Positions 1 to 64,000 of a DNA stretch of 64,000 nucleotides are shown here, piece after piece. This DNA comes from Actinomycetota bacterium (GTDB taxonomy: Bacteria > Actinomycetota > Actinomycetes > S36-B12). The stretch is taken from NCBI GenBank assembly GCA_005798555.1, contig SYJA01000003.1, forward strand, positions 2,626-66,625, read 5' to 3'. The notes below the pieces were generated by a model. It worked only from the letters and a program-made list of their open reading frames with translations. It searched no databases and was not told the origin of the DNA. Made by a program: the position numbers and the translations under genes. How positions within the stretch are numbered: position 1 is the stretch's first letter; the number at the start of each line of letters is the position of its first letter.

Positions 1-1
1 G

Positions 2-748
2 TTAACGGCACTAGCCGAGGCCGGTTACCACGCCATAGCGATGGACCTGCGCGGCTACGGCGGCTCTGACCACACTCCGCGCGGCTATGACCCGATGAGC
101 CTTTCGGCCGACGTCGCGGGTGTGATTCGCTGCCTTGGCGAATCCGAGGCGATCGTCATCGGCCATGGTTGGGGTGGCTTGATCGCCTGGTCAATGGCGG
201 TTACCCAACCAGACGCAGTCCGTGGCATCGTCACGGTTTCCGCCCCACATCCACGGTTGATGCGCCGGGCGGCACTGCGGCCACGGCAATTGGCGAAACT
301 GGGTTACCTTGCCGGTTTCCAACTTCCGTTCCTGCCGGAAAATTCATTCATGAAAGCTGACGGCAAGCGCATCAGTGACCTACTGACAAAGTGGTCGGCC
401 GACCCGGCTTGGGTTGACGAAGCCGGTGAGATGTATCGCGCGGCATTTCTGCGCTGGCCGACCGCGCATACCGCGATCGAATACCACCGTTGGTCGGTGC
501 GATCCCTGCTGCGTCCAGACGGCCTGCGGTATATGTCGGCCATGTCGACGTCAATCAAGAAAAATGTGCTCCAGATCCACGGTACCGAAGACCCAATGGT
601 GCTACTTGCTAGTTGTGAAGGCAGCGATAAGTACGTAAGTGGCGAATATAGTTTCCAGACCCTGCCGACCGGGCACTTCCCGCATGAGGAATCCCCGGCG
701 GCCTTTGGCGAACTCATCTTGCCTTGGCTCGCTAAACAGCATACTTAG
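2..748 (+). CDS. alpha/beta hydrolase (epoxide hydrolase-like), 5'-truncated by window edge
   Basis: Frame open from base 2 (LTALAEAGYHAIAMDLRGYGGSD); GHGWGG elbow region, HGTEDP, GHFPHEE. Confidence 0.85.
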   Translation, partial: LTALAEAGYHAIAMDLRGYGGSDHTPRGYDPMSLSADVAGVIRCLGESEAIVIGHGWGGLIAWSMAVTQPDAVRGIVTVSAPHPRLMRRAALRPRQLAKLGYLAGFQLPFLPENSFMKADGKRISDLLTKWSADPAWVDEAGEMYRAAFLRWPTAHTAIEYHRWSVRSLLRPDGLRYMSAMSTSIKKNVLQIHGTEDPMVLLASCEGSDKYVSGEYSFQTLPTGHFPHEESPAAFGELILPWLAKQHT

Positions 749-752
749 TTTC

Positions 753-1136
753 ATGCCGCGCCCGCGTGATCGCTACGGCCGCCCGCTCCCGCCCGATGCG
801 CCGGCAGCACAGATAACCCCCCCGGCGCCCGAAAAATCCAGCATCACCAGCGCCGCGGCCTGGAACGAGGCGATCAGCTATCTGAATCAGGACTTGCCCT
901 TTCACGCGCACGAAGTCTTCGAGCAGCGCTGGCGTTGCTGCCCGCCCGCCGAGCGTGACTGCTGGCGCGCACTTGCGCAATGGGGCGCAGCACTTACCCA
1001 CCTTGCCCGTGGCAACCCTAAGGGCACTCGTGAAGTAGCGCGCCGAGCAGTTGAGCTATTTAGCAACTGCACCATCGTCGCCCCGGTGGATAGTGAATTC
1101 GTCCTGAATTCGCTCGCCCGACTCATTAAAAAGTAG
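753..1136 (+). CDS. DUF309-family protein
   Basis: RPRDRYGRPLP N-terminus, FHAHEVFEQRW and LAQWGAALTHLARGN motifs; ATG at 753. Confidence 0.75.
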   Translation: MPRPRDRYGRPLPPDAPAAQITPPAPEKSSITSAAAWNEAISYLNQDLPFHAHEVFEQRWRCCPPAERDCWRALAQWGAALTHLARGNPKGTREVARRAVELFSNCTIVAPVDSEFVLNSLARLIKK

Positions 1137-1244
1137 TTTCGGGTGGCTAGGAACCGAGGACTACTTTGGGGGTGGGGATGCCAACTGGCGGCCGGGTAGG
1201 GCAGGGTTAGGTCACTGAGTCTATGTCGCGACCCGGAGGCACAA

Positions 1245-2609
1245 ATGACCCGCATTGCCCGGCTCGATGTCGAGACCCTCAAGCGCGAAGTCGAGGCCGG
1301 CAATATCGACACCGTCGCCGTCGCCATCACCGACATGCAAGGGCGCCTGCAGGGCAAGCGGATTCACGCACACTATTTCGTTGACGAGGTCCTGGGCCAT
1401 GGCACCGAGGGCTGCAACTACCTCCTTGCCGTCGACGTCGACATGAAAACCGTCGATGGCTACGCGATGTCATCGTGGGAGACCGGTTACGGCGACCTAG
1501 TGATGCGCCCCGACCTTGGTACCTTGCACTACCAACCGTGGCAGCCCGGCACCGTTGGGGTGTTATGCGATGTGCTCTGGCAGGACGGCTCCGAGGTCGT
1601 CGCATCACCGCGCCAGATCCTGCGAAGGCAACTCGCTCGCCTGGCTGATGCGGGTATGGGTGCCTTCGTTGGCACCGAGCTTGAGTTCATCGTGTTCATG
1701 GATTCCTATGAAGAAGCATGGGAGAGCGGGTACCGCGACCTGACTCCCGCGAATCTTTATAACGTTGATTACTCAATGCTCGGCACCGCACGGGTCGAAC
1801 CACTGCTTCGCCGCATCCGGAATGAGATGACCGCAGCCGGCATGACAGTTGAAAGTGCCAAGGGCGAGTGCAATCTCGGACAGCATGAGATCGCCTTCAA
1901 GTACACCGATGCACTAGCGACCTGCGACAACCATGTGGTTTACAAGACCGGGGCTAAGGAGATAGCCGCCCAAGAAGGCGTTTCTCTCACCTTCATGGCC
2001 AAGTTCAATGAGCGCGAGGGCAGTTCCTGCCACATTCACCTATCCTTCCGCGGCAACGACGGCTCGATGGTGATGGCTGATGATAACGACCCGTCTGGGA
2101 TGTCGGCGTTGGGTAAAGCATTCATCGCCGGTCAGTTGGCACATATTGATGAACTCACGCTGCTCTACGCACCCCAGATCAACTCTTATAAGCGCTTCGT
2201 CCCCGGTTCCTTCGCGCCAACAGCGGTGCGCTGGGGTCGCGATAACCGCACCTGCGCTTTCCGGCTTGTCGGCCACGGTCAATCACTTCGCCTTGAGAAC
2301 CGAGTTCCAGGCGGTGATGTAAATCCGTATCTCGCCGTCGCCGGGATGATCGCTGCCGGCCTAGATGGCGTCGAGCGCAACTTGCCACTGGAGCCGGAGT
2401 TCGAAGGCAATGCCTACTCGAGTGCTTCAGCCCATGTGGCTTCTGACATGCGCGACGCCCTCGAGCTCTGGGAGTCCTCGACCTGGATAACCGACACCTT
2501 CGGTGCCTCGGTGCAGGAGCACTACTCGAATATGGCGAGGGTGGAACTAGCCGCCTTCGGCAAGGCGGTTACCGACTGGGAGCGCTATCGCAGCTTCGAA
2601 CGCCTCTAG
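1245..2609 (+). CDS. glnA4: GlnA4-type glutamine synthetase-like gamma-glutamyl-amine ligase
   Basis: DMQGRLQGKR, GTEGCNYLLAVD..MSSW..GYGD as in Streptomyces/Mycobacterium GlnA4; ESAKGECNLGQHEI, SSCHIHLS, NSYKRF.PGSFAP, RLENRVPG; GGAGG RBS. Confidence 0.85.
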   Translation: MTRIARLDVETLKREVEAGNIDTVAVAITDMQGRLQGKRIHAHYFVDEVLGHGTEGCNYLLAVDVDMKTVDGYAMSSWETGYGDLVMRPDLGTLHYQPWQPGTVGVLCDVLWQDGSEVVASPRQILRRQLARLADAGMGAFVGTELEFIVFMDSYEEAWESGYRDLTPANLYNVDYSMLGTARVEPLLRRIRNEMTAAGMTVESAKGECNLGQHEIAFKYTDALATCDNHVVYKTGAKEIAAQEGVSLTFMAKFNEREGSSCHIHLSFRGNDGSMVMADDNDPSGMSALGKAFIAGQLAHIDELTLLYAPQINSYKRFVPGSFAPTAVRWGRDNRTCAFRLVGHGQSLRLENRVPGGDVNPYLAVAGMIAAGLDGVERNLPLEPEFEGNAYSSASAHVASDMRDALELWESSTWITDTFGASVQEHYSNMARVELAAFGKAVTDWERYRSFERL

Positions 2610-2651
2610 ACCCAGCACCCTCACCGCCGAATTCACTACTCAGGAGACGAA

Positions 2652-4010
2652 ATGCACGCCGTAATCAACCCCGCTACCGAAGAGGTAGTTGCCAAGATCG
2701 CGGCAACTTCCGCTGAGGAAGCAGACCACGCCATCGCCAGAGCACATGCGGCATTTGACTCCTGGCGTGCCATCGCGCCTGGCGATCGAGCGAATCTGCT
2801 GCGCAGGTTTTCTGATGTAGTACGCGAGCATGTTGAGGAACTGGCGTTGCTTGAAGTCAAGAACTCCGGTCACACCATCGGCAATGCCCGCTGGGAGGCC
2901 AATAACGTCGCGAACGTCCTGAACTACTACGCCGGCGCCCCGGAGCGGCTCTTCGGGCAGCAGATCCCGGTGCCGGGGGGAGTCGACATAACTTTCAAGG
3001 AGCCACTTGGCGTGGTCGGGGTGATTGTGCCGTGGAACTTCCCGATGCCAATTGCCGGCTGGGGGTTCGCGCCCGCCTTGGCCGCAGGGTGCACCGTGGT
3101 GCTGAAGCCAGCGGAGCTAACTCCCCTCACCGCCATCCGCTTGGGTGAATTGGCCCTTGTCGCAGGTATCCCGGAAGACGTCTTCAGCGTCCTACCCGGC
3201 AAGGGATCGATCGTGGGTCAGCGGTTCGTTGACAACCCGCTCGTGCGCAAAGTGGTTTTCACCGGGTCAACATCGGTGGGTGCGGCAGTCATGGCCGGAT
3301 GTGCATCACAAATCAAGCCGGTAACCCTTGAGTTGGGCGGCAAGAGCGCGAATATTGTTTTCGCCGACGCCGATATCGAGAAAGCCGCGGCCACCGCGCC
3401 GTATGGGGTGTTCGATAACGCCGGCCAGGATTGCTGTGCGAGATCACGCATCTTGGTGCAACGCTCAGTACTAGATCGATTCATGGGGCTGTTAGAGACC
3501 GCCGTCAAGGGCGTCGTCGTTGGCGACCCGACACTCGAGCAAACCGAGATGGGTCCACTTATTTCACGCGGGCAACATGACACTGTTTCTTCGTATGTGC
3601 CAAGCGATGCCCCCGTCGCATTCCAAGGTAGTTGCCCAAGCGGGCCGGGCTACTGGTTCGCCCCGACCGTTCTGGCCCCGGTAGCGCCCAGTGCCCGGGC
3701 ATTTCGCGAGGAGATTTTCGGCCCGGTTGTTGTGGTGACCGCCTTCGAGGATGAAGCAGATGCGATCGCCTTGGCAAATGATTCAGAGTTTGGGCTTTCA
3801 GGCTCCATCTGGACGCGAGATGTCGGTCGCGCCCTGCGTGTTGCCCGTGGAGTCGAAGCCGGCAACCTCTCGGTGAACTCCCACTCCTCGGTTCGCTACT
3901 GGACCCCGTTCGGCGGCTTCAAGCGCTCCGGGCTCGGCCGTGAACTCGGCCCTGATGCACCAGATGCCTTCACCGAAACCAAGAATGTTTTCCTGAGTAC
4001 CGAGGACTAA
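2652..4010 (+). CDS. NAD-dependent aldehyde dehydrogenase (AldC-like, gamma-glutamyl-aldehyde pathway)
   Basis: PWNFP, FTGST, LELGGKS, AGQDCCAR, EEIFGP; follows glnA4. Confidence 0.9.
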   Translation: MHAVINPATEEVVAKIAATSAEEADHAIARAHAAFDSWRAIAPGDRANLLRRFSDVVREHVEELALLEVKNSGHTIGNARWEANNVANVLNYYAGAPERLFGQQIPVPGGVDITFKEPLGVVGVIVPWNFPMPIAGWGFAPALAAGCTVVLKPAELTPLTAIRLGELALVAGIPEDVFSVLPGKGSIVGQRFVDNPLVRKVVFTGSTSVGAAVMAGCASQIKPVTLELGGKSANIVFADADIEKAAATAPYGVFDNAGQDCCARSRILVQRSVLDRFMGLLETAVKGVVVGDPTLEQTEMGPLISRGQHDTVSSYVPSDAPVAFQGSCPSGPGYWFAPTVLAPVAPSARAFREEIFGPVVVVTAFEDEADAIALANDSEFGLSGSIWTRDVGRALRVARGVEAGNLSVNSHSSVRYWTPFGGFKRSGLGRELGPDAPDAFTETKNVFLSTED

Positions 4011-4054
4011 GTTCACCACCAGCAGCGATCCCACTTATTAGGAATTGAGGAATC

Positions 4055-4834
4055 ATGAGTGACAGCAACTGCCGCAGACTCGTTGGTCGGGTCGCGGTCG
4101 TAACCGGCGGGGCCAGTGGCATTGGCCTGGCAACGGTTCGACGGTTCGCTGACGAAGGTGCACTTGTCGTCATCGGTGACGTTGACCCGACAACCGGTGA
4201 GGCCGCCGCGGCCGAAGTCGGCGGCCTATTCATCAAAACCGATGTCACTGACGCCGACCAGGTCGCTGCCATGTTTCAGGCGGCGAAGGATACCTACGGC
4301 AGCGTAGACATCGCCTTCAACAATGCGGGCATCTCACCACCCGATGACGACTCAATCTTGGAGACCGGCATCGACGCCTGGCGTCGAGTCCAAGAAGTCA
4401 ACCTCACCTCGGTGTTTCTTTGCTGCAAGGCGGTGCTGCCCTACATGCTCGAGCAAGGCAAGGGTTCGATCATCAACACGGCTTCATTCGTAGCCACCAT
4501 GGCCGCCGCCACTTCGCAGATCTCCTACACGGCCTCAAAGGGCGGTGTCCTCGCAATGAGCCGCGAGCTCGGCGTGCAATTCGCACGCTCCGGGGTGCGG
4601 GTCAATGCCCTTTCCCCCGGACCGGTGAACACTCCTTTGCTGATTGAGCTCTTCGCCAAGGATCCGGAGCGCGCAGCTCGTCGCCTAGTCCACATTCCGT
4701 TCGGCCGCTTTGGTGAGCCCGATGAGATTGCCGCCGCGGTCGCCTTCTTGGCCAGCGATGACTCGTCGTTTATCACCGCAGCTAACTTCTTGGTCGACGG
4801 TGGGATCTCCGGGGCGTACGTCACCCCGCTATAA
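4055..4834 (+). CDS. short-chain dehydrogenase/reductase
   Basis: TGGASGIG, NNAG, YTASK; typical third gene of glnA4 clusters. Confidence 0.9.
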   Translation: MSDSNCRRLVGRVAVVTGGASGIGLATVRRFADEGALVVIGDVDPTTGEAAAAEVGGLFIKTDVTDADQVAAMFQAAKDTYGSVDIAFNNAGISPPDDDSILETGIDAWRRVQEVNLTSVFLCCKAVLPYMLEQGKGSIINTASFVATMAAATSQISYTASKGGVLAMSRELGVQFARSGVRVNALSPGPVNTPLLIELFAKDPERAARRLVHIPFGRFGEPDEIAAAVAFLASDDSSFITAANFLVDGGISGAYVTPL

Positions 4835-4835
4835 A

Positions 4836-4887
4836 AACCTGCTCGCTCCGTCAAAAATCGCCACGGAAATGACGGATCGAGCAGGTT
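4836..4887. terminator. long hairpin, probable bidirectional terminator between convergent genes
   Basis: aacctgctcgctccgtca ... tgacggatcgagcaggtt inverted repeat (one mismatch). Confidence 0.7.
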
Positions 4888-4905
4888 CAAGGACCGGGTT
4901 AGCGG

Positions 4906-5616
4906 TCAGGTGCGGTAGCTGCTCGCCGCGGCCAAGAAGGCGCCGATCAGGTTCGCATCGGGAACCCTGCGGTCTGGGTGCTCCGGATGCCACTGCACCC
5001 CGAGGCAGAAGTCAGCGCCCAAGTCCTCGCAAACTTCGATGGTGCCGTCAGCGGCCCATCCGGTCACCGTTAGATCACCGGGGCTGTCAATGCCTTGGTG
5101 GTGCGAGGAGTTGACGGTGGTTGCGGTGGTGCCCATTACCTGGGCAATGAGCGAACCGGGGGCGAAAGTGGCTTCGTGTTCCACGAACTGCCCGGGCACT
5201 TCACGGTGCACCGTGGCCAGCCCCAGATCGGGCAGGTTCTGGATCAGCGTGCCGCCGTGTGCCACCGCCATGATCTGCAGGCCGCGGCAGATACCCAGCA
5301 CGGGCATCCCGCGCTCCCGTGCCCCTCGGTAGAGCAAGGTTTCAGATTCATCCCTTGACTCACGTGGCGCATCCGCCGTCCCATGGGGTGCGGCGCCGTA
5401 GCGGCGTGCATCGACGTCGGCGCCGCCAACGAGTACCAAGCCGTCAAGGCGGTCCAAGGCGTCGGCGTTGGTCGCAGGGGGTAGCAACACGATCCGCCCA
5501 CCGGCATCTTGGAACAGGTCTAGATACCAGTGCGGGAGTTCGGCCGCCTTGATATCCCAAGCCCCCCATTTGGCCTGCTCGAAGTAGACGGAGACACCGA
5601 CCACGGGCGCTGACAT
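4906..5616 (-). CDS. gamma-glutamyl-gamma-aminobutyrate hydrolase family (peptidase C26, PuuD-like)
   Basis: GGADVD, LGICRGLQ (Cys), VNSSHHQ, GVQWHPE (His/Glu). Confidence 0.9.
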   Translation of the reverse strand: MSAPVVGVSVYFEQAKWGAWDIKAAELPHWYLDLFQDAGGRIVLLPPATNADALDRLDGLVLVGGADVDARRYGAAPHGTADAPRESRDESETLLYRGARERGMPVLGICRGLQIMAVAHGGTLIQNLPDLGLATVHREVPGQFVEHEATFAPGSLIAQVMGTTATTVNSSHHQGIDSPGDLTVTGWAADGTIEVCEDLGADFCLGVQWHPEHPDRRVPDANLIGAFLAAASSYRT

Positions 5617-5663
5617 CCGGCAATGCTCTCACAGCCGCGACCCCATGCCGTAGATTGCCCAGC

Positions 5664-6848
5664 GTGCAATCTGATCTAACCTCGCTCCTCGTCATCGTCT
5701 CGATCGCCGCCATCGTGCCGCTGATCGTCGGGCTCACCAGGGTCAAGGTTGCCGAGGTGGTGCTGCTCCTGGTCGGAGGGATCGTCTTTGGTCCATACGT
5801 CCTGAACTGGATGCAGGTGGACGCCGCCATTGGCCTCCTCGCCGAGATGGGCTTGGGCCTGCTTTTCTTCCTTGCCGGCAATGAACTAGAGCGGACCGCC
5901 ATCTCCGGCCGGACTGGCAAACTGGCCGCCATCGGCTGGGGCACTTCACTGCTCCTCGCCGGCCTGCTGACCGGTGGACTTTATGCAGTTGGCTTCGTTC
6001 AGGACTATTTAGGGATTGCGATCGCGCTCACCACAACTGCCCTCGGTACCTTACTGCCGGTGCTGCGCGATGCTGGGGAATCGAAGACGCGTTTTGGGAC
6101 GTTTTTCATGGGGGCTGGGGTGTGGGGGGAATTTGGCCCGATCATCGCGATCGCTATTTTGTTCGGTACCCAGTCATCGTTCGGAGCGATTTTGTCCCTT
6201 GCCGCCTTTGCGATTGTCGCCTTAATCGTGGCACTGCTACCGCAGCGATTGAACAACCCTCGGGTGCGGGCGGTGCTGCAGCGCGGATACGGCACCAGCT
6301 CGCAAACCGCGGTGCGCATCACCATGTTGCTGCTCATATTTCTCTTGACCTTGGCCTCAGGTTTTGGATTGGACGCAGTCCTCGGTGCCTTCATTGCCGG
6401 CATCATCGTGCGGCGCTACGCACCACGCAGTGAAGATTCCATGCTGCATGGCCGGATCGAAGGGATAGCTTTCGGATTCTTCATTCCAATTTTCTTCATT
6501 GTCTCCGGCGCAAACCTGGATGTCATGTCAATTATTCAGAACCCACTTGTCCTCATCGTTTTCTTCGTGCTACTACTACTGGTTCGCGGGCTACCGCAAT
6601 TCTTCATTTACCGTAAGGCGATGCCCGATGCCTTCCAGCGCGGGCGCTTCTCCTTGCTTGTTGCCACCGGGCTCCCGGTGATCGTCGCGATTACCACCTT
6701 GCAAGTCGAAGCCGGTGAGATGCTGCCCCAGAACGCGGCTGGGTTGGTCGGCGCTGGCGCCCTTTCGGTTCTAGTTTTTCCGCTGCTTGCCAATGCACTC
6801 GGAAGAAAGGTGCGAAACCCGCTACCCGAGGAAGAGCAGGTTAATTAA
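5664..6848 (+). CDS. cation:proton antiporter (CPA2/Kef-type)
   Basis: Many hydrophobic helices, LLFFLAGNE, LGAFIAG, FFIPIFFIVSG; TAGATT -10 seven bases before GTG. Confidence 0.8.
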   Translation: MQSDLTSLLVIVSIAAIVPLIVGLTRVKVAEVVLLLVGGIVFGPYVLNWMQVDAAIGLLAEMGLGLLFFLAGNELERTAISGRTGKLAAIGWGTSLLLAGLLTGGLYAVGFVQDYLGIAIALTTTALGTLLPVLRDAGESKTRFGTFFMGAGVWGEFGPIIAIAILFGTQSSFGAILSLAAFAIVALIVALLPQRLNNPRVRAVLQRGYGTSSQTAVRITMLLLIFLLTLASGFGLDAVLGAFIAGIIVRRYAPRSEDSMLHGRIEGIAFGFFIPIFFIVSGANLDVMSIIQNPLVLIVFFVLLLLVRGLPQFFIYRKAMPDAFQRGRFSLLVATGLPVIVAITTLQVEAGEMLPQNAAGLVGAGALSVLVFPLLANALGRKVRNPLPEEEQVN

Positions 6849-6857
6849 GTCCAGCGC

Positions 6858-7808
6858 TTAGGCGCGAGCCGCATACACCGCGTGCAAGGCAATGCCCGCA
6901 GCGACCGCAGCGTTTAGGGACTCCGTAGAACTGTTCATGTCAATTCGCGCCAGCCAGTCGCAGGTCTCGCCGACCAATCGCGATAAACCTTCGCCCTCAG
7001 CCCCAATCACGAGTACCACCCGATCGGTCAACGTGCCGCCGGGCAGGCCACCTAAGTTCGTGGCACCATCGGCGGCCAGCCCAATGACGGTGAAGCCCTT
7101 TTTCTGCAAGGACTGCAGGGCGCGAGTCAGGTTCGGCACCTGGGCAACAGGCACGCGCGCCAGTGCTCCGGCCGACGTCTTCCACGCCCCAGCGCTAATA
7201 CCCGCTGCACGCCGGGTCGGGATGACGATGCCATCAGCACCGAAGGCAGCAGCTGACCGGGCAACGGCACCCAGATTGCGCGGGTCGGTCACCCCATCGA
7301 GTGCGACGAGGAGTCGGCCCCCGCTGATAGCCGCAAGGTCGGCATACTCATATGGCGGCATCGTGAGGACCAAACCTTGATGCACGGCATTGTGGGTCAT
7401 TTCATCAAGATCGGCTCGGGAGATTTCGAACATCGGGACGTTCTGCGCTACCGCCAGGCGAAGGGCCTCGCGCAGCCGATCGTCAGCGTCCAATTTAACC
7501 TGTACGTATAAGGCCTTGGCTGGTACTCGTGCCCGCAGCGCCTCAACCACAGAGTTGCGCCCGATAAGCAGGTCAGCGGTATCGCGTGTGCGACCACCGG
7601 AGGGGCGAGCAGTCTTCTTAGCTGTCTCCTGAATGCGGACTGACGCACGTTCGCGCCGCCCAGCAGGGTGGTGCGGGCGCTCAACCGCCTTCGGCGTCGG
7701 GCCTTTGCCCTTGAGTTGCTTGCGGCGCTGACCTCCCGAGCCAACCGTCGCCCCCTTCTTGCTGCCCTCACTTCGCATAGCGCCACGACGCTGTGAATTA
7801 CCGGCCAT
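6858..7808 (-). CDS. rlmB: 23S rRNA (Gm2251) 2'-O-methyltransferase RlmB
   Basis: MAGNSQRRGA N-terminus, GRNSVVEAL, LDGVTDPRNLGA, GAEGEG, ESLNAAVA. Confidence 0.93.
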   Translation of the reverse strand: MAGNSQRRGAMRSEGSKKGATVGSGGQRRKQLKGKGPTPKAVERPHHPAGRRERASVRIQETAKKTARPSGGRTRDTADLLIGRNSVVEALRARVPAKALYVQVKLDADDRLREALRLAVAQNVPMFEISRADLDEMTHNAVHQGLVLTMPPYEYADLAAISGGRLLVALDGVTDPRNLGAVARSAAAFGADGIVIPTRRAAGISAGAWKTSAGALARVPVAQVPNLTRALQSLQKKGFTVIGLAADGATNLGGLPGGTLTDRVVLVIGAEGEGLSRLVGETCDWLARIDMNSSTESLNAAVAAGIALHAVYAARA

Positions 7809-7810
7809 GA

Positions 7811-9226
7811 CTATTGCTCCAAAGTCCAGCGGGCACCTTCGGGGGTGTCCTCGATGCGGATACCGATGGCATCAAGGCCATCGCGGATTGCATCAGACGC
7901 GGCAAAATCCTTACGCGCCCGCGCTTCTTGCCTTTGTTCCAGTGCCACCTGCACCAGCGCATCGATAACTGAATCAGTGTCGGCTCGACCTACCTGCGCC
8001 CAGGACTTCGACCACGGATTAAGGCCAAGGATGTCGAGCATTGCGACAGTCGCCGACAATGCCTCGGTTACCAGGCCCGTGTCCTTAGCGGTCAACGCCG
8101 CATTGCCGCCGCGCACTGTCTCATGGAGTACTGCGAATGCCTGCGGCACTGCGAGGTCGTCATTCATCGCCGCGTCAAATGCCTCAGGTCTAGATGAGGG
8201 ATTAGGGGTAAGCAACTGTGGATCTGTGCCTAGGAATTCATGGCCACGTTGCAAGAATCCCTCAATCCGGCGAAACCCTTGCCCGGCTTCGTTTACCGAT
8301 TCATCGGAGTACTCAAGCATTGAGCGGTAATGCGCACCCACCAAGTAGTAGCGCAACTCAATCGGGCGAACGCGCTTGATGACCTCGTCAACCAACAAGG
8401 AATTACCCAGGGACTTACTCATCTTCTCGCCAGCGGTGGTAACCCACGCATTGTGCACCCAATAGTTGGCGAATGGGTTTCCGGCGGCCTTCGATTGCGC
8501 TATCTCATTCTCGTGGTGCGGGAAGATCAAGTCGAGCCCGCCACCATGGATATCAAATTGCGGACCTAGGTACTTCTCGGCCATCGCCGAGCACTCAATA
8601 TGCCATCCCGGACGGCCCGGGCCCCAAGGGGTGTGCCAATGCGGTTCACCCGGCTTGGCCGATTTCCACATTGCAAAATCACGGGCATCACGTTTGATCT
8701 GCGCTTGGGAGTCCGGCGATGCCAACATGTCATCAATGCGTTGACCACTTAACTTCCCGTAGCCATCAAAGGCACGAACATCGAAATAGACATCGCCTGC
8801 CACCGCATAGCCAAAACCCGAAGCGATCAATTGCTGCATCATCGCGATCATCTCAGGGATATGCCCGGTCGCACGCGGTTCATAAGTTGGCGGTAGGCAA
8901 CCGAGAGCATCGTAGGCCCGGTTGAAGGCCCGCTCATTGCGCATCGCGACAACCCAATAAGGGACATCTTCATGTCCCGCGTTATGGATGATCTTGTCGT
9001 CAATATCGGTGACATTACGAATGAAGGTGACGTCCATGCCCTGGCCGGTCAACCACCGGAGTAGCACATCAAAGGCCACCCCACTGCGAATATGCCCGAC
9101 GTGCGGGGGCGCCTGCACGGTCGCACCGCAAAGGTAAATGCCAACCTGGCCTGGGGTAATCGGGGTGAACTCGCGCACCGAGCGCGTGGCAGTGTCATAT
9201 AAGGACAGGGTGGAAGGCACAGGCAC
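7811..9226 (-). CDS. cysS: cysteine--tRNA ligase
   Basis: YLCGATVQ..PHVGH, GRPGWHIECS, FPHHENE, KMSKS. Confidence 0.97.
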   Translation of the reverse strand: MPVPSTLSLYDTATRSVREFTPITPGQVGIYLCGATVQAPPHVGHIRSGVAFDVLLRWLTGQGMDVTFIRNVTDIDDKIIHNAGHEDVPYWVVAMRNERAFNRAYDALGCLPPTYEPRATGHIPEMIAMMQQLIASGFGYAVAGDVYFDVRAFDGYGKLSGQRIDDMLASPDSQAQIKRDARDFAMWKSAKPGEPHWHTPWGPGRPGWHIECSAMAEKYLGPQFDIHGGGLDLIFPHHENEIAQSKAAGNPFANYWVHNAWVTTAGEKMSKSLGNSLLVDEVIKRVRPIELRYYLVGAHYRSMLEYSDESVNEAGQGFRRIEGFLQRGHEFLGTDPQLLTPNPSSRPEAFDAAMNDDLAVPQAFAVLHETVRGGNAALTAKDTGLVTEALSATVAMLDILGLNPWSKSWAQVGRADTDSVIDALVQVALEQRQEARARKDFAASDAIRDGLDAIGIRIEDTPEGARWTLEQ

Positions 9227-9229
9227 AGG

Positions 9230-9631
9230 CTACCGCTGGAGCGTGACGATCTTTTCCGGCGTGATGCGGACGACCACCCGCACGTTATCGGTGCCGTCAT
9301 CAAAGGCGTATCTATCCAGGCCCAGATACGCCTTCGCGGCTCGGTCGATCAACTCACGGCCACCTGATTCGGTCATCGTGGCAGTGCCCCGGACCTCAAC
9401 GTATGAGTAGGGGTTGTCCTTCGGGTAAACCAGCAGGGTGACCCGCGGGTCACTTTCCATGTTGAGGTGCTTGCGGCGCCCCTTGACGGTGGAGACCAGC
9501 AAGTCATTGCCGTCGCGCTCAACCCAGACGACTGACAGGTGCGGCTGGCCATCAGGGAGCAAGGTGGCGATGGTCGCGAATTCCGGGTCATCAAACCAGG
9601 GTTTTACCTCGTCGGGGATCTGGGTTGTCAT
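9230..9631 (-). CDS. PPOX-class F420-dependent oxidoreductase
   Basis: ATIATLLPDGQPHLSVVW, K..N...DPRVTL, YVEVRGTA. Confidence 0.85.
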   Translation of the reverse strand: MTTQIPDEVKPWFDDPEFATIATLLPDGQPHLSVVWVERDGNDLLVSTVKGRRKHLNMESDPRVTLLVYPKDNPYSYVEVRGTATMTESGGRELIDRAAKAYLGLDRYAFDDGTDNVRVVVRITPEKIVTLQR

Positions 9632-9648
9632 AACCCGAGATCCTAGGT

Positions 9649-10149
9649 CTAGTCAGCGGTGGGTAAGACACTGGCAACGGCTACTGCGGCCAGCCCCTCG
9701 CCGCGGCCGGTCAAGCCAAGGCCATCGGTGGTGGTGCCGGCGATCCGGACCGGTGCGCCGATCGCCGCCGAGAGCACGTCTTGGGCCTCTTGGCGCCGCG
9801 ACCCAACTCGGGGTTGATTGCCGATTATCTGCACACTGGCATTGCCGATCTCGAACCCCCCTTGCCGCACCAAGGACGCTACCTCGGATAACAAGGTCAC
9901 CCCGGAGGCTCCCGAATACTTAGAGTCGTCGGTGCCGAAAACCGATCCAAGGTCTCCGAGGCCGGCGGCCCCGAGCAGGGCATCACAGATGGCATGCGCG
10001 GCGACATCAGCGTCTGAATGCCCGCTGAGCCCAACGGCCTCGGGCCAGTACAAGCCGGCCAGCCAAAGCGGTCTGGTCGCGTCAAATGCGTGCACATCCA
10101 CCCCGATGCCAACAAGTGGTATCGGCAGCTGTTGGTTGCTAGACGCCAC
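9649..10149 (-). CDS. ispF: 2-C-methyl-D-erythritol 2,4-cyclodiphosphate synthase
   Basis: [39 protein letters not shown]. Confidence 0.95.
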
Positions 10150-10846
10150 CGGCGGCCCGCCGCTTCGCGAGAATTGCCTCGGCCAAGATTAGGTCGATCG
10201 GACGCGTGACTTTGAAGGCTTCTTCGCGGCCCGCGATCACATGCACCACCACCCCCATGCGCTCGACCATGCCAGCGTCGTCGGTGATCGTTGCTTCGTC
10301 AACATCCAAAGCGGCATGCGCAGCCTGCAGCACCTCGCGGGTAAAGCCCTGTGGAGTTTGTATCGCACGTAGTGTTGATCGCGGCGGTGTAGAAGTGACA
10401 TCGGATTTCGCGTCCACCTCTTTGACGGTGTCGACCATCGCGACACCGGGAACCACCGCAAGGTGACCTTGGCGCACCGCGGCCACCACGGCGCTCACCA
10501 GCTCCGGTGGCACCAGTGGCCGGGCGGCGTCATGCACGAGAACCACATCAACGTCAGCCGGCAGGCCAATCAAGGCGCGCGCCACCGACTCCGGTCGCGT
10601 ATCACCACCGGCCACCACACTGACGTCGGCTGAGAATTGCTGCTGCACCAACAGTGCGCTTACTTCGTCGACGCTGGCAGCGGGAACGGCAACAATCACC
10701 AGATCGACCGCCCGCGACTCGGTGAGAGCATTGACCGCGTGCACGAACATCGGCACGCCGCCAAGTTGACGTAAAGCCTTCGGGGTGCCAGGACCCAAGC
10801 GTTCGCCCCGGCCGGCCGCGGGCACCAGGGCAGCGGTTCGCCCCAT
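10139..10846 (-). CDS. ispD: 2-C-methyl-D-erythritol 4-phosphate cytidylyltransferase
   Basis: [33 protein letters not shown]. Confidence 0.95.
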
Positions 10847-10861
10847 TTAGATCACCACCTG

Positions 10862-11344
10862 CTAGGAAGCTAGGACCTCGTCGAGGATCGCCTCGGCATT
10901 GTCCTCATTGGTCTTCTCCGCAAGGGCGAGTTCACTCACCAAGATCTGCCGGGCTTTGGCCAGCATCCGCTTCTCGCCCGCCGACAGACCGCGCTCGCGC
11001 TCGCGGCGCCAAAGATCGCGGACCACCTCGGCCACCTTGATGACGTCGCCGGAGGCGAGTTTCTCCAGATTTGCCTTGTAGCGGCGCGACCAGTTGGTCG
11101 GCTCCTCGGTGTATGGCTGGCGTAGAACGTTAAAGACCCGATTTAGGCCCTCGGCGTTGACGACATCGCGGACGCCCACTAAATCGACGTTGTCGGAGGG
11201 GACGCGAACGGTCAAATCACCCTGGGCCACCCGCAAAACTAGGTACTCACGGTCCTCGCCCTTAATTGACCGGGTCTCAACAGCTTCGATAAGTGCCGCC
11301 CCGTGATGTGGATATACGACGGTGTCACCGACGTTGAAAGCCAT
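10862..11344 (-). CDS. carD: CarD RNA polymerase-binding transcription factor
   Basis: [37 protein letters not shown]. Confidence 0.97.
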
Positions 11345-11407
11345 GTAGGAAAACCCCTCTCGAAGGATCTAACGATACCACGCTCCGATTGGGGTGGATC
11401 ACACCCC

Positions 11408-11429
11408 AAAAAGGCAGGCAAACACCTGC
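11408..11429 (-). terminator. intrinsic terminator after ABC ATPase
   Basis: Minus strand gcagg-tgtttg-cctgc followed by cttttt; second hairpin ttggggtg/caccccaa at 11389-11409. Confidence 0.55.
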
Positions 11430-12196
11430 TAAAGACCGCGAACCTTCTCGTAGATCCGAGTTCGCAACTTCGCGAACTTCGGGTCATTTCTGGTAGCTAC
11501 TTGCGATCGCGGAAACGGTAGATTCACGGTCACCACTTCCGACACCTTGGCGGGTGAGCCATGCAGCACCACTACCTCGTCACTCAGATACACAGCCTCG
11601 TCAATGTCGTGGGTCACCATGACCGTGGTGATTCCAAAATCTGCTCGGACCTTAAGCACTAAATCCTCAAGGTCGAATCTCGTTTGGGCGTCAACCGAAG
11701 CAAATGGCTCATCCATGACGAGGATTGACGGTCTAACTGCTAGCGCACGAGCAATCGAAACACGTTGCTGCATTCCTCCAGACAGTTGCCATGGGTATAC
11801 CTTTTCATTGCCGGTCAGGCCTACTTCCTCCAGCGAATCTGAAATTCGAAGTTTGACTTCGGCTTTGTTAAGTTTTTGGGTCTTCAGCGGTAGTCCAATG
11901 TTCTTTTCAACCGTCAGCCAAGGCATCAGCGAACGCGTGTAATCTTGCAGTACCACCGCTAAGCCCTGCGGAGCGCCGCTAAGTTTTGACCCACGGACCA
12001 ATATTTCCCCACCAGTCGGCGTGGCCAAGCCGGTCAGCAACCGGAGCAAGGTGGTCTTGCCCACGCCAGAAGGCCCAACTATCGAGACGAAATGCCCATC
12101 AGCTACGTCATAGGAGACCGCATCCAAAACATGTTTAATTCCCGAGTATGTCTTGTAATCCATACTGACTGAATCGATGGATATTGCGATGGTCAT
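11429..12196 (-). CDS. ABC transporter ATP-binding subunit (NitT/TauT/SsuB-like)
   Basis: GPSGVGKT, LSGGMQQR, MDEPFASVD, VTHDIDEAVYL. Confidence 0.93.
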   Translation of the reverse strand: MTIAISIDSVSMDYKTYSGIKHVLDAVSYDVADGHFVSIVGPSGVGKTTLLRLLTGLATPTGGEILVRGSKLSGAPQGLAVVLQDYTRSLMPWLTVEKNIGLPLKTQKLNKAEVKLRISDSLEEVGLTGNEKVYPWQLSGGMQQRVSIARALAVRPSILVMDEPFASVDAQTRFDLEDLVLKVRADFGITTVMVTHDIDEAVYLSDEVVVLHGSPAKVSEVVTVNLPFPRSQVATRNDPKFAKLRTRIYEKVRGL

Positions 12197-12216
12197 CTGG
12201 TCTTTATCCCAATCAC

Positions 12217-12990
12217 CTAAGAGAGTTTCTTTTGCCCGAAATACCAGCGCAGAGATTTGCGCTCAACGATGTCAAATACGAGATTTAGCGCATAGCCAAG
12301 CAGACCCAGTAAAATAACGCCTGTCCAGGCGTCAACAATCATGAATGAATCGGCCGCGATGAGCGTAAAAGCACCCAGTCCGAATCCCGAGCCAAGGATT
12401 TCAGAAGCGATAGTGACAACGAAGGCAACCTGAAAAGCAACCTGCAACCCTGCGAATATCTGTGGCATTGCGTTTGGCGCGCGCACTCGCCATAAGACTT
12501 GCCTTTTAGATAGGTGAAACACGTGCGCAGTGTCCAACAGCACATTATTTGTTGCCTTTACCGCATCAATGCCAGACAGGAGAATTGGGAATGAAGCGGA
12601 AAAGGCCACAGCAGCGATCCGCATAGTTGAATCCAGACCCAAAAGTAGTATGAAAATGGGAACCAAAGCGACCGGGGGGATACTGCGGACGAAATCAATC
12701 ACTGGCTCCACATATGATCCACCGCTTTTAGATGCCCCCACAATGACACCCAGCGGTATGGCTACAGCCACCGCGATGAGGTAGCCGATGAGTAAATTCC
12801 GCAGGCTGGGAACCACGTGGATCGGGACGAGGGCAAACACCCAATTCTCTTGAAATCTGGCCCAAATGTCAGGCAGCGGCGGAAAATATGGATTAGTGGA
12901 GTCAATGCTGACCCGGTACCAACCCCATACTAGTAACACTGGGACCCAAAGACCCAAAAGAAATGAGGTAGCCAAGTTTCGGATTTTCAC
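12217..12990 (-). CDS. ABC transporter permease (NitT/TauT family)
   Basis: YFPP, RSIPPVALVP, EAA-like loop, ASEIL..GLG; GTG overlaps upstream TGA. Confidence 0.88.
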   Translation of the reverse strand: MKIRNLATSFLLGLWVPVLLVWGWYRVSIDSTNPYFPPLPDIWARFQENWVFALVPIHVVPSLRNLLIGYLIAVAVAIPLGVIVGASKSGGSYVEPVIDFVRSIPPVALVPIFILLLGLDSTMRIAAVAFSASFPILLSGIDAVKATNNVLLDTAHVFHLSKRQVLWRVRAPNAMPQIFAGLQVAFQVAFVVTIASEILGSGFGLGAFTLIAADSFMIVDAWTGVILLGLLGYALNLVFDIVERKSLRWYFGQKKLS

Positions 12991-13745
12991 TTGCCCATCC
13001 AAAAAACAAGGCGTCGTTGTGCTAAGACGATTCCACGCGAAACCAGGATTCCAAGAATTCCGAGCAGTAAAACCACCGCGAACGTCTTGGCTATTTGATT
13101 TCCTGTTTGATACATGGCTAGCAGTTGCCCTAAGCCTGGTGCTCCCCCGACCAATCCTGCCACCACAGCAACAATGAGAGCCACCGATGCGGCAATTCGC
13201 AGACCAACCGCAACGAATGGTGCGGCTGCTGGCAAGCGGGCAAAGAGAATCTGTCGACCGGTACCTAGGCGGTAGCACCGCATGGTCTCAAGCAGCACTA
13301 CATCAGTATCACGGACACCATAGGCAGTTTGAATCGCCAGAGCGAAGAAATTTGCGAATACGACCAGAAATATGCCCATCTGAATTGTCGGACCTAGGAC
13401 CAAAATCGTGATCGGGATTATGACAATCGGTGGTATCACCTTGAAGAAATCAAAAGTGAACTTGGTCGATCGATATGCGAATCGACTAAGTCCTAAGCAG
13501 ATGCCAACGGGAACCGCAAGAACGACGCTTAAGACGAACCCGACAACTGCCATTTGCGCGGTTGCCAGCAACTGAGTCCATAAAATTGGCTCGGTCAGGA
13601 TGATGAAGAAAGCCCCGACTGTTGCTATTGCAGTAGGGAAGGAGCCGCTGCTCAGCGGACCAACCATCGCAGCTACCTGCCAAATCAGCAGCGCTGCCAA
13701 GGTCGACACCACTCCCGCAGGCACGCGGCGAGTGATTGCTGACAC
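12987..13745 (-). CDS. ABC transporter permease (NitT/TauT family)
   Basis: IPPIVIIP, GVRDTD..LLE, ARLPAAAP..GLR; hydrophobic helices. Confidence 0.88.
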   Translation of the reverse strand: MSAITRRVPAGVVSTLAALLIWQVAAMVGPLSSGSFPTAIATVGAFFIILTEPILWTQLLATAQMAVVGFVLSVVLAVPVGICLGLSRFAYRSTKFTFDFFKVIPPIVIIPITILVLGPTIQMGIFLVVFANFFALAIQTAYGVRDTDVVLLETMRCYRLGTGRQILFARLPAAAPFVAVGLRIAASVALIVAVVAGLVGGAPGLGQLLAMYQTGNQIAKTFAVVLLLGILGILVSRGIVLAQRRLVFWMGK

Positions 13746-13781
13746 AGCGGCTCCTTCAATCAGCCCATAGGCCCATCTTGA

Positions 13782-14807
13782 CTACGGTCGATATTGCCTC
13801 ATTAATAGCCCTGACGTATTCAGCGGTGTAGTCAGGTAACCCAGCAGCAGCATTTTATCTGCTGGACGCTTTAGGTCAGCCGCCAGAATTGTGTACGGGA
13901 AATATGACGGGTTTGCAGCCCTCGCTGTTGCGAGGTCAACCCCGGTGTACTGGAGCGACTTCTGTAGCACCTGATCCCATCCCGCCTTGGTGCTGGCTAC
14001 TTTGTTCACCTGTGAGATGGACTTCTGAAATGCCAGGACTACGGCCGGATTAGCCGCGGCATATGCGGCAGTAGTGACCCACATTCCAACTGCGTTTTCG
14101 AGATCGAAGAACTGAATTCCGGGTGACCCAAGATTCGTCATGCCGGCTGCTATACAAGCCGAGGTGAATGGCTCAACCGTGAAGGCTGCTTGAGTGGTTC
14201 CATTTACCACTCCCGGAATAGCCTGCGGGAATGGCACAGTGACCCAGTTAATTGACTTCGGGTCACCCTTAGCATTCTTCACTGCCTGCGCAATTGTTAC
14301 TTCGCCCTGTGCTGATCGAGCCGGTACCGACACGGTCTTGCCAACCAGATCCTTCCAGGACTTGATCCCGGAATTTGGGTTCACACAAACACCAGTATCA
14401 TCGAGCTTGGCAGCTAGTGCCGCATTCTTCTTGGCTTTTGCAACCTCTGTTGGTTTGTAGCCGTCTGCCGGTGCCACTACCTTCAGCGCCATACCGGCGT
14501 TGGCATACGCATTGACGATTGGGATTGATGGTGCGTACACGAACTGGACCGCTCCTGCTGCTAAGCCAGCCAATGAGGGCGGTGGTGCCGGGAAGAGCAC
14601 AACTTCGGTTACGTTCAAGCCATTCTTGGCGAAGATCCCCGAGTCTTGAGCTAGCGGAATTACTCCAGCCGCGTTGATAGCGACGGTCCCCACCTTTATG
14701 TCTGTCGTGGCCGCAGTGGCCGGATTGGCGGCCACGCCTACCAGAGTCGCGGCGAGCACACCGATCGCTCCGGCGGCCGCAACACTTTTGCGCTTAAACT
14801 TGCTCAC
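13782..14807 (-). CDS. ABC substrate-binding protein (NMT1/SsuA/TauA-like)
   Basis: AGGAGG RBS before GTG; Sec signal ending ATA; GIFAKNGLNV, SGIKSWKDLVGKTV, EPF. Confidence 0.85.
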   Translation of the reverse strand: MSKFKRKSVAAAGAIGVLAATLVGVAANPATAATTDIKVGTVAINAAGVIPLAQDSGIFAKNGLNVTEVVLFPAPPPSLAGLAAGAVQFVYAPSIPIVNAYANAGMALKVVAPADGYKPTEVAKAKKNAALAAKLDDTGVCVNPNSGIKSWKDLVGKTVSVPARSAQGEVTIAQAVKNAKGDPKSINWVTVPFPQAIPGVVNGTTQAAFTVEPFTSACIAAGMTNLGSPGIQFFDLENAVGMWVTTAAYAAANPAVVLAFQKSISQVNKVASTKAGWDQVLQKSLQYTGVDLATARAANPSYFPYTILAADLKRPADKMLLLGYLTTPLNTSGLLMRQYRP

Positions 14808-15014
14808 GTATGTCCTCCTAAGTTCGAACGGCAGACCGCCTGCCGAGGGCGAGCCTAGGCGAAACAAATAGGACACCGCAGGTGAACAGAGCAGGTCGTG
14901 CGGGCCCGAAAGGATTCTATCGGCGCCGGAACCGTGGATCACTACTCTCGGCATGGGGTGGCAATCCGATGATTTGCGGGGAAAACAGCAGCCGATGTGA
15001 CCCGCGCCACTTTC

Positions 15015-15043
15015 ATTGACTACTAGCCTTATTGACTTACTAG
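15015..15043. promoter_or_regulatory. tandem direct repeat, possible operator upstream of the SBP gene
   Basis: attgactactag (15015) and attgacttactag (15031) in a 312-bp intergenic region. Confidence 0.35.
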
Positions 15044-15119
15044 AGATTCCCACCGGGCAACTTGGGCAGGTCCCTTGACGAGTCTTCCTCTTGCAGCGAG
15101 CCGTTATCTAGTCTTGCGG

Positions 15120-16688
15120 TCAGGCAGCATGAAATGGAACAGAGGAATCATCCAAAAGGAGCAGGACTTCCTGCAACATGACCGCCCGAGCCTCGGATAG
15201 TAATTCACCTGAGTCCACGGCAATTGCCAAGTTCCGCAACTCATTTGGATCTGCCCGAAGGTCATAGAGTTCGGTGAATCCTTTACCCGCTATTTCAGTT
15301 AACCGGAAACGTTCGGTAATTACTGTCCTGATGCGCACTGGGCCAGCAAGGTCCTCGACTCCAAACGGCTGGTCTTCCTCAACGATTAGGGCCGCACGCC
15401 AGCCCGTGGCATCCCCGCTCATTAACCCAGCCAGTGATTCACCTTGGGCTTTGGGTAAGGCTGGCGCACCAGCGATATCAAGGATTGTCGGTGCTATGTC
15501 GGCACTGGACACCAATTCGCGATGAACGCCTTTCCCGGTCGCGAGGTCGCGGATAATCAAGGGCACTCTAAGCACCCCTTGGTAATGCGTAAAGTGTTTC
15601 AGAATCAGGCCATGGTCCCCAAAAATATCGCCATGATCGGATGTGAAAACAATGATGGTTGATTCATCCAGGCCGAGATCAGCGATTGTTTCCAAGATTC
15701 GGCCTACTGAATCGTCAATAAACTCAATTGATCCCAGTTCAGCTGCAAGCGCGTGCCGATACTGGTCCTCGGTCGGTGCCCATACCATCATTGGATCACT
15801 ACCGACAGCACCGCGCTTAGCAATAAGGCGACGAATGTAACTTGGAGAATTTTCGTGCGCGTCAGTAAAGGTCTCCGGGATGGGCATATCCGCTGGGTCG
15901 TGGCGCTGGAAGTACTCAGTTGGTGGCGCGAATGGGTGATGCGGATCAGGGAAGGACACAAATAGACAAAATGGTTGCTTGGCCTCGGCGAAAGACTCGA
16001 GCCTCGAAATCGACTCATCCGTTACGAAAGTTGTCGGATGCAGGGCGGCAGGGACCGCGCTTTCATAAACATGGTCCCAACTCGGGTACGTCGAGGTCGC
16101 ATTCTTCCGACCAGCCTGGGTTTGCGGATCCCATCCACGACTTCGCGCCCATCGCGCATAGTTGCCAGAAACTCGATCACCGTGCCCCGATGCCAAAGTG
16201 ACGTTGTCAAAGCCGTAATAATCATCGGGTAGCTGCACATCCTGCTCGAAGTGCCAGTTGATGTCTTCCCATGATCGGAAACTCTCGCCGAACTTTCCGA
16301 TTACTGACTCCTCATAGAGCTCTGGAATAGCCTCGCGAATTTCATCAAGCTGGTAGTCCTCGTATGGGTATCCCATCGGCTGGAAATGCAACTTGCCAAC
16401 CGCGCTGGTCTGCCAGCCACTAGCCCGCATGGCGCGCGAAAAGGTGGCGGCATCAGGGTCAAGCGGGATTCCGTTCGTGCGCAAGCCATGAACAGACGGC
16501 CACCTGCCGGTCATGATTGTCGCTCGGTTTGGCATGCAGACCGGATTACATACGTAGGCATTCTCGAAAACGTGACCTTGGCTCGCCAGCACGTCAAGGT
16601 GCGGCGTATTGACCGGCACTCTTCCCGCGAAACCCAGATGGTCTGCGCGCAGCTGATCCGCCACGATCACTACCACATTTTTCTTCAT
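15120..16688 (-). CDS. formylglycine-dependent sulfatase-family hydrolase
   Basis: NVVVIVADQLR, CMPNRATIMTGR (CxPxR), GKLH, DPHHP, FTSDHG; no signal peptide. Confidence 0.9.
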   Translation of the reverse strand: MKKNVVVIVADQLRADHLGFAGRVPVNTPHLDVLASQGHVFENAYVCNPVCMPNRATIMTGRWPSVHGLRTNGIPLDPDAATFSRAMRASGWQTSAVGKLHFQPMGYPYEDYQLDEIREAIPELYEESVIGKFGESFRSWEDINWHFEQDVQLPDDYYGFDNVTLASGHGDRVSGNYARWARSRGWDPQTQAGRKNATSTYPSWDHVYESAVPAALHPTTFVTDESISRLESFAEAKQPFCLFVSFPDPHHPFAPPTEYFQRHDPADMPIPETFTDAHENSPSYIRRLIAKRGAVGSDPMMVWAPTEDQYRHALAAELGSIEFIDDSVGRILETIADLGLDESTIIVFTSDHGDIFGDHGLILKHFTHYQGVLRVPLIIRDLATGKGVHRELVSSADIAPTILDIAGAPALPKAQGESLAGLMSGDATGWRAALIVEEDQPFGVEDLAGPVRIRTVITERFRLTEIAGKGFTELYDLRADPNELRNLAIAVDSGELLSEARAVMLQEVLLLLDDSSVPFHAA

Positions 16689-18370
16689 GCAAAGTCTCCG
16701 AACTCGACGTTACCGCCAATTACGGTAGCCCGAACACCAGATTCCGGGATCGACCACGGCTCGGTGAAGTTGAGTACTTGATCCATCACGACCAGGTCGG
16801 CTGCATAGCCCGGCGCGATCCTTCCTCGCCAGGTTTCCGAGTGGCTCTGCCAGGCACCATTAATGGTCAAGGCATCAATGGCCTGCATGCCGGTGAGTTT
16901 CTGCGCATCTGAGTACCCAGGGTCAGACCTCAAGGAACGTGTCATCGCTGCGGCCACTATTACTCTCCAGTCCGGATCCGTCACCGGTGCATCAGACGAT
17001 ATTGCAACATTCACTCCAGCGCGACACGCAGCGGCCAGGGGTTGTCGGCCCAAGCTTCGTTCCCTGCCCAAGAGGTTGGCGGCTCCAGCAGCAACCGCCC
17101 ATCTAATACTAGGGTTTGAGTTCATAGTTACACCCAGGGCGGCCATCCGCTCCAATTCATCGTGGTGCACTAAATCACCGTGAATGACATAGTGGCGAAG
17201 ATCTTTAGGGTTGGACGTGGCGGCCACGGCATCGAGATAGGCCGAGACCGTTCGGTCGCCGATCGCATGTGCCCCAACCTGCCACCCACTAGCCGCGGAG
17301 TCCGCGACCATCTGAGCTAGTTCCGCAACACGTTCGCTGTCAGTACTACCGGCTACCTGCAGGTGACCACAGGAGCAGTCGTCGTAGGGCTCGGTCACCC
17401 ATGCGGTCTTGGAGCGAGGGATTCCGTCCGCAAATATCTTTAATTGCGAGATCCCCAGTCGGCCAAATGGCTTCATTGCGGCTGGCGGGCCAAATTCAGC
17501 CAAGCCTGCCCGCACATCTGCTGCCGTGGTGCCACCGAGACCGCCAAACAGCAGCATCACATTCGCTCGCACGGATAATTCCCCGCTGTCGGCTAGATCA
17601 CGGTAGGCCTGGACCGCGCTTAGGTACCCGCTGCCTTCCATCAAGCTCACCGCACCCGGACCCAATCCCGGTTCAGTAAATGCGGTAATCCCGCGAGTCA
17701 AAAGATCGCTCTGCGCCGTGAGAATTGCTGCACGTTCCGCGATCGGAGACAGTAGTGGTGCTATTTCATTCACTCGCCGAACGGCACCTTCCAGGATGAG
17801 CCCCGTCGGCACACCATGCTCATCACGGACGAAGGACCCGCCCACTGGATCAGTTGTCTGCTCTGTGATCCCAGCGAGCCGCATCACGAGTGAGTTTCCG
17901 ACGCCCTGGTGCCCGGTCATGTCGGTCAAGAACACCGGCACGTCCGGCTGTACTTCGTCAAGGTCGGCCGCGCAGACCGTCCCGCCGGGCCCGGTACCTT
18001 GGATTCGACCGGCATCCCAGCCGTTCCCGCGGATCCAGCCCGATTCATTAGCGCCCGCGCTGCGCAAAATAATTTTGAGGTCACCCAGCGTCTCGGCCTT
18101 TTGAAAATCTACCGAAATCAGGGCCCGGCCAAAATAGAAAGCGTGCAGGTGGGAGTCATCTATGCCCGGCAATACAGTGCAGCCCATCAAATCAACGCCA
18201 CCTGATTCAACGGATCGAACCCGCTCCGCTAATGGCTCAACGACGTCAATGACGCCATCGCGAATCACGATCCTATGCAAGCCGGATCCGTACGGGCCCA
18301 AGTCAACATTGACCAATTCCAAATCGCGACTCCAATTCACGCCATCATCGTCATGGGTTCCCAGGCCCAC
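16685..18370 (-). CDS. metal-dependent amidohydrolase (Amidohydro_3, YtcJ/NfdA-like)
   Basis: PGIDDSHLH, LKIFADG, AHAIGD, HG, SSDAPV, GRIAPGYAADLVV; start codon uncertain. Confidence 0.88.
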   Translation of the reverse strand: MGLGTHDDDGVNWSRDLELVNVDLGPYGSGLHRIVIRDGVIDVVEPLAERVRSVESGGVDLMGCTVLPGIDDSHLHAFYFGRALISVDFQKAETLGDLKIILRSAGANESGWIRGNGWDAGRIQGTGPGGTVCAADLDEVQPDVPVFLTDMTGHQGVGNSLVMRLAGITEQTTDPVGGSFVRDEHGVPTGLILEGAVRRVNEIAPLLSPIAERAAILTAQSDLLTRGITAFTEPGLGPGAVSLMEGSGYLSAVQAYRDLADSGELSVRANVMLLFGGLGGTTAADVRAGLAEFGPPAAMKPFGRLGISQLKIFADGIPRSKTAWVTEPYDDCSCGHLQVAGSTDSERVAELAQMVADSAASGWQVGAHAIGDRTVSAYLDAVAATSNPKDLRHYVIHGDLVHHDELERMAALGVTMNSNPSIRWAVAAGAANLLGRERSLGRQPLAAACRAGVNVAISSDAPVTDPDWRVIVAAAMTRSLRSDPGYSDAQKLTGMQAIDALTINGAWQSHSETWRGRIAPGYAADLVVMDQVLNFTEPWSIPESGVRATVIGGNVEFGDFA

Positions 18371-18494
18371 GTCAAGATCCCCTTTCGTTACTTCCGGCGG
18401 GAGACAGCTGGTTGGATCGGACCGATTTCGATGGACGGCCCGCGTGGACGGGATCCGCTCGCGACGGTGCCTTTTGCTCCGCTACCCTCTGCCT

Positions 18495-19031
18495 GTGACC
18501 TCAATTACGCGCCGGCCGCACGCCACCCGCCCCGCCCTTGCACTAGCGACCATCGCCGTCGCGCTGACCGCCACACTAAGTGGCTGCTACAGCGGGTTTC
18601 GGGCGAATACCTACGAGCAGAGCCTGATGAACTCTGGCAACGGCACCCAGGCGCAGATCGGGGAGATTCGCATCGAGAATGCCACTTTGGTGCTCGGACC
18701 CGACGCCGCTGGCACCGCAACCCTGACCACCACCCTAGTCAACCAAGGCGATGCACCGGATTCGCTAATCGGCCTTGAGATCGACAACAAACCCGTCTAT
18801 GTCACACCCGGTGCCGGTGAACTTGCCGCTGGCGCCGCTGTATCGTTTGGTTACAACAGTTCAAATTGGATTAATTCATATGAATTTACCGCGCCGGTGA
18901 GCACCTATGTGCCCGTGAAGATTCAGTTTCGGGATGCCGGGATAGTGCTGCTAAGCGTGCTCACCGTTCCGCCTACCGGTATCTATGCCGGACTTGCGCC
19001 CGAACCAACCACTTTGCCTGCTACTAGCTAG
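18495..19031 (+). CDS. lipoprotein (LpqE/DUF461-like)
   Basis: Lipobox LSGC; IRIENATLV, NQGDAPDSL, F.DAG.V.L.V; usual neighbour of carD and phoP/regX3. Confidence 0.75.
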   Translation: MTSITRRPHATRPALALATIAVALTATLSGCYSGFRANTYEQSLMNSGNGTQAQIGEIRIENATLVLGPDAAGTATLTTTLVNQGDAPDSLIGLEIDNKPVYVTPGAGELAAGAAVSFGYNSSNWINSYEFTAPVSTYVPVKIQFRDAGIVLLSVLTVPPTGIYAGLAPEPTTLPATS

Positions 19032-19708
19032 TTGTCCAGCTTGTAGCCTAGACCACGAACGGTTAGTAGGTGCACCGGTTTAGTCGGATCCTCTTCGATC
19101 TTGGCGCGCAGCCTCTTTACATGCACGTCGAGTGTCTTGGTGTCGCCGACGTAGTCGTGACCCCAGACCCGATCGATCAGTTGTGAGCGGGTGACTACCC
19201 GGCCACTGTTGCGAACAAGAACCTCGAGTAAGTCAAACTCTTTTAGCGGCATCGAAACTACTTCACCGCGAACGCTGACAATGTGACGGTCAATATCCAA
19301 ACGCACCGGGCCCGCTTCAACTACGAGCGGCAATATTTCCTCGAAATCACCATGCCGACGCAACACCGCGCGCACTCTGGCTAGTAGTTCGCGTGAGGAA
19401 AATGGCTTTGTCACATAGTCGTCGGCGCCCAGTTCGAGCCCAACGACCTTGTCAACCTCACCATCCTTAGCCGTGACCATGATGATCGGCACAAGGGACT
19501 TAGCGCGTACCTGCCGGCAGACCTCGGTACCTGAGACGCCAGGAAGCATCAGATCAAGCAGGATCAAATCCGCACCGTTCTTCTCGAAATCCTCGAGCGC
19601 CTTGTTGCCGTCACCGGCCACTTCCACCTCATAGCCTTCTTTGCGAAGCATGAATGAAAGCGCTTCGGAGAAAGATTCCTCATCTTCAACTACCAAAATT
19701 CGGGTCAA
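19028..19708 (-). CDS. regX3: OmpR-family response regulator RegX3/PhoP
   Basis: ILVVEDEES, LLDLMLPG, KVVGLELGADDYVTKPFS, DYVGDTKTLDVHVKRLR; TTG overlaps kinase stop. Confidence 0.9.
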   Translation of the reverse strand: MTRILVVEDEESFSEALSFMLRKEGYEVEVAGDGNKALEDFEKNGADLILLDLMLPGVSGTEVCRQVRAKSLVPIIMVTAKDGEVDKVVGLELGADDYVTKPFSSRELLARVRAVLRRHGDFEEILPLVVEAGPVRLDIDRHIVSVRGEVVSMPLKEFDLLEVLVRNSGRVVTRSQLIDRVWGHDYVGDTKTLDVHVKRLRAKIEEDPTKPVHLLTVRGLGYKLDN

Positions 19709-20850
19709 GACAGCACCTCTTGCTCGTGGATTGTCACAGCATCCCATGTGACATCATCGGTGGTTCCGGGCCCTTGTGCTACATACGCAGGTAGGCGGAG
19801 CGTAAAACTCGAACCAACCCCAACTTCAGACCATACCGTGCATTCACCACCGTGGTTTTGGCATACATGTTTGACGATTGCGAGCCCAAGGCCCGTGCCA
19901 CCGGTTAGTCGCGATCTCGCTGGATCAACTCGATAGAAACGCTCAAACACTCGATCGAGTTCATGTGACGGAATACCGATCCCTTGATCCTTGACGATAA
20001 TCTCGACCAAGCCAGCGTTGATCTTCGTGTCAACCGCGACCCTTGTCGATGCGGGTGAATACGCGATCGCATTCGCGAGTAAATTACGCACAGCGGTCTG
20101 AATTTGACTCAGGTCGCCATAGACGGCGCCGCCACTGTCAACAGATTCGATGAACTCAATATCGCTGCTCATCGCTATGGTTCGAACTTCATCGACCGCG
20201 CGATTTACCAACTCATCCACGCTGATCACCTGTGCATGCGTGAGGGGGTCATCACCTTGCAATCTCGACAGGTCAATTACATCTTGGATCAAATTGCCTA
20301 AGCGGCCGGCTTCAATCTGCATACGTTCCGCGAAGTGACGCACCTGCACCGCGTCATCACTTGCGGAAAGTACGGCTTCAGCGAGCAATGCGAGGGCACC
20401 AACCGGTGTCTTGAGCTCGTGGCTAACATTCGCGACGAAGTCACGGCGCACCGCGTCGACCTTGCGCTCTTCGGCTAGGTCATCAATAAGAGCCAGGAGG
20501 GCGCCAGTACCCAGAGCCGCAACTCGGACCCGCAACTCCAGCAGCTCGCGCCCAAGCGGGGGCCGACGTACTCGCATCTCCTGCTCTCGGGCCGCGCCGT
20601 CCCCAGCTACGCGTTCAATGAGGTGAGCAATGTCAGGGATGGTCACCATATTCCGACTCACCAGCCCAAGGGCCATGCTTCGGGCGCTCGCCCGCAATAC
20701 CGTGCCATCCGCGGCAACCACAAGCGAGGCCGACGGCAACACATTGAGAACCCGGATGATTTCCTCGGGCACACCCGCATTTGAATCCCGATGCGAGACC
20801 GCAGCAAGGCGCGGGGGGCCCGCCGTCGAAGTCACCCGTTGTCTTGCCAC
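19705..20850 (-). CDS. senX3: sensor histidine kinase SenX3/PhoR
   Basis: RRDFVANVSHELKTPVGA, NLLANAIAYS, DQGIGI, FERFYRVDPARSR.TGGTGLGLAI. Confidence 0.9.
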   Translation of the reverse strand: MARQRVTSTAGPPRLAAVSHRDSNAGVPEEIIRVLNVLPSASLVVAADGTVLRASARSMALGLVSRNMVTIPDIAHLIERVAGDGAAREQEMRVRRPPLGRELLELRVRVAALGTGALLALIDDLAEERKVDAVRRDFVANVSHELKTPVGALALLAEAVLSASDDAVQVRHFAERMQIEAGRLGNLIQDVIDLSRLQGDDPLTHAQVISVDELVNRAVDEVRTIAMSSDIEFIESVDSGGAVYGDLSQIQTAVRNLLANAIAYSPASTRVAVDTKINAGLVEIIVKDQGIGIPSHELDRVFERFYRVDPARSRLTGGTGLGLAIVKHVCQNHGGECTVWSEVGVGSSFTLRLPAYVAQGPGTTDDVTWDAVTIHEQEVLS

Positions 20851-20931
20851 CCGATAAGGATAGGCGGCAAGTGCCTAGGAAACGAATACGGCAGCGGTAG
20901 GTCTCCGGGGGGTTCCCGCAGGATTCACTTT

Positions 20932-20975
20932 TAGCACTAATTGTTAACCTTTTGACCACCTGCTGTACATCGACA
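20932..20975 (+). promoter_or_regulatory. putative PHO box (11-nt direct-repeat units) between senX3 and phoU
   Basis: TAGCAC(20932), GTTAAC(20943), GACCAC(20954), GTACAT(20965) at exact 11-nt phase; resembles the Streptomyces GTTCAC unit. Confidence 0.5.
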
Positions 20976-21050
20976 CTGCGATGAAATGGGGTACCGCGTA
21001 CGCTTTGCTTCCGACGGCGCGGGCCCTTCCGCGGGTGAGGTGAGGTCAAG

Positions 21051-21710
21051 GTGCCTGATTCCTATCAAGACAAGCTTGATGAGGTCAACGCAGACCTCGT
21101 CGCAATTACTCGCTTCGTTGGCTCAGCCATGAATCAGGCAACTCAGTCACTGCTCGATGCGGATCTTTCCATCGCCGAGAAGGTGATCGAGTCGGACGCT
21201 CGCATCGATACCCTGTGTAGTTCGGTTGAGGAGCGCTGCTTCGATATTATCGCGTTGGGGCATCCAACCGAAGCAGATCTGCGCTTGATAATTGGCGCCC
21301 TGCGTATTGCAACTTCACTTGAACGCATGGGCGACCTTGCGGAGCACATCGCCAAGCAGGCTCGGATGCGCTACCCGAAGCCTTCGGTACCACAGGAGCT
21401 TCGTGCCACCTTCGCAATCATGGGAGGTGTCGCCGAAGCCATAGTCTCTAAAACCGGTTCAGTGATCGCGAATAAAAATGTCTCGCTCGCCACCGATATC
21501 GCACATCATGACGCTGAAATGGATAATCTGCACCGCGAACTTTTCACCATCGTGCTTTCACCTACGTGGAAACATGGGGTTGAAGCAGCGATTGACGTGA
21601 CCTTATTGTCGAGGTATTACGAGCGCTACGCCGATCATGCTGTTTCGGTAACTCGGCGGGTGATAAATGTGGTTACGGGCGAACCATACGTAGCAGTCGA
21701 AATCACCTAG
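21051..21710 (+). CDS. phoU: phosphate signalling protein PhoU
   Basis: DLR.I...LERMGDLAEHIAK, LLSRYYERYADHAVSV. Confidence 0.95.
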   Translation: MPDSYQDKLDEVNADLVAITRFVGSAMNQATQSLLDADLSIAEKVIESDARIDTLCSSVEERCFDIIALGHPTEADLRLIIGALRIATSLERMGDLAEHIAKQARMRYPKPSVPQELRATFAIMGGVAEAIVSKTGSVIANKNVSLATDIAHHDAEMDNLHRELFTIVLSPTWKHGVEAAIDVTLLSRYYERYADHAVSVTRRVINVVTGEPYVAVEIT

Positions 21711-21750
21711 CAACTGAAATGTCACCCAGTTTCGGAGGGAGTTAGCACAA

Positions 21751-23037
21751 ATGCAGCGACGCAAGCCAGCACCACGTCGCATCGCGGTGCTCTCCATTCA
21801 CACCTCACCACTTGATCAGCCCGGCACCGGTGATGCGGGCGGAATGAACGTCTATGTTGTTGAGACCGCACGCAGATTGGCGGAGAGCGGGATCGAGGTG
21901 GAAATATTCACCCGAGCCACCGCGTCCAACTTGGCGCCGGTAATTGACTTCATGCCCGGAGTCAAGGTGCGTCATATCACTGCGGGACCATACGAGGGCC
22001 TGCTCAAGCAGGATCTTCCAGCCCAGTTATGCGCCGTCTCTGCCGGCGTCATGCGAGTTGAAGCAGCCCACCCGGAAGGATGGTTCGATTTAATCCACTC
22101 GCACTACTGGCTGTCGGGGCAAGTTGGTTGGTTGGCAGCTGACCGGTGGCAGGTGCCACTCGTGCATTCCATGCACACGATGGCAAAAGTTAAGAATGCG
22201 GAATTGGCTGCAGGCGATACGCCGGAGCCCGCGATGCGGGTCATCGGCGAGGAGCAGGTGATTGCGGCAGCAGATCGCTTGGTGGCCAATACCAGCGATG
22301 AGGCCGATCAGCTGATTAACCTGTACGACGCGGATCCGCAGCGAATTGATGTCGTCCACCCCGGCGTCGATCTAAATGTCTTCGCCCCCGGTGACAAATC
22401 GAAAGCGCGAGCTCGATTCGGGCTGCGGCCAGAGCAAGTAGTGCTCCTGTTCGTCGGGCGTATCCAACCGCTCAAGGCTCCCGACGTCCTCATCAAAGCC
22501 GCTGCCCACCTCGTGCAGTCGGACCCGACCCTTCGCGATCGCCTGGTGCTCACCATTTGCGGTGGTCCATCGGGCAGTGGCTTGGATCAGCCGACCGCCC
22601 TCACCGACCTTGTTGCGCAACTAGGACTTACCAACTTGGTTCGCTTCGAGCCGCCCGGTGACCGGCAGACCCTCGCCGACTGGTACCGGGCTGCCGACCT
22701 AGCCGTCGTTCCTTCGTACTCCGAATCATTCGGCTTGGTTGCTGTCGAAGCCCAGGCGTGCGCCACGCCTGTCGTAGCATCAAGTGTCGGCGGACTTCGC
22801 ACCGCCGTTGCCGACGGCGTCAGCGGGGTACTGATCGGCAGCCATGATTCACTTGACTACTCACATGCCATTGGCGCACTAATCAATAACCCCGATCGCT
22901 TGCACGAGCTTTCAGCAGGTGCTCGAATGCACGCCGCAACCTTCGGCTGGAGCGCAACCACCGCTGGTCTGATGGCGTCCTATCGCGCAGCAATGGCAAA
23001 CCGAACCTCAACCACCAAACTCGTTGCTACGCCTTGA
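21751..23037 (+). CDS. mshA: D-inositol-3-phosphate glycosyltransferase
   Basis: [49 protein letters not shown]. Confidence 0.96.
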
Positions 23038-23065
23038 GGGCCCCGAAGTTGACGAGGCGCCGATC

Positions 23066-23575
23066 ATGACCCAGCAAAGCGCTGCTGCAGTGCTCGTAGA
23101 ATACTTGTCCGCGTCTGACTTGCCTTATGAACAGGCTAGTGACGTAACTTTCGTGGTCACGTTGCCTGGTGAGCACAAGCTTCAGACCAATATGTCCATC
23201 ACGCTCGGCACGCACGCGCTCACTATAAATGCATTTGTTTCGCGCAACCCTGATGAGAACCATGAGGCCGTCTATCGTTGGTTACTCGAGCGCAATAGAC
23301 GGATGTATGCGGTCGCATTCGCCATTGACCACCTAGGTGACATCTACCTAACCGGCCGACTCCGACTCGACTCGATCACGCCCGATGAACTCGACCGGGT
23401 TTTTGGATCCGTCTTGGAGTACTCAGACGGGGCCTTCAACACGATTCTCGAGCTCGGTTTCGCCTCGGCAATTAAGCGGGAGTGGGCCTGGCGCACCTCC
23501 CGTGGCGAGTCAACGGCCAATTTAGCCGCGTTCGCCCACTTGGCCGAAGTCGAACAGGCGAGCGACCCCAACTAG
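23066..23575 (+). CDS. YbjN-domain protein (conserved mshA neighbour)
   Basis: [37 protein letters not shown]. Confidence 0.85.
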
Positions 23576-23595
23576 GCATCGGGCAGGATGTACCT

Positions 23596-24387
23596 ATGAG
23601 CACTTCACCTGCGACCACTGCAAGTGCGACCAATGCGCCGTACACCTTGATCTTGCTTCGCCACGGCGAAAGCGTCTGGAATGCGCAGGACCTTTTCACC
23701 GGTTGGGTTGATGTCGATCTAACCGATAAAGGTCGGGCCGAGGCAACACGCGGTGGCGAGCTATTAGCGGCGGCCGGGATCCTCCCTGACGTCGTTCACA
23801 CCTCGGTCCTACAGCGAGCAATTAAGACTTCGCAACTGGCCCTGGCCGCCTGCGACCGACTTTGGATTCCGGTCGTTCGAAATTGGCGCTTGAACGAACG
23901 TCACTACGGTGCGCTGCAGGGTAAGAGTAAGAAGGAGACCCTCAAGCAGTACGGTGAAGAGCAGTTCATGCTTTGGCGCCGCTCCTATGACATCCCGCCA
24001 CCGCCAATTGATGCTGGCGACAAGTGGGCGCAGACCGGTGACGCGCGTTACGCCGCCCTACCTCCCGAAGCACTACCGGCAACCGAATGCCTGGCCGATG
24101 TGGTAGATCGATTGATGCCTTATTGGCAGGACGTCATTGTCGCTGAGCATCTGCGCGCCGGCATGACGGTGCTGGTCGCAGCGCACGGTAACTCACTGCG
24201 CGCCATGGTGAAATGCCTTGACGGGATTTCAGATCATGACATCGCGGCTCTGAATATCCCGACCGGCATCCCGCTCGTTTATCGGCTTGACGAGAACCTG
24301 AGCCCAATCGTGCCAGGTGGTGAGTACCTAGACCCCGAAGCCGCTATTGCTGCCGCTGCTGCGGTGGCGGCCCAGGGCAAGAAGTAG
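23596..24387 (+). CDS. gpmA: 2,3-BPG-dependent phosphoglycerate mutase
   Basis: [43 protein letters not shown]. Confidence 0.96.
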
Positions 24388-24765
24388 AGCCGCCTCGAAG
24401 GCTTCGAGTGCTTCATCATTGAAGAGAACGAACTGCACCTTGCTGATCTGGGATTGCGGGTGGGCGTCAAAGTACTCGCGGACCGCAGTTAGGGCAATCG
24501 GTGCTGCGTCGGTTGCCGACCAGCCATATACCCCGCAGGAGATGGCCGGAAAAGCGATCGATGTCGCACCAAGTTGATCAGCGATCGCTAGCGCATTTCG
24601 GTGGCAATCCGCTAACAGGTCGGCGCCGCCGCCGACATGCTCCCAGTGCATCGGGCCTGCCCCATCAACGCCACCACCACCTAGTAGCCCAGAGTTCGCC
24701 GCGTTAACCAATACATCGCAGCTGGTCTTCGTGAGGTCGCCTCGTGATACCCCAATAGCGGTCAT
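24328..24765 (-). pseudogene. macro-domain (YmdB-like O-acetyl-ADP-ribose deacetylase) with internal deletion and read-through C-terminus
   Basis: GDLT, VNAAN.GLLGGGGVDGA and SIAFPAISCGVYG present, but the IHRAAG...VIH segment is missing; ORF runs 60 nt into the gpmA 3' end. Confidence 0.7.
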
Positions 24766-24771
24766 CGCAAA

Positions 24772-25053
24772 CTAGCGACGGGTGATGTCGATGATGCGCG
24801 GGCGAATGTCGAAAAGATAAATCAAGGCGATGACGATTCCCGCGATGCCAAAGATCGATAGTGTCAATTGTGGCAATACGCCGGTAAGTGCGGCCAGACC
24901 GGTGAGGATCAGCCACAGCACTTTGGTCTGGCGGCCGACCGCGGGGAAGGCGTCAGGGCGACGCCGCACGCAGTCGATAAAGGCAAATGCCTTGACCCCA
25001 AGGGTCACCACCCATAGCGCCAGCATTACGAGGTCTTGCACGGCCCCAAACAT
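24772..25053 (-). CDS. DUF2516-family small membrane protein
   Basis: AFIDC.RRRPDAF.A.GRQTK..W, IYLFDIRPRI. Confidence 0.85.
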   Translation of the reverse strand: MFGAVQDLVMLALWVVTLGVKAFAFIDCVRRRPDAFPAVGRQTKVLWLILTGLAALTGVLPQLTLSIFGIAGIVIALIYLFDIRPRIIDITRR

Positions 25054-25167
25054 GGGCTGAACGCTATAGCGGTTCGGTTGGATAGCAAATTCGCCTGGGC
25101 GAACCGAGGCAGTTGGTACATTTTTGAGCCAACCAACCCTGCCCGAGACTAACCACAAACCCGCTGC

Positions 25168-25204
25168 TTGCATCTTGATGCTATCAAGTGATGCTAAGAT
25201 GCAA
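25168..25204. promoter_or_regulatory. operator inverted repeat upstream of vapB
   Basis: ttgcatctt...aagatgcaa enclosing two tgatgcta repeats. Confidence 0.65.
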
Positions 25205-25206
25205 AT

Positions 25207-25455
25207 GTGCGAACAACCTTGACCCTGCGCGATGACATCTACCGCGAGATTCGGCAGGTTGCTGCTGATCAGGGCTGCTCGGTTGGCTCGGTGATCGAGG
25301 ATGCGATCGGCCTGCTGCTCGCGCGGCGAAGGCAAGCCCATGATGGTGCTGACCGCGAACTGCCACCGTTGCCGCTCTTCAGCGGCGGGGGCCTGCAGCC
25401 CGGGATTGACCTCGACAGTAACGCCGCACTCAGCGAGCTTCTCGATGAGCACTGA
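25207..25455 (+). CDS. vapB: ribbon-helix-helix antitoxin (VapB)
   Basis: MRTTLTL.DD..REI...A...G.SV..VIEDAI; LPPLP..GG..PGIDLDSN C-terminus. Confidence 0.85.
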   Translation: MRTTLTLRDDIYREIRQVAADQGCSVGSVIEDAIGLLLARRRQAHDGADRELPPLPLFSGGGLQPGIDLDSNAALSELLDEH

Positions 25456-25482
25456 CGAGCACTGACATGAGCGGGCCCTTCC

Positions 25483-25911
25483 ATGCATTGCGTTGATGTG
25501 AACGTACTCCTTGATTCAGTTATTTCGACCTCGCCAAACCACGCTACGGCCAGGGACGCACTTGAAGTTCTGCGCAGAGCGCCAGAGGGACTTGGTCTCT
25601 TCTCTACCGTGATCTCCGGGTTCATCCGGGTGGTAACCAGCCGCCAGGTACTCAAGGAGCCACTTGATCTCACCTCAGCGCTCGGTGTGGTCGACGCACT
25701 CACCCGGTCACCGTTCGTGCAGATCATCAACCCGGGGCCGGGGCACTGGCCTATTTTCCGTGATCTGCTCGACCGCAATCGACCGCGTGCCCATGACGTC
25801 ACCGACGTCTGGCTCGCTGCGGCAGCAATGGAAATCAACGCGACGTGGGTCTCATTTGATCGGGGCTTCGTCAGGTTTAAAGAACTGCGCTGGGTTGACC
25901 CGGCCGCGTAA
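25483..25911 (+). CDS. vapC: PIN-domain ribonuclease toxin (VapC)
   Basis: VDVNVLL, FIRVVT, DVWLAA.A.E, SFDRGF.RF..LRW.DP. Confidence 0.88.
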   Translation: MHCVDVNVLLDSVISTSPNHATARDALEVLRRAPEGLGLFSTVISGFIRVVTSRQVLKEPLDLTSALGVVDALTRSPFVQIINPGPGHWPIFRDLLDRNRPRAHDVTDVWLAAAAMEINATWVSFDRGFVRFKELRWVDPAA

Positions 25912-26038
25912 TTCTCGTCCCGATGCCACTCGGCCCCACTCGATCTGTTCCTGCGTGACCCTTTCGCGCGGTTCATCGGCTACTCTCTAAAGCGAATTCC
26001 GGTCAGCCAAATGGCTTCTCGACGAGGGTGAGGCACAG

Positions 26039-27178
26039 ACGCTGCCGACGAAGGCACTCATCAACGGCTCATGGGTCGTAGGATCCAGCGGCACCTTGGC
26101 GGTGCACTCCCCGCAGTCCGGTGCGCTCATCGCCGACGTGGCACGCTGTGAGGCCGCCGACGTTGACCGAGCAGTCAAGGCCGCCCGGGCAGCGCAGCCC
26201 GGTTGGACCGCCACCCCGCTGATCGAGCGGGTGCAGATCATGTGCCGAATCCACGGTCTTTTCGCAACCCGCGCCGAGGAGGTGCTGCGGCACCGCGGAC
26301 TGTCTTTCCCATCCACTCAGGAGCAGACGAACAACAAGCGGCTCGTACTGACGCATCGCCCGCTAGGCGTCGTTGGCGTCATCACCCCCTACAACTTCCC
26401 CACCGACATCGCGTCAATTGCCCTCGCCCACATCATCGCGTCCGGAAATACTGCCGTCTGGAAGCCGTCCGAGTTCTCCCCCATCTGTTGCAACATAATC
26501 GCCGAGATCTGCTCCGAGGCCGGGCTACCCCCGGGTGTTCTCAATGTCGTGCATGGCATGGGTGATATCGGCGCTGCGATCGTGGAGCATGGCGACGTTG
26601 ACGGGATCTTCTTAACCGGCTCCACCGCCGCCGGTCTGCGCATCGCGGAGAAGGCCGCGCTTCGCCCACGCCTGCTGGAACTCGGCGGTGATGGCCCGGC
26701 CACTGTCCTTGCCGATGCCGATATCGATGCGGCCGTAGCGGGCGCGATAAACGCCCGCTTCTACTACGCCGGGCAGGTTTGCACCTCGGGTGAGCGGCTC
26801 CTGGTGCACGCCGATATCCACGCTGAGTTCGTTTCGAAGCTAAAGGCGCGGGTCGCGCAACTACGCATCGGCGACCCCGGCCTAGATGACACCGACATGG
26901 GGCCGCTGCGAGGCTCCGCCACGCTCGCTTGCGTGGTCAATCACGTCGAGGGCGCACGTGCCCTGGGCGCAGAGGTTACCCAGTACGGCACCGTGAACAT
27001 TAACGAGACAAGCAACTACTGGGACCAGCTCGCACCATTTGGTGGCACCGGTAACAGTGGCTTGGGCCGCAAACTCTCGCAATGGTTCCTCGAGCGCTTC
27101 ACCGAGCAAAAGCTGCTCGTATTTGACCTAGGCGATACCGAGGTGCGCTACAACCGGCGCGCCGAGGGCGGTTGGTAA
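26039..27178 (+). pseudogene. aldehyde dehydrogenase with two internal in-frame deletions
   Basis: LPTKALINGSW upstream without ATG; TPYNFP, LELGGDG, AGQVCTS retained; the E.GK...A..E helix and the whole PT...EEIFGP...AN region are absent. Confidence 0.75.
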
Positions 27179-27184
27179 CACGCG

Positions 27185-27220
27185 AACGGGCCCGCACCTA
27201 TTGGCACGGGCCCGCCGTTA
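27185..27220. terminator. GC-rich hairpin between convergent genes
   Basis: aacgggcccg ... cgggcccgccgtt. Confidence 0.5.
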
Positions 27221-27258
27221 ACGAAATCGAATCGCCTTAGACGCGTAAACGAACTGCG

Positions 27259-27579
27259 TTAGAGACCAACTACCTCACGAAGCAAAGTCACGCCGTGATT
27301 TACCGAGTTGCGCACATCCGTGGCTCTGGTTTCCACCCGCGTGCGTGCGCCGGTGACCATGTCACCGACATTGAGATTCAACAGATCCACTTTGGGTAGC
27401 TGAACTTTAGGTAGGTCGATCTTTGGCAGCTCGAACTTAGGCAGCTCAAATGGCAAACTCGCCTTAGCGGTGCTCGCCGCCTTCGCCGTGGTGGCCTTGG
27501 CGCTGCCGGCTGCTTTGGTAGTGGTGGCCTTCGCCGCCGCGGCGGCCTTCTTGGTTGATGTGGTTACCTTGCTTGTCAT
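27259..27579 (-). CDS. small Lys/Ala-rich repeat protein at the hbhA syntenic position
   Basis: ATGA overlap with XRE gene; KKAAAAAKATTTKAA..., four x-[EDQ]-L-P-K repeats, C-terminal amphipathic helix. Confidence 0.75.
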   Translation of the reverse strand: MTSKVTTSTKKAAAAAKATTTKAAGSAKATTAKAASTAKASLPFELPKFELPKIDLPKVQLPKVDLLNLNVGDMVTGARTRVETRATDVRNSVNHGVTLLREVVGL

Positions 27580-27950
27580 GATTTCTCATCCTCTCTTGGT
27601 GTTGCCTGCGCCTGGTTCTCAGACTGAAATGCGGCGTAAATTTGCAGCAGTGTCGCTCGTTGCCGTTCGGTGAGCGTGGCGTCCGAGGCGATGGCCGTGG
27701 TGACCACCTCATCCCCCTCCCGCTCCGCCAGAATGCCCGCCCGTACGTACAAGGTTTCCGCGGAAATCCGCAGACCCTGAGCGATCCGGCCGAGGATCTC
27801 GGCACTGGGTTTACGAAGGCCGCGTTCGACTTGACTCAGGTACGGATTGGAGACCTCCGCCGCCTTGGCCAATTGGCGCACGGACATCTGCGCCTGGTCG
27901 CGCTGCTCGCGGATGAACCCGCCGAGCCCGCTCACGTCGATTCTTGCCAT
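27576..27950 (-). CDS. XRE-family HTH regulator (Rv0474-like)
   Basis: LGGFIREQR..AQMSVRQLA..A.VSNPYLSQVERGLRKPSAEIL..IA.GLRISAETLYVRAGIL, LTERQ. Confidence 0.9.
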   Translation of the reverse strand: MARIDVSGLGGFIREQRDQAQMSVRQLAKAAEVSNPYLSQVERGLRKPSAEILGRIAQGLRISAETLYVRAGILAEREGDEVVTTAIASDATLTERQRATLLQIYAAFQSENQAQATPREDEKS

Positions 27951-27974
27951 GGGACCAGTATGCCCCGGGAGTGC

Positions 27975-27986
27975 TTGCAATTGCAA
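27975..27986. promoter_or_regulatory. perfect palindrome upstream of XRE regulator (likely autoregulatory operator)
   Basis: ttgcaattgcaa; gctagc-N4-gctagc nearby at 27995-28010. Confidence 0.5.
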
Positions 27987-28020
27987 ACGCACGTGCTAGC
28001 AGTGGCTAGCGTGACCTATG

Positions 28021-28983
28021 TCACCCGGCCAAGACGCTGGCTACCCGCCCGACCGGCACCCCGCCCCCCAGCAATGGCACGGTGGCCAGGGGCCCCAGGG
28101 GCCGGGGATCTGCACCCATGCGCGTCAGCAGGGCAGCCACCGTCACCGTGCGCCCGCGATCGGCACCGTCTTCCATCTTGACCGCAAAGGCGCGGCCATC
28201 AGGGAAAGCGCCCACATAAACACCTTCGGCGCCATCCTTCGCGACCAGGCCCGGTACCGCGCGCATGAACTCGGTGACGTCACGGCGCGAGCCACCTACC
28301 TGCTGGGGCCAAGCCCGCATCGCGTCCACCACCCGACGACCAGATGATTGCTCATCACCTTGGACCAGCCGGGAGACCGACCGAGCCAGCCCGGCTAGTG
28401 AGATTGCCAGCACCGGCGCACCACAGCCATCTACCCCGATCGCCCTGATCGGCTCGCCCGCGCACCGCTCGACCTCGCGGACGATTTCAAGTTGCAATGG
28501 GTGCGAAGGGTCACGATAGTTCTTGATCTGCCAACCATTAATTACACAAGTCGCCAACATGGATGCGTGCTTACCTGAACAGTTCATCGCAATTGGCACG
28601 GCTTCTCGGCCAGCCACGATCCAGGAATCCCGCTCTACCTCGTCGAGTGGGAAATCAGGTGGAGTCTGCAAATCCGCTTCGGTGAGCCCGGCTCCCCCCA
28701 AGATTTCGCGTACTGCGTCAAGATGAATCTGTTCACCACTGTGCGAGGCTGCGGCAAGGGCGAGCAGGTGCGGCGGTAGATCTAACCCGAGGTTGACCAG
28801 TGCCGTTGCCTGCGCCGGCTTATTCGATGAACGCGGGAAGATAACTCGATTTGGATCCCCCCAGGATTCGACGACGTCGCCGTGCGGGCTCACGATCACG
28901 GCATGGCCACTGTGCACGCCCTCGACAAACCCACTACGGGATACCTTCGCGAGTACCACTGCATCGGTCGGGTGTGAGGCCAC
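28021..28983 (-). CDS. asparaginase II (Rhizobium-type) family
   Basis: RSGFVEGVHSG, FPRSSNKP.QA, SHSGE, NCSGKH, DGCGAP, KDGAEG, K.EDG..R. Confidence 0.88.
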   Translation of the reverse strand: MASHPTDAVVLAKVSRSGFVEGVHSGHAVIVSPHGDVVESWGDPNRVIFPRSSNKPAQATALVNLGLDLPPHLLALAAASHSGEQIHLDAVREILGGAGLTEADLQTPPDFPLDEVERDSWIVAGREAVPIAMNCSGKHASMLATCVINGWQIKNYRDPSHPLQLEIVREVERCAGEPIRAIGVDGCGAPVLAISLAGLARSVSRLVQGDEQSSGRRVVDAMRAWPQQVGGSRRDVTEFMRAVPGLVAKDGAEGVYVGAFPDGRAFAVKMEDGADRGRTVTVAALLTRMGADPRPLGPLATVPLLGGGVPVGRVASVLAG

Positions 28984-29009
28984 TCGCGAATCATGGCACG
29001 CTTGGCTCC

Positions 29010-29489
29010 ATGAGGGCAGTCGTGCAACGTGCAGCAGGTGCCAAAGTCAGCGTTGATGGCGAGGTCGTGGGCCAATTCAGCGGTCCCGGGCTCGTGGTCT
29101 TCGTCGGTGTTACCCATACCGACACGGTGCTGGCGGCAGCGGCACTTGCAAACAAGGTCTACGACATGCGGCTGTTTTCGCGCGATCACGCCAAGGTGGT
29201 TGGCGTGGAAATTCCCGATGACGCCAGCCGCGAGCTCTCCGCGGCTGAACTTAGGCTCCCGGTGCTGGTCATCAGCCAATTCACTTTGTACGCGGAGACG
29301 AAAAAAGGCCGCCGGCCGACCTGGGACCAAGCTGCGCCCGGGCCGGTGGCAGAACCACTAGTTGACGCCGTCGTTCTCTCCTTGCGTGCGCGCGGGGTCG
29401 AAGTGGCAACCGGTCGATTTGGTGCCGACATGCAAGTGTCGCTGGTCAATGACGGTCCGGTGACTATCACCGTCGAAGTAGACGGCTAA
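29010..29489 (+). CDS. dtd: D-aminoacyl-tRNA deacylase
   Basis: MRAVVQR, SQFTLY, KGRRP, GRFGADMQVSLVNDGPVT. Confidence 0.93.
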   Translation: MRAVVQRAAGAKVSVDGEVVGQFSGPGLVVFVGVTHTDTVLAAAALANKVYDMRLFSRDHAKVVGVEIPDDASRELSAAELRLPVLVISQFTLYAETKKGRRPTWDQAAPGPVAEPLVDAVVLSLRARGVEVATGRFGADMQVSLVNDGPVTITVEVDG

Positions 29490-29530
29490 CCGAACCCTTG
29501 ACCAGCGACGCTGCACCAGTAGGTAAGGAC

Positions 29531-29750
29531 TTAACGCGCCGTGACTCCGGCTGGCTCGGCCGCTCCATTTAGGTTGCTGGCACTTGATGCACAGAAACCA
29601 AATGAGGTGACACTGCGTCCCGGTGCTAATTGCGCCGCCCAGGGTGCCGGGGTTACCGTCACAGCAGTTCCGGACCGCACCAAGTTGCCATCCCAAGTTG
29701 AGTCCTTCAACATCGTGACGGTGAGGAGTTGGGCAGCAGGCGGCAGTGTC
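29531..29750 (-). pseudogene. out-of-frame, internally deleted second CBM2-like domain of the cellulase
   Basis: Alternative frame reads LLTVTMLKDSTWDG-NLVRSGTAVTVTPAPWAAQLAPG..TSFGFC, paralogous to the first CBM but lacking its middle. Confidence 0.65.
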
Positions 29751-31410
29751 GGGTAACCAACGGGGTAACCGACGGGCTAACACTTGGAGTTGGCGTGCTG
29801 GCGCCGACAATTCGTGTAGTGGCCATGACCGCCGCCGGAGCTGCACCGGTGACACATAACCCGGTATCGGTGAAGGAGGAGCCGGCAGCGGCACCGGCCC
29901 AACTCGGTGGCGTCACCAAGACGTGATTACCGACCCGAGTAAAGGTGCCGTTCCACGTGGTAGAAACGGCGCCACCGATCGCAAGATCAAATTCGATTTT
30001 ATCGATGATGATCTTGTTGCTAGTACCGTTTTGCACGCCCAGCTTTCCGCACCAACCACCCGGCCACGAAGAGTCAGTGACGATCTTTGCGGTAATGACG
30101 CCGCTGGTGATCCCCGGATTCGCCGGCCCGGTGGTGGGTGCCGGATCTACTGCCAGCGTCGGCGTCGGCGTTGGCGTTGGCAGCGGCGCAACGGTACCGG
30201 CAAATGCAATTGCCTCCTTGTTCATCAGCGAGCGCAGCAACGCCATCTTGGCAAGGTTGATGGTCCGCCAGTCGTCTAGGAGCACACCACCGGTATCTCC
30301 CGAGTTGGGATTCCACGACCAAAATGTCCAACTGATGCTCTTTCGGCCCAGGTAGTCAGCAAACTGCCTAATCCACCGACCTTCTTTCGTATCAAGGCCG
30401 ACATTCTTGGCACCGAACTCCCCGATGAGGACCGGCGCCGTGCCAGCGTCAACGAGATAGCCAAAGCCCTTTTCCCAACGGTCCGCCAAAATCGACGCTT
30501 GATTCGAACCCGAAAACCACGGCTGGGCAAAGACACCTGGTCCGTATTCATGTGGTGAGTACACGAGTTTATTCGACTTGGAAAGGCGCACCGGGTTAGC
30601 GCGTGCCCCCTCGAGGTTTCCGCCCCACCAATGCCGATCAAGTTTTTGCCCGCCGGCAACTTGACCCTCGATACCCTCGACGAGGATAAGCATGTTCGGA
30701 TTCTGTGCAAGCACAGCATTGCCGGCGAGTTCCGCGGCACGACGCCAGTCAGTCGCTAAGCCGGTACCCCAAGTGGCCGAACCGTGCGGCTCGTTCTTCA
30801 AGTCAGCCCCGATGACATTGGGTCTATCCGAATACCGCTTAGCGAGCGCCTGCCAGGTACCAAGCCAATTCGCTTCGGTGTAACCGTTTTGCCCATACCA
30901 AAGGTCGTACATGAAACCATCATCTGCCTGCGAGTGGTTATCAAGGATGATCATCAACCCTTGCCTTGCGGCCTCGTCAATGATTACGTCCATCACCTGC
31001 TGTGGGGTCTTGCCGGCCAACGCTGCATTTAGACCATTTGCGTAATCGATGCCACTGGTTGTCGATGCATCCATCGCCTGCAGCGAGAAGGGCAGCCGCA
31101 CGGTGTTGAAGCCCTGGGCTTTGATCTGCGCCAGCATCTCCTTGTAGTCGCGACTCCATAAGCCGTGGGGAGCATGGTTGGCGGTCTCGAAGCCAAACCA
31201 GTTGACACCCTGCAAGGTGACGGTGGCTCCCGTGGCATCGATGATCTTGCTTCCACTCGTTGACAGCGGCAGTGCCGGCAAGCCGGCCGCGGCAATAGCG
31301 TTCGGAGCGTTAACAACCCCAACCCCCGCGGCCAAGGCCGTGAGAATCAGGCCCAAAACGAGTGAAATAGCGGTTTTTCGATGAATTCGGGGTTGCTCAA
31401 TTGAGGTCAT
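29707..31410 (-). CDS. secreted GH5 endoglucanase with P/T linker and CBM2-like domain
   Basis: Signal peptide; GVNWFGFET, GFNTVRLP, DLKNEPH (acid/base), YSPHEYGP, IGEFG (nucleophile), FWSWNPNSGDTGG; PTPTPTPT linker; W..G.C...WNG...W...C module. Confidence 0.9.
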   Translation of the reverse strand: MTSIEQPRIHRKTAISLVLGLILTALAAGVGVVNAPNAIAAAGLPALPLSTSGSKIIDATGATVTLQGVNWFGFETANHAPHGLWSRDYKEMLAQIKAQGFNTVRLPFSLQAMDASTTSGIDYANGLNAALAGKTPQQVMDVIIDEAARQGLMIILDNHSQADDGFMYDLWYGQNGYTEANWLGTWQALAKRYSDRPNVIGADLKNEPHGSATWGTGLATDWRRAAELAGNAVLAQNPNMLILVEGIEGQVAGGQKLDRHWWGGNLEGARANPVRLSKSNKLVYSPHEYGPGVFAQPWFSGSNQASILADRWEKGFGYLVDAGTAPVLIGEFGAKNVGLDTKEGRWIRQFADYLGRKSISWTFWSWNPNSGDTGGVLLDDWRTINLAKMALLRSLMNKEAIAFAGTVAPLPTPTPTPTLAVDPAPTTGPANPGITSGVITAKIVTDSSWPGGWCGKLGVQNGTSNKIIIDKIEFDLAIGGAVSTTWNGTFTRVGNHVLVTPPSWAGAAAGSSFTDTGLCVTGAAPAAVMATTRIVGASTPTPSVSPSVTPLVTRHCRLLPNSSPSRC

Positions 31411-31444
31411 GGCCTGGTTATTCCCAACTGGCTCAGATCTAAAC

Positions 31445-32422
31445 CTAAATCGTCAAAGTATTTTCCTGGGCCGCTGCCACATCGCCCTCATCCGTTCTAA
31501 CAGTCAGCACAGCATCAAAGGGCACCTTGCGTTTGATAATGGCCGTCGCGATCGGGCCGAGTTCGTAGTGGCGGGCCGCCGAACCTACCCAGCCCACCTC
31601 GTCATCGCCCGCAAATACCCGAGCACCATGGCCGGGGAGGATCTCCGGTGCGCCATCTAGATGCAATAGCACCAGTCGCCTGGGCGGCTTACCCAAGTTC
31701 TGCACGCGGGCCACGGTCTCCTGACCGCGGTAGCACCCCTTTTGCAGGTGGACCGCCGAGCCGATCCAGCCCACCTCATGCGGCAAGGTCTTGTGGTCGG
31801 TTTCAAACCCAAGCCGCGGCATCGAGGCCGCAACCCTTAGCGCTTCGAGAGCCCAGCTGCCGCTGCGCTCGGGCGCGCCCGTAAGTCGCGCGGGTAGTTC
31901 CTCTCGCGGCAGTATCACCTCGCGTCCACGAAATCCGCTGCTCGCAAAAGGCTCGGGGACCAACCAAGTCGGGTGGTTTGCATCAATCGATGCGATCGGC
32001 TCCCAAACCACCGCGAACCTCGAAGTGACATTGGAAATTGTCACGCGCAACATGAACTGCATCGACACCAGGTACTTTTCCAAGGTATCGGCCGTGCCTG
32101 GCTCAACAATGAGCCAGGTGGTTTCACCGTCGTCAACTAGATGAAGCTCATGTTCCACGTGCCCGTGCGGGCTCAGAATCAATACCAAGGCGGACTCACT
32201 CGGCTGCAGGTTCTGTAGGTGCTGGGTTGTCAGCGTATGCATCCATGTGAGCCGGTCGGGGCCGGTAACTGTTACCACCCCACGATTAGAAATATCCACG
32301 ACGCTCATGCCGTCGGCTAGAAACCGCTGTTCGCGGTGCGGATCCCCAAAATGCCACGCGATTGACTCGTCAACGAATCCGGCTGGCCCGGCCACCGCAA
32401 GCGGCAAGTCCAACGACGTCAC
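31445..32422 (-). CDS. ygfZ: YgfZ/GcvT-like folate-binding protein
   Basis: HFGDP..EQR, GPDRL.W, KGCYRGQETVAR. Confidence 0.9.
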   Translation of the reverse strand: MTSLDLPLAVAGPAGFVDESIAWHFGDPHREQRFLADGMSVVDISNRGVVTVTGPDRLTWMHTLTTQHLQNLQPSESALVLILSPHGHVEHELHLVDDGETTWLIVEPGTADTLEKYLVSMQFMLRVTISNVTSRFAVVWEPIASIDANHPTWLVPEPFASSGFRGREVILPREELPARLTGAPERSGSWALEALRVAASMPRLGFETDHKTLPHEVGWIGSAVHLQKGCYRGQETVARVQNLGKPPRRLVLLHLDGAPEILPGHGARVFAGDDEVGWVGSAARHYELGPIATAIIKRKVPFDAVLTVRTDEGDVAAAQENTLTI

Positions 32423-32868
32423 AATTCGTCTTCCCTTAAATCCTCGCCCGACTTGCCCTCGCATTTCGAGCAATGCCCGTGGATGGCCATATGCGAGATA
32501 TCAGTCGTGAACCCTTGGTCCGCGCGCAGGCGATCAACAAAAGTAGCCGCCACGCCAGCCGGGACACTCACGACCGAGGAACAACGGTCACAGACCAGAT
32601 GGATGTGGAGTTCTTCATCGACCGCATGATAGGTCGGGGCCCCGTGCCCGATATGGGCATGGGTGACGAGGCCGACACTTTCCAGAACCTCAAGGGTGCG
32701 GTAGACCGTGGAGAGGTTCACGCCCGTAGCGGTGCGCTGCACTTCGACCAAAATGGTCTCCGGGGTTCCGTGTTGCAACCGCTCGACAGCCTCAAGCACC
32801 AGCTGGCGCTGTGGGGTTATGCGAAAACCGTGCTCGTGCAGGCGCCTATCCCAATCCTCACTCGCCAC
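32419..32868 (-). CDS. nur: Fur-family regulator, Nur (nickel uptake regulator)-like
   Basis: R.TPQRQLVLEAV, STVYRTLE, THAHIGHGAPTYH, HIHLVC..C, D..H.AI.G.C..C match Streptomyces Nur; same gene neighbourhood. Confidence 0.8.
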   Translation of the reverse strand: MASEDWDRRLHEHGFRITPQRQLVLEAVERLQHGTPETILVEVQRTATGVNLSTVYRTLEVLESVGLVTHAHIGHGAPTYHAVDEELHIHLVCDRCSSVVSVPAGVAATFVDRLRADQGFTTDISHMAIHGHCSKCEGKSGEDLREDEL

Positions 32869-33406
32869 TTTCGTCTCCCTCAGCGATACGGGTAAGGGTA
32901 GCCGCGAGGTGATTGGTCATCTGCTGACCCATTGCAGCCATGTCGAAAGTCCAAAGCAGTCTGTCTTCGACTAAGCCATAGAGCCGGTGGCCATCGGTGT
33001 ACTCCTTGGCGCTCTGCGTGCGGGCAACGACATCCGTGCGGAGTTCCGCACGGGCGCCGGTGATAACTGCATCCTCGATCCCGGTCACCTCAATTTGCCC
33101 GTACCAAACTTCGGCGTAGCCGGTCGGATGGGCGAGTTGCATTTCGAGCCGATTATCCGGGCGTGGGCGCCAGAATCCAGTTTCAGTACCGAGCGGACGA
33201 ACGCGGTTGCCGTCATCGTCGAGTAACCAACTACGTGACCAGTAGGAAATAAATGGTCGCCCGTCGCAGGCGAATGAAACTTCTTGCCCGAATCGGAAAT
33301 CCGCAATCGTTGGATACTGCCCGGTGCCAACGCCAACCCAATGGCCGACCAACCAAGAAAGCGGTAGCAACTCCTTAGGGAGAACCCCGACCGCGGTAGC
33401 GGCCAT
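32858..33406 (-). CDS. nitrobindin/FABP-like protein (DUF1794)
   Basis: L.PL.WLVG.W.G.G...YPTI..FRFGQE, ETGFWR, RLYGLV, MAA.GQ..NHL.A.L. Confidence 0.87.
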   Translation of the reverse strand: MAATAVGVLPKELLPLSWLVGHWVGVGTGQYPTIADFRFGQEVSFACDGRPFISYWSRSWLLDDDGNRVRPLGTETGFWRPRPDNRLEMQLAHPTGYAEVWYGQIEVTGIEDAVITGARAELRTDVVARTQSAKEYTDGHRLYGLVEDRLLWTFDMAAMGQQMTNHLAATLTRIAEGDESGE

Positions 33407-33409
33407 GAC

Positions 33410-33523
33410 TCACTCACCGCCTGTCATTGGTGCATCTAGCAATCGGTAAACCAGATAAAGGCAGCCGCCGGAAAGCAGCAAAGTGGCGCCGATTAGGAGG
33501 GTGGCTATCAATGCATCGAACAC
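33410..33523 (-). CDS. candidate 37-aa single-TM small protein
   Basis: (M)FDALIATLLIGATLLLSGGCLYLVYRLLDAPMTGGE; TAGGCT -10 seven nt before GTG; stop 3 nt before nitrobindin ATG. Confidence 0.5.
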   Translation of the reverse strand: MFDALIATLLIGATLLLSGGCLYLVYRLLDAPMTGGE

Positions 33524-33542
33524 ATACGGCAGCCTACTCCCT

Positions 33543-33917
33543 ATGAGTGGATCTGAATCCCGTCGCTTACTGGTCAAAGTGATGGTCGGCGCTGATGCAC
33601 CTGAGCGCTGCTCACAGGGCTTCACCGTTGCCGCGATGGCCGCCGCCTCCGGTGTCGGGGTTGGGCTTTGGCTAACCGGTGAGGCAGCTTGGTTCGCCTT
33701 ACCAGGGCGCGCAGACGATTTCGTCCTAGCACATGCAGCGCCGCTATCGGATCTGCTTACCGGCATTTTGGCTGCCGGTACCGTCACCGTTTGCACCCAG
33801 TGCGCCCAGCGACGTGGCATTGAGGCCGCCGACGTGATTCCTGGAATCCGCATCGCCGGCGCCGCGGTGTTCGTCGAGGAAGCAATTCAGCCCGGGGTCC
33901 AGGCCCTCACCTACTAA
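33543..33917 (+). CDS. DsrE-family protein
   Basis: GADAPERCSQGFTVAA, LWLTGE, VCTQCA.RR. Confidence 0.85.
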   Translation: MSGSESRRLLVKVMVGADAPERCSQGFTVAAMAAASGVGVGLWLTGEAAWFALPGRADDFVLAHAAPLSDLLTGILAAGTVTVCTQCAQRRGIEAADVIPGIRIAGAAVFVEEAIQPGVQALTY

Positions 33918-33918
33918 G

Positions 33919-34374
33919 TCAGCCGGCAGATGACAGGCGCTTAGCTAGTACAAACACTTCACAGCCCAAGCAGAAGTTGAATGCCGCATTGAGGAAGGCC
34001 GCCGCCAGCGCAATAGCAACCGCGACGGTGGCAATCAAAGTACTCCCGAGAAGAATGGCCGCCAATGCGAATGCAACAAAACAAAACCCAACTAATTGCG
34101 CAAATCGCGGTGGGGCCGCCGCCTCCAGCTCGACCGGTGCCGAGAGCCGAGGTGAGACGAAGGTCCGGAAAACCCAGCCATAGGGCTGGGCCCATAACCC
34201 CACAAAGGCGCCTAGAGCAAAGATGATCACCTGCCACGCGAGGAGTGCCGAGCCAACCGGGGTACCCATGGTGATCAGCGCGATGGCAAGCACCACGGTG
34301 GTGATGGCACCTCCGAACCTAGGCCCCCGAGGGTCAATACGCGCGCGCGTGCAAACTTCGGTTGTGGTTGTCAT
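33919..34374 (-). CDS. DUF4395 membrane protein
   Basis: IDPRGPRF, PY, E...PPRFAQLVG, AAFLNAAFNFCLGCE. Confidence 0.88.
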   Translation of the reverse strand: MTTTTEVCTRARIDPRGPRFGGAITTVVLAIALITMGTPVGSALLAWQVIIFALGAFVGLWAQPYGWVFRTFVSPRLSAPVELEAAAPPRFAQLVGFCFVAFALAAILLGSTLIATVAVAIALAAAFLNAAFNFCLGCEVFVLAKRLSSAG

Positions 34375-34458
34375 GTGGCAAAGGTAGGTTGCCGTTCAGT
34401 AGCCCATAGGTGGCCTTCAGTACTTAAGTCTGCTGGCTACTTGCAAGGATTTTGCAGG

Positions 34459-34893
34459 CTAGTCGAGTTGGCCCAAGGCCGCGATCACATCGACCTTTCT
34501 TGGCAAGCCACTTGCTCGGCGTCGTATGCGCCCCTCCTCATCTAGAACCAGCACCGTTGGCGTGCGCCTGATATCGAGTGCGCGCACCAGATCCAGATTG
34601 GCTTCGGCATCGATATCAACGTGCGCAACTCCGTCGACCATGCCACTTACCTCGATCAGGATTTGTCGAGTGGCGCGGCAGGGCTGGCAAAAAGCTGACG
34701 AAAACTGCACGAGGGTGGCACGGGCACCAAGGTCCCCACCGATGGTCTGCGCATCAAGGATCGCAACACCATGTTCTGTGGTCCCGGCACTGCGATGCTC
34801 GACCGTTTTCATCCGTCCGCTATTCGAGCGGTGCCAGAGCCCAAATGCGGTAGCCAGAATCACTATCGCAAGCACCATGAAAATGCCAGTCAT
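34459..34893 (-). CDS. membrane-anchored thioredoxin-like protein
   Basis: N-terminal TM helix; TLVQFSSAFCQPCR (CxxC), TPT. Confidence 0.85.
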   Translation of the reverse strand: MTGIFMVLAIVILATAFGLWHRSNSGRMKTVEHRSAGTTEHGVAILDAQTIGGDLGARATLVQFSSAFCQPCRATRQILIEVSGMVDGVAHVDIDAEANLDLVRALDIRRTPTVLVLDEEGRIRRRASGLPRKVDVIAALGQLD

Positions 34894-35699
34894 TGGCAAT
34901 CACCTGGAATCGTGCGTGGGTCGCCTTCACATCGCTTGGCCGCCCATCGCCCGATGTCCTCGATGGTTTGGCGATCGATTGCCGACTCCGCGTGACCGAA
35001 GCCCCCAATTATCCACTCCTCGGATTGCACACTTCCGCCATCGATCGCTGCGCGATACAGCGCGTGCGCATGCTCAACCGGAAAATAGCGATCGACGGTG
35101 CCGTGCACAACCAACAACGGGATCCCGCCCAACTCGGCAGCCGCTTCTACGGGAGGGATCGGCGGTGGAGTTGGCCACGGGTCCGAACCGATCCGCACCC
35201 CACGAGTTCGCATCGCAGCTCGGCCGGCAGGTGTCTCGACAAGGCGATGCACAAGGCGCATAACCGGCGTGCCCCGGTAGTACCAAAACGCGGTGCCGCT
35301 AACACTGACTACCGCATCTACCTGTGCCGTCGTTTGGCGTTGCAGTGCGGCTTCGCGCACCACCACCGATCCGCCCATCGAAAAACCCACTGATGCGACT
35401 TGCTGGTAGCCAAGACCCCGGGCCCAGGTGACCGCGGCTGCGACGTCATGTACTTCATCCATCCCCAGCGTGGACTTGCCGCCGGATCGCCCGTGCCCGC
35501 GCAAATCGAGCGCAACTACCCCGCCGAAATCCCGCAGCCCGGCAATGACTTTCTGGATCCGCTCCTGCCGCCAACCACCGGTGAAACCGTGCACTACCAC
35601 GAAGGCGAGTTGAGCGCCGGGGCTCGGCCCCGCCGTATGGGACGCACTGATACGCAGCCCATCAGCGGTCATCAAAGTCACCTGCTGGTCCGCGAACAT
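34890..35699 (-). CDS. alpha/beta hydrolase (conserved glnR neighbour)
   Basis: HGFTG, DLRGHGRS, GFSMGG, HG..D.YFP, GHAE. Confidence 0.85.
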   Translation of the reverse strand: MFADQQVTLMTADGLRISASHTAGPSPGAQLAFVVVHGFTGGWRQERIQKVIAGLRDFGGVVALDLRGHGRSGGKSTLGMDEVHDVAAAVTWARGLGYQQVASVGFSMGGSVVVREAALQRQTTAQVDAVVSVSGTAFWYYRGTPVMRLVHRLVETPAGRAAMRTRGVRIGSDPWPTPPPIPPVEAAAELGGIPLLVVHGTVDRYFPVEHAHALYRAAIDGGSVQSEEWIIGGFGHAESAIDRQTIEDIGRWAAKRCEGDPRTIPGDCQ

Positions 35700-35731
35700 C
35701 CGCCTAGTCTTCCGGACGGTAGAGTGGGCGC

Positions 35732-36469
35732 ATGCGCTTGGTCCTGTTAACCCGAGCTATGGAGCCTTCTTTTGAGGTGCTTCCCGCCCTCAGCCTGCTG
35801 GCCCACCATGTGCGAACCCTGCCAGCCGAGCCCACCGCCTTGCTTTCGGCACCCGACTGTGACGCCTTGATCGTTGATGGTCGACGCGATCTGCCAGCGG
35901 TACGCGGCCTCACCCGGCTGATCCGCCAAACCGGGGTTGATGTGCCAGTGCTCTTGGTTACCACCGAAGGTGGCCTCTCGGCTATTCAATGGGATTGGGG
36001 CATGGACGAAGTCCTCGTTGACACCACCTCACCCGCTGAACTTGAGGCGCGCCTTCGCCTGGCGGTATCGCGCGTGCATGAAATCAAGGGCGCACCTGCG
36101 GGTGAGCCCGAGGAGATCCGTAGTGGCGAGTTGATGATTGATGAGGCCACCTATACCGCAAAGCTTCGCGGTCGCACTTTGGATCTCACCTTTAAGGAGT
36201 TTGAACTCTTAAAGTACCTCGCTCAACACGCTGGTCGCGTCTTCACGAGAGCGCTTCTCCTGCAAGAGGTTTGGGGTTACGACTACTTTGGAGGTACGCG
36301 GACTGTTGACGTTCACGTCCGCCGCCTTAGAGCAAAGCTTGGCGTGGAGGACGAAGCACTGATTGGTACCGTGCGAAATGTCGGATACCGATTTGTGCCC
36401 CAGCGCACCGACGACTCCACCCTTGCCACTTTGGACTCCTCGGCTGTTGCCCGCTCATCGAGCGCGTAA
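35732..36469 (+). CDS. glnR: GlnR global nitrogen regulator (orphan OmpR-type)
   Basis: [76 protein letters not shown]. Confidence 0.92.
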
Positions 36470-36473
36470 TCCC

Positions 36474-37403
36474 GTGCCCGACCTGGAAGTCACCTCACAT
36501 CTAAGTGACGATGAGACCGTGGAAGTCTCAAACCTAGTAGAGCGCGTTACGCATGCCGATGGCCTGCATCCGCTGTCAGAGCACGTCTGGCTTCACGTGC
36601 GTCACGGTGGCGACCTACATGACCAACATTTCCTGATGCGTAGCGATGGCATCCTCGTCGGTTATGCGCACCTGGACGCTACTGACAAAGTCGCCGGCCC
36701 GAGCGCCGAACTTGCGGTTCATCCACAGTATCGGCGCAACGGGATCGGGCACACTCTCGTGCAGTCAATGCTCGACGAAATACCAGACCAGCCACTTCGG
36801 CTGTGGGCACATGGTGAGCAAGCAGCAGCGATTGCACTAGCACGCTCCATGAATTTCATTGACAGTCGAGTACTCTGGCAGATGCGTCGATCCCTGCGAG
36901 CGCCACTTAGCCAACCCAATTTGCCTGCCGGTATCACCCTGCGAAGTTTCAATCCCAAACTGGATATGGAATCGTGGCTCGCAGTCAATCACCGCGCCTT
37001 TGCCGACCACCCCGAGCAGGGCGGGTGGCAGCTGCCTGACCTCCAGCGACGGATGCAGGAGCCCTGGTTTTCGACCGACGGCTTCATCTTGGCTATTGCA
37101 ACAGCCACCGGCGACATCGCCGGATTTCACTGGACCAAAGTTCATGGGGCATCCGGCCATGCACCGCATGCGCACGAGGAGATCGGTGAGGTTTACGTGG
37201 TCGGCGTAGATCCGGCCTGGCAGGGGGCCGGCCTCGGCCGGGCGCTCACCATCGTTGGGCTGCAATACCTTAGAAACCTCAGCCTCGGTCAGGCAATGCT
37301 GTACGTCGACGCGACCAATGGTCCTGCCATCGCCCTCTATACCGGCTTGGGTTTTGCGCGCTGGGACACCGATGTTCTCTATTCGCAGGATGCTCGCCAT
37401 TAG
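36474..37403 (+). CDS. mshD: mycothiol synthase (tandem GNAT)
   Basis: DG..PLSE, ELAVHP, WAHG, AF..HPEQG.W, GFHWTK, GEVYVVGV, LYVD..N..A..LY. Confidence 0.93.
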   Translation: MPDLEVTSHLSDDETVEVSNLVERVTHADGLHPLSEHVWLHVRHGGDLHDQHFLMRSDGILVGYAHLDATDKVAGPSAELAVHPQYRRNGIGHTLVQSMLDEIPDQPLRLWAHGEQAAAIALARSMNFIDSRVLWQMRRSLRAPLSQPNLPAGITLRSFNPKLDMESWLAVNHRAFADHPEQGGWQLPDLQRRMQEPWFSTDGFILAIATATGDIAGFHWTKVHGASGHAPHAHEEIGEVYVVGVDPAWQGAGLGRALTIVGLQYLRNLSLGQAMLYVDATNGPAIALYTGLGFARWDTDVLYSQDARH

Positions 37404-37433
37404 TTGTTAACCAAACTATGGGAGCATCAGCCC

Positions 37434-39545
37434 ATGACAGGCAACCAGGAGAACCCCGAGAACTCACCAAATGCCGCGAGCCCGGAACCGATTTCCAGCG
37501 TAGACCGCTTCCTCGATCGCGAATTATCTTGGTTGGCATTCAACCAGCGGGTCCTTGAATTAGCCGAGGACGACCGCCTGCCGGTTCTAGAGCGCGCCAA
37601 ATTCCTCGCAATTTTCGCCAGCAATCTAGACGAGTTCTTCATGGTTAGAGTTGCCGGGCTCAAACGCCGCATCGCCACCGGTATCGCGGTTCGAGCCGCG
37701 AACGGCAACACACCTCGCGAGGTTCTCGAAAACATCTGGGAGCGCGCCCACGCGATGCAGCGTGAGCAGGCTCAGGTTTTCCACGTCGACGTCATTCCCG
37801 GGCTGCTGGAGGCCGGGATCGAATTACTGCGTTGGCAAGACCTCACTCAGAATGAACGCGCCGATATGGATCGATTCTTCGATTCGCAGGTGTTCCCGGT
37901 GCTTACTCCACTTGCGGTGGACCCGTCACACCCATTTCCTTATATCAGCGGGCTATCACTCAATCTCGCCGTTGTGGTGCGCAATCCAGTCAGTGGCACC
38001 GAGTTGTTCGCCCGCGTCAAAGTGCCCCCATCGTTGCCCCGATTCGTTAAAGTGGCACCGCAGCGCTTTGTGCCACTTGAAGATGTAATCGGTGCGCACC
38101 TCGACGATCTATTCCCGGGCATGCAGATTCTGCAGAATCACTCATTTCGAGTAACCCGCAACGAGGATGTGGAAGTCGAGGAGGATGACGCCGAGAACCT
38201 CCTGCTGGCATTGGAACGCGAACTCATGCGGCGCCGCTTCGGCCCACCGGTGCGCCTTGAGGTCGAACAATCAATCGACCCGCACGTACTCGAATTGCTC
38301 ATGAGCGAACTCGACGTGAACGAGCACGAGGTCTTTCGGATACCCGGACCACTTGACCTGACCGGCCTCTGGGATTTTTACGCATTGGATCGTGACGACC
38401 TAAAGCTTCGAAAGTTTGTCTCAAAGACCTCACGGCAACTTGCCGGTGTCGAGTCGGCATCAGCGCCTGATGTCCTCGCCTGTATTCGTGAACGCGATAT
38501 TTTGCTGCACCACCCTTATGACTCATTCTCAACTAGCGTTCAATTATTCCTTGAGCAGGCCGCGGTTGACCCCAATGTGCTCGCAATCAAGCAGACCCTT
38601 TACCGCACGAGCGGTGATTCCCCAATTGTTGATGCGCTCATCACCGCAGCCCAAGAGGGTAAGCAGGTGCTTGCCATCGTCGAAATCAAGGCACGCTTTG
38701 ATGAAGAGAACAACATCGCCTGGAGCCGTAAACTTGAAGAAGCCGGAGTCCATGTTGTGTACGGGCTGGTCGGCTTAAAAACCCACAGCAAGTTGTCAAT
38801 GGTCGTGCGTAATGACGGTGATCAACTCCGCCGCTATTGCCATATCGGCACCGGGAACTATCACCCCAAGACCGCCCGTCTGTATGAGGATTTTGGCCTG
38901 CTCACCTGCAGTACGTCAGTCGGTGATGACGTTGCTAATCTTTTCAATGTCCTGTCCGGCTACTCAATGAACACCGAGTACGACCGATTGCTCGTAGCCC
39001 CGCACTCGGTGCGCTCAGGGTTACTAGAAAAGATCGACCGCGAGATCGAGCACCATGGACAAGGTCGGCCCGCACGAATCCGGTTCAAGGTAAATGCACT
39101 TGTTGATGAGAGAGTCGTCGATGCTCTTTACCGAGCTTCCGCCGCAGGAGTGCCCGTAGAAATCTGGGTTCGCGGCATCTGCTCACTGCGCCCTAGCGTG
39201 CCGGGGCTTAGTGAAAGTATTCGTGTGATAAGCATCCTTGGTCGATTCCTGGAGCACTCACGTTGCTACGGATTCGAAAATGGCGGAGTACCCGAGCTTT
39301 GGATCGGATCCGCCGACATGATGCACCGCAATCTTGATCGCCGGGTGGAGGCACTCGTGCAGTTGCGCGACCCGCAGCATCTAACCGAGATCAACGAGCT
39401 ATTCGACCTAGCCTTCGATGCAGGCACGTCTGCGTGGGACTTAAACGCTGATGGCTCATGGACCCGCCGCACTCACAGTGCCGACGGTGCCCTACTCCTC
39501 GATTTCCAAGAGACCCTTATCGCGGGCAACCGGGGTACTTCGTGA
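37434..39545 (+). CDS. ppk1: polyphosphate kinase 1
   Basis: [68 protein letters not shown]. Confidence 0.97.
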
Positions 39546-41071
39546 CACCGGCGCAAGTCCACCGCGAAATTGAACGCAAGCTGCGGGTGCCTGCCGAGTT
39601 CGAGTTTCCCGATCTGCAGGGCAGCGCGGTAATTGGTTCCTGGGAACCCGGTGCGCCATTTGAGATGACCGCCGTCTACTACGACACTCCTGGGCTTCGG
39701 CTCTTCCGCTGGCGGATAACCATGCGCCGGCGAGTTGGGGGCAAGGATGCTGGCTGGCATCTCAAACTGCCGGTGGCAAATACTGATGGTCCCGCACGCG
39801 ATGAACTTCAATTGCCACTTGAAGCGGGGGCTCCCGGAGTGGTTCCGGCCGTCCTCGCCGACATAGTTTCACCCCTAGTTCGAGATGCACAGTTACTACC
39901 ACTCGTCACGGTGACCACGAGCCGTACCCCTTATTTGGTGTTGGATTCGAATGGCTCCGGAATTATCGAGATCGTCGATGATCGGGTTGTCGTCTCGGAG
40001 ACCGCAAATCAGACTACGACCAGTTTCCGCGAGATCGAAGTCGAGGCGCTGGATGCCGAGGATGCCAACGCACTTGCCCTGATAGATTCAATAGCCGCAG
40101 CCTTCATCGATGTTGGTGCCGTTCCTGGTTCAACAAGTAAGGCTGCGAGCGCGTTTGGTGCACGCGCTACCGCGCCACCGGATATCCCGGCTATGCCAAT
40201 GACAACCCGCGAGGGGGTTGCGATTGATGCAATTCGCGCAATCATCGGGGAACACACGCGGCATTTACTCTTTGCCGACGTAGGCGTGCGGTGCGATGCC
40301 GAGGACTCCGTGCATCAGATGCGGGTCGCGGCACGTCGGCTACGCAGCACCTTACGCACTTTCGGTCCGCTGCTTGATGAGGAGTGGACGGCCACCCTGA
40401 CCGAGGAGTTGGCGTGGATGGCCCAGGAGATGGGGGCAATACGCGATACAGAGGTACTACTTAAGAGGCTCATCAAGGATGCGAAGATCCTGGATCCCAA
40501 TGACGATCTAGCACCAACCGCAATCAACAATTGGCTGCAGGCCCGCTTGATCAGCGCCCGAGCGGGCGCGCTGGCCGGGCTTCGCAGTGACCGACATGAG
40601 TACCTACTGGAAGATCTGGTCACCGCAGCGCGCGAGCCGAAGGTAAGAGACGACGCGTACTTACCTTGCGCAGAGGTGCTGCCAAAACTTGTTGCACGTG
40701 AATGGTCCGCCTTGCGTAAGTCCGTGAGTGGACTTCAGGAGGACACCCCGAGCGCCGTCTGGCACCGAGCCCGGATTAAGGCCAAGCGTGCGCGCTATGC
40801 CGTCGAGGCCGTGTCCCCGATTTTCGGGCCCGCAGCGGCGGCATTTGGGAGCGCACTTGCAGACGTCACCGAGGTGCTAGGCGAACATCAGGACACCTAT
40901 ATTGCCCAACATCTGCTCCTTGAGTTAGTAGACAAAGCTAACGGGCCCACCGCTTTCATGCTCGGACGCCTCTACTCCTATGAAATTGAGCGTGAAATGG
41001 CATACCGTGACGACTTCAGCAACCTCTGGCCCGAGGTTCGCAAAGCCGCCAAGCGCTCAGGCTTGGTGTGA
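39542..41071 (+). CDS. CYTH + CHAD domain protein (polyphosphate-associated)
   Basis: EIERK, YYDT, RRR.GG.D.GWHLK, EIEVE; [30 protein letters not shown]. Confidence 0.9.
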
Positions 41072-41075
41072 CCCG

Positions 41076-41993
41076 ATGTCAAATAGTGATCTAGTCCGTG
41101 CCGCAGGGGTGGTCCTCCTGCGCGGTACCCCAGAAGATCGCGAAGTCCTCATCGTGCACCGGCCAAGGCGAAGCGACTGGTCACTGCCAAAGGGCAAAGT
41201 TGACCCAGGTGAGCACGTGCTCGCCGCAGCCTTGCGTGAGTGCATGGAAGAGTCAGGACACCTACCACAACTGGGTGCCCCGCTACCGACTTTGGCTTAT
41301 AACGCACTTGGCCGACCCAAGCAGGTGCAGTACTGGGCAGCATCCGTCCGAAGCAACGAGACTTTTCTTCCTAATGATGAAGTTGATGAAATCCGCTGGC
41401 TACCAGTAAGTCAGGCACGGCACCAACTCACTTACGAACACGATGCCGATACCGTTGAAGCAGCAACCGCTCTGCCAACGACGATACCGCTGATAGTCCT
41501 GCGCCACACTCAAGCGGTTAAGCGCACTGACTTCAGCGGGACAAGTGACGAGCTGCGCCCCCTGAGCGACAAAGGTCGGTCACAAGCCAAGTCCCTGATC
41601 CCACTGCTTGACTCATTCGGCATTAAGGCGGTGCACTCTTCTGATGCAAACCGTTGCCTTGAGACTGTTGCGGGACTGGCCGCCTTCCTAGATGTCGAGG
41701 TGCATTTTGAATCCAAACTTAGCGAAGGGGGATTTGAACTAGACCCGAAGCAGGCGCGGAAGCGAATGATCCAGCTTTCAGAGCAACGAAGTCCGACGGT
41801 CATCTGCTCGCACCGACCCGTGCTGCCTGCCCTCATGCGGGCCATAACAGCGACCTTGGATGTTGAAGTTGCCCCGGAAATCTGGGATACCAAGCTTTCA
41901 CCCGGCAGTTTCATCGTCGTGCATCGCGTGTTCAACGAAGATGCGCGACCACGCGTGATAGCTGTCGAACGTCACGACCTAGCTGAGGTCTAG
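41076..41993 (+). CDS. mutT1: MutT1-like NUDIX hydrolase with histidine-phosphatase domain
   Basis: HRPR..DWSLPKGK..PGE..AA.RE..EE, EVDE.RW; LRH, RPL, RC.ETV, CSH. Confidence 0.85.
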   Translation: MSNSDLVRAAGVVLLRGTPEDREVLIVHRPRRSDWSLPKGKVDPGEHVLAAALRECMEESGHLPQLGAPLPTLAYNALGRPKQVQYWAASVRSNETFLPNDEVDEIRWLPVSQARHQLTYEHDADTVEAATALPTTIPLIVLRHTQAVKRTDFSGTSDELRPLSDKGRSQAKSLIPLLDSFGIKAVHSSDANRCLETVAGLAAFLDVEVHFESKLSEGGFELDPKQARKRMIQLSEQRSPTVICSHRPVLPALMRAITATLDVEVAPEIWDTKLSPGSFIVVHRVFNEDARPRVIAVERHDLAEV

Positions 41994-41995
41994 AT

Positions 41996-43321
41996 TTACG
42001 CGGCAACACCGATAAATGCATTTGCCCGCTTACCGGTCGACCGCACTAGTACCGCGCAGGTGCCCGCTGCTCGCATTTGCACCCCGGCCTTAACCGCCTT
42101 GCAAATAGTGGGGGTGGACGTACTCAACTTGGTCGTTGCCGAATACTTGAGACCAGACCACTTAGCGACAGTCTTGGACTTGACCGTCCGTCCAATGATT
42201 GCTGTGCCATCAACCGCGACAATAGGTGCAGATGCAACCGAGGCTTGCCCTGCCCCAACGGAGTTCGAGGCGCTGACAGTGAAGGTGTAGCTCGTACCCG
42301 GCGTCAGACCCGGCACGGCGCAGGTGATCTCGGTCGTTGAACAAGTACCGCCGCCCGGTGCGGCTATGGCGGTATAGGCGGCGACAGGCGCACCACCATT
42401 GTTGACCGACGCCATCCAACTTACTACCGCTTGGGCGCCAGCGACCGCAACTACAGCTACTTCAGTAGGTGGTATCGGTGCCGTCACCGGTACATCCACA
42501 TACCCGCGGATCCACGGGATGAAGGTGCTGGTTCGCGTATAAATACCAGGAAAGTTAGCGCGGGCACACTCGAAACCGACGCTGGTCACACCGGCCAGAA
42601 TTGGTACTCCCGCAACGTTGATTACCAAAGGTCCACCGCTGTCACCTTGACAGGTATCAACGCCGCCACCTTGTGCACCCGCGCATAAGGAGAGGAATCC
42701 ATTGAACCCGGTGCCGTATTCGCCGCAGGCGGCCGCCGGTGGCGCCAAAACCTGCACTGTTGCCTTCAATAGTTGATCACTTGTTGAACTACCCGTGAAA
42801 TTCGCGACCCCCCAACCACTAATAGTGGCCTCGGTACCAACGGGTGGCCAAGCCGCCGGGTCCTGGGCCACTGGTAGCGCGACTATTTGCGCCCCCGGCC
42901 CAGGGGTGATCGGGGTAGTTAAGTTGATCAGCGCGATGTCGTTGGCATACGACGGCGGAGCAAAGTCTGGGTGCACCATGATCCCCGCTGCACGTATCGG
43001 TGCCACCGACGCGCGCTGGGAATCATTGGATATGCCACTGTAGACCGACACCTGCAACGGGCCGAGGCCGTTAACACAATGCGCGGCCGTCAAGATCCAA
43101 GTACTTGAGATTATTGAACCGCCGCAGAGTTTGCCGCCGACGATGATGAGCACCTGCCAAGGCACGTCATTTATGGTGGTGGGCGAGCCGCCGACGATTC
43201 GAGGCGCCAGGCTTGGTGGTGCGGCAAGCGCCCCGGCGGCGGCAATTGACCCCGCGGTTCCGGCGGCGAATACCGCCGTCAAAAGCCCCGCCGTCAACCG
43301 GAATCCAATGCCCCTATTCAT
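41996..43321 (-). CDS. secreted trypsin-like (S1A) serine protease with FN3 and C-terminal Cys-pair domain
   Basis: Signal peptide; R-IVGG, LTAAHC, NDIAL, DTCQGDSGGP; W...NNGG...Y...GLTPGTSYTFTV.A.N.VG; STPTIC...AGTC. Confidence 0.92.
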   Translation of the reverse strand: MNRGIGFRLTAGLLTAVFAAGTAGSIAAAGALAAPPSLAPRIVGGSPTTINDVPWQVLIIVGGKLCGGSIISSTWILTAAHCVNGLGPLQVSVYSGISNDSQRASVAPIRAAGIMVHPDFAPPSYANDIALINLTTPITPGPGAQIVALPVAQDPAAWPPVGTEATISGWGVANFTGSSTSDQLLKATVQVLAPPAAACGEYGTGFNGFLSLCAGAQGGGVDTCQGDSGGPLVINVAGVPILAGVTSVGFECARANFPGIYTRTSTFIPWIRGYVDVPVTAPIPPTEVAVVAVAGAQAVVSWMASVNNGGAPVAAYTAIAAPGGGTCSTTEITCAVPGLTPGTSYTFTVSASNSVGAGQASVASAPIVAVDGTAIIGRTVKSKTVAKWSGLKYSATTKLSTSTPTICKAVKAGVQMRAAGTCAVLVRSTGKRANAFIGVAA

Positions 43322-43361
43322 AATTCCCGAAGTCTCTCACGTGCAGGTGGCAACAGGTTAA

Positions 43362-44588
43362 CTACTGCCCCTTCGCCGTGACCCCTTTACCGAGGGCTAC
43401 TACCCCAGCATCACTCACGGTGTAGAGGCCACGATCACGTTCCAAATCGACTCCGACCTGAGCACCGTCTGGGATCACCACGTTCTTGTCCAAAATAGCT
43501 CGACGAACCACGGCGTCTCGGCCGATGCGTGCACCCGGCATGATCACACTGCCCTCGACATAGGCCCCGGTGCCAATCGTGACACTGGATGAGACTACTG
43601 AGGTTCTGACGTGCGCCCCAGAGATAACCGTGCCCGCGCCGACCATGGACTCGTGCGCATTACCCCCCTCTACGAATTTCGCCGGCGGCAGTGACGGCAG
43701 ATTGGTAAGAATCGGCCACCGCCGGTTGTACAGGTTGAAAATCGGATGAACTGAAACCAGATCCATGTGGGCATCGTGATAACTGTCAAGGCTACCTACA
43801 TCGCGCCAGTAGCCGTGGTCGCGTTCAGTTTCACCTGGCACCACATTTTCGGCAAAGTCATACACCTGCGCCAATCCCTCTGCGGTCAGCATCGGGATGA
43901 TGTTCGTGCCCATGTCGTGTATTGACGACGGATCGCCCGCATCAACTCGCAAAGCCTCTAATAGCACGTCAGTCGCAAAAACATAATTACCCATAGACAC
44001 GTAGCAATTGTCATCATCCCCGGGAATCGTCGGGGGGCTAATGGGTTTTTCGACAAAGCGTGAGATATTCCGTCCGTCGGGTGCGGCTTCGATAACGCCG
44101 AACTGGCTTGCTTGCGCCTTCGGCATCCGGATACCAGCTACGGTTACGCCCGCGCCGTTCTCAATGTGCGCCTCGATCATCTGCATTGGATCCATGCGGT
44201 AGACGTGGTCTGCTCCAAAAACAACTACATACTCGGGTTCTTCGTCATAGACCAAGTTCAAACTCTGGAATATCGCGTCAGCGCTGCCGGTGTACCAACG
44301 CGGGCCGAGTCGTTGCTGAGCGGGGACCGGCGTAACGTAGTCGCCCAGCAATGTTGGCATCCGCCAGGTAGTTGTGACATGGCGGTCCAATGAGTGGGAC
44401 TTGTACTGGGTAAGTACGCAGACTCGACGCATGCCCGCGTTGATTAGGTTTGACAGGACGAAATCAATAAGGCGGTACGAACCACCGAAGGGCACCGCCG
44501 GCTTGGCCCGATCCGCCGTCAGCGGCATCAACCGCTTACCGGCCCCGCCGGCAAGCACCATGGCTAGGACATGCGGCCCGGCGGTCAC
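43362..44588 (-). CDS. glgC: glucose-1-phosphate adenylyltransferase
   Basis: [47 protein letters not shown]. Confidence 0.96.
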
Positions 44589-44653
44589 GATCGAACCCTA
44601 ACCGTCTTAAGCCATCGAACGATAGTCATGGTTATGTCTCTATGCTCGTAGCC

Positions 44654-45817
44654 ATGAAGGTTGGCATGTTGACCCGGGAGTGGCCCCCGGCGAACTACGG
44701 GGGCGCCGGGGTTCATGTGGAGCAATTGGTGGCCCACCTCCAGTCCTTGGTAGAAGTAGAAGTCCACTGTTTTGGACCCAGCCGCCAAGACGCCACCGCC
44801 CACCAGGTGCCGGCCGGACTAAGTGCGGCGAATCCGGCTATCGGTGTGCTCGGCGTGGACCTCGAGATCGCCGCAGCGGTCGCGGGCCTGGACTTACTCC
44901 ACTCCCACACCTGGTACACCAATTTCGCCGGGCAGATCGGCGCCCTGCTGCATGAGGTACCACACGTCCTGACCGCCCACTCCCTTGAGCCATTACGCCC
45001 TTGGAAACATGAGCAACTTGGTGGCGGGTACCGGGTTTCCTCATGGGTGGAGCGCATCGCTTACGAGGACGCCGATGCAATCATCGCCGTCAGCCATGGC
45101 ATGCGTAGGGATGTATTGAGCACCTACCCATTCGTGGACCCGGCAAAAGTCCATGTCATCCACAACGGGATAGACACCGAGCGCTTCGAACCGGATCTAG
45201 ATCGCGCCGGGCTCACCGAACTTGGGGTGGACGAGACGCGCCCGTATGTGCTTTTCGTCGGACGTATCACCCACCAAAAAGGCATCCTGCATTTGATAAA
45301 TGCCGCGCGCCAGTTCGATGATGATGTCGTGCTCGTACTTGCTGCCTCATCTCCCGATACCGAAGCCATCGCTGCGGAGACAGCGCATGCGGTAGCCCAG
45401 TTAAGAGCCGCGCGCGGTGACCAGAGCGTGGTTTGGCTAACGGAACAAGTCCCCCGACCTACCCTCATCAAGCTATTTTCCGGCGCCCTCGCATTCGCCT
45501 GCCCGTCCATCTACGAACCACTTGGCATCGTCAACCTCGAAGCCATGGCCTGCCAAACCGCGGTAATCGCCAGCGCCGTAGGCGGCATCCCCGAGGTCGT
45601 GGTCGACGGACACACCGGCCTGCTCGTGCCATATGAAGCCAATTCCCCTCTGGAGTTCGAGCGTGCCTTTGCCGCAGCGGTGAACGCCCTCGCTGCCGAC
45701 CCGACTCGGGCGGCAAATATGGGTCGCGCCGGTCGCGCCCGAGCGCAATCAGAATTCGGTTGGGATGCCATCGCCGAACGCACCGTCGCCGTCTATCAGC
45801 AGGTACTCAACAGGTGA
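44654..45817 (+). CDS. glgM: GT4 alpha-maltose-1-phosphate synthase GlgM (actinobacterial GlgA)
   Basis: TREWPP..YGGAGVH, HSHTWY, HSLEPLRPWK.EQLGGGY, FVGRIT.QKG, YEPLGIVNLEAM; divergent from glgC. Confidence 0.88.
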   Translation: MKVGMLTREWPPANYGGAGVHVEQLVAHLQSLVEVEVHCFGPSRQDATAHQVPAGLSAANPAIGVLGVDLEIAAAVAGLDLLHSHTWYTNFAGQIGALLHEVPHVLTAHSLEPLRPWKHEQLGGGYRVSSWVERIAYEDADAIIAVSHGMRRDVLSTYPFVDPAKVHVIHNGIDTERFEPDLDRAGLTELGVDETRPYVLFVGRITHQKGILHLINAARQFDDDVVLVLAASSPDTEAIAAETAHAVAQLRAARGDQSVVWLTEQVPRPTLIKLFSGALAFACPSIYEPLGIVNLEAMACQTAVIASAVGGIPEVVVDGHTGLLVPYEANSPLEFERAFAAAVNALAADPTRAANMGRAGRARAQSEFGWDAIAERTVAVYQQVLNR

Positions 45818-46773
45818 GCGATGTCGCCGAACCGCTGACCGGCATTTCTCCCGCCAAGCAACAGCATCCTAGGACGGGTTATTTATTTTACCTTGCGGCA
45901 GCCTGCCTGTTCGCCCTGAACGGCACGGTTTCAAAGTCACTCTTGCTGACCGGCATTGACGCCGCACGGCTTTCGCAAATACGAGTTACTGGAGCATTTC
46001 TAGTCCTCTTGATCGTTGTGGCAATCACGCGCCCCGCAGCGCTGCGAATCACCAAGAAGGAACTACCCGTACTACTCGCCTACGGGGTGCTGGGCATCGG
46101 GATGACCCAGTACCTGTATTTCGTCGCTCTTGAAACACTGCCTATCGGTGTCGCTCTTCTCATTGAGTTCACCGCGCCGATCATGGTTGCGCTTTGGTTT
46201 CGCTTCGGCATGAAGCAGCACACCCGCAAGCTGGTCTGGGTGGCACTTGTCATGGCATTGACGGGCCTGGCGATGGTGGCGCAGGTCTGGCTCGGGTTCA
46301 CCCTGAACGCCTTGGGTGTCACCGCCTCCTTCGGAGCGGCAATTGCCCTGGCGATCTACTACGTACTCGCTGACAGGCAATTGCGATCAGCCAACCCCCG
46401 TGATCCGATTTCTTTGACCATGTGGGGGTTCGGCGCATCGGCGGCCTTCTGGGCGATTGTGCAGCCCTGGTGGTCATTTCCCTGGGCCAATCTTGCTGGG
46501 GCCGGCTTCCCACTAGGTGCAGATGGGACGGCCATCCCTATCTGGCTATTGGTGAGTGACCTGATTGTTATCGGTACCGCTCTGCCCTTCCTACTCGTGG
46601 TCTATTCATTGCGGCATATCCGCGCCTCCCAAGCTTCGGTTATCGGCATGACCGAACCACTTATCGCGATCGTGATCGCTTGGGTTGCCCTGGGTGAGGT
46701 TATGACGCCGGTGCAACTGATTGGCGCCCTAGTGGTGCTGACCGGGGTGGTAATGGCGGAACGATCCCGATAA
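45814..46773 (+). CDS. EamA/DMT family transporter
   Basis: ~10 TM helices in two repeats; LPIGVALLIEFTAP, EP.IA...AW. Confidence 0.87.
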   Translation: MSDVAEPLTGISPAKQQHPRTGYLFYLAAACLFALNGTVSKSLLLTGIDAARLSQIRVTGAFLVLLIVVAITRPAALRITKKELPVLLAYGVLGIGMTQYLYFVALETLPIGVALLIEFTAPIMVALWFRFGMKQHTRKLVWVALVMALTGLAMVAQVWLGFTLNALGVTASFGAAIALAIYYVLADRQLRSANPRDPISLTMWGFGASAAFWAIVQPWWSFPWANLAGAGFPLGADGTAIPIWLLVSDLIVIGTALPFLLVVYSLRHIRASQASVIGMTEPLIAIVIAWVALGEVMTPVQLIGALVVLTGVVMAERSR

Positions 46774-46806
46774 AAATGAGACTTGGCACGTGGTACAAAT
46801 AGCACC

Positions 46807-47961
46807 GTGAAATGGGTGGAAGATCCGCAGCACGAAGACCTCAGGTCCGGTGTCCGCCAAGTCTGCTCTGGTTTCACCGGCAGTTACTGGCGCGATCTTG
46901 AACCCGATACGTATCCGGCGCAGTTTGTTGAAGCCATCACCCAAGCCGGCTTCCTTGGCGCCTTGATACCCGAGGAGTACGGCGGTGGCGGAGCCACGCT
47001 GACGGAGGCCTCGGTGATCTTGGAGGAGATCGCAGCCTCAGGCGGCAACCCGGCTGCTTGCCACGCGCAGATGTATGTCATGGGTACCGTGCTGCGTCAC
47101 GGCAGCGTCGAGCAGAAACTGCAATACCTGCCGGAGCTCGCGGCCGGTCGGCTGCGCCTGCAGGCCTTCGGAGTTACCGAGCCAGGTGCGGGTTCGGAGA
47201 CCACGCGGATTAGTACCCGGGCCGAGAAGGTGCCCGGTGGCTGGCGAATCAACGGTCAGAAGATCTGGACATCGCGGGCCCTTTATTCCGATCTGATGCT
47301 GCTCTTAGCACGAACCACGCCTTATGAGGAGTGCGCGAAACCGACTGAAGGTCTCTCGACATTCTTAGTTGACATGCGCAACGCCGAAGGCATCACCATT
47401 AATCCGATCAAGACAATGATAAATCACAGCACTACCGAAGTTTTCTTCGAAAATGTCGTAATCCCTGACGCGGCATTAGTTGGCGAAGCTGGTAACGGCT
47501 TTCGCTACATCCTGGACGGCATGAACGCAGAGCGCATCCTGATTGCAGCTGAATGCATCGGCGACGGCAGGTACCTGCTCGAGAAAGGCGTCGACTATGC
47601 CAATCAGCGAATCGTCTTCGATCGCCAAATCGGCTCGAATCAAGGGGTTCAGTTTCCGCTGGCTAAGGCCTATGCCCAATTACGTGCGGCCGATCTGGTG
47701 CGTTTTGACGCAGCCGCTAAGTACGATGCGGGTAAATCATGTGCCACCGAGGCCAATATGGCAAAACTCCTTGCCTCCGATGCTTCATGGGCTGCCGCAA
47801 ACGCCGCAATGGATACCCACGGCGGGTTCGGATTCGCCGTCGAGTACGACATCGAAAGAAAATTTCGGGAGACCCGGCTCTATCAAGTTGCACCTATCAA
47901 CAACAACCTAGTTCTGGCCTATCTCGGACAGCATGTCCTTGGGCTGCCCAAGTCCTACTAG
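46807..47961 (+). CDS. acyl-CoA dehydrogenase
   Basis: IPEEYGGGG, AFGVTEP.AGS, NGQKIWTS, R.VFDRQIG.NQGVQF, THGG.GFA.EY.IER.FRE; start may be 46783. Confidence 0.9.
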   Translation: MKWVEDPQHEDLRSGVRQVCSGFTGSYWRDLEPDTYPAQFVEAITQAGFLGALIPEEYGGGGATLTEASVILEEIAASGGNPAACHAQMYVMGTVLRHGSVEQKLQYLPELAAGRLRLQAFGVTEPGAGSETTRISTRAEKVPGGWRINGQKIWTSRALYSDLMLLLARTTPYEECAKPTEGLSTFLVDMRNAEGITINPIKTMINHSTTEVFFENVVIPDAALVGEAGNGFRYILDGMNAERILIAAECIGDGRYLLEKGVDYANQRIVFDRQIGSNQGVQFPLAKAYAQLRAADLVRFDAAAKYDAGKSCATEANMAKLLASDASWAAANAAMDTHGGFGFAVEYDIERKFRETRLYQVAPINNNLVLAYLGQHVLGLPKSY

Positions 47962-47994
47962 CTCAACCCCCTATTTTTTGTGCAGTGTTGAGCG

Positions 47995-49437
47995 TCAGAT
48001 GGGCAGGCCAGGCCGGTCGACACCGACTATCTGGGCTCCGCAAAAGAACCGGAAGACATCCCGATCACCGTGGCCGCCCAATCCGCTGCCCCGCCAAAAA
48101 CTCTGCACCGACTCCGGGCTCAGGTCCAACAAACTGGTGCCATTGACTTTCACCTCACCGAATCTAATGCGGCGGGCCACCGCCATAGCCGCATCGATAT
48201 CAGTGCCGAAGACATAACCGGCCAGGCCATAAGGCGAGGAATTGGCGAGGTCAATAGCCACGTCGATGGGGCTGGTCGCGTGAACCGTGACCACCGGGCC
48301 GAATAGCTCATCAACGCAGAGTCCTTCAGGCGCGTCGGTTACTACCACTGGCGGCCAAAACCATCCGGGTAAATCCGGGGCGGTATGCACTTGGTGCGCG
48401 GTCGCGCCGCCGCGCACTAGACCGTCAACCCGAGACTGCAACTGTTCACGGTGGTCTCGATGCGCGAGCGGCCCCATTAACGCAGCCGGATCATCATGGG
48501 CCCCGATCACCACACCCCCCAGTTCCACCAGCAGGGCGCTAACAAGCGCGCGCTCAAGGGCTGGCGGTACGAAGATTTTGCCCGGCCCTTCGCACCATTG
48601 CCCATTAAGCTTGGTCATGCCGGTGGCGATGCTTTTCGCCGCCTGGTTGATATCCGCATCAGGCATGATGATCACCGGGTTATTACCGCCTAGTTCTAGT
48701 TGTACTGCCTTGAAGTCCGCGGCCGCGGCGATGGCGATCGCCCGCCCTGTGGTGACCGAACCGGTGAACGAGATACACCTAATGCGCGGATCGGTCGTTA
48801 ACTGAACGCCGACATCAGCACCGCCATGCACCAGCTGGAAAACCCCGCCCGGAAGCCCTGCTGCCGCGATGGCTTCGGCGAGCACATTGCAGCCAAATGG
48901 TGCCCGCTCCGGTGGCTTGAGAATTACCGGAGCCCCTGCTGCAAGTGCGTATGCGCACTTTTTTGCAGCCATCGCCGCTGGGGCATTCCATGGCACCAGC
49001 ACGGTGGTCGGACCCCAAGGAATACGAAGGATTTCTACCGGCCTATCGATCTCGCCGACCTGCTGGACTAGTACGCCGCTTCGCATCTGCTCGACCGCGT
49101 CGCGAAAGGATCCAGCCAACGAACCGCCAAATAGTCGGGCGATGGATATCACAACACCCGACCCCAATGACTCAGCCGCCCCGATCCGATCACCGCGTTG
49201 ATCCAACTCATCGGCCACGCGCAGCAGGGCCGCCGCACGGTCATCGATGCTCTGCAGGCGCCACGAACCGGCCTTATCGATTCGGTCCGCGGCCGCGATG
49301 GCGCGATCGACCTCGGTTGGATCCGTTTGGGCAACTTTTGCGATGAACTCACCGGTGGACGGGTTGGTCAGTTCGATCTCCACAGTCTGGCTTGGCAAAC
49401 ACCGCACCCCGTCGATTAGATCGAGTTGAGATTCCAT
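47995..49437 (-). CDS. aldehyde dehydrogenase
   Basis: VPWNAP, KPPE, FTGS, LELGGNNP, NGQWCEG, ELFGP, AN.SPYGLA. Confidence 0.9.
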   Translation of the reverse strand: MESQLDLIDGVRCLPSQTVEIELTNPSTGEFIAKVAQTDPTEVDRAIAAADRIDKAGSWRLQSIDDRAAALLRVADELDQRGDRIGAAESLGSGVVISIARLFGGSLAGSFRDAVEQMRSGVLVQQVGEIDRPVEILRIPWGPTTVLVPWNAPAAMAAKKCAYALAAGAPVILKPPERAPFGCNVLAEAIAAAGLPGGVFQLVHGGADVGVQLTTDPRIRCISFTGSVTTGRAIAIAAAADFKAVQLELGGNNPVIIMPDADINQAAKSIATGMTKLNGQWCEGPGKIFVPPALERALVSALLVELGGVVIGAHDDPAALMGPLAHRDHREQLQSRVDGLVRGGATAHQVHTAPDLPGWFWPPVVVTDAPEGLCVDELFGPVVTVHATSPIDVAIDLANSSPYGLAGYVFGTDIDAAMAVARRIRFGEVKVNGTSLLDLSPESVQSFWRGSGLGGHGDRDVFRFFCGAQIVGVDRPGLPI

Positions 49438-49438
49438 C

Positions 49439-50809
49439 TCAAATATTCTCAAAGTAGCGCTCGAGCTCCCAATCGGTCACCGCGCGCTGAAAGCACTCCC
49501 ACTCCCACGCCGCCGCTGACCCATACTGCTCGACGACTGCAGGTCCAAAGTTGCGCATGATGAACTCACTTGCGGTAAAGCGCTCCGCGGCGGCGCCCAG
49601 ATGTTTCGGGAACTGCTCGGTAGCCGACTTCACCTGGTACGCATCACCGGTGCGCTCCGGACCCGGATCAATATCGCGCTCAATACCGTCACCAACCGCG
49701 GCAAGGAGCCCGGCAATCGCCAGATAGGGGTTGATGTCGGCGCCCGGTACCCGCCATTCAACCCGCATTGATGCCGGGTCGGTGCCGAGTACCCGACATG
49801 AGACCGTGCGGTTGTCCACCGCCCAAGTTGCCCCGTGGCCGGCGAAGTCACCTGAATTGGTGCGCCGGTAGGAATTGATGGTCGGCGCGTACCAAGCCAT
49901 CAAATCCGGTGCGGTTTCCAAGATGCCGCCCATTACCTGACGCATTGTGTTGCTGATGTGCTGTGGTTCGTTATCGGACCACATTACTTGTGCCGCAGGC
50001 CCGGATCCCTCGAGATCGCGAAGTGACAAATGGATGTGCCCAGACGACCCAACGCCGTCGGCCTGTGGTTTTGGCAGGAAGGTAGCCGAGAGGCCGGCTT
50101 GCGCGGCAACATCCTTAACCGCCAACTTGAAAAGCACATGACGGTCCGCCATATCCAGGGCATCCCCGTAGGTGAGGTTGATCTCCCATTGCCCCAAGCC
50201 CCACTCACCCTGGCTCATCTCGACGTTCATCCCGGATTCGTCCAAAACATTGCGCAGGCGCCGGAAGAATGGTTCCCAATTGTTGACCTGCTGAACGGTG
50301 TAGTCGGAATGAATCAGGGTGCTTGGAGTTCGGGTGTGATAGCCCGCCTGCCGCAATCGGTCATAACTCTCACGATAAAGATGAAACTCTAATTCGGTGC
50401 CAACCCCTGCTGCTAACCCACGCTCAGCCAACGCGGAGACCTGTCGCTGCAGGATCCTTCGGGGGGTGATCTCCACCGGGGAACGATCATGCTCCTCGAC
50501 GATGTCGGCGAGCACAATCGCGGTGCCGTCAAGCCACGCCGCATTGATGAGAGTCGCCATATCCGGGATCAGCAGAAAGTCCCGCCAACCCGTATGCCAA
50601 CCTGCATACGCTGATTGGTAGCCAATGTCCTGTGGGAGATCCCAGCCAAATGTGCAGGCCGAGACCGCGATCCCGCGCTCCGCGAACTCGGCCAATCGCT
50701 TCGGCGCCAATCGCTTGCCGATTAGTCGTCCATGCATGTCAGGTGCAGCTATAATTACGGTGTCGAAGTCGCCGGCTTGCAAATCCTGCATGGTCAGCAC
50801 ATTCATCAT
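49439..50809 (-). CDS. glutamine synthetase-like gamma-glutamyl-amine ligase (second paralogue)
   Basis: DMHGRLIGKR, GTELEF, EMSQGEWGLGQWEIN, SSGHIHLS, NSYRR..GDFA, RVEWRVPGAD. Confidence 0.88.
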   Translation of the reverse strand: MMNVLTMQDLQAGDFDTVIIAAPDMHGRLIGKRLAPKRLAEFAERGIAVSACTFGWDLPQDIGYQSAYAGWHTGWRDFLLIPDMATLINAAWLDGTAIVLADIVEEHDRSPVEITPRRILQRQVSALAERGLAAGVGTELEFHLYRESYDRLRQAGYHTRTPSTLIHSDYTVQQVNNWEPFFRRLRNVLDESGMNVEMSQGEWGLGQWEINLTYGDALDMADRHVLFKLAVKDVAAQAGLSATFLPKPQADGVGSSGHIHLSLRDLEGSGPAAQVMWSDNEPQHISNTMRQVMGGILETAPDLMAWYAPTINSYRRTNSGDFAGHGATWAVDNRTVSCRVLGTDPASMRVEWRVPGADINPYLAIAGLLAAVGDGIERDIDPGPERTGDAYQVKSATEQFPKHLGAAAERFTASEFIMRNFGPAVVEQYGSAAAWEWECFQRAVTDWELERYFENI

Positions 50810-51567
50810 CTGGTCAGCCACCCGCCATCAACCGCAAGTTGCGTGCCAGTTATGTACGATGCGGCATCTGAAAGCAGGAATGAGGCGGCTCGCGCGATAT
50901 CTTCCGGCTCGCCGACGCGCGGCACTAATAATCGCTGACTCATAAAAGCCATGGCTTCCGGTCCGGTGATGTCGCCGCCCGTAAACCGAGTGTTGATCGG
51001 TCCCGGTGCGATGGCATTGACCCGAATGCCCATTGCTGCCAACTCAACGGCCAAAGCCTTCGTGAGCATCTTTACCCCACCTTTGGATGCGTTGTAGTGC
51101 ACCTGGCAATTGCCACTCGAGGAGACCACAACTTCGGCTTCAACGGTTGTCATATTGACCATCGCACCACCATTTCGCATGACCCGAGATGCAGCCTGGG
51201 CTACGATAAATGGGCCTTTCATGTTGATGTCAACAACAAAATCCCACTCCTCATCGGATACGGTGTCAAGGCCGGACATCGTGACAACTCCAGCGTTGTT
51301 GACGATCAGGTCGAGTCGTCCAAAGGTGTCAAGGACGTCGGCTAGTGCCTTTTCAACCGCCACTCGGTCGCGAACATCGGCAACTAATACCGCAGCAGAA
51401 CCGCCTGCATCAGTGATGAACTTCGCTGTCGCTTCGGCAAGTTCCATCTTGATATCGACGCAGGCGACGGAGGCTCCGTCATCAGCCAGTTGTCTTGCGA
51501 TGGCCCGCCCGATACCTGAGCCAGCTCCGGTGACGAACGCCACTTTGCCACTATGGTCAATGATCAT
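50806..51567 (-). CDS. short-chain dehydrogenase/reductase
   Basis: TGAGSGIG, NNAG, YNASK, PG, VDGG; ATGA overlaps at both ends. Confidence 0.9.
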   Translation of the reverse strand: MIIDHSGKVAFVTGAGSGIGRAIARQLADDGASVACVDIKMELAEATAKFITDAGGSAAVLVADVRDRVAVEKALADVLDTFGRLDLIVNNAGVVTMSGLDTVSDEEWDFVVDINMKGPFIVAQAASRVMRNGGAMVNMTTVEAEVVVSSSGNCQVHYNASKGGVKMLTKALAVELAAMGIRVNAIAPGPINTRFTGGDITGPEAMAFMSQRLLVPRVGEPEDIARAASFLLSDAASYITGTQLAVDGGWLTR

Positions 51568-52307
51568 GATCTGCTCCCATTTTTCGATTCTGAAATAAGC
51601 CAATTGAAAATAGGATCAACGCCGGCATGCATTTCGGGGTGCCACTGAACGGCGAGCACTTTGACTTCAGTGGATTCAACGGCCTCGATCGTGCCATCTG
51701 ACGCCCAAGCCACGATTCGCAGTCCTTGTCCAGGTTCGTCGATAGCCTGATGGTGGTAACTGTTGACCGCCGCGTTGCCCTCGTTATCCACCTCGGCGCC
51801 GAGTGCCACCCTCAGCATCGACTCCGCAGCAACCGCGACCTTGTGCCTTCGAGTCGAACGGTACTCCTGCGTGTCAGCATGTGAGAAGCCATCAACTTCG
51901 GGCAGGTGCTGTATCAAGGTGCCACCCCGCGCGACATTCACCACCTGGCAGCCGCGACAGATGGCGAGAATCGGGATTCCGCTTTCAATTGCCGCGGAGA
52001 CCAATCCGAATTCGAATTCATCGCGTTCCCGGTCATGCTGCGTGGATTCAGGCACCGGCTCCATGTTGTACCGGTGTGGATCGACATCCTCGCCGCCACT
52101 GAGCAGTAATCCGTCAAGGCGCGTGACAATGTCACGTGGGTTCACTGACCGAGGAATCATTACCGGTATTCCGCCGGCGCCACTCACCGCTTCGCAATAG
52201 TCAGCGAACACCCCCCACAGGTGCGCACCGTCGATACCTTTGGGGACGACCCCTAATCCACTTGCCTCGATAACCCGAGTGGTGATCCCGATGAGGGGCG
52301 CTCTCAT
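51564..52307 (-). CDS. peptidase C26 gamma-glutamyl hydrolase (PuuD-like)
   Basis: PLIGIT, SGGEDVDP, AICRG.Q, VNSYHHQ, AVQWHPE. Confidence 0.9.
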   Translation of the reverse strand: MRAPLIGITTRVIEASGLGVVPKGIDGAHLWGVFADYCEAVSGAGGIPVMIPRSVNPRDIVTRLDGLLLSGGEDVDPHRYNMEPVPESTQHDRERDEFEFGLVSAAIESGIPILAICRGCQVVNVARGGTLIQHLPEVDGFSHADTQEYRSTRRHKVAVAAESMLRVALGAEVDNEGNAAVNSYHHQAIDEPGQGLRIVAWASDGTIEAVESTEVKVLAVQWHPEMHAGVDPIFNWLISESKNGSRS

Positions 52308-53026
52308 GAGGAACCCGTCTCGCGAATTATTGCGTGTAGGTTCCGCAGGGTCTCGTCCATGTGCGCCCGAGCCGCCGAGGCCGCGGCCACCGCGTCACCA
52401 TCAACAATCGCTTCATAGATGGCGGTGTGTTGCTGGCGGGTTACCTCGACTCGCTGCTCATAAGGCAGGTTGTCGGTCGGCAGGAACAATTCAGCGCGCG
52501 CTCGCCGTGATGCCTCGGTCAACCGCTCATTGCTGGCCGCTGCTGACACCGCGGCATGGAATTGCCCATCGGCTTCACGAAATGCACCGTATGAAAATCC
52601 GTCACTGGTAAGCACGGCGCCTGGCAGTGCTGCGATCGCAGTTCGCATCGCCTGCAAATCCGAGTCCGAGCGCCGCAGCGCAGCCAACGAACAGATGTGC
52701 TGCTCAATGGCCGATCGAAAGTCGATTAACTCCTCCATATCCGGGAGGTTTTCCCGAAGGAGTTCACGCCAAACTGAGACCGGGGTACTCGGCTCAACTA
52801 CGAAGCTACCGCCGCGAGCACCCCGGCGAGTGACCAGGTAGCCCTCGGCTTCTAGATGCGCGATACCCTCACGCACCGCCTGCCGGCCGACCCCTAACTC
52901 AATTGCCAGTTGGCGCTGGGCCGGGAGTCGGTAGCCCACGCCCCATTCACCGCAGGCGATGCGCTCACGCAGGTAGGCCGCAACCTCCTGGCCCGTCCGC
53001 ACCGTCTGCAACTGTCTCATATCCAT
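52304..53026 (-). CDS. GntR/FadR-family regulator with FCD domain
   Basis: RLPAQRQLA.ELGVGRQAVRE, RRG..GGSFV, R..IE, D..FH, QH..I. Confidence 0.9.
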   Translation of the reverse strand: MDMRQLQTVRTGQEVAAYLRERIACGEWGVGYRLPAQRQLAIELGVGRQAVREGIAHLEAEGYLVTRRGARGGSFVVEPSTPVSVWRELLRENLPDMEELIDFRSAIEQHICSLAALRRSDSDLQAMRTAIAALPGAVLTSDGFSYGAFREADGQFHAAVSAAASNERLTEASRRARAELFLPTDNLPYEQRVEVTRQQHTAIYEAIVDGDAVAAASAARAHMDETLRNLHAIIRETGSS

Positions 53027-53063
53027 TGGTGCGCACTATGAACCATTAGGATCACGGTGTCAA
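53025..53063 (-). promoter_or_regulatory. sigma70-type promoter with overlapping FadR-like inverted repeat
   Basis: Minus strand TTGACA(53063-58)-N17-CATAGT(53040-35), 8 nt before ATG; TGGT-N11-ACCA repeat spans the -10. Confidence 0.6.
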
Positions 53064-53125
53064 TCCCAAAATGGCCGGCGTTCTGCAGGTGGGCGGAACA
53101 AGATCAACCACCCGCCCTAGAGTAG

Positions 53126-53977
53126 ATGCGTGAGGTACCGGTGCTAACCCCTTTCTTGCTGCCCCTCCTCGGCCTCGTTGTCACGTTCGGCCTCGGTTGG
53201 TCGGTCGCAATGCTGCTAGCCAAGCTCGAGGCAGCGCGCGGACTGCTAGCCAAGCGTGAGGGCTCTCTCGTCGCCGACGGCGCGCAGGGTGTCCTGGGAT
53301 TCATTGGGGGGGCCTCCGCATTTCTCATCGGCGTTCTAATGCTCGCCTCGGTCGATCATTTCAACGCAACGTCTCAGGTCGCCAATGAAGAGGCGATCGC
53401 GTACTCAGCAGCGTTTCGATCCTCAGTGGCGCTATCGGATCCTGCACGCCAGATCGTGCAGCGGGATCTGGTGTGCTTGATGCGGTCGATTGCAACCGAC
53501 TCGTGGAATGCCGGGTCCCGTGGTGATCTGACTGGGGCTCGCAACTCGAACGCCTGGCTGGCGAGGACGGTCTCGAATTTGGGCACGCTCGGGCAGCAGC
53601 CGGCCACGTCACTCGACACGCTCGATGCGGTGGAGTCGGAACTTCGGGAGGCCGCCAAGTTCGGCCAGCATAGGCTGCTGGCTGGGGAGTCGGTTCTTCC
53701 GCTGGCGATGTGGGCGCTACTCTTTTTGAGCCTGCTAGTCCTCACATTTCTCATGACGCTCATGATGCGTCCATACCCGCTTCTGCTGGCTTTATGTCTC
53801 GGGTCAACTTTCATCGTGAGTACAGGCATGGTCTTTGTGCTGGTTGCGTTCGCTGAGCCCTTCGACACTAACACCGGTGTCTACATCAGTCCGGAGGCGC
53901 TGGAGGTCGTGTTGCTTTCCGCGGAGAAGACACAGCCGGGCGCGGCGTGGGCTTCGTGTGAGCGTCTGAGCCCGTAG
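53126..53977 (+). CDS. membrane protein (DUF4239/bestrophin-like)
   Basis: Two N-terminal TM helices, A...EA, R......LP..MW, two C-terminal TM helices, PF.....ISP. Confidence 0.6.
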   Translation: MREVPVLTPFLLPLLGLVVTFGLGWSVAMLLAKLEAARGLLAKREGSLVADGAQGVLGFIGGASAFLIGVLMLASVDHFNATSQVANEEAIAYSAAFRSSVALSDPARQIVQRDLVCLMRSIATDSWNAGSRGDLTGARNSNAWLARTVSNLGTLGQQPATSLDTLDAVESELREAAKFGQHRLLAGESVLPLAMWALLFLSLLVLTFLMTLMMRPYPLLLALCLGSTFIVSTGMVFVLVAFAEPFDTNTGVYISPEALEVVLLSAEKTQPGAAWASCERLSP

Positions 53978-53984
53978 CGCTCGC

Positions 53985-54472
53985 CGACTGGTCGTGATGG
54001 GGATACCCACCCGCTGCTATCAAATGGTGGAGCGAGGGGTTCAAACGGCCCATACTCAGTCTGCACCTGGCGAAAGTGGTCGCGCGCCCGATACTGCTCA
54101 TGCTCCCATCACTTCGGGCAAATGTTCCATGAGGTGCAATCGCATGATATCGACGCCCGGTGCAATCACGGCGCCCGAGCGCAGCCAGGACGCTGGTCAG
54201 CGCATACATTCCGGCGGAGATATCAGCGACTGCGCAGCCTCCCTTGCTCATTCCCTCATCGCCTGGCACCGAGAAGGCGCCAGCTAGCGACGCCTGCAGC
54301 AGGCGTTCGTCACCTGGGTTGCGCGGATCCATCGCCACCGACTGCTTGCCCACATTCGCCCAGACGAAGAAGGCCAAGTTGCCTTTCACTAAGGAGTCGT
54401 AGTGCCGTGCGAAATAGCCTGTTTGACCGGGACAACCACGATGCCGGCATGGGGCGCCGAGGATTCAGTCAC
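53985..54472 (-). pseudogene. CaiB/BaiF (class III) CoA-transferase remnant with several deletions and frameshifts
   Basis: Ordered fragments: P.AGI.VV..KQA; FARHYD.....FVWAN.GKQSV.MD; K.GC.VADISAGMYA...LAAL; H.IAP.G.F...DG; only ~490 bp of a normally ~1.2 kb gene. Confidence 0.75.
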
Positions 54473-55184
54473 GGGCCAGTTCCAGTAGTTGGATGCCAGC
54501 GATATCTTTCATGAACCACTCAACCAAGGCATCGCAATTCGCTCGAAGTTGCGCCCCCGCCTCGCCGATGTCCCCGAGGACTTCAGCCGCCGACGTATGA
54601 CTTGGTATGTGGTCTGGACCGATAGCCGCCCAGCCACTTACCAGCCCAAGATCAGCCTCGGGATGGAATTGGGTGCCCACCGCGCGGCCGGATCGAAACA
54701 GCTGAACGGCACTTGGGGTACTCGCCAACAACTGGGCGGACTCCGGGATGACCATGCGATCCTCGTGCCAGGTGAACCAAGGCCCGGCCGGAATCGGCAG
54801 CACCTCGGCTCCTGAATTCAGGTAGATAAGGCCAATCTCGGCTGCACCGGTAGGCGCCGGCTCGACCTGGCCGCCGAGGGCTTCGGCAAGGAGTTGACCG
54901 CCAAAGCAGACACCAAGGTAGGGGATGTCCAGGTCCACAAGTTTTGCAATGTGCTCGATCTCCGGGCCCACCCACGCGCGAGCCGATGTCTCGTAGGCAT
55001 TGGCGAAGGAACCGAAAGCGATCACCGCGTCGTATTCACCGGGGTCGGGGAAGTCAAGATTGGGCGCCGCCGGATCAGCAAGCACTATGTGCTGCTCGGT
55101 CTGGACGCCACGTAGTGCCAATATTTCACCGATCATTCCTGGTGCAGCTTCGGGCTCATGACTGATTAGCAGCACTCGCGCCAT
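54465..55184 (-). CDS. class I glutamine amidotransferase-like hydrolase
   Basis: LGVCFGGQLLA.ALGG.V, EIG, WH.D, QFHPE; directly downstream of a GS-like gene. Confidence 0.88.
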   Translation of the reverse strand: MARVLLISHEPEAAPGMIGEILALRGVQTEQHIVLADPAAPNLDFPDPGEYDAVIAFGSFANAYETSARAWVGPEIEHIAKLVDLDIPYLGVCFGGQLLAEALGGQVEPAPTGAAEIGLIYLNSGAEVLPIPAGPWFTWHEDRMVIPESAQLLASTPSAVQLFRSGRAVGTQFHPEADLGLVSGWAAIGPDHIPSHTSAAEVLGDIGEAGAQLRANCDALVEWFMKDIAGIQLLELARD

Positions 55185-56534
55185 CTAGATAACCCCTCGA
55201 TAGCGTTTGATCTCCCACTCACTTACCTGATCCGGCGGGCCCTGCCCGTGCTCCGCGAACTCGGCAGCCTCACGGCGCTGCATGAAGACGAAGTTATCGA
55301 CAAACACATCCCCATAGGTGCTGCGGGTGAATTCACTATCAAAATTATCTATCGCACCTGTTAGCTCAGTTGGCAGCCGCTGCCATCCTTCATCGGCATG
55401 CGGGTCTCCGACCACCTGATCCATCAGGTCATAAGCATGCTCGAGCCCGTCCATGCCAGCCGCCAGACACCCGGCTAACACTAGGTACGGGTTAGCGTCG
55501 GCCGCCGCCCAGCGGGATTCCAGACGGTTGGCCGCACCCGCTCCAGTGATTGACCGCACCCCGACCAGCCGGTGATCAAGGCCCCAGGTGACCTGGGTCG
55601 GCGAGAAGGAGTAGTCCTGCAGGCGCTTGTAGCCGCTGACGGTCGGGGTCATCACCAACTGCAACTCCATATGGTGCCTCAACAGCCCGGTTAGGTACTT
55701 GCGCATCAAGGAGTTGCCAATAATCGAATCCTCATCGGCTAGCGCGAACGCATTGACACCGTCACGTTCAAGTGACTGATGTATATGCATGCCGTTACCG
55801 GCTTCTTGGAGAAACGGCTTGGCCATAAAGGTGGTGTTGATTCCATGTTTCTTGGCCACCGTACGCACTATGTACTTGAAGTAGACCGTGGCATCCGCCA
55901 TCTCGAGCAGGGGACCGTACCGCAGATTAATCTCGGTCTGGCCCGGGCCATATTCCACGTTCCAGGCCTCAACTTCAATACCGGTCTTGCGAAGGGACTC
56001 GCAGATATCGTGCATGAAGTAGTTCATCTCTGCGCCACGTGCTATCGAATAGCAGTTTATGTCGTCATATAACGGCTCCCACTTCTCGGTGAAGAAGTGG
56101 CACTCGAGCTCGGTAGCACCATTTACTGAAAACCCGGCCGCCGCAAACTTCGCCAACTGCTTCTTGAGCATGTTGCGAGCGTCCATCTGGATTGGCGCAT
56201 TGGTACCCGGGTGCACGGTGTCGCAGATGACGATGGCCACGCCCTCCGTCCAGCCGGCCACCCGAAAGCTAGACAGATCGGGCACCGCGTGCATATCGGG
56301 AAAGCCATCCTCCTCATTGACCCAAGGGGTGGCGAAGATGAAGCAAGTTGGATCCCAACTGTAGACGACATTTGCGATCGCGTAACCCGAGCCTCGTAGG
56401 AACTGCCGCACCGGAATTCGCTTACCGCGCGGGATGCCCCAGGTGTCAACGATCACACACTCCACCGTGTGAATGCGATGCTCCTCGCAAAGCGCGGCAA
56501 CCCGGTCGCGTTCAGAGGCATCCCAGCCGGACAT
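55185..56534 (-). CDS. glutamine synthetase-like gamma-glutamyl-amine ligase (third paralogue)
   Basis: DTWGIPRGKR, ATELE, EYGPGQTEIN, FMAKP, GNGMHIHQS, SGYKR...SFSP, RLESR...DANPYL. Confidence 0.88.
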   Translation of the reverse strand: MSGWDASERDRVAALCEEHRIHTVECVIVDTWGIPRGKRIPVRQFLRGSGYAIANVVYSWDPTCFIFATPWVNEEDGFPDMHAVPDLSSFRVAGWTEGVAIVICDTVHPGTNAPIQMDARNMLKKQLAKFAAAGFSVNGATELECHFFTEKWEPLYDDINCYSIARGAEMNYFMHDICESLRKTGIEVEAWNVEYGPGQTEINLRYGPLLEMADATVYFKYIVRTVAKKHGINTTFMAKPFLQEAGNGMHIHQSLERDGVNAFALADEDSIIGNSLMRKYLTGLLRHHMELQLVMTPTVSGYKRLQDYSFSPTQVTWGLDHRLVGVRSITGAGAANRLESRWAAADANPYLVLAGCLAAGMDGLEHAYDLMDQVVGDPHADEGWQRLPTELTGAIDNFDSEFTRSTYGDVFVDNFVFMQRREAAEFAEHGQGPPDQVSEWEIKRYRGVI

Positions 56535-56661
56535 CAGGCCTCCATTCCAGGTGCCAATTGCACTTGATCGATCATTAATACCGGGCTAAATGTAGTGTTC
56601 CACTTGGCCGGCAACGGGCATTCCAGCATTTTTCCATCGTATTTGGCGAGTAGGGAGACAA

Positions 56662-57636
56662 ATGCGAGCCGTCATCTTGACCGCACCGGGTACACCGCTC
56701 GGCATCCAGGAGGTGCCGACGCCGACCGCAGATCCGGGCGGGGTTGTTGTTGACGTACTGGCCTGCGGGGTCTGCCATTCGGATCTGCACGCGGCCGCCG
56801 GCGACTACCCGACCGCACTGCCTATTACCTTGGGCCATGAGGTTGCAGCCATGCATCCAAAGCTTGGCCCGGTCTTGGTTTATGCCTGCTGGGGTTGTCG
56901 CAAACCAGACTGCTGGGCCTGTTCCTCGAAGCAAGAGATGATCTGCCCCAATGCCACCGAGGCCGGGCTTTTTCGCGATGGCGGGTATGCCGAAAAGATG
57001 TTGGTACCGGACGAGTACTACCTGATCCCCATCGGCGACCTTGACCCGGCGCGCACCGCGCCACTGGCGTGCGGTGGCCTCACTGCTTACCGAGCCGTAG
57101 ATCACACGCTGGCCACCTTGGCTGCCGCCCCACATCCCCGGGCCCTTGTTATCGGCGCCGGCGGGTTGGGCCAATTCGCCCTGCAATTCGCCAAGATTCG
57201 CTCGGCTGCCCAGGTGGTCGTTGTTGATGCCGCACCGGAGAAGCGTGCCCTCGCACTAGCCCTCGGCGCGGACGCTGCCGTAGCACCCGGTGAAGTCGAG
57301 GGCACCTTTCATGCGGTGATCGACTTTGTCGGAGCAGAGCAAACTTTGCAGACCGCACGTGACCACGTGGCGCGCCAGGGGATCGCGGTCGTGGTTGGGC
57401 TCTATGGTGGCGCCATCCCGTTCGGCTTCGGATTGGTGCCGCATGAGGCCAGGTTCATGTCATCAATTTGGGGCACCCGCGACCAACTTGCTGACCTAGT
57501 TGCGTTAGCGCAGCAGCACGACCTGCACTCCGAGATCGAGGTGGTTGCGCTCGAGGACGCCCAGTTGGCCCATGACCGACTGCAGCGCGGCGAGGTTTCC
57601 GGCCGATTCGTGATCGTCCCCGGGGCACCCGAGTGA
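56662..57636 (+). CDS. zinc-dependent alcohol dehydrogenase (MDR)
   Basis: CGVCHSD, GHE, four-Cys structural Zn loop, APLACGGLTAY, GAGGLG; GGGAG RBS. Confidence 0.92.
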   Translation: MRAVILTAPGTPLGIQEVPTPTADPGGVVVDVLACGVCHSDLHAAAGDYPTALPITLGHEVAAMHPKLGPVLVYACWGCRKPDCWACSSKQEMICPNATEAGLFRDGGYAEKMLVPDEYYLIPIGDLDPARTAPLACGGLTAYRAVDHTLATLAAAPHPRALVIGAGGLGQFALQFAKIRSAAQVVVVDAAPEKRALALALGADAAVAPGEVEGTFHAVIDFVGAEQTLQTARDHVARQGIAVVVGLYGGAIPFGFGLVPHEARFMSSIWGTRDQLADLVALAQQHDLHSEIEVVALEDAQLAHDRLQRGEVSGRFVIVPGAPE

Positions 57637-58862
57637 CGATCGAGTCTCTGCCCGACATCACAGATCCGGCGGTTTATGAACGCGGAATACCACATGCGAC
57701 TTTCGCTCGGCTAAGGCAGCAATCACCTGTTGCCGAACTCACTTATGCCGGCAAGCCTTACTGGGCGGTCACCCGCTACCGGGATCTGCTCACCGTCACC
57801 CGCGATGCATTCACCTACTCCAGCGCCAAGGATTTCGTCAATCTTTGGGATCTAACCGAGGAGGCCAAGGCCGTCCGCCGCTCGATAATTGAAACGGATC
57901 CGCCGGAGCATGTGCGCCTTAGACGGCTCGGCATGCCAGCCTTCACCGGCCGCCGGGTGCGTTCCTACGAGGACGCAACCCGGGCAATCACGGTTCAAAT
58001 CCTCCAGCAGGCTCTTCGGCAGGGCGACATTGACGTCGTACATTCCATTTCCGCACCGCTGCCTATCCGGGTCATCGTCGATATTTTGGGGGTGCCCGCG
58101 TCGGATACCGACTTCATGGTGCAGTTGAGCGATGAGCTAGTTGACGGCGTCGACCTCCCGGCAGCTGCCTATGGCAATGTGACGCCACTTGAACTACTGC
58201 CATTTAACTCCCCCGCCGCCCATGCCCTCTTCGAATATGCCAAGGATATCGGCGACAGGCGTCGCGCCGACCCGCACGATGACCTGGTCTCAACCCTCGT
58301 ACACTCAAAGGTCGACGGTGATCAGCTAACCGAGAATGAATTCGCGAACATGTTCCAGGTACTTGTTTTCGCCGGAAACGAAACCACCCGAACCGCTATC
58401 AGCAACGGCGTACAGCAGTTCATGCAGCACCCGGACCAGTTGGAGCTGCTCTATCAAAGACCAGAGCTGGTGGAAAATGCGGTCGAAGAGATCATTCGTT
58501 ATGCCACGCCTGTTATCCACATGCGGCGCACCGCCACCCGCGACACAGTACTTGCCGGTGTGCCGATCGCAGGTGGTGACAAAGTCGTGATCTGGTACGC
58601 GTCGGCTAACTTTGATGAAACGGTATTTAATACCCCACTGACCTTCGACATATCGCGTCCGGTGCGACCCAAGCAGGTCGCCTTCGGAGCCCAGGGCCCG
58701 CACCACTGCTTGGGGGCCCCGCTCGCTCGCCTTGAGATCAGGGTGCTACTGGAAGAACTGATCCGGCTGCGGGTTAGATTCACCGCCAACGGCGAGGCGG
58801 TGCGGACCCGCTCCAATTTCGTCAACGGAATCCTGAAGTTGCCCGCCCTTATTTCAACTTGA
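57633..58862 (+). CDS. cytochrome P450 (CYP124/125-like)
   Basis: DPPEH..LR, FAGNETT (I-helix), EEIIR, FG..GPHHCLG (heme Cys); GTGA overlap with ADH. Confidence 0.93.
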   Translation: MTIESLPDITDPAVYERGIPHATFARLRQQSPVAELTYAGKPYWAVTRYRDLLTVTRDAFTYSSAKDFVNLWDLTEEAKAVRRSIIETDPPEHVRLRRLGMPAFTGRRVRSYEDATRAITVQILQQALRQGDIDVVHSISAPLPIRVIVDILGVPASDTDFMVQLSDELVDGVDLPAAAYGNVTPLELLPFNSPAAHALFEYAKDIGDRRRADPHDDLVSTLVHSKVDGDQLTENEFANMFQVLVFAGNETTRTAISNGVQQFMQHPDQLELLYQRPELVENAVEEIIRYATPVIHMRRTATRDTVLAGVPIAGGDKVVIWYASANFDETVFNTPLTFDISRPVRPKQVAFGAQGPHHCLGAPLARLEIRVLLEELIRLRVRFTANGEAVRTRSNFVNGILKLPALIST

Positions 58863-60447
58863 ACCGCTGCAGTTTGCCAGTTGCTGTCTTCGGGAGTTCG
58901 TCAACGAACTCAATCTCCCGCGGGTATTTATAAGGTGAGATGGCGGCCTTCACGAAACCTTGTAACTCATGTACGAGCCCGTCGGAGGCGGTCGCGTTAG
59001 GGGTAAGGACCACGAACGCTTTTACGATCATCCCCCGTGCCTCATCAGGCTTACCGACTACCGCAACCTCCTGAATGGCAACATGTCCCATGAGTGCGGA
59101 CTCCACTTCAGGTGCGGCGATGTTGTAACCACTCGAGACGATGATGTCGTCGGCCCGAGCTTGGTAGAAGAAGTACCCATTTTCGTCCTTGATGTAGACG
59201 TCGCCGGTCACGTTCCAGCCAGCACGCACATAGTCGCGCTGCCGATCGTCATTTAGGTAGCGGCAGCCGGTTGGCCCTTTGACGACAAGGCGCCCGGGCT
59301 GCCCTGGTGGCATTGGGTTGAAATCGTCATCAACCACATCCGCGAGATACCCTGGCACCCCCTTACCTGTCGACCCCGGCACGATCTGCGACCCGGTGGC
59401 AGAGATGAACACGTGCAGCATCTCGGTGGCACCGATGCCGTCAACCAACGCCTGCCCGGTGGCCGCATGCCAGGCCCGCCAAGTGGGCTCGGGCAGGGTT
59501 TCCCCGGCCGAAACGCAAACCCGAAGGCTGGACAGATCTACCTCCCCGACACTTGGCAGCATGGCCCGATACGCGGTCGGCGCGGTGAAGAGGCAGGTGA
59601 CCCGATGGCGCTCAATGGCTTTCAGGAGCAGCGGCGGGGCTGCTGACTCGAGCAACAGGGAGCTTGCTCCAAATCGCAGCGGGAATACCAGCAATGCGCC
59701 CAGCCCGAAGGTGAAGGCAAACGGCGGGCTGCCCGCGAAGACATCTGCGGGCGTTGGTTGCACTATTGACGCGCAAAAAGAGTCAGCAATCGCCAGCACG
59801 TCTCGATGAAAATGCATGGTTGCCTTAGGTTTTCCGGTGGTGCCGGATGTGAATGCCAGCATGCAGACATCATCAGCGGCCGTGTCCACCGGCACGTGAC
59901 TACCTGCGGCACCAATCACCAACTGGTCTAGATCATTTGCATGCGTGCTGCCATAGGTCACTGTCACACCGGGAAAATTGGACACCGCAGCCCATTCATC
60001 GACGAAACGGTGGTCAACAAGGGCGAACTGCACCTGCGCGATGTCGACAATTTTCTCCAACTCCCCGGCGCGCAGCAATGGCATCGTGGTTACCGCCACG
60101 GCTCCGACGCGAATCACTGCCAGCCAGGTGACCGCCAGCCAAGGGTTGTTCGGCCCGCGCAGCAGCACCCGATTACCGGGCACTACCCCCAAGCCCACCA
60201 GCACATTCGCGGTCCTTTGCACCCGGTCAACGAGTTGGTCGTAGGTCCAAGACTGCTCCCCATCAAGGAGGGCGCAGCCCTGGCCGCCAAATCTGGCTAT
60301 CGAACCGTCCAGCAGCTCGGCCGCGCAATTAAGTCGATCGGGATAGCGCTCGGTCAACCAGGCTTCGTTGAACTCGGGCCACTGATCAGCCGGGGGGAGG
60401 TTGTCGCGGGTAAATGAGTCAAGGTGCGCAGATGGGGTCAAGCTCAC
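58849..60447 (-). CDS. aryl-CoA ligase, 2-aminobenzoate/benzoate-CoA ligase family
   Basis: SAH.D.F.RDNLPP.DQWP N-terminus, FTSGTTGKPKATMHFH, AFTFGLG, SAGE, DGIGATEM.H.F, YKYPR, TGKLQRF. Confidence 0.85.
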   Translation of the reverse strand: MSLTPSAHLDSFTRDNLPPADQWPEFNEAWLTERYPDRLNCAAELLDGSIARFGGQGCALLDGEQSWTYDQLVDRVQRTANVLVGLGVVPGNRVLLRGPNNPWLAVTWLAVIRVGAVAVTTMPLLRAGELEKIVDIAQVQFALVDHRFVDEWAAVSNFPGVTVTYGSTHANDLDQLVIGAAGSHVPVDTAADDVCMLAFTSGTTGKPKATMHFHRDVLAIADSFCASIVQPTPADVFAGSPPFAFTFGLGALLVFPLRFGASSLLLESAAPPLLLKAIERHRVTCLFTAPTAYRAMLPSVGEVDLSSLRVCVSAGETLPEPTWRAWHAATGQALVDGIGATEMLHVFISATGSQIVPGSTGKGVPGYLADVVDDDFNPMPPGQPGRLVVKGPTGCRYLNDDRQRDYVRAGWNVTGDVYIKDENGYFFYQARADDIIVSSGYNIAAPEVESALMGHVAIQEVAVVGKPDEARGMIVKAFVVLTPNATASDGLVHELQGFVKAAISPYKYPREIEFVDELPKTATGKLQRFKLK

Positions 60448-60477
60448 CGCGGTGTCATCTCCCTGGGATCGCAATGA

Positions 60478-60512
60478 GAAAGGGGCGGGCTCATCAAGCA
60501 CCCGCCCCTTTC
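60478..60512 (-). terminator. strong hairpin terminator after the APC permease
   Basis: gaaaggggcggg ... cccgcccctttc perfect 12-bp stem. Confidence 0.75.
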
Positions 60513-60526
60513 CTTTTCGCAAGTGG

Positions 60527-62068
60527 TTAGCTCACGAAGTTATGCACCGCGTCGTAGTTCTCACTCTTCTTGCGTGTTGCGCCCACGATTAGGCCCACCA
60601 CGAAGAGCACGAATGGCGACAGGACAAGAATCCAGCCGGTCACGTTCATCTCCCATGGACCACCCTCGCCGGCGGAGGTGCCGGAGAACAGGTTGAAGCG
60701 GCTCATCAGCATGTATTCGCCGATCGCCAACCCGATGATTGCCAAGATTGGCGCAATCAGGGTGTTCCAGGGCCGAGTGTCTTCCTTGGTGCGACGGAAG
60801 TAAACGATCACCGAGATACTCACCATGATTTCGGTGAGCACGATGGCCAGTACCGCAACCGCGCCGAACCAGAAGAACATATGAACGATCGGGTCCAGAT
60901 TGAACAGGATGAAGATGACCGTGATCGCTACCGCCAAGATACTGACCACGATGGTCGCAATCCACGGTGCCTGGGCCCTGTTTGTGCGATCTAGTACCTT
61001 AGGCAGCACACCCGCGCGTCCCATGGCAAAGAAATAGCGCGCCGCCGAGTTCTGCATGGCGAGGCCGCCGGCGAACAGTGAGGTCAAGATGATCCAGCCG
61101 AAGAGTTCGCTCATCCAGGCGCCCACGTAGGTGGTCGAGGCGTTGAAGAGCACCGCCGAGGGATCAGAAAGTGGCACCCCATCGATTGCCGTCAGCTCAA
61201 ACACCTTGTTGGCGATATCGGTGGCACCAAGGCTGGTGACCAACCCAAGACCCACGATCGCGAATAATGCGGTAATCAAGATCACCGAGATATAGGTGGC
61301 CTGAGGTACCGTCTTCTTCGGATCCTTGGACTCCTCACCGTAGATAGCGGTTGCTTCGAAGCCAATGAACGAGGCGAGCGCAAAGGCGAATGCGATGCCG
61401 GCGCCACCGGTCAGGCCACCTTCGAAGATGGAGGCCGGGCTGAATGAAGCCCCGAGGTTTATGCCTTCGGGCCCACCGTTTATCAGAGTCGCAATCCCCA
61501 CGATGAGCAACGCGATGATCTCAATCGAGAGCAGGACGCCGAGCAACTTGGCACCGATATCAACCGATGCGGCCGACAGGATGAAGATCAGCGCAATGAT
61601 GACGAAGGCGTAAACCCACCACGGCAGGTCTAGGCCAAACTTCGCGGCGAACTGAAACTTCATCTGACCGGAGATGAAACCGAGGATGGCCCACATCACC
61701 GTGATGTAGGCAACGAGTGAGGCAAATGCAGTTCCAACACCTGGCACGATCCCTAGGCCGCGGCCCACATACGCAAAGAAGGCACCGGTGTTGGTTACGT
61801 GGTGGCTCATAGTCGCGTAGCCAACGCTGAACAACAGCAGCACGATACCGACCGCGACATACATACCCGCGGCACCCGCGCCGTCGCCGGCGCCTATTGC
61901 GACCGGGAACGCCCCCGAGAGCCCGGCCAAAGGTGCTGCTGCTGCAACAACGAAGAACACGATGCCGTAAAGGCCGAGCGTGCCCTTCTTAAGACTCGTC
62001 TGTTTGGTCTTTGGGTCGCCAGCACCGAGGTGCTTATCAGATTCCGGCAGATGCTCTCTTTGGGACAT
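60527..62068 (-). CDS. APC-family amino acid/amine permease
   Basis: FFVVAAAAPL, GAFFAYV..GLG, SFIGFEATAIYGEESKDPK, ARY.FAMGR.G.LP; ~12 TM helices; GGAGG RBS. Confidence 0.92.
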   Translation of the reverse strand: MSQREHLPESDKHLGAGDPKTKQTSLKKGTLGLYGIVFFVVAAAAPLAGLSGAFPVAIGAGDGAGAAGMYVAVGIVLLLFSVGYATMSHHVTNTGAFFAYVGRGLGIVPGVGTAFASLVAYITVMWAILGFISGQMKFQFAAKFGLDLPWWVYAFVIIALIFILSAASVDIGAKLLGVLLSIEIIALLIVGIATLINGGPEGINLGASFSPASIFEGGLTGGAGIAFAFALASFIGFEATAIYGEESKDPKKTVPQATYISVILITALFAIVGLGLVTSLGATDIANKVFELTAIDGVPLSDPSAVLFNASTTYVGAWMSELFGWIILTSLFAGGLAMQNSAARYFFAMGRAGVLPKVLDRTNRAQAPWIATIVVSILAVAITVIFILFNLDPIVHMFFWFGAVAVLAIVLTEIMVSISVIVYFRRTKEDTRPWNTLIAPILAIIGLAIGEYMLMSRFNLFSGTSAGEGGPWEMNVTGWILVLSPFVLFVVGLIVGATRKKSENYDAVHNFVS

Positions 62069-62177
62069 GTTTCCTCCGCGGATGTCCGCACTCGGTCATA
62101 CGGGGCCGAATGATGTACTGATCCTTGGGTTTACCGGGCGTTGAGTCAAGCCAAAGTCCGGTGTTTCCTGATTTTTT

Positions 62178-63422
62178 TCAGTTGTCGTAGAGCCGGGCCT
62201 TGCCAATACGCTCCAAGGCCACCTCGGCACTCCACGGCAGCATGGTCGAGCCCAACCTGGAGTCCCGGTACATGCGCTCGAGCGCCAGGTGCTTGAGCAT
62301 GGATTGCCCACCGCAAACCCGCACCGCCAGCCGCGCTACGTCATTTGCCGTCTCCATGGTGGTGTAGACCGCAGCCCACGCCGAAATCATCATGGATTCA
62401 TCTGGGTCCAGCACAGCGCCATCAACCGTGCGGTAAAGCAGCGCGCGGCTCTGCTCGAACTTGATCTGCATCTCCGCCCAGCCAATTTGCTTGACCGGAT
62501 TATCGCGACGTGCCGTACCTTTTGCCGCTCCCGGCAGCTCACCACGCAGATAAAGGCGGGTGAAATCCAAGATACCCTTTGTCAAGCCCAGATACGACGG
62601 TGCCAGTGACATGAAGAGGAACGGGAACCGCTGAGCCGCTTGGTCGTAGAGACCGCCCGGGAGAAGCTCGTCCTCGGCATCGACATAAACATCCTTCAAA
62701 AGCAGGGTGCGCGATACCGTGCCGCGCATGCCAAGTGGATCCCAGTCATCAAGAATCTCAACACCCTCGGCATCGGTGTGCACCGAAAGAAAGCGCAGGA
62801 AGTCCTCGCCGGGCACCTGGCAGGTGACGTTGTAGCGATTGGCGGCGCCGCTTAGTGATGCGAAGATCTTGCGCCCCGTCACGCGGTAACCCCCGCCTTC
62901 CACCGGAACGGCGGCGGTCGCCACACCAGCAAGCGCGTTGGGGTTTAGCCCCTCACTGAATGGTTGGGAGTGAATAATGTGCTTCACAACGACATCGCGG
63001 AACATCCGTGCGCGTCGCCGCTCATGTGTCTCGCGCTGCTCGGGAGTCATCTCAAGCAGATCGCTCACCTGACCGGCCCACAGCATCGTCGCGTTATGCA
63101 TGTTGAAGGTAAGAGCCGTTGCCCCGCAATGGCGCCCGATCTCCTCCGATACTCGCACGTAGTCCGAGTAGGTGGCCCCCATGCCGCCGTATTCCGTTGG
63201 CACGCAAAGTGCCAGGAACCCGGCATCGCGTAGGTCAGCGAAATTCTCGAAGGGGAAGACGGCATCTCGATCCACGGCAAATGCCCGTTCGGCAAACTTT
63301 GGCCCCATCTCGGCGATGGCGGCAACCATCTGATCTCGAGTCAGGTTGGACGGAGCCGAATTTGGGGCTCCGGTGGCGGCGCTGGCACCCTCATGGGGGG
63401 CGATCGTTGCGGTTGCTGACAT
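62178..63422 (-). CDS. acyl-CoA dehydrogenase-fold flavoprotein (dehydrogenase or two-component monooxygenase)
   Basis: FP.ENF.DL, P.EYGG.G, ATAL.FNMH, PFSE, G.K.FAS, WDPLGMRGT.S, CGG, LER.YRDSR. Confidence 0.85.
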   Translation of the reverse strand: MSATATIAPHEGASAATGAPNSAPSNLTRDQMVAAIAEMGPKFAERAFAVDRDAVFPFENFADLRDAGFLALCVPTEYGGMGATYSDYVRVSEEIGRHCGATALTFNMHNATMLWAGQVSDLLEMTPEQRETHERRRARMFRDVVVKHIIHSQPFSEGLNPNALAGVATAAVPVEGGGYRVTGRKIFASLSGAANRYNVTCQVPGEDFLRFLSVHTDAEGVEILDDWDPLGMRGTVSRTLLLKDVYVDAEDELLPGGLYDQAAQRFPFLFMSLAPSYLGLTKGILDFTRLYLRGELPGAAKGTARRDNPVKQIGWAEMQIKFEQSRALLYRTVDGAVLDPDESMMISAWAAVYTTMETANDVARLAVRVCGGQSMLKHLALERMYRDSRLGSTMLPWSAEVALERIGKARLYDN

Positions 63423-63450
63423 TGACCCAGCGTAGGGCACAAATCCTATT

Positions 63451-63467
63451 TGTCAACACCGTTGACA
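63451..63467. promoter_or_regulatory. palindromic operator / back-to-back -35 boxes of a divergent promoter
   Basis: TGTCAAC-acc-GTTGACA, giving TTGACA on both strands. Confidence 0.6.
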
Positions 63468-63518
63468 TAATTCGTTTCGGTGCCCTAGGTTTCGCGGATG
63501 CGCGAGGATGACCTACTG

Positions 63519-64000
63519 ATGGAAATTGCCGTGGACGTCGACACCCTTCCCACCGCTTGGCGCGAGTCAGGTGTCGGCCCGGTGGCCGTCTTCTTGCATG
63601 GGATCGGCAGTAGCCGCACCGGTTGGCGGCCGCAACTAACTGGGCTCGCTGACCTGCGCCGATGCGTGGCTTGGGATGCCCCCGGGTACGGAGCATCCCT
63701 GCCGGTCGATGAACCGACTTTTGCTGCGTACACCAACCGAGTCGCCGAACTGATAGCTGAAGTCTCCCCCGGTGCACCCGTTGACTTAGTCGGGATGTCC
63801 TTCGGCGGCATGATCGCGCAGTACGTCGCCGCTACCTGTCCGCAACTTGTTCGCACCTTGACGTTGTTGTGCACCAGTCCGAAATTCGGGCTCGATGGCA
63901 CCGACCCGGTCCAGTGGCGCGCCGCGCGACTTGCCGGACTTGATACGGCGGGTTCTCCCGGTGCCGCCGCACCATTTATCTTGCCCAGCTTGGCCGGCCC
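63519..64000 (+). CDS. alpha/beta hydrolase (enol-lactonase/C-C hydrolase-like), 3'-truncated by window edge
   Basis: Read manually: VFLHGIG.S..GW.PQL, AWDAPGYG.S, LVGMSFGGMIAQ; alternative in-frame ATG at 63498. Confidence 0.82.
   Translation, partial: MEIAVDVDTLPTAWRESGVGPVAVFLHGIGSSRTGWRPQLTGLADLRRCVAWDAPGYGASLPVDEPTFAAYTNRVAELIAEVSPGAPVDLVGMSFGGMIAQYVAATCPQLVRTLTLLCTSPKFGLDGTDPVQWRAARLAGLDTAGSPGAAAPFILPSLAG

Follow-up and report, generated by a model that had tools for sequence, protein, structure and literature searches.

The logic of a glutamyl-ethanolamine pathway has been set out for S. coelicolor GlnA4 and for Phaeobacter, and an Ipu-type cluster has already been annotated in an actinobacterium, Paenarthrobacter aurescens TC1 (pTC1/pTC2). 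The region studied here comes from an uncultured freshwater actinobacterium with a small genome (2.09 Mb), and the window is the whole stretch of 64,000 nt that was analyzed. Two independent gene sets, modules 1 and 2, lie side by side in it, and both probably serve to attach glutamate to imported amines ahead of their oxidation. The preliminary description had proposed an actinobacterial, double-ligase version of the Ipu logic, and all the genes that it named were recovered in place by the ORF list and Pfam (Table 1). It had missed a CoA-transferase remnant and a bestrophin-like gene between the modules, two acyl-CoA dehydrogenase (ACAD) genes flanking the region, and two further GS-like modules of this contig, one at window 1245-5616 and the other just beyond the window.

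Table 1. Features of the region, in window coordinates
Feature	Coordinates	Strand	Basis or remark
ACAD1, acyl-CoA dehydrogenase	46783..47961	+	three ACAD Pfam domains
Aldehyde dehydrogenase (ALDH), module 1	47995..49452	-	Pfam Aldedh, E 1e-102
GS1, GS-like gamma-glutamyl ligase	49439..50821	-	Pfam Gln-synt_C
Short-chain dehydrogenase (SDR), module 1	50806..51603	-	Pfam adh_short_C2
Peptidase_C26 gamma-glutamyl hydrolase, module 1	51564..52307	-	Pfam Peptidase_C26, E 4e-64
GntR/FCD regulator, first gene of module 1	52304..53026	-	Pfam GntR + FCD
Bestrophin-like membrane protein gene	53126..53977	+	Pfam Bestrophin-like, E 1e-12
Family III CoA-transferase remnant, module 2	53986..54460	-	fragments match full-length relative in several frames
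Class I glutamine-amidotransferase-type hydrolase (GATase), module 2	54465..55184	-	Pfam GATase
GS2, GS-like gamma-glutamyl ligase	55185..56534	-	Pfam Gln-synt_C
GS2-ADH divergent intergenic region	56535..56661		127-nt spacer, sequence read
Zn-dependent alcohol dehydrogenase (Zn-ADH)	56662..57636	+	Pfam ADH_N/ADH_zinc_N
Cytochrome P450 (P450-W)	57633..58862	+	AGNETTR and FGxxGxHxCLG motifs
AMP-forming acyl-CoA ligase (AMP-ligase)	58849..60522	-	benzoate/anthranilate-CoA ligase family
APC-family permease	60527..62068	-	Pfam AA_permease
ACAD2, ACAD-fold protein (type 2/DszC/SfnB-like)	62178..63440	-	first gene of ACAD2-APC-ligase operon

The catalytic residues of both ligases are intact, with all metal, ATP and glutamate ligands kept. 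Like E. coli PuuA, both have substitutions at D50, S53, Y179 and E327 (S/T/D/F in GS1 and A/V/C/F in GS2); all four are kept in the genome's own GlnA. This absence of the ammonium-site residues predicts that GS1 and GS2 are not ammonia-dependent GS, in agreement with the preliminary description. In the ligase tree, GS1 is sister to GS0 and stands beside the TC1 IpuC clade, its closest solved relatives being 11zs (E 7e-87) and 5dm3 (E 2e-84). GS2 falls in a separate clade with homologues from Solirubrobacterales, Acidimicrobiales and Mesorhizobium; homologues at ≥53% identity carry generic names only, and no characterized relative was found among them. For both modules, direct observation covers which genes are present, that their catalytic motifs are intact, how they are conserved and co-occur across genomes, and the clades to which they belong; the chemical steps, their order and the substrate we infer from sequence.

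Module 1 consists of genes for the GntR regulator, C26 hydrolase, SDR, GS1 and ALDH (53026-47995, minus strand), with consecutive genes overlapping by 4 to 40 nt. A promoter-like site just upstream of the GntR gene (53063-53035) is a consensus match only, in a region that has fewer such sites than shuffled sequence. Three of the products resemble those of the pTC1 ipu cluster: the ALDH shares 46% identity with the maoB ALDH, the SDR 47.5% with the SDR there, and the C26 hydrolase, whose PuuD-family similarity is under the cut-off, 40% with the amidotransferase AAur_pTC10065. The C26-SDR-GS-ALDH cassette also occurs in other genera at unrelated loci (genomes G016 and G012; in G018 the SDR, GS and ALDH genes were found), and the ALDH is retained in all three. 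Judged by gene content, module 1 stands by itself as a cassette of the established glutamyl-ethanolamine (amino-alcohol) type, like the routes of S. coelicolor GlnA4 and Phaeobacter. GS1 would join an amino alcohol to glutamate, the SDR and ALDH would take the alcohol to the acid, and the C26 hydrolase would then free glutamate and the amino acid.

In module 2 the GATase gene, whose product has an intact Cys-His-Glu triad (GVCFGG...HPE), directly follows GS2 on the same strand. The Zn-ADH, with catalytic and structural zinc ligands visible, is encoded divergently, and its gene overlaps that of P450-W by 4 nt; the two are translationally coupled. Neither an inverted repeat nor a consensus promoter was seen in the 127-nt spacer between GS2 and ADH. 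Conservation was counted over 59 loci with a GS2 orthologue, the denominators being the informative loci. The ADH adjoins GS2 in 52/52 and the P450 is adjacent in 45/47; the GATase gene directly follows GS2 in 54/55, and the APC permease is present in 37/40. Among 41 related genomes, 13 have GS2, and P450-W occurs in 12 of these 13 and in 0/28 of the rest. The related genomes are kin, and these counts are therefore not independent events. Module 2 is one unit, strongly conserved, and the linkage of P450-ADH to the GS-like and GATase genes, on which the preliminary description depended, holds in nearly all orthologous loci. That the arrangement exceeds chance follows from this conservation across genomes, not from statistics within the window.

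Distant homologues (Acidimicrobiales, Solirubrobacterales and a Mesorhizobium plasmid) show the ligase-P450 association again, in other gene orders, and the Zn-ADH is also retained in the first two. The Mesorhizobium plasmid pML2037 is the best plasmid match of both GS2 (37%) and the P450 (46%); it also holds ADH, APC permease, C26 hydrolase, ACAD and CaiB-type CoA-transferase genes, and its P450, reductase, permease and ligase genes are co-directional neighbours. Locus L107 has an ADH-GS-P450-aminotransferase-ALDH operon, with a class III aminotransferase, and L087 has ADH, P450 and full-length CoA-transferase genes.

The P450 family, which had been left to be assigned, is a CYP125/CYP124-related, GS-linked clade; the best solved matches of P450-W are CYP125MRCA (8e-98) and CYP124/125 (~3e-68). 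In a FastTree phylogeny in which 11 source loci had been picked because they hold a GS-like gene, the clade comprises 31 rows, 27 of them GS-linked, against 4/68 outside it. The P450-W subclade and the GS2 clade contain the same lineages in both trees. At locus L016 only remnants of P450-W are left, and its place is taken by another P450 with 26% identity. Pfam detected no ferredoxin or reductase gene within the window; a ferredoxin and a reductase are encoded on contig C90, inside a second GS/GATase/P450 cluster of the genome.

Among the accessory genes, a full-length CoA-transferase gene is present in 49/53 informative loci. The remnant found here has, relative to L001, four internal deletions (71, 168, 100 and 236 nt); three further runs gave contigs with the same sequence, and one relative's contig has extra letters at two of the gaps. 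Since this gene is decayed here and kept in most relatives, module 2 of this organism may have partly degenerated. The neighbouring bestrophin-like gene was found only in L001, L002 and L015 among 75 loci. ACAD1 directly follows the CoA-transferase in 38/48 informative loci and, outside the genus, occurs in exactly the 4 genomes with GS2 and in 0/25 others; it is probably a downstream enzyme of module 2. It received no specific NCBIfam assignment and its solved relatives are generic, and with an EamA transporter gene 10 nt away on the same strand, ACAD1 may be part of the EamA operon. ACAD2 is present in 16/29 informative loci, and in L136 and L161 P450/GS/GATase genes are also found close to it. 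The AMP-ligase, found in 17/33 informative loci and thus an accessory part, had been called an aryl-CoA ligase. The name stands at the family level, its closest solved relatives being anthranilate- and benzoate-CoA ligases, but its score against the benzoate-CoA ligase family TIGR02262 (352 bits) is below the cut-off of 375. The APC permease is only weakly like the ethanolamine permease family (81 bits, cut-off 382) and is a probable amine importer. No ALDH gene clearly of module 2 was seen in this genome; relatives carry ALDH genes beyond ACAD1.

By analogy, the mechanism of module 2 would be Ipu-like, with unrelated parts: annotated IpuC is 33-36% identical, and P450-W is distant from the Ipu P450s (~28%), so that no characterized pathway was matched at high identity. 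The APC permease would take up an alkyl- or cyclic amine, which GS2 would join to glutamate. On the resulting gamma-glutamyl amide, P450-W could then hydroxylate the carbon chain, with electrons from a ferredoxin and a ferredoxin reductase whose genes lie elsewhere in the genome; the coupled Zn-ADH would oxidize the newly formed alcohol, and the class I amidotransferase-type enzyme would take off glutamate. The acid would be converted to its CoA thioester, ancestrally by the family III CoA-transferase and here by the AMP-ligase, and dehydrogenated by ACAD1 and possibly ACAD2.

N-dealkylation is common among P450s. If P450-W hydroxylated the carbon beside the amide nitrogen, the carbinolamide would give glutamine and an aldehyde, the amidotransferase would be a glutaminase restoring glutamate, and the aldehyde would be oxidized, CoA-activated and dehydrogenated. 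The hydrolase is indeed a generic class I GATase with the glutaminase-type triad intact, rather than a C26/PuuD-type gamma-glutamyl hydrolase, and a CoA-transferase or CoA-ligase with ACADs is what a nitrogen-free acid needs. However, hydrolases of the IpuF type, from the known pathway, have likewise been described as amidotransferase-like. Moreover, the Zn-ADH coupled to the P450 (52/52 loci) is easier to reconcile with a stable alcohol than with an aldehyde as product, the coupling of the L107 trio to an ALDH and a class III aminotransferase suggests an omega-amino acid product, and the P450s of solved structure nearest to P450-W hydroxylate the terminal (omega) position. We consider N-dealkylation unlikely.

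The substrates of those solved relatives are lipids and steroids, which counts against the Ipu-like reading, and a route for lipids or aromatic acids would also accommodate the AMP-ligase and ACADs. The ADH-P450 pair, AMP-ligase and ACADs might then be an omega-/beta-oxidation set for lipids, terpenoids or aromatic acids, beside an unrelated GS2-GATase module of polyamine type. The likeness of the ligase to benzoate- and anthranilate-CoA ligases agrees with this, as do P450 homologues below 40% identity, whose neighbourhoods contain ACAD and SDR genes and, in 47/49 loci, no GS-like gene. The conserved divergent layout, the co-occurrence of P450-W with GS2 across genomes and the GS-linked clade argue against it, however, as do the co-directional ADH, ligase and P450 genes of L107 and the corresponding Mesorhizobium neighbours, and such a set appears quite improbable.

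The Ipu-like logic of ligase, P450, glutamyl hydrolase and permease remains the best reading of module 2, but the proposal of a single double-ligase pathway, with two amine groups handled in sequence, was not supported. GS1 and GS2 would in that case act on the same carbon skeleton, either on one two-amine substrate or on two related substrates. The modules are only ~2.2 kb apart and share a contig in same-genus genomes (e.g., G008, G003, G001 and G004), and the ALDH of module 1 could serve module 2, which is without its own here. Nevertheless, module 1 lies downstream of GS2 in just 7/48 informative orthologous loci, all in this genus, and elsewhere in other genera; the cassette is complete by itself in G012 and G016, in the latter 1.4 Mb away from the GS2 cluster. 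The ligases are 32% identical and belong to separate clades, module 1 carries a regulator of its own, and between it and module 2 stand a decayed gene and a gene on the opposite strand. A joint pathway is very unlikely. Biosynthesis with gamma-glutamyl as a protecting or carrier group for a small metabolite is scarcely credible: such carrier chemistry exists in natural-product pathways and P450s are frequent in biosynthesis, but module 2 includes a conserved APC permease of uptake type, the remaining enzymes are of catabolic types (ADH, CoA-transferase, ACAD), Pfam detected no synthase, NRPS/PKS or export gene in the region, and this small genome has at least 5 other GS-like genes, 3 of them in catabolic-looking contexts.

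With moderate confidence, we conclude that the region is best explained by two independent gamma-glutamylation modules for amine catabolism, neighbours only in this genus. Since an Ipu-type cluster had been annotated in TC1, the general architecture, put forward as new in the preliminary description, is not new; the novelty is the enzyme set of module 2. Should the unlikely N-dealkylation route nonetheless be the true one, module 2 would carry out an ATP-driven, oxidase-free deamination that passes the amine nitrogen into glutamine.

The window is part of contig C13 of a genome of 2.09 Mb (96 contigs, 85.7% complete), and the closest loci in public genomes belong to freshwater actinobacterial MAGs, which frequently carry the label Nanopelagicales. 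The genome has six P450 genes and eight matches to the glutamine synthetase (GS) catalytic domain: two are ordinary GlnA-type enzymes, and four others, the GS-like ligases GS0 to GS3, lie on contig C13. All the genes that the preliminary description had placed in the region were recovered, where it had placed them, by the ORF list and a Pfam scan. The genes of module 1, from the GntR regulator to the aldehyde dehydrogenase (ALDH), are packed tightly as one minus-strand operon. Module 2 is built around GS2, its class I amidotransferase (GATase) and a divergent pair formed by an alcohol dehydrogenase (ADH) and a cytochrome P450, here P450-W. The ADH retains its zinc ligands and the amidotransferase its Cys-His-Glu triad, and in P450-W the I-helix and heme-cysteine motifs are intact. 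None of 15 region proteins scored above the curated cut-off of an NCBIfam model.

Genes of modules 1 and 2 and their flanks, in window positions
Feature	Position	Strand or orientation	Basis and remarks
ACAD1, acyl-CoA dehydrogenase-fold gene	46783-47961		
ALDH	47995-49452	-	ORF list and Pfam
GS1, GS-like ligase	49439-50821	-	Pfam Gln-synt_C
Short-chain dehydrogenase (SDR)	50806-51603	-	ORF list and Pfam
Peptidase_C26 hydrolase	51564-52307	-	ORF list and Pfam
GntR/FCD regulator	52304-53026	-	ORF list and Pfam
Class I glutamine amidotransferase	54465-55184	-	Pfam; abuts GS2
GS2, GS-like ligase	55185-56534	-	Pfam Gln-synt_C
Zn-dependent ADH	56662-57636	+	Pfam; 127-nt spacer separates it from GS2
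Cytochrome P450 (P450-W)	57633-58862	+	Pfam; 4-nt overlap with ADH
AMP-forming CoA ligase	58849-60522	convergent on P450	Pfam
APC permease	60527-62068	convergent on P450	Pfam
ACAD2, acyl-CoA dehydrogenase-fold gene	62178-63440	convergent on P450	Pfam

The spacer between GS2 and the ADH was searched for an operator, and no inverted repeat was found in it; a promoter and terminator scan of the region gave a result no better than that obtained with shuffled sequence. A perfect palindrome, TGTCAAC-ACC-GTTGACA, is located at 63451-63467, within the 57 nt that separate ACAD2 from a divergent alpha/beta hydrolase gene. It has no other exact match within the window, and could represent either an operator or a pair of overlapping -35 boxes. 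Elsewhere in the window, a minus-strand run at 11429-18370 encodes an ABC transporter with an NMT1-like binding protein, a sulfatase (15120-16688) and an Amidohydro_3 enzyme (16685-18370), and resembles a cluster for the uptake of organosulfates or organonitrogen compounds.

In a true GS the ammonium site is formed by D50, S53, Y179 and the flap residue E327 (E. coli numbering throughout). We aligned E. coli GlnA and PuuA with GS0, GS1, GS2, the partial GS3, the ligase of contig C90 of the same genome, IpuC of Paenarthrobacter aurescens TC1, a Mesorhizobium homologue and the genome's own GlnA. The metal, ATP and glutamate ligands are retained in GS0 to GS3, the C90 ligase, TC1 IpuC and the Mesorhizobium protein, the one exception being an N at H271 in partial GS3; GS1 and GS2 keep E129, E131, E212, E220, H269, H271, R321, R339, R344, E357 and R359. 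All four ammonium-site residues are replaced in every one of these GS-like ligases (A/V/C/F in GS2 and S/T/D/F in GS1; PuuA has P/V/V/Y), and both E. coli GlnA and the genome's own GlnA (C96a) have D/S/Y/E. The loops that carry the ammonium-site residues are named in a published study (PMC13740247). Judged by these residues, the GS-like ligases are predicted to be enzymes other than ammonia-dependent synthetases.

In a quick IQ-TREE phylogeny, GS2 grouped with ligases of Solirubrobacterales (support 99), of the Acidimicrobiales locus L107 (95) and of Mesorhizobium (83), on a branch apart from PuuA, from the pair of TC1 IpuC proteins and from the ligases of ring-cleavage clusters. The 120 best GS2 homologues, all at least 53% identical, bear generic names only. 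GS1 paired with GS0 (support 98), and the pair adjoined the TC1 IpuC clade (93 SH-aLRT). GS0 matched the solved GS-like proteins 5dm3, which we take to be a C. salexigens protein, and 11zs with E-values of 9e-124 and 5e-117, and GS1 matched them at ∼1e-85 (2e-84 for 5dm3). Since GS0 is much the closer of the two, and the nearest relative of these solved proteins in the genome, GS1 is probably a paralogue with a different, amino-alcohol-like substrate.

GS0 lies in a further gamma-glutamyl module at 1245-5616, composed of GS0 (1245-2609, plus strand), an ALDH (2652-4010, plus), an SDR (4055-4834, plus) and a C26 hydrolase (4906-5616, minus). Genes 36-43% identical to GS1 (most of them 40-43%; GS0 itself is 42%) were found in several genomes of the order and in the majority of those of the family, and are read as probable orthologues of GS0. 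The fourth ligase, GS3, is cut by the contig end. It belongs to a group divergent from ACAD2 that starts at window position 63498 and continues past the window end (L164:2124-5019, equal to G000:C13:66123-69018), comprising the alpha/beta hydrolase, a 357-amino acid protein without a Pfam match, and GS3, which clusters with the ligases of Acidimicrobiales loci carrying P450-clade genes as well.

To follow module 2 across genomes, one genome per species was scanned, which gave 75 loci, 59 of them with a GS2 orthologue (at least 69% identity). Counting only loci with enough flanking DNA, and bearing in mind that the genomes are kin so that the counts are not independent events, the ADH was adjacent to and divergent from GS2 in 52/52 loci, the amidotransferase was present in 54/55, the P450 in 45/47 and the APC permease in 37/40; a full-length family III CoA-transferase followed the amidotransferase in 49 of 53 loci, and ACAD1 directly followed the CoA-transferase in 38 of 48. 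The AMP-ligase (17/33) and ACAD2 (16/29) were found less often, and the linkage of ACAD2 with GS2 is less tight than that of ACAD1. The phyletic distribution was followed in 41 related genomes: GS2 was found in 13; P450-W accompanies it in 12 of them and was not found in the 28 without it. Outside the genus, the genomes in which ACAD1 was found are the same four that have GS2, with no ACAD1 in 25 others; in view of this pattern, equal to that of GS2, the reading of ACAD1 as a mere syntenic housekeeping neighbour was abandoned. Module 2 is thus a conserved unit, and the logic proposed in the preliminary description, a ligase acting with a P450, a hydrolase and a permease, fits it. The solved relatives of ACAD1 are generic and allow no substrate to be assigned; the best solved matches of ACAD2 are 5gj7 and 5z8t. 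A bestrophin-like membrane protein gene (53126-53977) lies between the two modules, and was found in only three of the 75 loci (L001, L002 and L015).

The same description had combined both ligases in one "double-ligase" pathway, and this was not supported. Only 7 of the 48 informative loci carried module 1 downstream of GS2. GS1 orthologues of at least 88% identity were detected in 10/12 same-genus genomes (the present one counted), and orthologues of 60-66% identity in 3/13 genomes from other genera of the family. In those three the GS1 gene is at different loci, with the C26-SDR-GS-ALDH cassette as its neighbours; no C26 match was seen beside the GS1 orthologue of genome G018, and in genome G016 the GS1 gene is 1.4 Mb from the GS2 cluster. 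Module 1 is independent of module 2.

The CoA-transferase that follows the amidotransferase at full length in nearly all relatives is decayed in this genome, where fragments of it persist in several frames at 53986-54460. Compared with the copy at the related locus L001, the remnant has four internal deletions of 71, 168, 100 and 236 nt. A small ORF at 53886-54389 was considered as a real gene and rejected, as it is part of the decayed CoA-transferase. Contigs of three other runs repeat 53342/53344-54480 without difference; these runs belong to the study that also includes the probable source, so that they sample the same population. In a separate study, a related organism's contig has 100 and 400 additional letters where two of the gaps lie, and at the related MAG locus L002 the CoA-transferase copy is also truncated. 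The AMP-ligase may make the CoA-transferase dispensable in this genome. In family terms the CoA-transferase resembles formyl-CoA, YfdE and SUGCT-type dicarboxylate transferases far more than racemases, a resemblance that does not name its substrate.

Compared by E-value, the best solved matches of P450-W were the reconstructed ancestor CYP125MRCA (8e-98) and, among natural enzymes, CYP124 (3e-68) and CYP125 (3e-65); assignment to a P450 family usually requires at least 40% identity to a named member. Such relatives raise the reading that P450-W is one of the P450s found in lipid or steroid context, i.e., with ACAD and SDR genes and no GS-like gene nearby, and it was not placed among these by FastTree. 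In the 99-row tree, whose contrast is inflated by 11 source loci picked for holding a GS-like gene, P450-W fell in a clade of 31 rows (support 97) with a GS-like gene within 3 kb in 21 rows, within 8 kb in 6 and none in 4, whereas 64 of the 68 rows outside the clade lacked one. Both TC1 ipu P450s are among the four GS-linked outside rows, far from the P450-W clade. The same trend was obtained in a count free of the GS-based selection: a pattern scan for P450 relatives gave 78 loci, 16 of them with a GS-like gene within 8 kb, and these were 14 of the 29 loci at 40% P450 identity or more versus 2 of the 49 below.

No ferredoxin or reductase gene was found within the window. The genome's sole Fer4_15 ferredoxin and a ferredoxin reductase are encoded on contig C90, inside a second GS/GATase/P450 cluster whose P450 is 41% identical to P450-W. 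This cluster (L174, G000:C90:1-16000) also holds TetR, ADC-like, luciferase-like, PurU-like, MarR, ALDH, LigB and FAH genes, and in several relatives (L021, L035 and L052) a C90-type module is directly upstream of the module 2 APC permease. In the one type that departs from the pairing of GS2 with P450-W, a same-genus MAG (L016:7361-8852), P450-W is reduced to two short minus-strand remnants and a different P450 of 398 amino acids, 26% identical, stands in its place on the plus strand, in what looks like a non-orthologous replacement.

Counterparts of module 2 occur at a distance. On the Mesorhizobium loti plasmid pML2037, one 4-kb stretch is the best match in the plasmid collection of both GS2 (37%) and the P450 (46%). 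It encodes a Zn-ADH, an alpha/beta hydrolase, a P450, a reductase, an APC permease, a GS-like gene and a C26 hydrolase, together with a CaiB-type CoA-transferase and an ACAD whose annotation reads 3-sulfinopropanoyl-CoA desulfinase. A sulfate-exporter-family gene lies beside this counterpart (L084, 246527-265777), and together with the adjoining desulfinase and CaiB-type genes it hints at a sulfur-bearing amine as the substrate there. Among Acidimicrobiales, L107 has an operon of ADH, GS, P450, class III aminotransferase and ALDH, and L087 has the ADH, the P450 and a full-length CoA-transferase; in Solirubrobacterales loci the ligase is divergent from the ADH, and the neighbourhood includes a GATase, a Rieske ferredoxin, a P450 and an APC permease.

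The isopropylamine (Ipu) system of Pseudomonas sp. KIE171, as described in two papers (PMC6776027, PMC1713258), consists of a permease, a GS-like ligase, a P450 that hydroxylates the gamma-glutamyl amide, an amidotransferase-like hydrolase that frees the hydroxylated amine, and dehydrogenases for the alcohol and the aldehyde; the same sources place annotated actinobacterial ipu clusters on plasmids pTC1 and pTC2 of strain TC1, with a CoA ligase also on pTC1. Module 2 would follow the same permease-ligase-P450-hydrolase-dehydrogenase logic, as far as the KIE171 system is described in citing papers. Its parts differ. With pTC1 IpuC, named like the other TC1 proteins by homology, GS2 shares 33% identity and falls in another clade, and GS1 shares 36%, the GS1/GS0 pair being a sister at 93 SH-aLRT only, so that neither ligase qualifies as an IpuC orthologue. 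Identity between P450-W and the TC1 ipu P450s is 27.7-28.4%, and the tree places it outside their clade and far away; at E 1e-5 nothing in the pTC1 stretch matched the module 2 GATase, and the cluster lacks the ferredoxin and reductase that would accompany an Ipu-type P450. The module 2 unit includes a P450-coupled Zn-ADH, a family III CoA-transferase and ACAD1. Among the module 1 proteins, the SDR, the C26 hydrolase and the ALDH share 40-48% identity with proteins of the pTC1 ipu cluster.

Module 1 and the module at 1245-5616 resemble the gamma-glutamyl ethanolamine pathway, which PMC6529630 and PMC10132767 report for the GlnA4 cluster SCO1610-1615 of S. coelicolor, as a prediction for Chromohalobacter salexigens, and with proteome support for Phaeobacter sp. 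MED193. The four activities of that route (ligase, alcohol dehydrogenase, aldehyde dehydrogenase and gamma-glutamyl amidohydrolase) are united in each of these two modules, and the module 1 cassette recurs in other genera. The hydrolase here is of the C26 family in contrast to the formylglutamate-amidohydrolase type proposed for SCO1615, and the module 1 cassette has no transporter. With the E. coli Puu system (PuuA-D and PuuP) the region shares a GS-like ligase devoid of ammonium-site residues, a C26 hydrolase, an ALDH and an APC-type importer. However, a PuuB-type FAD oxidase gene is absent from 46783-63440, PuuA stands alone on a long branch of the ligase tree, and oxidation would proceed here by an SDR (module 1) or by a P450 and a Zn-ADH (module 2).

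A gamma-glutamylpiperidide pathway, "pip", reportedly exists in Pseudomonas. The PipA/MorA clusters of Mycobacterium and Gulosibacter, for piperidine, pyrrolidine and morpholine, also place an actinobacterial small-amine P450 beside a GS-family gene, but they have their own reductase and ferredoxin, a comparison made by description. According to PMC9477822, the Gulosibacter pipA and bioI P450s have adjacent reductase and GS genes (GMOLON4_438/3052), and the authors interpret the GS gene of these clusters as serving nitrogen assimilation. The literature searches yielded no study of a cluster of GS-like ligase, CYP125-like P450 and Zn-ADH, nor any paper on the piperidine pathway of Pseudomonas. 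The strategy is already known from Ipu, Puu and GlnA4, and for the particular enzyme set of module 2 no published study was found; the suggestion that the locus matches no characterised pathway is borne out by the low identities to IpuC and the ipu P450s and by the generic names of the GS2 homologues.

In module 1, GS1 would ligate an amino alcohol to glutamate, two dehydrogenations would follow, and hydrolysis would be the last step. For module 2, the most likely sequence of events is that the amine would be imported and ligated by GS2, that P450-W would hydroxylate the glutamate-protected chain and the coupled ADH would oxidise the product, that the amidotransferase-type hydrolase would strip the glutamate, and that CoA activation would be followed by dehydrogenation by ACAD1. 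An omega-amino acid or dicarboxylate intermediate would fit this gene set, because the ADH-P450 coupling is tight, L107 has an aminotransferase and an ALDH, and the relatives of the CoA-transferase are of the dicarboxylate type; a C4-C6 alkyl or cyclic amine is our guess for the substrate. The main mechanistic rival is alpha-hydroxylation by the P450, which would release glutamine and an aldehyde.

Carried further, hydroxylation of the glutamate-protected chain leads to a tentative proposal, which we consider possible while leaning against it: the P450-W clade would have branched off the CYP125/124 lipid hydroxylases as a family dedicated to oxygenating gamma-glutamyl amides, and module 2 would be a complete, undescribed route that oxidises a glutamate-protected natural lake amine into CoA metabolism. 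In its bolder form the reaction would be an oxidative dealkylation with the nitrogen leaving as glutamine, and the lineage, with eight GS-family and six P450 genes in ∼2.1 Mb, would then be a specialist on dissolved organic amines.

For these genes the labels "glutamine synthetase" and "glutamine amidotransferase" would mislead if the proposed functions hold. Of the dissolved organic nitrogen of lakes, small amines make up a large share that has been traced poorly, and the organism belongs to a group of abundant, uncultured freshwater actinobacteria with a small genome, which yet carries eight GS-family genes, four GS-like ones on a single contig. If module 2 works as proposed, a conserved catabolic unit is defined at 59 or more related loci. 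It would also give a function to a P450 clade that otherwise resembles lipid hydroxylases, and would mean that unrelated P450s and hydrolases were recruited on more than one occasion to build the Ipu-type strategy.
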